DNA of 32,000 nucleotides from Candidatus Saccharimonadota bacterium. GTDB lineage: Bacteria; Patescibacteriota; Gracilibacteria; BD1-5; UBA6164. The stretch lies in NCBI GenBank assembly GCA_965227835.1, contig OZ245768.1, positions 840,001-872,000 on the forward strand, given 5' to 3'. Of the stretch, positions 1 through 32,000 are shown piece after piece. Under the pieces are notes generated by a model that searched no databases, was not told the origin of the DNA, and saw nothing but the letters and a program-made list of their open reading frames with translations. How positions within the stretch are numbered: position 1 is the stretch's first letter; each line of letters opens with the position of its first letter. A program made the position numbers and the translations under genes.

Positions 1-3000
1 ATTTCTTCAAGCTGTGCTGTAACCCAGTCTGTTATAAAACTAGGAAACCCTGCGACTCTACTTTGAGAAATCTCATTTACACTACCAAGACTAAATCCAT
101 CTTCTGAAAAATCCAAAGAAAGACTAATATCTGATTCATCTCAAGTTCATCAATTTACAGAAATAATAGAGTTATCATTTTGTATATCATAGTTATTATA
201 GCTACCAGGTTTGGCAGGATCCTCAAAGGCATTTTTAAAAGCATCTTTTAGATTATCAGAAACTTTTCAATTTTTTCTATATTCTAGGTAATATCTAGCA
301 AGTCCTGTATTTATCATATTGGAAGATGGAAGTTTTTGATGTCAGCTACTTTGAATACTTGTTCATCATCCACTATTTCATCATCAACCACCACAACTTC
401 AATTTACTACTCAAAATGATGATCATCAATAGGTTCCTCATCAGTAATAGTTTACTTGTCAAATACTTCAAGGATTTCAATTTATTTCTTCATCTTTACA
501 TAAATTTGGCATAGGAGCAGCAGCAACTATACAATTTCAACCTGGAATAGCAGGACTAGCTCAAGGTGGTGGAAGATTTCAAACAACAGAAGCTGGTCAA
601 CCAAAACAAGCAGCAACTCAAACTCAACCAGTAAGAGTTGGTGTTACATATAGCCTAAAAACATTTGTGGGAGAATTTGCTCAAAGCATTCATCATGCTC
701 ACATAGAAGTATTACAAGATCATCTAAAAGCAAAAGGAGAAATAGGCCATATCATAGGTACTTGAAAACATCACCAAGGACCGGGAACATTAAATCAAGT
801 TAATCATGATATAATTGGTATACCTTCATTTACTTTTAATCAGTCTCAAATAGGAAATCAAAAAAGTGTAGGGTCTCATCCAGGAGCAAGTGGTGCCCAG
901 TTAAGTGGAGAAGCAAAACAATTTCATCAACCAAATCAGCATCAAAATCATTGTATTAGGTTATCTAAATCAGCTGATACAGAATCAACTTTGCTATTTA
1001 TTTTACCAATCATATCAAATATATCATCATCAGCATTTATCTTTCTAGAATCACTATAATCTTTTAAAGCTTCCTGAGCATATTCAGTTAGAGCATTATT
1101 ATTGGTTTCGTATGAATCATCTAAGATTAAATCATCTGAATCATCATTTAGCTCATCTATATAATCAGGAATTCAATTATTGTTAGTATCAACATCATTT
1201 CTAGCAAGTTCTTCTGGAATTGGTGAGTTATCACAGCTTTGGGTTTGAGCTCATTTTTGGTATGATTTTTGAGAATTTGATCTAAATATTTCTCATTCTC
1301 AACCACAACTATTATTGCTACTGCTGACTCTAACATCTCAAAACGAATCATCTCAAGCTTCATCTTTTTCAAAAAGTCCAACCTCTATAGAACCAAAATT
1401 AAGTGCTTTAGTTGATACTCTATAAGTAATATTTATCTCTTCTTGGGGGTTTAAGCTAAATTTGTCCACCATAAATTTATATTTTCAAATACCTGGTCTT
1501 ATGATTAAATCATCTCTATCTTTTTTGATAGAATCAAAATCAATTTCAAAAAACTCCATTGTATCTTCCAAATATACTATATCTCTAATAACTTGTGTAT
1601 TTGTATTGTTTTTCAGGGTAACATTTATTTCAACTATATCTTTGTATTTAAGATTTCATCAATTTAGGTCTGTAAAAGTTTTTAATACATCTATTCAAAT
1701 TTGAGAAGCAAACTCACTTTTTATAAAATCTGTTTGCTTGGTATGATTTTCTTTTGTGGGGTCTATATCGGGATCATATGCTAGTTTTTCAAACATCAAT
1801 CTTTCAAGCATATTTACTGGTACTTCTGGAACTTCATCACTACTAGGTTCTTTTTTATCATCTATTCACCTAAAATAAAGAGCTCACATTTCATTTGTAG
1901 AATTTCAACTAAGGCTTATACCATATCAAGAATTTATGGTATTTTTTTCAAAATCTAGGCTTCAAGATTTTCAGTAAAAAATGTTTAAATCTCAGTTAGA
2001 ATCTAGTGTAACTATATCTGTGATAGAATCTCAATCCATATCAAAAGATTTTGCATCTGTTATTCTTCAAAGTAAATCAAAATTATCTGTAAGATCAACA
2101 CGAACAAAATCTTTCTTTGTATTATCTAATAAAAATGGATATCACTTGGAGTTTACGAAAAATATATCATCATAGTTATCTCATGAAAAATCACCTGTGC
2201 TTATAAGTTCCAAATCACCAAAATCTACAACTCTGGCTAGATTTTTTTGATCCAAAAAGGACTGCTCTATATTTTTATTTTCCAAAAGGGACAGAAATCA
2301 AGAATCTTCTACAAGTAATATATCTTCTCTAGAATCAGCATTATAATCAAAAGTTTTATAGAATCTTATAGGTCTTTTATTTAGTTTTTTTCATAAGGTT
2401 TTATCAAAATTCTTTGTAATACCATAAGATTGTTGTTTTATTTTTTTGAGATAAACCACAGGGTCTCAGAGGTTTATACTATTTATATCCATATTTTGTT
2501 TGGTAGACTCTCAAACATTTTGTCCACTTGAAAATGAAAGAAGGGTTTTATTGCTAGACTTCCAACCTAAATTTCAATCTTTGGCAAAATTAGAATAGGT
2601 ATCAAGTCTTCATCTAGAAAAAGAATTAAGAGAATCATTAGTAGAAAATGGATCGTTGTAGTAAATATTTTTAACTTGAGAATCGTCATTTTCAACCAAA
2701 CTGGAAATATTATAACTACTTGTTTCTAGATATATTATAAGTGAGTTTTTCTTTGTATTTAGATAATTATTAAGCCTAGGCATATCAGGAGCTACGATTA
2801 CTTCGTCTATATTTATTCAAAATATCTCTTGAAAATTAAGTGAATCAGAATTAACAACTTTATCATAAGTGTCTTGGGTTACTTCTAAGTTGTTAAAATT
2901 TAGATATATTTTTCATATATAAATATTTAATGCTTTGTTGAATAAATCTAGATAATGGTTTCATGAGCTATCCTTTGTTAATGTAATACTTATGTCTTGG

Positions 3001-6000
3001 CTTAGGTCTGATTCATCATATATTTTTGATACAAAATTTTTCGTTATACTTAGAGAGTTTTTTGTATTGTATGGACTATTTAAAAGGCTAGTAACAGCAA
3101 GTGCTCTATTCTCTCTATCAAAAAGCATAGAACCTGCAAGGTAGTTTTCATGGGTTATGTCTCAATATGCTCATCAAACAAGTGTCGTATAAAGTGCATT
3201 ATAATTGTTGCTAAATACAGAATCTCCAGAGTAAAAGAAAAATGTTTCAAGTCCTATAGCATTTTGACTCACTCAGTTTATTTCTACTAAATTATCTCAT
3301 TCTCATATAGTGTGAATATTATCTTCCAGAGTTTTATCTATAGAAGCTTTTAAATAAGCTGCACCTGGAAGTTCGGTTGCATTTATCCTAAATTTAGTGA
3401 TTCAGTTTTTAAGTGTTTGAGAATAGGAGTTTGAGCTAATAATTGATTTATATTCATCAAGTATTTCTAAATCTATTTTTGAAGAGTTATCACTAAATAC
3501 TGTATTGTTATAAATATCTCTAAGTTCTACCTCCACATATATTTGTATATCTGGACTTGCTTCTAATTTATTACCAGAGGATATAAGCTCAATTGACATA
3601 GGTTCTGCATGCATTATAGCAACATAATCACTAAATACAGTATCAAATCACTCAACTCTAAATCTAACTTCTAAATCTTTTTTGGATTTAACTTTTGTGG
3701 AAAAATAAGCTATGGCTTTACCTTCTATTATTTCTACATAATCTTTTTCAAATTCTATATAGTTAATATCTGAAGAAATATAAACTCTTGAATTTAAGTC
3801 GTTTAGAAGGTTTCAATTTTTATCTTTTATATTAAGTTCTACACTATATCTATTGTTTCATACTTCTAGTTCATCTCAGTAGCTAGTCCCTATTTCTACC
3901 TCATCTATAACTCTTATATCTTTGCTTGTACTAGAAATTAGAACAGAGTCCTTTATTAAATCTATTTTTAATTTAGATATTCAAGCTTGATCACTTGATT
4001 TAAGCCTAAAAGCCTTGAATCATTCAAAGGTGGTTAGTGTAAGTGATTTGGAATCATTTGCTTCAAAAACTACACTATCTCATAAAATACTTAGTTCAAA
4101 ATCATATACATCTCCTGAAACTATATTATCAAATTTGTCATAAATACTTAAGATATTATTAGAAACAGCCGAGTTTGATTCCAAAACATTTGTTCATAAA
4201 TCTAGCTGTATTTTAGATGGAGCTAAAGGAAGTATAGTAAAATTATTTTGGGTTTTGTATCAATAATAATCGACTACTTCTATTTCATATTCTCATGATT
4301 TTGTTATAGAGTATAATTCTCTTATGGAGTTTAGCTGATTTTTGTTAAAGCTTTCTTCTTGTATTATTTCAGAGTTTGAGTCTCTTAAGGTAACTTTTAT
4401 AGGGAAATTTAGATCTTTTTCGACTCATCAGTCTCAAAGACTAGATAGGGAAAATACTAAAGAATTGCTATTAACACTGTTTGTATCTAGGTTGGAATTT
4501 TTATCATCTATTAAGTATATATTCGTATCATCATTTGCATATGTATAGTTTAAAAATTCTTCCTCTAAATCTTGATTTACAAGTGTGGGGCTTAGAAAAA
4601 GCCTATCATTTCTAACTTTTACTATTAAATCATCAGAATTTAAACTAACGGTTTCTTCTCATTTGTGGTCAAGTAGACTTAGCCTAGATTTGAAATATAT
4701 ATCTGCTTGTTTTCACTTGGTGGAAAAAGAATAGTTTGCTCCTCAATAGTTTGATTTTATAGATATAGGTTTAAAAGAAATATATTGATTTATTATATCA
4801 GAGCTATAAAAGAAACTATCTTTTGAAGAATCATAAACAGTTTCATCTGTTTCTACATCAACTATTTTAAGAAGATCAAAATATATATAGCTAGAATTAT
4901 CAATAAAAACTCTTTTAAGGTCTTTATCTAAAACTTTTGCTTCTATATTTCATTGTTTATTTGGTAAATATCTCAAACTATCAGAAGATGTCTCAAGTAA
5001 AGAGTCATCTTTTAGAGTCGATTCAAGACAATCATTAACTCAGTTTTTATCATCATCTTCCCTACATTGATCCCCTCCTCACATATATTTAGAATAAAGA
5101 TCCTCAACTGAATAAATTGTTTCTCAAATCTCTTGTGACATTTCCTCTAATATATGACTACTTCAACAATTTCATTCTCATATGCTTATTTGTGGAGGCA
5201 ACATATTTTCAAGCCAACATTGTACTGCTGGAAACCATTCCCAAATTGGTACTCAATCTGGGGGAGCACATTTGAAATTTGTATCAACTTTATTGCTGGA
5301 GTTTATAGCTCAAATTCAAAGTTTTGCATTATTCAGTGATTCATTTGTAGCAATTATATCAGAATATGGATTATCTTTTTCACCATTTGGATCCATTTTG
5401 ATATACATATTTTCAGCATCTCAATGTCAGCCAATGTATGCTATTTCATATTGTTTTTTATTTTTAGATAGTATGTAGTCAAAATCTGTATCTTTGGAAA
5501 CTTGATCGCTCAAATAGTTTTCAAATACAAATTTATATTTTGCAGATATATTATTCAAACTATTCCAGTAAATGGAAAAAACTAAGAAATCATAGTAAGA
5601 TACTTCTTTTGTTTCTCATCATATTTCTAAATTTTTTACTGGTTTGCTTTTTAAAAAATTAACTAAATCAAAATCTTCTTCCATATAATCTCATACTTTT
5701 AGAAGTTCATAAATCTCTAGGTTTGATCAGCTAAGAGATTTTGGATTTTCTTCTCTTATTATATCATTTATATAGTCACTTTTTTCTCTTAAATATTCGT
5801 CTAGTTTTTGGGATACTTCTTGGCTATTTTTTCATGATAGCCTGAAAAGATATGGATAGTTTATCTTTTTATAATTTCAAAGAGCACTTATAAAATCAAT
5901 ATATCTATCTTTGTCTATTGGTAGATTTGGTGTTATAAATGAAGATAACTGAGCATTTACTTCGTCAATTGTTGGGGATTTGTGTTCTAAATATGAGTTT

Positions 6001-8000
6001 ATAGATTTAAAATAGTATTTGTTTGTTTTCCAATTATTCCAACTGGTATTAGTTGAGGTAGACGATGATGTAGTATTATTTCACTTACATTCATAAACAG
6101 TCACTTTAACAGTTTCTCATGATTCTCAATAATCAACTTCTACTTCTTTTCAAGGATCACTATATGATAAATATTTAGCTTGATTATTATCTAGATATAA
6201 ATGCCTTATTTCACATTTTCAAATACCTGAATCATTATATATATCCTCAAATACTAAATCAGAATTATATCTACCACTGGTATTATCTGTTTCACAAGAC
6301 CATCTCTGACCTTTCAATTCATAATCTGCTCAATCATATTTTCTTTGTAATAAAAGATTATTATCCAAACAATTATATGGGGAAGGGTTCAGAGAATTAT
6401 TTTCTATTTTTTTAGATCATATTATATCAAAGACAGGTTCTATTGCTCATTTTAAATTATAAGGTTTTAGCTCCATAACTCCGGTTTCACTAATTTTTTC
6501 ATTATCTAGATTCAAAGGTGTATTTCATCACCATAATCATTTTAGAGATTTACCACTTTGGATTAATCGCTGACAATTGTTGTTAAGTCTATTTATATCT
6601 CAATCTATTAAATTGATATTTAATCCTCTGTTTGCTTCTACAAGTTGTCAGGAGTTTGCAGTATTTCCTCTGTATATACTACATTCATAAGATGAGTTTA
6701 TGTTAGATGCTTTTTTACCGTGAAGATAGTTTTCAAAGTATCTATTATATCATGTTTCATTGTCTTTTTTATGAATATTTGTAGGAACAGCTATTTTTCT
6801 TGATAAAGAAGTTTTTACTAGATTGTCTATTTCTTCTTCTAAATCATTGTTTGCTGATTTTATAACTTTTTGACTTACTATATCTAAAACAGATATAAAA
6901 TAAGGTATTAAATCAACATTTACTCAACTTGTTCACTCGTTGTATCTTCAAGCATTGTGAAGATTTGTTCTAAAATCAGATATAGATCATTTATTGAAAA
7001 TTTCTATAAAAGTGTTTGTAGTACCATCTACAATTTCTTTGGTCATTATATCACTAGTATTTGTGGTATCTGGGGAACTTGAACTAGCAAAAGCATCTTT
7101 TAGCTCATCTGAATCAATAGCTCAAACTATATTTTCCAGTTGAGAATTTTGTGAATCAAGTACTTCATCTTTTATCTTGTCAGCCAGTTCTTTTGAATAT
7201 CTATTGTAGCTTATATCTTCTATATTTTTCATATATGCATCATAACCTTTATATGATGAATAATCTATAGATTTTTGTTCTCTGATTCAGTCAAAATAAA
7301 AAACAGAAGGTGTATAATCAGAAGGAACCTCTTCTTCTCTGTTACCATTTAATACATTTATAGAACTAGAAAATTGATTTTCTCATTCATAGAAATCATG
7401 ATTTTTATCAAGGAAATCTTTTATTTTGGATATATCTTCGTTTGTATCTCAAGTATTTGGAGATATAAAAGAATGCCATATTTCTGGCTTTGGATTTGAA
7501 ATATTTCAATCATTTTTCTGAAATATATTAGTGTCATGATCGTATATAAATCCCTTATCATCAAAATCTACATATGGGAATACAGATTTGATTGTTTCTC
7601 AATTTTTTCAAACTATTGGTAGTGGTATATTTCATATAAAAATACTTCAAATAAGTCTAGACTCAAAATCCACTTCTTGGAGGGATTTATATCACTGGTT
7701 ATAAAGGCTTTCGTTTAGAGATGCTATTTGAAAAGAGTTTGTTTCTTGTTTTATGGGTAATATTACAGCAATAGTTTTTTCAAGTGTGTTTTGTATATCT
7801 TTTGCATATCTCTCTATTTCATCATCAAGTTCTTCATAAATTTCTTCACTAACTATTATTGAAACTAGATTTGAAAAATCTTTGTTTGTAGCATAGGCTT
7901 GATTGAAAAAAGAAAAAATAGACAAACCCGTGATTTGTCCAAAAAAGAAGGCAAAAAGAAGGATATATGAAATTATTTTTTGTAGTGTGGAGTAGTTCAT
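1..8000 (-). CDS. Giant secreted/cell-surface protein, partial: the C-terminus lies beyond the left window edge. At least 2,666 codons under table 25.
   Basis: ATG at 8000-7998. The N-terminus MNYSTLQKIISYILLFAFFFGQITGLSIFSFFNQAYA/TNK is a classic signal peptide. I checked every codon of this minus frame (plus-strand triplets starting at positions divisible by 3) from 8000 down to 1 and found no TAA or TAG, only frequent TGA. Track ORFs 7692-8000 and 3402-3614 are fragments of this frame. Hand-translated stretch: ...NQGYKSLQEVDFESRLIGSIFIGNIPLPIVGKNGETIKSVFPYVDFDDKGFIYDHD... Confidence 0.85.
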
Positions 8001-8198
8001 ATATTTTGTGATTTATTTGCTTTTCTCAAAATAAAAAAAGCTTTCAAATATAATATTTGAAAAGTCTTTTTTCACAAATCTTTTGTGATGTTTTATTTCT
8101 GCAAAATTAAAGTGTATAAAAAAATAATCTTTTTTGAAGTTTTAGAAAAAATAGAAACTTTAAAAATTACATTTGACTTTAGATTTTAAAAAATTTTT

Positions 8199-8225
8199 TT
8201 GCAAAATATTTGAAATAATTATAAT
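8199..8225 (+). promoter_or_regulatory. Candidate sigma70-like promoter for creA: TTGCAA, 15-nt spacer, TATAAT.
   Basis: ttgcaa at 8199-8204 and tataat at 8220-8225, about 85 nt upstream of the creA ATG. The spacer is short and AT-rich DNA produces such hexamers easily. Confidence 0.3.
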
Positions 8226-8298
8226 AGTTTTACTATCAAGCAATAGTGCTTAATAGTTCTTTTATATATAAAGGAAAATACACAAACCAAAACCAAAT

Positions 8299-8303
8299 GG
8301 GAG
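8299..8303 (+). promoter_or_regulatory. Shine-Dalgarno (GGGAG) of creA.
   Basis: gggag lies 6 nt upstream of the ATG at 8310. The UGA-containing native genes in this window show no comparable purine-rich box. Confidence 0.6.
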
Positions 8304-8309
8304 AAAAAT

Positions 8310-8768
8310 ATGCGATATTTAGCATTAATGTCTGTTCTTTTATCTTTTTCATCTTTATGTATGGCATATGAGGTGGGAGAAGTAGATACCTCTTTCAAGA
8401 TTTTAGGCCCCAACCACAAAATTGTAATAGAGGGATTCCAAGATCCACGAATTTCAGGTGTAACATGTCATATAAGCAGGGCTAAAAGAGGGGGTATTAC
8501 TGGAGGTATTGGTATCGCTACTGATACTTCAGATGCATCAATTGCTTGTAGACAAACTGGTCCAATTAATGAAGACAAAGTTGCAAGATTAGAAGACGGA
8601 GAAGAAGTTTTTAAAAAAAGCACTTCTATTTTGTTTAAAACTATGCAAGTGGTAAGGTTTTACGATGAAGAAGCAAATACAATTGTTTATCTTGTTTATT
8701 CAGATAAATTGATTGATGGCTCTCCTAAAAACTCTATATCTACCGTTCCTATAATGAACTGGGATTAG
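8310..8768 (+). CDS. creA: CreA-family periplasmic protein (152 aa, signal peptide).
   Basis: Intact in the standard code. The sequence MRYLALMSVLLSFSSLCMA/YEVGEVDTSFKILGPNHKIVIEGFQDP...VTCHISRAKRGGITGGIGIATDTSDASIACRQTGPI...VFKKSTSILFKTMQVVRFYD...YLVYSDKLIDGSPKNSISTVPIMNW follows the E. coli CreA pattern as I recall it. About 14 Gly codons are all GGN, with no TGA. The gene is visibly more GC-rich than its flanks. Confidence 0.9.
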   Translation: MRYLALMSVLLSFSSLCMAYEVGEVDTSFKILGPNHKIVIEGFQDPRISGVTCHISRAKRGGITGGIGIATDTSDASIACRQTGPINEDKVARLEDGEEVFKKSTSILFKTMQVVRFYDEEANTIVYLVYSDKLIDGSPKNSISTVPIMNWD

Positions 8769-8787
8769 GTATATAAATACTAAAAAA

Positions 8788-8811
8788 GTACCCCTCAAAT
8801 TTGAGGGGTAC
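8788..8811 (+). terminator. Rho-independent terminator after creA.
   Basis: Perfect 24-nt palindrome gtacccctcaaa/tttgaggggtac, followed by taaaatttt. Confidence 0.7.
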
Positions 8812-8841
8812 TAAAATTTTTAAATTATATAAATAGTAAAA

Positions 8842-10026
8842 ATGAATTTAACTAAAAACATACTTGATTCTACTTCAGAAGAACAGATAAATAAATGAAA
8901 GCTTGATTTAAAAGGAAACTCCGATTTGGTAGAAAAATTATCACAAAATGAATTAAAACAAGTAATATGACAAAGCTGAGCAAAAAAAGTATTGGTAAAT
9001 ATACTTGAAGAAGTTATTTCTTGAGTAAATATAAATAGAGAAAATTATCAAAAACCAATAGCAAGTAGCATATTTATATGACCAAGTTGAGTTTGAAAGA
9101 CTTTGCTTGCTAAAATGATACAAAAAATTTTCAACAAACATTTTGAAAATGATTTAGAATTTATAAAAATAAATTGTGCCGATTTTGCATGAGAAAATTT
9201 GTATCAATTGTCTAGAATCACTGGTGCTAGTGCATGATATATATGATCTGACAGAAAACCCATTTTTCATCCAGATAATGTTGAGTGAAAATGAAGAGTT
9301 ATACTTTTTGATGAGATAGAAAAATGATGACCTCTTTTTTGGAATATATTGTTATCAATACTTGATGATTGAACTTTAGATATAGATTATACAAGCAGGG
9401 ATAAAGAAAATAATAAAAAAATTATATCTGGATGAAAAGAAATAGATTCAAGTGAAGTCTCATCTTTAAAAACATATTTTTCCGATTGTTTTATAATTAT
9501 GACTTCCAATATATGAAACAGGGAGTTAGAAAATGAAATATCTTGAGGAAGTATTTGATTTCAAACAAGAGAAATAAATATAGAAGAAGTGGATACAGAG
9601 AAAATAATACTAAATGAGTTTGCTAAAAGATTCAAAATAGAAATGCAGTGAAGGTTTGATTATATAGTTCCTTTTTCTCACTTAAATAAAGAAAATGCCA
9701 AAGAAATAATAGACCAATTAATAAACAGACTTTTATGAAATACTTTATCAAAAGGAAATGGATTTGTGATAGAATTTTCAAAAAAAGCTAAAGAAAAAAT
9801 ATTAAGTGATGTTATATCTTCAAAGGATTTTAGAAAATTTTGAGGTAGATATATTGAATGATATTTTAAAAAAGAAATTATACCAAATGTAGCTAAAGCT
9901 ATAAATTTAGGAAAATTTAGAGGTTCTAATAATTGTTTGATAATAACAGAAGAAAACGGTAAGTTTGTTTTTTCTAAAGTTCCTATATCGACTAACAAAG
10001 AAGTTGAAGAAATTTTGGATAATTAG
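8842..10026 (+). CDS. Stand-alone AAA+ ATPase resembling the D2 module of ClpA/ClpB (394 aa under table 25).
   Basis: I translated the whole ORF by hand from ATG 8842 to TAG 10024-10026. It contains 23 in-frame TGA codons. Motifs: VIGQSGAKKVL, Walker A IFIGPSGVGKTLLAK, TGASAGYIGSD, Walker B/sensor [37 protein letters not shown], and the D2-small-like FGGRYIEGYF. These motifs only appear if TGA encodes Gly. Confidence 0.9.
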
Positions 10027-10041
10027 TTTAATTTCAAAAAA

Positions 10042-11664
10042 CTAAGAATTTTCAATTGAAAGCAAATATAATCTAATTCATTCAAAGTTTTTTTCATTAA
10101 AAAGTCTCCTAATTTCTTTTTTTTCTTTTCTGTAAAGAAAATCAAAAATTGAAAATGAATATTTTCAATTTTTAAATAAATGGTTTACAAATAGGTTAAG
10201 GCTAGATTCTTTTTTTCTATTTAGTTTATACAAAGAAATTCATTTTTCATAATAAAATTCTGCAAAGCTAGGATTAAGTTCTAATGAACTATTATACATT
10301 TCTATTGATTCTTCATAGTTTCATCTATCAAAAGAGCAAAGTCAATTCCAAAAGTAAATATCTGCGCATGTAGGATTAAGGTTTACAGCTATATTAAACA
10401 TATATTTTACCAAATCATAGTTTTCATCATTATGTAAAGAAACTGATTTGTTACTAATAATTTGTGATAATAGTATCTTTTCTGGATTTCAGGATACAGC
10501 TATATTGTCTCAAATATTACTAAATTCTTTATAAAATCAGAAATTATGGTCATTTTTTACACTATTTCACCATTTTAATTCATACAATTTTGGATTAGAA
10601 TTATTATCAAAATAATAACTTTTATTTCATAAAAAAATTTCTAAAGCCGAGTGTCTAGGAGAGCATAATCAATTGTGCCTTATTCAAAGTTCATATAAGA
10701 AACTATGCCACACTAAAGAAAATCATACACAATACATTTCTTTAAATTCTAATACCTTACTGGGTTGATATCAATAGTTTTCTAATGTGATTTGATATGG
10801 GTATGTAGAATATATTATATGTAATATCTTATCAACAGCTTTCTTTTCTAGCTCTGTTATTAATTTTTTATCGTTATTTTTCCTTGCCTCTTCTAACTCT
10901 TTTTTTAATTCATTTATTCATATTTTTTCCCTAAGTTTTTGTTCTCTAATATCTAAATCTTTTAGGGCAACTCTAGATGTAGCAAAATTTTCACCTACTC
11001 TTCTAAGTCTTGATTTTATTTCTTTAAATTCTTTTCTAGTAAGTGTCATGAGACCATATCTAAGCATATCTCTAGATTTTCTAAAGAAACTTAAGTCAAA
11101 CTCTCAAGTATAAAGAATTTCTAGTAAACTATCTAAATTATCTACATCTTTTAATTTTATCTTTTTGCTTGTTCAGTTTTTTTGATTGCTATAATCTTTT
11201 ATTTCTCTAATAGATTTTCTAAGAGAAAAGCTATCTGCTTCTAGTTCTTTTTGATATTTTAAAAAAGAATCTTTGGGTAGTCAATTCTCTGAAATTATGA
11301 TGTTTATTTTTTCTTGATTTTCTTTTTTAAGTTTTGATATTTGTTTTGGTGATAGATCTCTTATTCATAATTTTGCATATCAAATAAATCTTTTTATATC
11401 CAGTCATAAACTAAATTTCTCATTTAAAAGAAAAATTATATAGAATAAGTCTTTGTTATTTAAATCCTTTGGTAAGTAAAGATTATATTTTTTTCAAAAC
11501 TTGTCTTCTCAACTTTCTTTTAAAAATGCTCAATTTAAAGAATCAAACTCTTTCCTTTCAACAAATATAGGTTTTATATAAACCAGAGTTTTTAATATTT
11601 CTTTAAAAGCTTCTCTTGAATAATCATTTTCAAACAACGGATTATTTAAATTTTCTAAACTCAT
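10042..11664 (-). CDS. Transglutaminase-like/TPR protein (SirB1/YchA-like C-terminal half) with an uncharacterised N-terminal extension of about 300 aa (540 aa).
   Basis: ATG at 11664, TAG at 10042-10044. A frame scan found no in-frame TAA or TAG. The Cys-His-Asp-type motif is EMYCVGFSLVWHSFLYELGIRHNGLCSPRHSALEIFLGNKSYYFD. It is followed by TPR-like repeats: NPTCADIYFWNGLCSFDRGNYEESIEMYNSSLELNPSFAEFYYEKGISLYKLNRKKES. Confidence 0.75.
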
Positions 11665-11739
11665 ATAACTTTTTTTCTTTATTTTAACATATTTATTTTT
11701 TTATGTAAAAAATATGGTTTTCATTCTACAGTAAAAAAT

Positions 11740-11750
11740 GGGTCTGTTGC
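11740..11750. repeat. Left terminal inverted repeat of the IS5-like element.
   Basis: gggtctgttgc. See the IRR at 12933-12943. Confidence 0.75.
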
Positions 11751-11824
11751 AAATTAGATTTTAGCTATTAAAAAGAGAAAAAAGAGATATAATTAGATAG
11801 TAATTATATTCTAAGAAAATACCT

Positions 11825-12790
11825 ATGTGAGAATCAAATCAAATAAGTTTTGTTATCCTAAACGAGCTAATTCCAGAAAATCATCAATATCGTAAATTTA
11901 AGAAATTGTGGAACTTTGATTGAGTAAATAAAATACTAAAAAATATAGATCTATGAAAAACTCATGTATGATATTGAGTAAAAAAATTATTTCTATGTTT
12001 ACTAATCCAGTTTATGGAAGATCTATCAGATAGAGAGTTAGAGAAATATCTTGCAGAAAATTTAGCTGGTAAATGGTTTTGCTGATTTAAATTAACAGAT
12101 AAAACTCCAGATTATAGTATATTCTCAAGAGCAAGAAAAAAGATATGAACAAATGAACTATCAAAGATATTTGAAGATTTAAAAAATCAATTATCAAATA
12201 AGGGGTATATGAGTGAAGTGTTTACATTTGTAGATGCTTCTCATTTAGTTACTAAAGCTAATTTATGGGAAGAAAGAGATAAATGAATAAAAGAATGATA
12301 TGAAAAAATGAATAATGAAACTCTTCCAAAAGTTGCTAATGATAAGGAAGCTAAAATTTGATCTAAGTGAAAAAATAAATTTTGGTATGGTTATAAAAAA
12401 CACGCTAGTGTTGATATGCAATCTTGAATGATAAACAAGATAGCTATAACTCAAGCTAATGTAACAGATGCAAAGTGAATGAAACATGTATTACCAAATT
12501 CATGAGCAGTATATGCTGATAAGTGATATTGTATTTGACCAGCTATATTATCATCAAAAAAGAAGTGATTACATTTATGTGCAATAAAGAAGAATAATAT
12601 GAAAGAGAAGGATAAGGATAAAGATAGATTTTATTCTAAACTTAGATCTCCTTATGAGAGAGTATTTTCAAAAATGAATCATAGAGTGAGATATAAATCT
12701 GTAGTAAAAAACCAGTTTACTGCATTTATGGAAGCTATATCTTTTAATCTCAAAAGATTGGTTGTATTAGAGGAAATCCCAATAGCTTAG
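11825..12790 (+). CDS. IS5-family DDE transposase (321 aa under table 25).
   Basis: Hand translation: MGESNQISFVILNELIPENHQYRKFKKLW...KKLFLCLLIQFMEDLSDRELEKYLAENLAGKWFCGF (InsH/DUF772-type N-terminus)...FVDASHLVTKAN...FWYGYKKHASVDMQSGMINKIAITQANVTDAKG...AVYADKGY...SPYERVFSKMNHRVRYKSVVKNQFTAFMEAISFNLKRL. It has about 19 in-frame TGA codons. Track ORF 12599-12790 is its tail. Confidence 0.9.
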
Positions 12791-12932
12791 ATTAGTTTCC
12801 TTAGGTGGATTTTGTCTAAAATCCTAAATTATATATAAAAATGGCTATAATTTAACAAAAAATAGATGAATTTTATAAATCTTTCATCTATTTAGTACTT
12901 TTCTTAATTAAAACTCTTTTTAAAATCAAAAC

Positions 12933-12943
12933 GCAACAGACCC
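12933..12943. repeat. Right terminal inverted repeat of the IS5-like element.
   Basis: gcaacagaccc is the reverse complement of 11740-11750. Confidence 0.75.
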
Positions 12944-12971
12944 AAAATCTAAAAACTTTTAAAATATAAAA

Positions 12972-13001
12972 AGACCCACTAACTTAAAAGTTAGTGGGTC
13001 T
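12972..13001 (-). terminator. Rho-independent terminator downstream of the SPFH gene.
   Basis: 12-bp stem agacccactaac / gttagtgggtct with loop ttaaaa. On the minus strand a T-rich run follows the stem. Confidence 0.7.
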
Positions 13002-13037
13002 TTAGTTAAAGCTATTAAGCTTTTATCTCCTTATTTT

Positions 13038-13391
13038 TTATTTTTTTTGTTTTAGATCTTGAGATTCAGGACCTTCTTCGCTTTCAGACGAAGTAACATT
13101 TGATTGAACTTCCTTATTTGAGTTAGGAGTTAATGCACTGGCAATAGCAACAGTTTGAGAAACATTAGCCGAACTCATATCTGCAGGTATGATAATAGTT
13201 TTACTACTTCTAGCAACATCTCTCCAATCAATACCAGCTAAAAGAGCTAAAATCTCTTGATCTGATACACCTTTAAACGAGTGTCGGAATTCATCCATTA
13301 CTGGAGCAAAACCTTTAGCTATAACTTCTCTTTGGTCTACATAGGCTTTAGCTTTTAGTTTTAAACTTTCAGCTTCAGCTTCACCTATCAT
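13038..13391 (-). CDS. SPFH/band-7 (HflC/stomatin-like) protein, C-terminal fragment after a frameshift.
   Basis: MIGEAEAESLKLKAKAYVDQREVIAKGFAPVMDEFRHSFKGVSDQEILALLAGIDWRDVA... The AEAE-rich coiled segment continues the upstream fragment in the -1 frame. TAA at 13038-13040. No TGA codons. Confidence 0.7.
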   Translation of the reverse strand: MIGEAEAESLKLKAKAYVDQREVIAKGFAPVMDEFRHSFKGVSDQEILALLAGIDWRDVARSSKTIIIPADMSSANVSQTVAIASALTPNSNKEVQSNVTSSESEEGPESQDLKQKK

Positions 13392-13990
13392 CAAAATTTT
13401 CTTACTTCAGCTTCAGCTTTAGCAGCTATTTCTTCTCGCTTAGCAGCAATAACCCTATTAAATGAGCTTTGCACTTCTTCACTAGGCATAGGCTCATCTA
13501 TCAAAACAGATAAAATTTCATACCCATAGTTGGAAAACTTATCATCAAGCTCTTTTTTGACTTCTTTAATAATTCCTTTTTTGCTACTGTATACTTTCTC
13601 CATAGTCATAGAAGTAACTTTAGAACGAATAGTATTTAAAATCAAAGAAGTCATCTGTTTTTGAGGATTTTCTAACTCGTAAAAAGCTTCTTTTACCCTA
13701 TCTGGTTTAACTTTATATTGAACAGACCATGGTAAATTTAAAAATGCATCATTTTTAGTTTTTACACCTACATTGCCAGATAACAATTGTATCTGCATAT
13801 TGACCCTACCTACAATACTAGCAATGGGCCATGGAAATTTCAAGCTTAAACCTGGCTCCTTGGTACAGTAAAATTTACCAAAAACCTCAATTACAGCCAC
13901 AGATTTTTGACGTACTATAAAAATAGAACTAAAAAGGATAATTAAACCAACTATCCCACCTATAACTGAGTAAAGTATATTTAAAATCAT
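13385..13990 (-). CDS. SPFH/band-7 protein, N-terminal fragment (TM anchor plus SPFH domain).
   Basis: MILNILYSVIGGIVGLIILFSSIFIVRQKSVAVIEVFGKF...WSVQYKV...EILSVLIDEPMPSEEVQSSFNRVIAAKREEIAAKAEAEVRKF. Under table 25 it then reads tga tga tag, so the frame ends at 13385. There is no TGA anywhere inside the 199 aa. Confidence 0.75.
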
Positions 13991-13997
13991 AATTTAT

Positions 13998-14002
13998 CTC
14001 CT
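13998..14002 (-). promoter_or_regulatory. Shine-Dalgarno (AGGAG) of the SPFH gene.
   Basis: The minus strand reads cctAGGAGataaattATG, a 7-nt spacing. Confidence 0.6.
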
Positions 14003-14067
14003 AGGTAATGATAAAAAAATCGTATGATTATAAAGAACAGCCAATTAATGAAAAATTAAGTAAATAT

Positions 14068-14086
14068 CTACCAGTAGAACTGGTAG
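14068..14086. other. Subterminal hairpin of the IS200-like element, at the end downstream of tnpA.
   Basis: ctaccagt aga actggtag. Confidence 0.6.
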
Positions 14087-14124
14087 CTTTAAATGGAAGC
14101 CCCTAGAAGGGGCTAAAATAGTTT

Positions 14125-14562
14125 TTACCAGTTTAAATCTAACTGATTTCCATCAATGGTTTTATCCTTATGTTGCTGATGTTGAACATAATTTTTTATC
14201 ATATCCAAGTCAAGTCAAACTGTACTTACATAGTATCATCTACTCCAGAAATTCTTCGAGTACAGTCATTTCTTCTTACTATGTTTGTTATGAAGTATTA
14301 TTGCACTCTTTCATTTCAATCTTCACAGAATTTCTGCAACAGAGTATTTTGGAGATATCCTCAAAACGAGATGAACATGATCTATCGTTATATTTCATTT
14401 TAATATCTCAAAATCATATCTCTTTGCAAGTTCATGAAATGTGTCTCGTATATCTTTTCTAACTGATTGAAAAAGTATTTTTTTTCGGTACTTTGGTACC
14501 ACCACTATGTGGTAAGTGCAGTCCCAATTCACATGGGACTGCTTTGCGTATTTGTGGGACAT
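14125..14562 (-). CDS. tnpA: IS200/IS605-family Y1 (HUH) transposase TnpA (145 aa under table 25).
   Basis: MSHKYAKQSHVNWDCTYHIVVVPKYRKKILFQSVRKDIRDTFHELAKRYDFEILKGNITIDHVHLVLRISPKYSVAEILGRLKGKSAIILHNKH...NFWSRGYYVSTVGLDLDMIKNYVQHQ. The HUH motif (HVHLV) and the catalytic YYVSTVG motif are present. Seven in-frame TGA codons encode Gly. The frame scan was clean. Confidence 0.9.
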
Positions 14563-14644
14563 ATCTTTAAAAAGTTATTCCCCTCCTAGGTGCTTCCTAG
14601 AAGATTATACACAACTACCGGAACGGTAAAACCTCCACTACTCG

Positions 14645-14661
14645 CACCAGCAGAGCTGGTG
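14645..14661. other. Subterminal hairpin of the IS200-like element, at the end upstream of tnpA.
   Basis: caccagc aga gctggtg. Confidence 0.6.
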
Positions 14662-15087
14662 GTTTAGTGTTGGATTAATTAAAAACATAAAACTTTGTAA
14701 AAAATTCCTTCATAAAATCAGCAACCTAGTTTTATAAAAAATTCCCAAAGTAAGAAATGAAGTGCAATTAAAAGAGAAGAAAATATAGTATTCCCCGTAG
14801 GGTAATAACATTATTTTCTATTTGTCAAATAATTTTTTCAAACCTACCCACTTTTTTGTGTTTTATAGCTTATCCTTTACCTTTATATAAATGAAAACAG
14901 AGGTTCTATATTAATTGACTTTTGTAAATACCAAATTAGCTTAAATAAGTCTTTTATAAAACAAAAAAGATAAAGAACTAAAAATAGTCCAATATCTTTT
15001 TATTTAAACTAAAAGCTAAGTAAACTTTCTATAAAAAACATAATTCGCTATCACTTTGAGATTATCAAAACTAACCTCCAAACTTTT

Positions 15088-18000
15088 CTAAAACCCACAA
15101 AGAAATATTTCAAGAATCCAAAACCTTAATATTAGTACTTATTTTTTGATTATTCAAATTTATAAACACTTCCATTTTTCATGGTTTTTGTTCAAGCAAA
15201 AAATTCTTTAAATCAACCAAATCTTGTTTTTTAGCAAAACTAGGAATATCTATAACATACTCATCTCTTAAAATAATTTTTTCAAGATTTTCAGATTTAT
15301 TGTCGTTAATTTTTTCATCTAAACTAGATTCAAAATCTTCAAGTTTTTCTTCATCTTCCAAAAAATCATCTCCCAAAGAATCAGAAATCTTTTTTTGATT
15401 TTCATCAAAAAGACCATTTTCTATAGCTTGATCCCTAACCTGTGATATACTGGCTATTTTTACTCAATCAATTTTAGGTCTAATAGACTTTCTAGAATAT
15501 TCTAAATTTATATCCAAAAATCCTTCAACTATAATAATTTTGTAGAAATCTATCTTATCTCAGTATTTCTCAACATCTTTTGAAAACAAAGTAAGTTCAA
15601 AAGAATAATCATATCATTCACATTTTAGAAAAATCATAGGTTTTCAAGTCTTTGTGAAAATCTTTCTAAAATCAATTACAACTCAAATTGCTTCACATTC
15701 TTCTCTTTTGATCTCTTCATTTTCCTTCTTATTTTCTAAAGAATATTCAGGTAGTTTTGATAAATCATCAAAACTCATTTTTAGTTTATTTGTATTCATA
15801 CTTCTTCTAGAACAATATCTAAACATACCATCTAAAGGATGTCCAGAAACCCAAAATCATATCACTTCTCTTTCTCAATGCAATTTTTGTTCAAAACTCA
15901 TAGATTCTGTTTCTTCTAACTCTAGCCTTTCTTGAAATTCTTCAAAATCATCAAAAAGTCACATTTGGTTTGTCTCTTTTTTATCCTCATCTTTTCTAGA
16001 AAAATTTATCATATTAGGGACAGAAGCAAGCATAGATGCTCTTTCTCAAAATTTATCAATAGCTCATGATCTTATGAGTGCTTCCAAGGTCTTTTTATTT
16101 ATAACTTCTTTGGGGCAAGATTCTATAAAATGTTCTAAATTTCTAAAAGTTCAACCTATTTTGTCTCTAGTTTCTATTATTTTGTTTATAGGAGTATCTC
16201 ATATTCATTTTATAGCTTTGAATCAAAAAACTATAGTCTTATCATCTATATAGGTAAAATGTTTTAAAGATTCGTTTACATTTGGTGCTAAAACAGAAAT
16301 TCATTTTAAACTACATTCAAAAACCTCCAATTGAACTCTGTCTATATTTTCTTCGTCAGAAACCATAAGAGAGGTAAGAAATTCTGTGGGATAATATGAC
16401 TTTAAGTAGGCTGTTTGATATGAAATAAGAGCATAACAAGCTCAGTGTGATTTGTTGAAAGAATAATTGGATGCTGGTTGTATCATTTCTTCGTATATGT
16501 ATTTGGTTAATTCTGGTTTATATCACCTAAATTTTTCTCATTTTTCTATAAATTCTTTTTTAAGTGCTTCTATAACCTCTACTTTCTTTTTTCAAACTCA
16601 CCTCCTGAGTAAATCAGCTTCACCTAAAGAAAATCAAGCCATATATTGCACCATAAAAATCAATTGTTCTTGATATACAGCTATACCATAAGTTACATCT
16701 AAAATCTTTTTTAGATCCTCTTCTAGCATAAGTTTTTGCTCTTTTATTACCTCATCACTATATCAAGCTTTTTTCATTATTTTTATAAGTTCTTCTGGCA
16801 TATATGAAACTTTCTCTCAATGTTTTCTTTTTATATATGTTGGTATATAAGCAAGTGGTCCAGGTCTATAAAGAGAAACCATAGCTATAAGATCATCAAA
16901 AGAATTTGGTTTTAGATCACGAAGATATTTTTTCATTCAATCAGATTCAAACTGAAATACTCCAAGTGTATCACCTAAGGCAAAAGTTTCTAAAGCTTTG
17001 CTGTCTCAGGTATCTAGGTTTAAAACATCTATTTTTTTTCATTTGTTTTTTTCAATTATTTCAACTGTTCTTTTTATAACAGTAAGATTTCTAAGTCAAA
17101 GGAAATCCATTTTTAGAAGCCCTAAATCTTCTAAAGGATATGCAGAATATTGTGTTATGATTGAGTTATCATCTTTTGGTGGATATTGAAGGGCTGTATA
17201 TTTGGTCATCTTTTCAGGAGCTATAATAAGGGCACATGCATGTACTCATATTTGCCTAACATTTCACTCTATTTTTATGGCATTATCTATAATTTCTTTG
17301 TATTTTTTACTTTTATATGCCTCGGCAAATTCAAAAGAATCTTTCAAAGCTTGCTCTAGTTTGATTCAAACTTTTTCAGGAATGGTTTTTACTAGTTCGT
17401 TCATTTCAGAGAAACTTATTCCATAAACTCTTCATACATCTTTTATGGCTGCTCTTGCTGCAAAAGTACCGAAAGTACAAACTTTAACTACCTTATCTTT
17501 TCAATATTTTTCAGTACAATATTCAATCACTCTATGTAGTTCATTATCAGCAAAGTCGGTATCTATATCAGGCATAGAAATTCTTGCAGGGTTTAAAAAT
17601 CTTTCAAAAAGAAGATCATATTTCAAGGGATCTAAATCAGTGATTCAAGAAAGATATGCCATCAAGCTTCATGCTGCTGATCATCTACCAGGTCAAACGG
17701 GTATGTTTTCATATTTGGCCCAGTTTATATAGTCTGCTACTATCAAAAAATATGCATCAAATCACATTTCATGTACTACTAAAAGTTCATATTCCAGCCT
17801 ATCAATTATATTTTTTTTGTTTTCATCAAGAGAATTTATAAAATTCTTTTTTTCATCAGTGTAATAAGTAATTGATAGTTCTTTCAACTCATCTGGAAGA
17901 GTATCTGTGAGTTTTTTTTGTAAACCTTTTTTATCAAGTTTTTTTACAAGTTCAAAAATGATTTCCTCGCTCAAACAAAAATTAAATCTATAATTTAATC

Positions 18001-19012
18001 ATTTAAAAGAAAGGTATCTTAAGTACCATTCAGAAGTATCAAGTTTTTTGATTGAGTTTTGATTTTTTTCTAGATTTATAGCTTTTTCATAAATAATTTG
18101 GTCTCTGTTTGGAAGCTCAAATTTTGGTATCAAAATATTTCATGTTTCTATTTTTATATCTATTTTATCTGCTATTTTATTTGTATTTTCCAATGCTTCT
18201 GGAATAAATCAAAAAAGCATTTGCATATCTTCATATGTAGTAAATGAATAGTCTCAATTTATAAGTGTTGGTCTATCAGGATTTTCTAGTTCATGTCAGC
18301 TACCAAGAGCCATTATAACATCTTGGGATTTCATATCTTCCTTGTCCAGGTAATAGCAATTTTGAGCTGCAACTATAGGGATTTTATATTTTTCAGAAAT
18401 TCTTATGATTTCTTTTGTTACGAGTTTTTGTTTAGGTATATCTTCATGATCAAGTATTTCTAAATAAAAATCATCTTCTCAAAAAATATCCTGATAAAGT
18501 TTTATTTTATCAAGTATTTCTTCATCTGTTTTTCAAGATAATATATAAAACGGTATTTCTCAAGAAATAGGTCAGGATAGGGCTACAATATCTAAATTTT
18601 TTTTTGGATTGTCTGAAGGAGAACAAATACCTTGGTTTTCTAGCAAGCTGGAAGATTCTTTTATATCTTCTAATTTGATTCTAGATGTGCTTCAAGAGTT
18701 GCTTAAATTGGCTTTTGTAACTAGAGATAAGATATTTCTATATCCGTTAATATTTTTTGCTAAAAGTACTAGTTTGTGGTTAATTTTTTCATCCAAGCTT
18801 GATTCTACAAGTATTTCTGTTCAAAGTATTGGTTTTATTCACTGTTCAATACAAGATTTATAAAATTCGTGGCAACCATATACATTTGAAGTATCTGTAA
18901 GAGCAACTGCTTTCATACCTAGTTCTTTAGCTTTTTTGGCATATTCTGAAGGTTTAGGTAATCATTCTAAAATAGAGTAGTGGCTATGATTATGTAGGTG
19001 TACAAAAGACAT
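15088..19012 (-). CDS. dnaE: DNA polymerase III alpha subunit. The end is uncertain: the TGA near 15178 must be read as Gly under table 25, which moves the stop to the TAG at 15088-15090.
   Basis: ATG at 19012. PHP domain: [46 protein letters not shown]. Catalytic motif: [18 protein letters not shown] (about 17550-17600). The frame scan from 15361 to 19012 found no TAA or TAG. Track ORFs 17762-17974 and 15179-15376 are fragments in the same frame. Confidence 0.85.
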
Positions 19013-19109
19013 AAAAGTAAATTGGGTTTTTAATTTTATTTAAAAAATTATAATAATTTAGAATTTTTATTCAAAAGTAAAAAATATTTGTAAATAGAGG
19101 TTTAAAAAA

Positions 19110-19153
19110 GCCCCTTTATGTGTTTTCAAGTAATTGAAAACACATAAAGGGGC
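19110..19153 (-). terminator. Strong (bidirectional-looking) terminator between the membrane-protein gene and dnaE.
   Basis: 18-bp stem gcccctttatgtgttttc / gaaaacacataaaggggc with loop aagtaatt. T-runs lie on both sides. Confidence 0.75.
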
Positions 19154-19175
19154 TAAATTTTTTACTCCTCTTTAT

Positions 19176-19976
19176 TTAGTCTAAGCTATAGGTTAAACAC
19201 TGTTTTTTGAGAACAGTATATAATCCCCACAAAACCATGAAAGGTAGGCAAATAAAAGCAGAGACTATTAAAAGTATTAAAATTAAATATATGAATCCCA
19301 ATATATAAGACATAAATGGATTATCTATGAATGAAATACCTATATATAGCAATAAAGGTAATAGTGCATATATTGGTCTCAAACGAAATGTAAAATTAAG
19401 TATTTTTAAGTCTTTGGTATATTTATCTTTTTCAACAGGAAATTGAAAGTCATCTGAATTCAAAAAAATCAAAAAACTTCTATATCCAAGATCATATATC
19501 TTGTGTCCCAAAAGAAGCTTATAAGAAACTAATAATAAGTAAAAAATTAAAAAAACTAAAATACCTATTAAAGTACCTATAAATAAAAAAACAAAACCAA
19601 AAAACATAAATATTGGTAAAAAGAATATAATGTTGTGTGTATCACAAAAATTCATATCCACCTTTGAAGATTCTTTATACTTATTAAGATTTTTATGGTA
19701 GTAAAATAAATTTCTAAAAGAAAGATATATAACCTTCAAAAAAATACCATCTTTTGATATTTTCTTTTGCTTAATGAGATAAAATAGACTACACCAAAGT
19801 AAGGCAAAAACTAAAAGCAAAGTTAATGCAATTTTTGATACAAGTTCAATATTTAGTTCTGTATAGTTGTGATAAATATATAAAGATCCAAATATTAAAC
19901 AAGCAAGTAATACTATATTACAAAAAAATCTAATTCCACCAGAAATAAGAGGAATAGAGTTTGCTTCTTTTTTCAT
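19176..19976 (-). CDS. Hypothetical multipass membrane protein (266 aa). No family recognised.
   Basis: Intact in the standard code with no TGA. Several long hydrophobic segments: FFCNIVLLACLIFGSLYIY, IALTLLLVFALLWCSLFYL, IFFLPIFMFFGFVFLFIGTLIGILVFLIFYLLLV, ILGFIYLILILLIVSAFICLPFMVLWGLY. Confidence 0.8.
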   Translation of the reverse strand: MKKEANSIPLISGGIRFFCNIVLLACLIFGSLYIYHNYTELNIELVSKIALTLLLVFALLWCSLFYLIKQKKISKDGIFLKVIYLSFRNLFYYHKNLNKYKESSKVDMNFCDTHNIIFFLPIFMFFGFVFLFIGTLIGILVFLIFYLLLVSYKLLLGHKIYDLGYRSFLIFLNSDDFQFPVEKDKYTKDLKILNFTFRLRPIYALLPLLLYIGISFIDNPFMSYILGFIYLILILLIVSAFICLPFMVLWGLYTVLKKQCLTYSLD

Positions 19977-19982
19977 AATAAA

Positions 19983-19988
19983 CTCCTT
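19983..19988 (-). promoter_or_regulatory. Shine-Dalgarno (AAGGAG) of the membrane-protein gene.
   Basis: The minus strand reads aaAAGGAGtttattATG, a 6-nt spacing. Confidence 0.6.
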
Positions 19989-20189
19989 TTTATGTGAATG
20001 AACGAAAGCAAAATTATAGTATGTATAGATTTAATATTGTCAAAAAAATTGTATTTTTACATATATTTTCATTTTACCAAGTTATAATTTATAAAAATTA
20101 ACTAATTTTTCTAAAATTTGACTTAAAACTCTTTTTTTATAAGATACCTTTTACAGTTTTTTTGACACAAGTTAGAAGTTTAAAAAATT

Positions 20190-20265
20190 GCCAATTTAGC
20201 TCAGTTGGTAGAGCACTCGCCTTGTAAGCGAATGGTCATCGGTTCAAGTCCGATAATTGGCTCCA
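20190..20265 (+). tRNA. tRNA-Thr: tRNA-Thr (anticodon UGU), with encoded CCA.
   Basis: GCCAATT acceptor pairs with AATTGGC. D arm GCTC-AGTTGGTA-GAGC. Anticodon loop cTTGTAa. T arm ATCGG-TTCAAGT-CCGAT. Ends in TCCA. Confidence 0.9.
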
Positions 20266-20269
20266 TTTA

Positions 20270-20354
20270 GGGCAGATTCCAGAGTGGTCAAATGGGGGGG
20301 ACTGTAAATCCCTTAGCTACGCTTTCGGGGGTTCGAATCCCTCTCTGCCCACCA
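20270..20354 (+). tRNA. tRNA-Tyr: tRNA-Tyr (anticodon GUA), class II long variable arm, with encoded CCA.
   Basis: GGGCAGA acceptor pairs with TCTGCCC. Anticodon loop cTGTAaa. T loop GGTTCGAATCC. 85 nt. Confidence 0.9.
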
Positions 20355-20361
20355 TAAAGAA

Positions 20362-20446
20362 GCCCAAGTGGTGGAATTGGTAGACACGCTGGTCTTAGAA
20401 ACCAGTTCTTAATCGAGTGAGAGTTCGAGTCTCTCCTTGGGCACCA
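20362..20446 (+). tRNA. tRNA-Leu: tRNA-Leu (anticodon UAG), class II, with encoded CCA.
   Basis: GCCCAAG acceptor pairs with CTTGGGC. Anticodon stem ctggt/accag with loop cTTAGaa. T loop GAGTTCGAGTCTC. 85 nt. Confidence 0.9.
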
Positions 20447-20502
20447 TTTATCACAAAAGATACAATATATAAAATTTTTATTAGAAAATAAATTTAAAAA
20501 AT

Positions 20503-20724
20503 ATGAAAACTTGAATACATCCTAAATCAAATTTAGTTAAAATAACCTGCTCTTGTGGCAGTGTTTTTGAATTAAGTTCTACAATTTCTTGAGATACAAG
20601 AGTAGAAATCTGTTCAAATTGTCATCCTTTTTATACAGGGGAACAAAAAATTCTTAAAACTGGTGCCGTTGATAAGTTTTATGCAAGAAGAAAAAAGACT
20701 GAAGAGTTGAATAAGAAAAAGTAA
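20503..20724 (+). CDS. rpmE: 50S ribosomal protein L31 (73 aa under table 25).
   Basis: [73 protein letters not shown]. Two TGA codons fall at conserved Gly positions, including MK-x-G-IHP. Confidence 0.9.
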
Positions 20725-20746
20725 ATTTTTGTTTTGAGACCTAAAT

Positions 20747-20788
20747 AAAGAAAAAAATCATTTCGTTAATGAAATGATTTTTTTCTTT
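20747..20788. terminator. AT-rich 18-bp hairpin between the convergent genes rpmE and array gene R1. Likely a bidirectional terminator.
   Basis: aaagaaaaaaatcatttc gttaat gaaatgatttttttcttt, with T/A runs on both sides. Confidence 0.55.
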
Positions 20789-20815
20789 ATTTTAAATATT
20801 TTTAAGGATAGAGTT

Positions 20816-22519
20816 TTATAAATCTTGTCTTGGTATTCCTCAGAGTTCTAAAACCTTTTTTAAACATGTATTATTTTGTCATCAATTATTCAATAATATT
20901 GTAGCTCATCTTAAAGTTCAAAATATTGTTCAATATCAAAAATATAATTTGAAAAAGTTACATACTCAAATAGTTTTTAGATCTACTTCTACTTTGTTTC
21001 AATCTTTATCTGTAATACTTGATAAAAGTATCTTTATATGTTCAGGATTTTTATAATCTACCCTTTTTATACCTAAATCTAGTCTTTTTATTCAGTAATA
21101 TCATAAGATTTTTATTAGAGTTTTGTTATTTATTCATCAATTTCCTTCTAATATTTTAGTTCATCTTACCTTTCAAAATTCTGTTGAATATCAAAAATAC
21201 AATCCAATAAATACCGCAACTCAAATGGTTTTTAAATCTATTTCTATTTTTTCTCAATTACTCTCTGTAATATTTGATAAAAGTATCTTTATATGTTCAG
21301 GGTCTTCAATATCGAGTTCTTCTTTAGCTAAATCTGGTCTTGATATCCAAGAGGACTCTAAAATATTTTTTAAGGCTTTACTAGATTTTAGTCAATTATT
21401 TTTTAGCAAAGTTTGTCATGATAACATTCAAAATTCTGTTCAATATCAAAAATATAGTCTTTCAAAAGATTTAACTCAAATAGCTTTTAAATTTACATCT
21501 ATCTTGTTTCAATACTTATCTGTAATTTTTGATAAGAGTTTTTTTATATGTTTAGGGTTTTTACAATCTAATTCCATACTAGGCAAATCTGGCCTTGATA
21601 TTCATCAAACTTCTAAAAGCTTTTTTAGATATATCCTATTTCTTCATCATGTTTTTATTAATATACTTTGTCATGATAACATTCAAAATACTGTTCAATA
21701 TCAAAAATATAGTTTAGGAAAAGCTACAGCTCAAATAGTTTCTAAATCTACTTCTAGATTATTTCAATACTTATCTGTAATTCTTGATAAGAGTATCTCT
21801 ATATGATCTGGATTCTCATAGTCCAGTAGGGGGTTTCAACTAAGTAAAAAATTATTATCAAATAAAATCTCTAAATTACTTTCATATTTATCAAAATATT
21901 TTATAGATATAGGGAAATCTCCATTTACCATATCTCACTTATTAATGCTAGATAAAAAGTCTGGCTCTATAATTCATTTGTAAATATATGTATCTTCTCA
22001 TATTTGATTATTTATTAATATAGTTCTTGAAATTCCTTTTGTCTTTATTGTAATTATCCTATATGGAAGATTTATACTATTTGATTCAAGTGTTTCTATA
22101 TATGTTTTTATTTCCACTCATTCTAATCTTAATCAATATTTCTTGTATAAAAGTTTTAAAAATATCTCATATTTTGGAACTTCTCTAAAATGTTCAGGAT
22201 CTTCTCAAAATTGATTAGTTTTTGGAGAGCAGAAAATAGAAAAATTTAATTTCTCTTCACTACCTTTTTCTAACTCAATTATCTTTTTTATTGCTAAAGA
22301 AAAAAATCTATCATAACATATCTTTGTGTCCAAATATATACCTCTTAAAAGTAAGTTACTACATTTGGGTTCTACTTCTTTGTATATTTCTAAAAATCTA
22401 TCTATAAATTCTTTCTTTGATATTCAATATTTAGAGGTTTCTTTAAATAGTAAATTCATTCTTTCATAATTTCAATCATTTTTAACTGATTCACTAATTG
22501 TAGTATCAATGTTGCTCAT
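20816..22519 (-). CDS. Array paralog R1: 232-aa head plus 4 modules of 85 aa (567 aa).
   Basis: ATG at 22519, TAA at 20816-20818. The frame scan found no in-frame TAA or TAG. Head: MSNIDTTISESVKNDGNYERMNLLFKETSKYGISKKEFIDRFLEIYKEVE... Last module: DYKNPEHIKILLSSITDKDGNKVEVDLKTIGVCNFFKLYFGYGTIFGTLRGATILLNNGGQNNTCLKKVLELGGIPRQDL*. Many TGA codons encode Gly. Confidence 0.85.
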
Positions 22520-22542
22520 CTTAAAAATATTTTGTTGTTAGT

Positions 22543-24492
22543 TTATAAGTCTGGTCTTGATATTCATCAGGCTTCTAAAAGCTTTTTTAAAGATACTTTT
22601 TTTATTTGTCATGGGATATTGTACAAAATACCATGTCAACCAAACATTCAAAATTCCGTACCATATCAAAAATGTAGTTTAGAAAAAGCTGTAACTCAAA
22701 TATTTCTTAAATCTGTATCTAATTTATTTCAGTCCTTATCTGTAATACTTGATAACAATATTTTAATATGTTTAGGATTTTTATAATCTACCTTTTTTAT
22801 ACCTAAGTCTGGTCTTTTTATTCAGTTATAAGATAAAATTTTTTTTAAAGTTCTGTTATTTTTTCATCAATTACTTTCTAATATCATAGATCATCTTACT
22901 TTTCAAAATTCTGTTAAATATCAAAAATACAATTCATTGAAGGTTCAGACTTTGACAGTATTTAAATCTATTTTTAATTTGTTTCAATTACTCTCTGTAA
23001 TATTTGATAAAAGTATCTCAATATTTTTGGGATTTTTAATATCAAAATCATCCTTAGCTAAATCTGGTCTTGATATTCATCAAATTTCTAAGAGTTTTTT
23101 TAGATATATCTTATTTTCTCATCATATATTTCTTAATATCTTTTTTCAACTTAAAATTCAAAACTCCGTTTTATATCAAAAGTATAGATTAGTAAAAATT
23201 GAAACTCAAATAGTTTTCAAATCTATATCTAATTTGGTTCAATCCTTATCTGTAATACTTGATAAAAGTGTTTTAATATGTTTAGGATTTTTATAATCTA
23301 AATCTTTGCTTGGCAAATCTGGTCTTGGTACTCAAGAAGATTCCAAAAATTTTTTTAAATATATAACATTTTTTCATCAATTTTTTATTAATATTGTAAT
23401 TCATGTTACAATTCAAAATTCAGTTCAGTATCAAAAACATAGGTTATAAAAAGCTAAAATTCAAATAGTTTTTAAATCTACTTCTAAATTGTTTCAATAT
23501 TTATCTGTAATATTTGATAACAATGTCTTTATATGACCGGGATTCTCATGATCTAATTTTTTGTTTGGTAAATCTGGTCTTGATACTCATCAAGTTTTCA
23601 AAATTTTTTTTAAAATTATGTTATTTTGTCATCAGCTTTTTGTTAATAATTTAGCTCATTTTACAATTCAAAATACAGTTCAATATCAAAAAAATAATTC
23701 TTTAAAATATGTTATTCAAACAGTTTTTAGGTCTATTTCTAATTTGTTTCAATTTTTATCTGTAATATTTGATAAAAGTATCTTTATATGTTCAGGGTCT
23801 TTAAAATCTACTGAATTTATTCAGTCAAGTGAAAAATCACTGTTTAATAAAACTTCTAAATTTTTCTCAAACCTTTCACAATATTTTATGGATATAGGAA
23901 ATTTACCATTTAATTCATCTCATTTGCTTATATTAGATAAAAAATTTGGCTCTATAATTCATTTATAAATATGTGTATCCTCTCATATTTGATTGTTTAT
24001 TAATATTGTTGTTGAAATATCATTATTTTTTATTGTGATTATCTTGTATAAAAGTTTTCTAGAACTATCTAATTCAAGTTCTTCTGTATATGTATTTATT
24101 TCTAGTCATTCTAATTTTAGTCAATACTTCTTGTGTAAAAGTTTTAAAAATATTTCATATTTAGATGACTCTGTAAAATACTCAGAATCTTTTGAAAATT
24201 GATTAGTTTCTTGAGAATCAAAAACAGAAGTTTTTGGTTCTTCTTCATTATTTTTATCTAATTCAATTAATTTTTTTATTGCTAGAGAAACAAATTTATC
24301 ATAAGAGACATTCAAACCTACAAATCAGTTTTTAAAAAGTATATCTCTATTTTTGGACTCTATTTCTCAGTATATATCAAAAAATTTATCAACAAAAACC
24401 TCTTTTGATATTCCGTATTTAGAAATTTCTTTAAGCAAAACCTCCATCTTTGTATAACTTGAATTAGCTATAACAGTGCTTTTATTATTCAT
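22543..24492 (-). CDS. Array paralog R2: diverged head plus 5 modules (649 aa).
   Basis: ATG at 24492, TAA at 22543-22545. The frame scan was clean. Head: MNNKSTVIANSSYTKMEVLLKEISKYGISKEVFVDKFFDIYGEIE...KYEIFLKLLHKKYGLKLEGLEINTY...INNQIGEDTHIYKGIIEPNFLS... The protein ends ...GISRPDL*. Confidence 0.85.
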
Positions 24493-24588
24493 TTAAAAAA
24501 GTCTTAATTAATATAAAATTATTGTCTTAATATAAATAAATTTTTAAAGCTAAGGGGAGGTTTTTAAAAATATTTATTTCGTTTTATG

Positions 24589-26040
24589 TTATAAATCTGG
24601 TCTTGGTATTCATAGGTATCCTAAAATTTTTTTTAAAGATTTACTATTTTCTCATGGTGTATTATATAATATACTATGTCAGCAGAACATTCAAAACTCT
24701 GTAGAGTATCAAAAATATAATCTAGCAAAACCTGTAATTCAAATAGTTTTTAAATCTATATCTACTTTATTTCATTTCTTATTTGTGATACTTGATAAAA
24801 GTATGCTTATATGTTTAGGATTTTTATAATCTATTTTTTTATTATATAGATCAAGTCTTTTTATTCAAGAATATAATAGAACCTTTTTTAAAGCTTTACT
24901 ATTTTTTCATCAGTTATTTTCTAATATTCTAGATCATCTTACTACTCAAAATCCTGTCCCATATCAAAAATAGAGTTCGCTGAAAACTCAAACCTGAATA
25001 GTATTTAAATTTATATCTACATTCTCTCAGTCCTTCTCTGTAATTTTTGATAAGAGTTTTCTTATATGTTTGGGGTTTTTACAATCTAATTCCCTACTTA
25101 GTAAATCCGGTCTTGATATTCATCAAACTTCTAAAAGCTTTTTTAGATATATCCTATTTCTTCATCATGTTTTTATTAATATACTTTGTCATAATAATCT
25201 TCAAAATACCGTTCAATCTCAAAAATATAGCCTAGAAAAATTTGATGTTAAAATATTTCTTAAATCTACTTCTACAGTATATCAGTTCTTATCCGTAATT
25301 CTTCATAAAAGTATCTCTATATGCTCTGAATTCTCATAATCCAATAGTTTTAATCAACTAAGTAAAAAATTATTATCAAATAAAATTTCTAAATTACTTT
25401 CATATTTATCAAAATATTTTATAGATATAGGGAAATCTCCATTTACCATATCTCACTTATTAATGCTAGATAAAAAGTCTGGCTCTATAATTCATTTGTA
25501 AATATATGTATCTTCTCATATTTGATTATTTATTAATATAGTTCTTGAAATTCCTTTTGTCTTTATTGTAATTATCCTATATGGAAGATTTATACTATTT
25601 GGTTCAAGTGTTTCTATATATGTTTTTATTTCCACTCATTCTAATCTTAATCAATATTTCTTGTATAAAAGTTTTAAAAATGTCTCATATTTTGGAACTT
25701 CTCTAAAATGTTCAGGATCTTCTCAAAATTGATTAGTTTTTGGAGAGCAGAAAATAGGAAAATTTAATCTCTCTTCACTACCTTTTTCTAACTCAATTAT
25801 CTTTTTTATTGCTAAAGAAAAAAAATTATTACGAAAAGTTTCTAGTTTTAAACAATTATTCAAAAATATATTACTATACCTAAATTCTATTCCTTCATAT
25901 ATTTCCAAAAATCTATTTACAAAATCTCCCTTTGATATTCAATATTTGGAAATCTCTTTAAATAAGATATCCATCTTTGTATAACTTCAAGTGTTTTTAT
26001 TGTTATCAATAACTTTAGGTGTAGTTTCAATTTTGTTCAT
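24589..26040 (-). CDS. Array paralog R3: head plus 3 modules (483 aa).
   Basis: ATG at 26040, TAA at 24589-24591. The frame scan was clean. Head: MNKIETTPKVIDNNKNTGSYTKMDILFKEISKYGISKGDFVNRFLEIYEGIE... Confidence 0.85.
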
Positions 26041-26090
26041 TTAATAGTTTGAATTTAAAAATAAAGTCCAAAGCAATATCTGTTTTTCAT

Positions 26091-27794
26091 TTACAAATCT
26101 GATCTTGATATTCATCAAGCATCCAAAATCTTTTTTAAAGATTTATTATTTTGTCATAGATTATTTTTTAATATTCTATATCAACCAATTATTCAAAATT
26201 CAGTTCAATATCAAAAATTTAAATTGGAAAAAGCCCTAACTCAAATAGTTTTTAAATCTACTTCTACTTTGTTTCAATCTTTATCTGTAATACTTGATAA
26301 AAGTATCTTTATATCTCTAGAATTTTTATAGTCTATTCATTTTATGCCTAAGTCCAACCTTTTTATTCAGTAATATCATAAGATTTTTATTAGAGTTTTA
26401 TTATTTATTCATCAATTTCCTTCTAATATTTTAGTTCATCTTACCTTTCAAAATTCTGTTGAATATCAAAAACATAATTCAGTGAAAATTCAAATTTTAA
26501 TAGTTTTTAAATCTATTTCTACTTTGTCTCAATTACTCTCTGTAATATTTGATAAAAGTATCTTTATATGTTCAGGGTCTTCAATATCGAGTTCTTCTTT
26601 AGCTAAATCTGGTCTTGATATCCAAGAGGACTCTAAAATATTTTTTAAGGCTTTACTAGATTTTAGTCAATTATTTTTTAGCAAAGTTTGTCATGATAAC
26701 ATTCAAAATTCTGTTCAATATCAAAAATATAGTCTTTCAAAAGATTTAACTCAAATAGCTTTTAAATTTACATCTATCTTGTTTCAATACTTATCTGTAA
26801 TTTTTGATAAGAGTTTTTTTATATGTTTAGGGTTTTTACAATCTAATTCCATACTAGGCAAATCTGGCCTTGATATTCATCAAACTTCTAAAAGCTTTTT
26901 TAGATATATCCTATTTCTTCATCATGTTTTTACTAATATACTTTGTCATAATAATCTTCAAAATACCGTTCAATCTCAAAAATATAGCCTAGAAAAATTT
27001 GATGTTAAAATATTTCTTAAATCTACTTCTACAGTATATCAGTTCTTATCCGTAATTCTTCATAAAAGTATCTCTATATGCTCTGAATTATCATAATCCA
27101 ATAGTTTTAATCAACTAAGTAAAAAATTATTATCAAATAAAATTTCTAAGTTACTCTCATATTTATCAAAATATTTTATAGATATAGGGAAATCTCCATT
27201 TACCATATCTCACTTATTAATGCTAGATAAAAAGTCTGGCTCTATAATTCATTTGTAAATATATGTACCTTCTCATATTTGATTATTTATTAATATAGTT
27301 CTTGAAATACTCTTTGTCTTTATTGTAATTATCCTATATGGAAGATTTATAATATTTGGTTCAAGTGTTTCTATATATGTTTTTATTTCCACTCATTCTA
27401 ATCTTAATCAATATTTCTTGTATAAAAGTTTTAAAAATATCTCATATTTTGGAACTTCTCTAAAATGTTCAGGATCTTCTCAAAATTGATTAGTTTTTGG
27501 AGAGCAGAAAATAGAAAAATTTAATTTCTCTTCACTACCTTTTTCTAACTCAATTATCTTTTTTATTGCTAAAGAAAAAAATCTATCATAACATATCTTT
27601 GTGTCCAAATATATACCTCTTAAAAGTAAATTTTTGATCTTGAATTCTACTTCTTTGTATATTTCTAAAAATCTGTCTATAAATTCTTTCTTTGATATTC
27701 AATATTTAGAAGTTTCTTCAAATAGTAAATTCATTCTTTCATAATTTCAATCATTTTTAACTGATTCACTAATTGTAGTATCAATGTTGCTCAT
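26091..27794 (-). CDS. Array paralog R4: head plus 4 modules (567 aa). Near-duplicate/mosaic of R1 and R3.
   Basis: ATG at 27794, TAA at 26091-26093. The frame scan was clean. It has the same 1704-nt length as R1 and the same start, MSNIDTTISESVKNDGNYERMNLLF... It ends ...GISRSDL*. Confidence 0.85.
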
Positions 27795-27817
27795 CTTAAA
27801 AATATTTTGTTGTTAGT

Positions 27818-30800
27818 TTATAAGTCTGGTCTTGATATTCATATACTTTCTAAAATTCTTTTTAAATATACTTTTTTTATTCATCAATTGTTTATTCATA
27901 AAGAATTTTTAATTATTGTAACTCATTTTATGCTTCAAAATTCAGTTCAATATCAAAAATATAGTTCAGAAAATCTGGTTGATTTAATAGTTTTTAAATC
28001 TTCTTCTGCCTTCTTTCAATACTTGTCTGTAATACTTGATAAAAGTATTTTTATGTGTTCAAGGTTTCCATAATCTAAATCTTTGCTTGGCAAATCTAGC
28101 CTTGGTATTCATATACTTTCTAAAATATTTTTTAAAGATATACAGTTGACTCATAAATTTCTATCTAATATTGTAAATCATGTAACTTTTCAAAACTCAG
28201 TTCAATATCAAAAATCTAATTTAGAGAAGTCTCTCATTCAAATAGTCTTTAAGTCTATTTCAACCTTATTTCAATCTTTATCTGTGATACTTGATAAAAC
28301 TATTTTTATATGTTCAGGATTTCTATAATCTAATTCTTTACTTGGCAGATCTGGTCTTGATATTCATATATCTTCTAAAATCTTTTTTAGGGATATCCTA
28401 TTTATTCATAAATTATTCTTCAATATTATAGATCACCTTACAATTCAAAATTCAGTTCAACTTCAATAATAAAGTTCTATAAAATCCCCAACTAATATAG
28501 TTTTTAAATCCAATTCTACTTTATTTCAATTTTTATCTATAATATTTGATAATAATAATTTGATATGATTTGGATCTTCAAAGTTCCAATAATTTCTTGA
28601 TATTCAAGCTGATGTTAAAATATTTTCTAAAGATTTAATATTTAATCATAAATTATTAAATAATATATTACGTCATTTCACTATTCAAAATTCAGTTCAA
28701 TATCAAAAATGTAGTTCAGAAAAATCTCTAACTCAAATAGTCTTTAAGTCTATTTCAACCTTATTTCAATCTTTATCTGTGATACTTGATAAAACTATTT
28801 TTATATGTTCAGGATTTCTATAATCTAATTCTTTACTTGGCAGGTCTGGTCTTGATATTCATATATTTTCTAAAAAATTTTTAAAAGATATACCATTAAC
28901 TCACAAGCCCTTATTTAATATAGCACCTCATGTAATATTTCAAAACTCAGTTCAGTATCAAAAATATAGTTTAGTAAAATATCAAATTCAAACAGTTTTT
29001 AAATCTAATTCCATTTTATTTCAATGTTCATCTGTGATGCTTGATAAAAGTATCTTGATATGCTCAAAATTTTTATAATCTATTTTTTTACTTGGTAAAT
29101 CTGATCTTGATATTCCTCCATTCTCCAAGATCTTTTTTAGAGATATATTATTAATCCCTCCATTCTTATTTAAAATTAGACTTCATCTTACATTTCAAAA
29201 TTCAGTTCAGTATCAAAAATGTAGTTCAGAAAAATTTATTAATCAAATAGTCTTTAAATCTGTTTTTACTTTATTTCAATGCTTATCTGTGATGCTTGAT
29301 AAAAGTATTTTTATGTGTTCAGAGTTTTCTAAATCCAAATCATCTTTTATTATTAATACATTTTTTAAAACTTTTCTTAAACTACTTTTACTTAAATTTC
29401 AATTATTTCTCAATATTGAACTTCAACTTACAATTCAAAATTCAGTTCAGTATCAAAAATGTAGTTTAGAAAAATATATAACTCAAACGGTTCTTAAATC
29501 TACTTCTACTCCATTTCAATATTTATCTGTAATACTTGATAAAAGTATTTTTAAATGTTCAGGATTTCTATAATCTAATTCTTTATCTGGTAAATCTAGT
29601 CTTGATATTAATCAAAAACCTAAAATCTTTTTTAAAGATATACTATTAGCTCCTCCATTATTATTTAAAATTATAGTTCATGTAACCTTTCAAAATTCAG
29701 TTCAATATCAAAAATGTAGTTTGGAAAAATCTACAACTCAAATAGTTTTTAAATCTATTTCTAAATTGTTTCAATCTTTATCTGTAATATTTGATAATAA
29801 CAATTTGATATGATTTGGATCTTCAAAGTTCCAATAATTTCTTGATATTCAAGCTGATGTTAAAATATTTTCTAAGGTTTCAATCTTTAATCATGAATTC
29901 TTAGACAGGATTTTTCATCACTTTACTATTCAAAACTCAGTTCAATATCAAAAATTTAGCTTAGAAAAATCTCTAACTCAAATAGTTTTTAAATCTACTT
30001 CTACCTTATTTCAATACCCATCCGTAATACTTGATAACAATATTTTAATATGTTCAAGATTTTTACAATCTACATTTTTTATACCTAAATCTAGTCTTTT
30101 TATTCAGTAATATCATAAGATTTTCATTAAAGTTTTGTTATCTCTTCATCAATTTCTTTCTAAGATTGTAGATCATTTTATCATTCAAAACTCAGTTCAA
30201 TATCAAAAGTTTAATTTAGAGAAATATAAAACTCAAATAGTTTTTAAATCTACTTCTACCTTATTTCAATACCCATCCGTAATACTTGATAACAATATTT
30301 TAATATGTTCAAGATTTTTACAATCTACATTTTTTATACCTAAATCTAGTCTTTTTATTCATACAAGACCTAAAACTTTTTTTAAGGTTTTGATATTATT
30401 TAATCAATTATTTATTAATATTGTAGATCATTTTACCACTCAAAATTCAGTTCAATATCAAAAATTTAATTTAGAAAATTTGATTAATAAAATAGTATTC
30501 AAATCTACATCTATCTTATTTCAATCCTTATCTGTAATACTTGATAATAATGTTTCAATATGCTTAGAATTTTTATAATCTAATTCTTTGCTTGGTAAAT
30601 CTGGTCTTAGTACTCATATGTATTCTAAAATCTTTTTTAAAGATATCTTATTTATTATTCATAAACCATTCTTTAAAATCATCCTTCATGTTACTTTTTG
30701 AAAAACTGTCATGTGTCAAAAATATCAATCTATAAAAGCTTCAATTCAAACGGTTCTTAAATCAATTTTTAATTCATTTCAATATTTATCTGTAATACTT

Positions 30801-31567
30801 GATAAAAGTATTTTTAAATGTTCAGGATTTTTATAATCCAATGAATCTGATCATTTCCGTAAAAAATCATCACTCAATAAAACCTCTAAGTTCTCCTTAA
30901 ATTTATCAGAATACTTTATAAATACTGGGGATTTATCATTTATTTTATCTCATTTACTTACATTTGATAAAACTGATGGTTCAATAATTCAATAATATAC
31001 ATATGTCCCTTCTCATATCTGATTATTTATTGCTATTGTCAGTGATGTATTCTCTGTTTTTAATGTAATTATCTTGTACGGAAACTTTCTAAAACTATTT
31101 TTTTTAAAATTTTCTACATATGTATTAATCTCCACTCATTCAAGATTCAATCAATATTTTTTATGCAAAACCTTTAGAAGTGTTTCATATTTTTTGACTT
31201 CTTTAGGAGCTTCAGATTTATTATTAGGTTCTTTTCTTTTTTTTAACAAGTTTAGGCTAGGTTCTTTAGGAACAAAAATAGAAAAATTTAAATCATTTTC
31301 TTTATCTTTTTCTATCTCAATTATCTTTTGTGTTGCCAGTGATACAAATTTGTCAAAAAAAGATTCTACTTCTCTATATCAATTTCTTAAAAATACTTCA
31401 CTATACCTAGATTCTATTTCTTCGTATATTTCTAAAAATCTATCTATAAAATCTTCCTTTGATATTCAATATTTGGAAATTTCTTTGAATAAAATATCCA
31501 TCTTTGTATAACTTCAGATGTTTTTGCAAGGAGCAATAAATGTAGGTGTGTTTTCAATTTTGTTCAT
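27818..31567 (-). CDS. Array paralog R5: 243-aa head plus about 12 modules (1,249 aa).
   Basis: ATG at 31567, TAA at 27818-27820. The frame scan across all 3,750 nt found no TAA or TAG. Head: MNKIENTPTFIAPCKNIGSYTKMDILFKEISKYGISKEDFIDRFLEIYEEIE... Last module: DYGNLEHIKILLSSITDKYGKKAEEDLKTIKSTRFSELYFGYGTEFGSIKGVTIIKNSLGINNGGIKKVYLKRILESIGISRPDL*. Confidence 0.85.
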
Positions 31568-31590
31568 TTTAAAAATGTTTTATTGTTAAT

Positions 31591-32000: not shown

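Follow-up and report, generated by a model that had tools for sequence, protein, structure and literature searches.

The DNA analysed here (the window, 32,000 nt) is code-25 DNA, in which TGA encodes glycine. Its ORFs were broken up under translation table 11 and ran uninterrupted with TGA as a sense codon. TGA occupied invariant Gly positions: the AAA+ Walker A motif GPSGVGKT and the DnaE motif GPGRGSAAGS were obtained only with TGA read as Gly. The heavy recoding that a first-pass annotation had described for the neighbouring genes was confirmed: exactly 23 of the 33 Gly codons in the AAA+ gene were TGA, and the native genes of the window gave a pooled TGA fraction of 0.79 (541/686; range 0.69–0.92). 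The GC content of the creA neighbours (giant ORF, AAA+ and TPR genes) was 0.235–0.285, and GC3 was 0.13–0.17 in most native genes (0.32 in the IS200 tnpA). Terminator-like sites numbered 13 in the window against 3.1 expected. The total of promoter-like consensus sites was no higher than in shuffled sequence.

Among these recoded genes lie three without TGA: creA, an SPFH gene and a membrane-protein gene (memb). The creA gene (8310–8768, forward strand, as are its signals) encodes a 152-aa CreA-family protein with an N-terminal signal peptide and has a TAG stop. It matched Pfam PF05981 (E = 5e-58) and scored 205.8 bits against NCBIfam PRK10756, under the equivalog cutoff of 241. The absence of TGA noted at first pass was correct, but the Gly codons number 12 (all GGN) instead of about 14; two of seven Arg codons were CGN. 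Upstream were a promoter-like site, TTTGCA-16-TATAAT (8198–8225), which is a consensus match only (10/12), and the Shine-Dalgarno (SD) motif GGGAG (8299–8303, 6-nt spacer to ATG), identical in sister-strain contig L116. The intrinsic terminator hairpin 3' of the gene (8787–8812; 11–13 bp stem, 6 GC pairs) was 100% conserved in L116. The gene was indeed GC-richer (0.349) than its flanks, but the excess lay at codon positions 1 and 2 (0.43 and 0.40), and GC3 was only 0.22. L116 carries creA at the same site and differs at 2 of 459 positions, of which one creates a TAA nonsense codon at codon 24; the sister-strain contigs have 3–5x coverage, and single-base defects there, such as this one, may be errors.

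CreA had 7980 homologs, the best non-self match being 70–75% identical. Of 382 GTDB loci, the best 80 belonged to Proteobacteria, SAR324, Nitrospirota, Nitrospinota and Bdellovibrionota, as did every named protein match, and no CPR genome was found among these 80. The protein stood alone on a long branch at about 72% identity to every relative, the level typical between phyla in this family. The creA genes of potential donors had GC3 of 0.25–0.90 (median 0.60).

The SPFH cassette (12944–14055, reverse strand) comprises a promoter-like site, an SD motif, a frameshifted SPFH gene and a terminator, and forms the cargo between two insertion sequences (IS). The SPFH/Band-7 (HflK/C-like) gene (13038–13990) encodes an N-terminal TM helix, and its repaired 317-aa product matched Pfam PF01145 with E = 1.6e-31. 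Zero TGA and 15 GGN codons were counted as first described, with CGN at 4 of 11 Arg codons. However, the 953 nt taken as one gene are not a multiple of 3: a single frameshift lies at 13393–13400, in an A4T4 run that is one base short. The N-terminal part runs from 13990 to about 13397 and the C-terminal part from 13394 to 13038, and the repaired junction aligned with homologs. The upstream frame terminates in TTT TGA TGA TAG, where public protein P0121 also ends. The SD motif AGGAG (13998–14002) has a 7-nt spacer, the promoter-like site TTTTCA-16-TATAAT (14027–14054) is a consensus match only, and the terminator hairpin 3' of the gene (12970–13003) has a 15–16 bp stem. The best homologs, 47–52% identical, came from a named Planctomycete and from metagenomic contigs, including L002 with its Gammaproteobacteria-like genes; Bacteroidota followed at 37–42%.

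The cassette sits exactly between an IS5/IS1182-type element on the left (11739–12943, forward strand) and an IS200/IS605-family element on the right (14056–14684, reverse strand). The former has terminal inverted repeats GGGTCTGTTGC / GCAACAGACCC and a transposase CDS (11825–12790) identified by Pfam DUF772 and DDE_Tnp_1 and by NCBIfam, with TGA at 17 of 20 Gly codons. Its extent was set by a second copy in L117, and at least 5 copies are present in the source genome. The IS200/IS605 element, whose extent was also taken from an L117 copy, has subterminal hairpins and abuts TTAATTAA; its tnpA CDS (14125–14562; 6 TGA among 7 Gly codons) matched Pfam Y1_Tnp (E = 9e-35) and the NCBIfam IS200 family (135 bits, over the cutoff of 55). 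Both elements belong to a strain-specific segment of 3.36 kb (11714–15077), made up of 25 bp, the IS5 element, the SPFH cassette, the IS200 element and 393 bp. Contig L116 of the sister strain, 95–99% identical, is collinear through position 11716 and resumes at 15078; the sister strain instead has a TGA-rich native TPR paralog (32 TGA, 8 GGN). No match to the SPFH cassette was found in three sister-strain contigs. The SPFH gene is the most direct demonstration of import, being IS-flanked and polymorphic in presence and absence.

The third gene, memb (19176–19976, reverse strand, with its signals), encodes an orphan protein of 266 aa with about six predicted TM helices. All 12 Gly codons were GGN (6 GGA, 6 GGT) and none TGA, as first counted; the gene was by no means GC-rich (0.237), and its GC3 was 0.18. 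Its SD motif AAGGAG (19983–19988, 6-nt spacer) was identical in L001, and the promoter-like site TTGACA-16-TACTAT (20016–20043) is a consensus match only. Between memb and dnaE, a terminator hairpin 3' of memb (19109–19154), with a 20–21 bp stem and 8 GC pairs, was 97.7% conserved in L001. The ortholog in L001 had no TGA among 10 Gly codons, 69% amino acid identity and a dN/dS of 0.7. It was the single homolog among 5.8e9 and 1.84e9 proteins, and the gene is confined to the two strains; upstream of dnaE in eight more distant code-25 relatives, memb was absent.

TGA use, SD motifs, terminators and CGN Arg codons set the three genes apart as a discrete class of outliers, and their phyletic distribution is restricted. 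The survey was extended to about 180 kb of code-25 DNA; for this lineage it covered about 57 kb, against a genome of 1.49 Mb. Only 6 of 75 genes with at least 5 Gly codons were TGA-free, and all six were SD-led. The other 69 of 69 used TGA (fraction 0.36–1.0, median 0.69), among them DnaE, DnaK, Obg, LysS, PheS, SecY, RecJ, SSB, RNase R and 10 ribosomal proteins. Freedom from TGA is thus no general property of vertically inherited housekeeping genes. SD motifs preceded 7/7 TGA-free and 0/77 TGA-using genes (Fisher p = 2e-10). Within the window, the motifs reported at first pass were found only at these three genes, 6–7 nt upstream of ATG, and a search of the other 11 window genes detected none. 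The probability of zero TGA was 8e-9 for creA, 8e-11 for SPFH and 8e-9 for memb, and at most 1.2e-6 each even at p = 0.68.

The same pattern occurred in at least three further sister-strain genes (orfX, hyp184 and hyp123). Strong hairpin terminators, as originally proposed for the three window genes, lay 3' of creA, SPFH, memb, orfX and hyp184. The class used CGN at 10 of 36 Arg codons, compared to about 6 of 240 in native genes (p = 2e-6), and favoured T-ending over A-ending codons; neither trait was present in ribosomal proteins or DnaK. Its non-Gly codon usage fell in the lowest 0.1–1.4% of native windows, and GC3 (0.14–0.23) was nearly native. The five clear cases are all exported or membrane proteins, and three class members are orphans.

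We consider it likely, with a probability of about 0.75, that the three genes arrived by horizontal transfer as self-contained expression cassettes, written where TGA is not Gly and now in a code-25 host. Each cassette would consist of its own promoter-like site, SD motif, ORF and intrinsic terminator, and the recipient would be a CPR-type bacterium of a shallow lineage, AT-rich, without SD motifs of its own and using code 25 (TGA = Gly). The cassettes would work there because TAA/TAG-ended ORFs without in-frame TGA read alike in codes 11 and 25. They would have stayed TGA-free because the time was too short for the synonymous GGA-to-TGA drift that has converted about 73–79% of native Gly codons. 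The direction and vehicle of transfer are what we infer; the source pool was probably AT-rich, and the cassettes are presumably expressed now or were formerly. The import from standard-code organisms suggested at first pass was supported by the IS-flanked, strain-polymorphic SPFH gene, the absence of memb in eight relatives and the CGN Arg codons. None of the three grouped with CPR: CreA and SPFH matches were non-CPR, and memb was found only in the sister strain. Counting against import, the homology searches pointed to no donor clade for any of the genes. Neither an integrase nor an att site nor a significant target duplication turned up around creA or memb, and memb, orfX, hyp184 and SPFH lacked phage and IMG/VR relatives.

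Native codon pairs compared between strains contained 3 GGA/TGA swaps in about 19 GGA-bearing pairs, and 0 of 21 GGA codons in the class had been converted to TGA. Roughly, the class has resided for at most 1–3 strain-split units, on a clock that rests on three events. However, creA and memb are common to both strains, predate the strain split and are not brand new. There are signs of weak selection: the SPFH frameshift, near-neutral memb evolution and the nonsense codon in sister-strain creA. With GC3 near-native, the description "not yet ameliorated" is valid only for a source that was itself AT-rich. The near-native GC3 points either to such a source, whether bacterial or a set of dual-code mobile elements, or to selection against TGA.

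In a variant of horizontal transfer that we regard as rather unlikely, the cassettes come from, or still form part of, a pool of phages or other mobile elements that avoid in-frame TGA because they replicate in code-25 and standard-code hosts alike. Here the source differs, TGA is absent by selection on that pool and not for lack of time, and the cassettes would be nearly as AT-rich as native genes because the pool has long lived with AT-rich hosts. Consistent with this, in-frame TGA is missing, and both codes fit, in 34 of 38 phages predicted for Gracilibacteria and in 6 of 50 for Absconditabacteria (PMC10746230), and the class combines GC3 of 0.14–0.23 with zero TGA. Three members are fast-evolving orphans whose small products are secreted or lie in the membrane, a profile typical of phage morons; the cassettes are autonomous, with a promoter-like site and terminator; CreA (E = 3.5e-9) and SPFH (E = 1.5e-24) matched PHROG families, and IS elements flank SPFH. 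However, phage structural, integrase and plasmid genes are absent near every cassette. In IMG/VR and among GenBank phages, memb, orfX, hyp184 and SPFH had no relatives, and the sole viral CreA match was 58% identical. Furthermore, the IS flanks are TGA-heavy and therefore belong to the code-25 world, and prophages of these phyla are reported as code 25 (PMC10746230).

That the genes are native and avoid TGA by expression selection is improbable. Such selection could act, for example, through very high expression of SD-led genes with a slow or error-prone UGA-reading tRNA-Gly, or through translation when that tRNA is limiting. Ribosomal proteins were lower in TGA (54/104 = 0.52, vs 0.73 for native genes overall), which suggests mild translational selection against TGA, and the clear class members, all envelope proteins, could define a regulon. 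However, ribosomal proteins, DnaK and SecY retain 25–72% TGA and have no SD, whereas the class drops discretely to 0% and uses CGN Arg codons never used by highly expressed native genes. Its members are also poorly conserved (SPFH absent in the sister strain, memb in eight relatives, three orphans), with one frameshifted, one carrying a sister-strain nonsense codon and one at dN/dS 0.7. Finally, a contaminant, chimeric mis-join or chance effect is hardly credible: the SPFH homopolymer frameshift is of the kind seen in long-read assemblies, but the probability for each gene (P ≤ 1e-6) excludes chance, the independent metagenome assembly ERZ25074195 repeats the giant-gene/creA/AAA+ and tRNA/memb/dnaE junctions base for base and so excludes a chimeric assembly, TGA-rich genes lie within a few hundred bp on both sides of each cassette on one contig, and native window ORFs of 8, 3.9 and 3.7 kb without frameshifts indicate a low indel error rate.

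Compared to known systems, CreA resembles E. coli CreA (PF05981, PRK10756) in its full-length match, its 57–58% identity to enterobacterial CreA and its signal peptide; it differs in lying away from creBCD and below the NCBI equivalog cutoff. To our knowledge, the function of CreA is not known even in E. coli. The SPFH protein shares the N-terminal TM helix, Band-7 domain and coiled AEAEA region of HflK/HflC-type proteins, but it scores far under the HflK/HflC cutoffs, its gene is frameshifted, and neither NfeD nor HflC is encoded as a partner. Its position exactly between two IS, in a block polymorphic between strains, recalls a composite transposon. However, the flanks are of different families (IS5-type DDE and IS200 Y1), the block replaces a native gene instead of being a simple insertion, and it shows no recognizable target-site duplication. 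Phage morons and single-gene islets likewise have one ORF, a promoter-like site, a strong terminator and deviant composition and codon usage, and often encode a small secreted or membrane protein; the cassettes here lie outside any prophage, and their promoters are predicted only.

Code-11-compatible phages predicted to infect Gracilibacteria and Absconditabacteria (PMC10746230) share the absence of in-frame TGA, TAA/TAG ends and function in a code-25 cell, which shows that recoding does not keep incoming genes out. There, CRISPR spacers tie complete phage genomes to their hosts, whereas the cassettes are single chromosomal units; phage genes are absent from their surroundings, and no phage relatives were detected. 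Horizontal transfer into Absconditabacteria is documented by 126 genes in Vampirococcus lugosii (PMC8080830), likewise a code-25 CPR-type recipient with homologs only outside the lineage (here CreA and SPFH) and a share of roughly 10% of the genes (126/1151, vs 6/39 here). We found no paper describing such a signature for chromosomal genes, within incomplete literature coverage. Gene import is an expected kind of event, and its markers here are unusually clean: the V. lugosii transfers were inferred from gene trees (PMC8080830), whereas the built-in signature of no TGA, SD motif and terminator, which the genome's native genes lack, also takes in orphans, which are beyond the reach of trees.

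Translation of the 32-kb window (GC ~26%) with table 11 gave short ORFs only, whereas long genes appeared when TGA was read as sense: an ORF of more than 2666 aa, DnaE (1313 aa), five tandem paralogs, an AAA+ ATPase, a TPR protein, and two transposases. TGA made up 4–8% of the codons, and TGG was rare. Among the glycine codons of the native genes, 541 were TGA and 145 were GGN (541/686 = 0.79 pooled), with 69–92% of Gly as TGA per gene. Invariant glycines were also encoded by TGA, so that Walker A (GPSGVGKT) and the DnaE motif GPGRGSAAGS were readable only with TGA as Gly. On this sequence evidence, the window DNA is assigned to genetic code 25, which occurs in Gracilibacteria and Absconditabacteria (PMC10746230, PMC8080830). 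Neither a tRNA-Gly(UCA) gene nor a release factor 2 gene was found within the window or the related loci. In the public protein collection, the proteins of this genome (records P0121 and P0190–P0216) were translated under code 4, which puts Trp at each TGA; P0121 ends …RKFWW, and Walker A is given as WPSWVWKT. In these records all native proteins are wrong at 4–8% of residues, and the TGA-free candidate imports alone are correct.

Three genes of the window were free of TGA. The creA gene (8310–8768, plus strand), a Band-7 (SPFH) gene (13038–13990, minus strand), and an orphan membrane-protein gene (19176–19976, minus strand) had 0/12, 0/15, and 0/12 TGA among their Gly codons, and the probability of zero TGA was P ≤ 1e-6 for each gene even at the lowest native rate. 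The first-pass annotation had given 15 and 12 Gly codons for the SPFH and membrane-protein genes, which was confirmed, and about 14 for creA, where 12 were counted and only the absence of TGA held. Its figure of 23 TGA among the 33 Gly codons of the neighboring AAA+ gene was exact. The SD motifs that it had listed, GGGAG (creA), AGGAG (SPFH), and AAGGAG (membrane-protein gene), were found 6–7 nt 5′ of the ATG, and each gene was indeed followed by a strong hairpin and T-run (8787–8812, 12970–13003, and 19109–19154). None of the remaining window genes carried an SD.

Two comparison sets were used as the background. The first consisted of three sister-strain contigs (L001, L116, and L117; ENA ERZ25074195) with 90–99% nt identity to the window, and the second of eight dnaE loci from more distant relatives (DnaE 59–69% identical; ~80 kb). 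Across the window and both sets, 6 of the 75 genes with at least five Gly codons were TGA-free, the sister-strain members of this class being orfX (L001 890–1348), hyp184 (L117 11192–11746), and hyp123 (L117 1141–1512). All other genes had a TGA fraction of 0.36–1.0 (median 0.69). The TGA users included DnaE, DnaK, Obg, LysS, PheS, SecY, RecJ, SSB, and RNase R, and a restriction-modification cluster and ten ribosomal proteins were likewise TGA-using. It had been considered that many vertically inherited genes might be equally UGA-free; this was not so, and the housekeeping genes in the wider sample use TGA. An SD was present on 7/7 TGA-free genes versus 0/77 TGA-using genes (Fisher p = 2e-10), and GC-rich hairpin terminators also lay 3′ of orfX and hyp184. 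The class accounts for 6 of the 39 genes sampled in this lineage, and its clear cases (5/5) encode envelope proteins.

Several other features of these loci were observed. Directly 3′ of dnaE in one more distant relative (L090 4624–4857), a 78-aa SD-led gene (AAGGAGAG) was TGA-free, but it has a single Gly codon and carries little weight; it was the only SD-led gene found in that relative. A partial 16S rRNA gene (5′ 930 nt, with the 3′ anti-SD tail missing) was present in another relative (L086 11880–12811); the fragment could be used for taxonomic placement. The five tandem paralogs (window 20816–31567, minus strand; L001 7555–9171) are 483–1249 aa long with repeats of ~85 aa (…DYKNPEHIKILLSSITDKDGNKVEVDLKTIG…FGYGTEFG…LKKILE.GGI.RPDL), have no Pfam family, use TGA for 84% of their Gly, and occupy one third of the window. 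The giant surface-type ORF (>2666 aa; window 1–8000, minus strand, versus L116 1–4056) showed mosaic divergence between the strains, with 1.5 kb without a mismatch (4517–6017) beside a 500-bp stretch that has 41 mismatches and 63 indel columns. This pattern suggests recent recombination and a hypervariable segment.

CreA matched PF05981 over its full length (131/131 profile positions, E = 5e-58, 195 bits versus a cutoff of 25) and has a signal peptide. Its score against NCBIfam PRK10756 (205.8 bits) was under the equivalog cutoff of 241, and CreA is classified from its profile scores as a member of the PF05981 family, not as a certified equivalog. Among 7980 homologs, the top non-self match had 70–75% identity, and the named matches came from marine Gamma- and Alphaproteobacteria and Nitrospinota. 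Of 382 GTDB CreA loci, the best 80 belonged to SAR324, Kiloniella, Magnetococcales, Bdellovibrionota, Nitrospirota, and similar groups, and none to CPR. In the NJ tree, CreA formed a long solitary branch with no resolved sister group and ~72% identity to everything, which is also the usual inter-phylum identity within this family. The creA GC3 in those GTDB genomes was 0.25–0.90 (median 0.60) and was lowest in Oligoflexia and Bacteriovoracaceae. Between the two strains, creA occupies the same site and differs at 2/459 positions (0.4% nt), compared with 3–5% in its neighbors (AAA+, 61/1185; TPR, 75/1623). One of the two differences turns GAA into TAA at codon 24 of the sister-strain gene (L116 ~4430), which may be an error because coverage of the contig is only 4x. 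Around creA and the membrane-protein gene, neither an IS nor an integrase was found, and no flanking repeat was significant. A 17-nt direct repeat (8770–8786 and 8826–8842) and other repeats were rejected as insertion scars, as by our own estimate they were no better than chance in 76% AT DNA.

The SPFH gene had been listed as one gene, but one base is missing in an A4T4 run (13393–13400), and the frameshift leaves a 201-codon frame and a separate 118-codon frame. The repaired product matched PF01145 with 110 bits (cutoff 23.6), and the repaired reading aligned across the junction with all homologs. A programmed −1 frameshift was rejected because there is no canonical X XXY YYZ heptamer and the homologs are single ORFs; the frameshift is treated as a mutation, with assembly error less likely. 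The identity of an HflK/HflC modulator was also rejected from the scores (TIGR01933, 84 versus a cutoff of 159; TIGR01932, 35 versus 134), as was a paired hflK–hflC arrangement, since SPFH stands alone between its two flanking IS elements. The top matches (47–52% identity) included the Planctomycete Uabimicrobium and an ENA contig (L002) whose gene content appears gammaproteobacterial, followed by Bacteroidota (37–42%). The SD-like AGGAGATAAA occurs both 5′ of the SPFH start (13993–14002) and right after its stop (13022–13031).

The SPFH gene lies in a segment that differs between the strains. L116 is collinear with window 4017–11716 and again from 15078, where the 3′ end of dnaE lies, and between the equivalents of these positions the sister strain carries a TGA-rich TPR paralog (32 TGA / 8 GGN). 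In the window this paralog is replaced by 25 bp, an IS5-type element (11739–12943; terminal repeats GGGTCTGTTGC), the SPFH cassette (12944–14055), an IS200 element (14056–14684) that adjoins TTAATTAA, and 393 bp without a match (14685–15077) between IS200 and the dnaE end, which has no ORF and no counterpart in the alternative segment of the sister. L117 carries second copies of the IS elements, from which their boundaries were set. The cassette sequence was wholly absent from the three sister-strain contigs, and this, together with its position between two IS elements, identifies SPFH as strain-specific cargo. Both IS elements use TGA and are thus at home in code-25 genomes; at least five distinct copies of the IS5-type element exist in the source genome. 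In L117 (8715–10507), an IS200 copy is nested within the right end of an IS5 copy, and TTAATTAA, which adjoins IS200 at both sites, is probably the IS200 target. A composite transposon was rejected because the flanks are different IS types (IS5-type and IS200-type) and no target-site duplication was found.

The membrane-protein gene is common to both strains directly 5′ of dnaE, with 0/10 TGA in the L001 copy as against 0/12 in the window. A tRNA cluster adjoins it on its 5′ side. A word-indexed search (5.8e9 proteins) and an exhaustive HMMER search (1.84e9 representatives) each found the sister-strain ortholog as the only homolog, the protein had no match in Pfam, NCBIfam, or PHROG, and the AlphaFold model (pLDDT 51) was too poor for a fold search. 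Compared with L001 10001–10777, the gene is a divergence hotspot (16% nt, 31% aa, dN/dS 0.7, two in-frame indels), with 69% aa identity and differences spread evenly over codon positions. The adjacent dnaE is 92–99.5% identical between the strains, and the SD, terminator, and neighbors of the gene are 93–100% conserved. AGAGGAG (19160–19172) was observed after its stop codon, ahead of the terminator, and the SD-like motifs 3′ of the SPFH and membrane-protein stops may be left over from a gene that came next in a donor operon. The frameshift, the possible nonsense codon, and the near-neutral evolution fit accessory genes under weak selection.

Placement inside the CPR lineage, which had been named as evidence against import, was seen for none of the three genes: the relatives of CreA and SPFH were all non-CPR, and the membrane protein was an orphan. 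We consider it probable, at about 75%, that the class genes arrived by horizontal transfer as self-contained cassettes and that their source does not use TGA for Gly. An ORF that has no TGA and stops at TAA or TAG is code-neutral, and such imports would for this reason function in the recipient. It is rather unlikely that the source was a pool of mobile elements compatible with both codes, of which the TGA-free phages of Liu et al. 2023 are an example. A mobile-element source would account for the orphans and for the AT-richness, but neither phage genes near the cassettes nor viral relatives were found. IMG/VR scans with CreA, SPFH, the membrane protein, orfX, and hyp184 gave one 58% CreA match only, and a phage origin was rejected; the membrane protein had no match among GenBank phages, and the PHROG matches for CreA and SPFH were much weaker than their Pfam matches.

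The codon usage of the class was also compared with that of native genes. With Gly left out, synonymous-codon likelihood placed the three genes in the lowest 0.1–1.4% of native windows. The class favors ACT, ATT, and GTT over ACA, ATA, and GTA, and CGN codons make up 10/36 of its Arg codons versus ~6/240 in native genes (p = 2e-6). Zero TGA, CGN arginine, T-ending bias, and low likelihood together constitute an atypical codon usage of the kind expected of horizontally acquired genes. The first-pass description of creA as GC-richer applied to codon positions 1 and 2, but its GC3 was close to native; the GC3 of the three genes was 0.15–0.23 versus 0.13–0.17 in most native genes, and the membrane-protein gene was not GC-rich at all.

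That the class genes are native and are kept free of TGA by expression-linked selection is highly improbable in view of the wider-background, codon-usage, and phyletic controls. The ribosomal-protein genes (L001 6284–7409 and 9258–9479; L117 7049–8002 and 13661–16031; window 20503–20727) encode 54/104 (52%) of their Gly as TGA versus 73% in native genes overall, which hints at mild translational selection against TGA, and they have no SD. CGN usage is 0–5% in ribosomal proteins and DnaK; therefore, the CGN usage of the class is not a high-expression signature, and high expression as an explanation was ruled out by these controls. The rpmE gene of the window (2 TGA) was missing from the table-11 ORF lists. 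An artefact or chance can scarcely be at issue, being excluded by the statistics and an independent assembly.

The age of the proposed imports was estimated from the strain comparison. Their distribution is patchy: SPFH is absent in the sister strain, the membrane-protein gene is absent 5′ of dnaE in all eight (8/8) more distant relatives, and creA is present in the sister. In code 25, GGA to TGA is a single synonymous change. Three GGA–TGA swaps were found between the strains among ~19 GGA-bearing codon pairs of native genes, and the class has 21 GGA codons and 0 TGA. Under neutrality, the mean residence time of the class would be limited to at most ~1–3 times the age of the strain split, a rough value from three events that supports the "recent" of the first-pass annotation. 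Because residence is so short, the near-native GC3 cannot postdate arrival; consequently, the source was AT-rich to begin with, or else TGA is actively selected against. L001 was rejected as proof of a long-kept TGA-free state: it is the sister strain (90–93% nt, dS 0.1–0.2), and being so closely related it gives a test without statistical power. The sister contigs have 3–5x coverage, and a dnaE frameshift near codon 95 (L001 10939–11631) may be an assembly error.

It is conceivable, though doubtful, that a code-neutral cassette pool (TGA-free, SD-led, terminator-capped, and as AT-rich as the recipient) feeds this lineage across the code boundary and is kept TGA-free by selection. The clear cases would then be its secreted or membrane proteins, and an equally speculative route would run, for example, between a code-25 episymbiont and standard-code bacteria via dual-code-compatible mobile elements. 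If the pool exists, ~10–15% of the genes in such a genome would form a code-independent, exchangeable envelope repertoire, and the GGA to TGA count would be a clock for the time since each gene left the pool.

Stop-codon reassignment is often treated as a genetic firewall. Import of the class genes would make this firewall one-way: genes that stop at TAA or TAG and have no in-frame TGA could enter a code-25 genome and stay readable. Native genes lack an SD and use TGA for most of their Gly, so that imports become visible at single-gene resolution, and the signature reaches orphan genes beyond the scope of phylogenetic HGT screens. GGA to TGA drift would serve as an internal residence clock, and its genome-wide use could give the import rate, age, and functional bias in code-25 CPR; in the present sample, envelope proteins are favored.

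Absconditabacteria are established recipients of HGT, with 126 genes in Vampirococcus (PMC8080830), and TGA-free phages of these phyla were described by Liu et al. 2023 (PMC10746230). The literature found, from a search of incomplete coverage, held no description of this import signature. Like a phage moron, the unit here consists of promoter, gene, and terminator at the consensus level, but no phage genes occur in the window or the related loci. New here is a single-gene chromosomal import signature (no TGA, an SD, and a terminator) amid SD-less genes, to which are added its recurrence in 6/39 genes, the envelope bias, and one caught presence/absence event.

Follow-up and report, generated by a model that had tools for sequence, protein, structure and literature searches.

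How can tandem paralogs share long stretches of identical sequence in genes whose other segments have diverged? This question is raised by the R genes, which lie in the 32,000-nucleotide stretch of DNA analysed here (the window). The best explanation as a whole is probably a lineage-specific tandem array, written in genetic code 25, that has been reshaped by recombination among its paralogs. Gene conversion between tandem paralogs is textbook knowledge, so the recombination itself is an ordinary finding. The interest lies in where it acts, namely in an orphan family without a known domain or fold that has expanded in one lineage.

Genetic Code and Layout of the Array

The R genes and their conserved glycine positions fit genetic code 25 (TGA as glycine), the code of Candidatus Gracilibacteria. 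Read with Table 11, the window has almost no open reading frames (ORFs). With code 4 (TGA as tryptophan) the frames open, but the resulting proteins are implausibly rich in tryptophan. The 52 TGA codons of DnaE correspond to TGA or glycine in relatives and never to tryptophan. Likewise, the TGA-encoded positions of the R proteins stand opposite glycine in the heads of standard-code homologues such as P0037. The closest DnaE loci belong to metagenome-assembled genomes (MAGs) of Gracilibacteria, with 52-68% identity. Applying the standard bacterial code to the window therefore completely hides the R genes. The initial annotation mentioned neither their minus-strand orientation nor the dependence of their frames on TGA as a sense codon.

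The window holds at least six tandem paralogs, R1 to R6, all coding on the minus strand, to which the genes, modules and tracts described below refer. Each of R1 to R5 encodes a head of about 230 amino acids and, after it, between 3 and 12 modules of 85 amino acids, and the 255-bp unit is present in 28 copies at the locus. R1 (20816-22519) encodes 567 amino acids in code 25, and its frame is open only with TGA as a sense codon. Translation and the module map place its head at 21830-22519 and its modules m1 to m4 at 21575-21829, 21320-21574, 21065-21319 and 20819-21064. R2 (22543-24492; 649 amino acids) has a head and five modules. R3 (24589-26040; 483 amino acids) has three modules and a chimeric head at 25348-26040. 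R4 (26091-27794) is again 567 amino acids long, with its head at 27105-27794 and m1 to m4 at 26850-27104, 26595-26849, 26340-26594 and 26094-26339, located in the same way. R5 (27818-31567; 1249 amino acids) is the product of a head and 12 modules, three of which are 80 amino acids long. R6 is truncated by the window edge, leaving its 3' end at 31591-32000. The database ORF call for R6 (P0011, 224 amino acids) starts inside a module and is a fragment without a head; its C-terminal 135 amino acids match the translation of the window exactly.

R1 to R5 are intact ORFs, each with its own start, stop and head. The intergenic spacers along R1 to R6 are 23, 96, 50, 23 and 23 nt, and this tight spacing suggests that R1 to R5 are co-transcribed. 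A hairpin with a 20-bp stem (20746-20789) lies between the convergent R1 and L31 genes and is likely a bidirectional terminator that closes the array. A promoter scan returned sites no more numerous than in shuffled sequence.

Uneven Divergence Between R1 and R4

The two genes R1 and R4 are colinear at an offset of 5275 bp. Colinearity extends over the full gene and 48 bp beyond it upstream, with equal gene lengths and no indels. The upstream identity (22520-22567 = 27795-27842) spans the 23-nt spacer and reaches the final codons of the preceding gene, within an exact run of 123 bp (22445-22567). Outside R1 and R4, identity at this offset is at background, which rejects the duplication of a 5275-bp unit (R1-R2-R3 to R4-R5-R6). 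The coding sequences differ at 129 of 1701 sites. DNA identity is about 96% in the head, 87% in m1, 100% in m2, 91% in m3 and 80% in m4, and the corresponding synonymous divergence (dS) is 0.087, 0.19, 0, 0.27 and 0.34. Between the head segments at 21841-22330 and 27116-27605 there are 9 differences in 490 positions, as expected from the initial annotation, which had put the difference at a few bases. The remaining module pairs have DNA identities of 62-84%, with a background of about 70%. At the protein level they range from about 45% to 76%, close to the 50-60 percent given earlier.

The longest identical stretch measures exactly 406 bp and joins 21252-21657 in R1 to 26527-26932 in R4. In R1 it covers the end of m1, the whole of m2 and the start of m3. 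The exact identity of an R1/R4 block had been noticed before and holds, but the offset is 5275 rather than 5276, and the second interval, given as 26529-26933, was shifted by 1-2 bases. At an offset of 5276 the identity is merely at background. When the R1/R4 differences were permuted 100,000 times, the longest identical run averaged 68 bp and never exceeded 222 bp, compared with the 406 bp observed (P <= 1e-5). The same run test on third codon positions alone gave P ~2e-5. Rfam detected just three tRNAs, and no RNA element inside the tract. Tracts begin and end at positions other than the module boundaries, which fits homologous recombination better than a precise exchange of cassettes. The 406-bp tract would be the youngest of the recombination tracts at the locus.

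The colinearity of R1 and R4 would also follow from a plain recent duplication without recombination, with selective constraint varying along the gene. Together with the equal gene lengths, it is compatible with conversion as well. However, synonymous divergence itself varies from 0 to 0.34, the test on third positions is significant, and the other paralogs are about 30% divergent in the same region. The groupings described in the next section, in which R4 m1 sides with R3 and the R3 head swaps its partner, are not explicable by constraint either, and we consider a plain duplication very unlikely.

A second alternative is a diversity-generating retroelement (DGR) with pairs of template and variable repeats. 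DGRs are frequent in candidate-phyla bacteria, and near-identical repeat pairs are present at the locus. However, the R1/R4 mismatches are not adenine-specific (A 37, C 34, T 30, G 28; 73 transitions and 56 transversions), a spectrum that effectively refutes a DGR. Moreover, a Pfam scan found no reverse transcriptase among the long ORFs of the window, and the tracts are far longer than typical variable regions. A DGR is thus extremely improbable.

Mosaic Structure of R3, R4 and R5

The initial annotation had also proposed that the module next to the R4 head resembles R3 rather than R1. This is borne out: R4 m1 (26850-27104) is 97% identical to R3 m1 (25093-25347) and 87% identical to R1 m1. 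In the R1/R3/R4 triplet, R4 sides with R3 at all 38 informative sites from 27359 to 26950. Outside this block it sides with R1 at 137 of 142 sites and with R3 at 5 (permutation P <= 2e-4). The R3-like tract in R4 thus spans at least 26950-27359, with its R3 counterpart at 25193-25602. Its right-hand breakpoint lies within 26869-26949, and the stretch 26869-26932 is identical in R1, R3 and R4. The exact runs shared by R3 and R4 are 156 bp and 64 bp long. Equally, R1 m1 could be the deviating module, instead of R4 being the recombinant.

The head of R3 has a composite affinity. Its first 73 codons are 81-82% identical to R5 and to the R gene of a close relative (contig L004) and 67% identical to R1 and R4, whereas past codon 73 its identity to R1 and R4 is 97-98%. 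Judged by these identities, R3 is a chimera whose nearest relative switches from R5/L004 to R1/R4 at codon 73. The shared 3' block of the head, which is 97-98% identical, lies at 21830-22306 in R1, 25348-25824 in R3 and 27105-27581 in R4.

R5 contains internal exact tracts of 132 bp (29975-30106 = 30230-30361) and 111 bp (28238-28348 = 28733-28843). Exact tracts of 49 to 132 bp occur inside R5 and between R1 and R5, and overall, exact tracts of 49-270 bp join R1/R3, R3/R4, R1/R5 and the modules of R5. The mosaic is therefore wider than the initial annotation had it, taking in the chimeric R3 and the internal tracts of R5.

Adjacent segments of the array are incongruent, and they do not agree with a simple whole-gene duplication. 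Simple duplication followed by divergence cannot yield the combination of uneven dS, an R3-like block in R4 and a switch of partner in the R3 head. The same three observations point to recombination or gene conversion among paralogs, which the patchwork nature of R4 had already led the initial annotation to propose. There is good support for homologous recombination or gene conversion between the tandem paralogs as the probable origin of the pattern. The earlier suggestion that recombination is ongoing is an inference that goes beyond this pattern.

The Locus in a Close Relative

L004 carries a single R gene at the syntenic site, in the order L10/L12, R, L31, membrane protein, DnaE. Flanking identity to the window is about 92%, with up to 100% over more than 700 bp of dnaE, whereas the R gene reaches only about 70%. 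The R locus therefore diverges between close relatives far more than its flanking genes. The L004 gene has a head nearest to R5 and a tail colinear with R1. The R family has grown from one gene to at least six in the lineage of the window.

Even if the array is real, the perfect identity, the R3-like block or both could stem from polishing with multi-mapped reads or from mis-threading, or alleles of co-existing strains could have been stitched together. The 28 copies of the unit make the locus highly repetitive, and a perfect repeat of 406 bp inside a repeat array is a site prone to identity created by polishing or graph threading. A search of the whole protein collection placed R genes on one contig only, so the array rests on one assembly. 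The single gene of L004 comes with a low stated coverage (3.32x), and the locus is either hard to assemble or truly variable. However, R1 to R5 remain intact, with their own starts, stops and spacers. The tracts are many and of different ages (100%, 97-98% and 91% identity) instead of forming one collapsed block, and a contig of 1.49 Mb suggests a long-read or curated assembly. An assembly artefact is accordingly judged unlikely.

An Orphan Family of Modular Proteins

The R protein family is tiny, with 42 representatives among 1.84 billion proteins, and is limited to Gracilibacteria and their relatives. Searches of curated families (Pfam, NCBIfam, PHROGs and PADLOC) gave no match above the cut-off for R proteins, and a PDB sequence search with an R protein gave no match. 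Foldseek returned no match with E < 0.01 for a head model (pLDDT 84.7) against PDB and BFVD. The same was true of a module model against PDB, a comparison to be read with caution (pLDDT 77, with tryptophan in place of the TGA-encoded glycine). Homology between an R module and the 90-amino-acid repeat of the standard-code homologue P0037 was not detectable with hhalign. A scan of the genome contigs with a module pattern gave 68 matches, none of which was confirmed. A literature search found no paper describing the family.

A search of the R proteins for a signal peptide, lipobox or membrane segment found none. Their N-termini are hydrophilic, and the maximal 19-residue hydropathy is 0.9-1.55. 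The variable residues of the module are gathered in a few patches. Constant domains followed by a variable number of similar modules are known from modular tandem-repeat binding proteins such as TALE, ankyrin, LRR and HEAT proteins, in which the variable residues are likewise patchy. The R proteins resemble none of these in sequence or fold.

Proposed Mechanism and Comparison with Known Systems

The periodic 255-bp DNA and the near-identical heads would provide many homologous stretches, so that misaligned paralogs could recombine homologously. Non-reciprocal gene conversion would overwrite stretches of about 50 to 500 bp in one gene or module with the sequence of another, and unequal crossovers would change how many modules and genes there are. 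The R3-like block in R4, the head block shared by R1, R3 and R4, and the R5 tracts would represent further events. The window contains no recombination genes, so the recombination machinery is assumed, and a RecA-type route would be a plausible one. The direction of each transfer would likewise be a matter of interpretation. A possible adaptive role would be the creation of new combinations of modules in a binding protein with very rapid evolution between close strains.

Ectopic gene conversion and concerted evolution are known from bacterial families such as tufA/tufB, Neisseria opa and the surface proteins of Mycoplasma and Borrelia. As in these families, identity tracts of a few hundred bp between R paralogs exceed the divergence of their flanks, adjacent segments are incongruent, and copy number and repeat number vary too. 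The difference is that the R array belongs to a code-25 Gracilibacterium and encodes a protein family without known relatives or a secretion signal.

Antigenic variation in cassette systems (pilE/pilS, vlsE/vls, msp2 and tprK) offers another parallel. The R locus shares with them segmental mosaic conversion in tandem copies, one possibly truncated copy (R6) and strong variability between strains. A programmed system of this type would repeatedly rewrite one or a few expressed genes from silent donors and thereby vary a host-interaction or defence protein. The headless R6 call could serve as such a donor, the conversion tracts are short and segmental, and the locus is radically different between close relatives. 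In contrast to cassette systems, however, at least five genes here are complete with heads, their tight spacing suggests co-transcription, and no single expression site is visible. The products do not seem to be surface proteins. A Pfam scan of the window ORFs found no recombinase, invertase or dedicated element adjoining the array, and IS5-like and IS200-like transposases lie 6-9 kb away. Programmed cassette variation is thus improbable.

Loci that behave similarly elsewhere in bacteria usually encode proteins of interaction or conflict. Together with the orphan status, expansion and high divergence of the R family, this makes the array a concrete candidate for studying protein variation in uncultivated, host-dependent bacteria. 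A bolder reading, which we hold to be rather unlikely, is that a predatory or episymbiotic Gracilibacterium has in the array a locus devoted to diversification. Complete genes and fragments lacking a head, such as R6, would continually recombine into new module sets of a modular binding protein from an undescribed fold family. Its constant head would be joined to unrelated repeat types of 80-90 amino acids in different lineages, and the protein would take part in interaction with a host or in conflict with mobile elements. If true, the array would be the first system of cassette-like variation to be described from the candidate phyla radiation.

A variable repeat locus has been reported in a Gracilibacterium before. 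The hypervariable PTD-repeat gene is a single gene with 9-nt (tripeptide) repeats and synonymous-only variation, and its product is predicted to be extracellular (Sieber et al. 2019, PMC6851277). Both loci belong to the same phylum, and in both a repeat locus makes assembly harder and stands out by its variability from a genome that is uniform elsewhere. In contrast to the PTD-repeat gene, the R array is multigene, is built of 255-nt modules and is a mosaic of recombined segments.

Genetic code and gene content

The G+C content of the window is 26%, and its translation with table 11 yields almost no ORFs. Reading TGA as a sense codon produces long ORFs, nearly all on the minus strand. A DnaE-like ORF (15071-19012, minus strand) contains 52 in-frame TGA codons, for example at the GPGRGSAAGS motif, and the aligned residue in relatives is TGA or Gly, never Trp. 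In the R-protein family, TGA-encoded positions likewise lie opposite Gly in standard-code homologues such as P0037, a database protein that shares the R head and translates correctly with table 11. These alignments show that TGA is a glycine codon here. The nearest DnaE loci in a species-representative genome collection belong to Candidatus Gracilibacteria MAGs (52-68% amino-acid identity), and the window is therefore assigned to a Gracilibacterium with genetic code 25. TGA encodes 80-87% of the glycines in the R genes; R5 uses 103 TGA and 20 GGN codons. A gene caller set to the standard code overlooks almost all genes of the window.

Two genes stand apart in codon usage. A CreA-family gene (8310-8768, plus strand; Pfam E 5e-58) lacks TGA codons altogether and, at 35% G+C, lies above the window's 26%; it may have been horizontally acquired. 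A membrane-protein gene (19176-19976, minus strand) has 0 TGA and 12 GGN glycine codons. The dnaE genes of three MAGs whose records are titled 'Candidatus Peribacteria' (L020, L023 and L027) contain 53-67 in-frame TGA codons, indicating recoded organisms, and that label looks doubtful.

Organization of the R array

Code 25 translation reveals the R genes, which run head to tail on the minus strand from 20816 to 32000. The array comprises R1 (20816-22519, 567 aa), R2 (22543-24492, 649 aa), R3 (24589-26040, 483 aa), R4 (26091-27794, 567 aa), R5 (27818-31567, 1249 aa) and the 3' end of R6 (31591-32000), which is cut by the window edge. In each complete protein, 3, 4, 5 or 12 modules follow an N-terminal head of 226-241 aa. 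A module is 85 aa (255 nt) long, except for three R5 modules of 80 aa, and this structure accounts for the 28-copy, 255-nt periodicity reported by a repeat finder. Of the intergenic spacers (23, 96, 50, 23 and 23 nt), three have almost identical sequences. A hairpin with a 20-bp stem (20746-20789) lies between R1 and the convergent gene for ribosomal protein L31. In the database, R6 is called as a headless ORF (P0011, 224 aa) that starts within a module; over its last 135 residues it agrees exactly with the window translation. The two R6 modules in view (31594-32000) share 88% DNA identity with each other against an array average of about 70%, which suggests local homogenization or a recent internal duplication.

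Evidence for recombination among the R paralogs

The initial annotation described about 400 bp of identity between R1 and R4 and proposed gene conversion. The identical block is real and measures 406 bp (21252-21657 and 26527-26932). The reported offset of 5276 gives only background identity; the true offset is 5275, and the quoted positions had slipped by 1-2 bases. Alignment of R1 and R4 needs no indels: the two are colinear from 48 bp ahead of the start codon through the stop codon, with 129 mismatches in 1701 coding sites. When these differences were shuffled in 100,000 trials, the longest identical run averaged 68 bp and never exceeded 222 bp (P <= 1e-5). The same test on third codon positions only gave P ~2e-5. 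DNA identity is about 96% in the head, with 9 differences in 490 bases of the head stretch first noted as nearly invariant, and 87, 100, 91 and 80% in modules m1 to m4. Uneven constraint along the gene could be proposed for this pattern, but it cannot explain the silent-site differences between segments, where dS is 0.087 in the head and 0.19, 0, 0.27 and 0.34 in m1 to m4. The 406-bp tract begins in m1 and finishes in m3, so its edges do not coincide with module edges, a pattern consistent with ordinary homologous recombination, not with exact exchange of modules. Duplication of a 5275-bp unit was rejected, since identity at that offset disappears outside R1 and R4. A diversity-generating retroelement was also rejected; the R1/R4 mismatch spectrum lacks adenine specificity, and no reverse transcriptase was found among the window ORFs scanned.

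A second pattern comes from the R1/R3/R4 triplet. As first noticed, R4 m1 is closer to R3 m1 than to R1 m1 (97% and 87% identity; unrelated module pairs show 62-84%). From 27359 to 26950, R4 sides with R3 at all 38 informative sites; elsewhere it is R1-like at 137 of 142 (permutation P <= 2e-4). The return to R1-like sequence falls within 26869-26932, 64 bp identical in all three genes, which is where a recombination junction is expected. That R4 is the patchwork is one of two equally simple readings; in the other, R1 m1 is the aberrant module.

The mosaic is also broader than first described. Codons 1-73 of R3 are 81-82% identical to R5 and to the R gene of L004, a contig from a close relative, and only 67% to R1 and R4. 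The rest of the R3 head is 97-98% identical to R1 and R4 and 69-70% to R5 and L004. By this switch in affinity, R3 is a chimera. Against a background identity of about 70%, further exact tracts join the R1 and R4 heads (270 bp), the R1 and R3 heads (214 bp), m1 of R3 and R4 (156 bp), and R1 and R5 (49 bp); others lie within R5 (132, 111, 74 and 56 bp). Uneven divergence, the triplet test and the R3 chimera are three independent patterns that support recombination or gene conversion among the paralogs. The process may be ongoing, as the initial annotation proposed.

The strongest competing explanation is that an error in assembly or polishing could have created the identity and the mosaic. The R genes are present on a single contig in the collection, as an artefact would allow. 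Against this, the contig spans 1.49 Mb, R1 to R5 are all intact, and the mosaic consists of many tracts of differing ages. A programmed cassette system is less likely than recombination among full genes: only the headless R6 hints at one, the array shows no lone expression site served by silent donors, and the R product does not look surface exposed. Recombination among the paralogs is a fresh example of a well-known process, with added interest from an orphan, fast-evolving protein family.

Comparison with a close relative

L004 is syntenic with the window and carries L10/L12, one R gene, L31, the membrane protein and DnaE. Over window positions 17000-20780 its flanks match at about 92% identity, rising to 98-100% in parts of dnaE. 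Between the lone L004 R gene and the R genes of the window, identity is only 65-76%; the L004 head is nearest to R5, and the modules are colinear with the R1 tail. A single, divergent copy beside better conserved flanks points to a lineage-specific expansion at a locus that diverges much faster than its surroundings. L004 is a low-coverage contig and may instead represent a collapsed array. Genes for tRNA-Thr(TGT), tRNA-Tyr(GTA) and tRNA-Leu(TAG) and for L31 lie directly downstream of the array (20190-20446 and 20503-20724, plus strand). L004 matches this stretch at 96-100% identity, far above the value for the adjoining R gene.

Distribution and predicted structure of the R-protein family

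The R-protein family is extremely rare. Only two members from outside this genome turned up in a 5.8-billion-cluster collection, and exhaustive profile searching of 1.84 billion representatives recovered 42. About 15 of the 42 have R-type modules. About 25 others have only the head in common; their tandem repeats, of about 85-90 aa, differ from R modules and are unlike one another. hhalign detected no homology between an R module and the P0037 repeat. Across lineages, this one head, about 230 aa long, is joined to tandem repeats of at least six kinds, each of about 80-95 aa and unlike the others (P0015, P0022, P0023, P0027, P0028, P0029, P0033 and P0026/P0037). This combination of one head with many kinds of repeat is an unusual architecture and has no annotated domain. 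In relatives, family genes are single in loci L001, L005 and L032, with varied neighbourhoods, and form a tandem pair in L006. In this standard-code locus (10001-14531, GCA_041739085.1), the heads of the two adjoining paralogs are 48.5% identical, and neither set of 90-aa repeats is related to the R module, so paralogs in tandem recur in the wider family. With the exception of L004, none of 24 Gracilibacteria neighbourhoods has a family member within 10 kb of dnaE.

R proteins matched no family in Pfam, NCBIfam, PHROGs or PADLOC and no sequence in the PDB, and a scan for a hydrophobic N-terminus or membrane segment found none. An AlphaFold model of the head, built on standard-code P0037 with 23 sequences (pLDDT 84.7, pTM 0.78), predicts four long helices and, after them, a small alpha/beta domain; comparison with the PDB and BFVD gave no significant structural neighbour. 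The module model suggests a small alpha/beta unit for each module but is provisional (pLDDT 77), its input being database translations with Trp in place of TGA-encoded Gly; no structural neighbour was found for it. Most modules are mildly basic, and their variable residues are grouped in a few patches. The constant head, the variable number and sequence of modules, these patches and the fast divergence between strains suggest that R proteins are putative modular binding proteins under diversifying pressure.

Other features of the window

An IS5-like DDE transposase gene (11825-12790, plus strand) and an IS200-like Y1 transposase gene (14125-14562, minus strand) lie 6-9 kb from the array, indicating mobile elements active nearby. 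The window start cuts a giant ORF (1-8012, minus strand; more than 2670 aa) that is rich in Gly, Asn and Ser and contains a segment rich in Gly, Pro and Trp close to its C-terminus.
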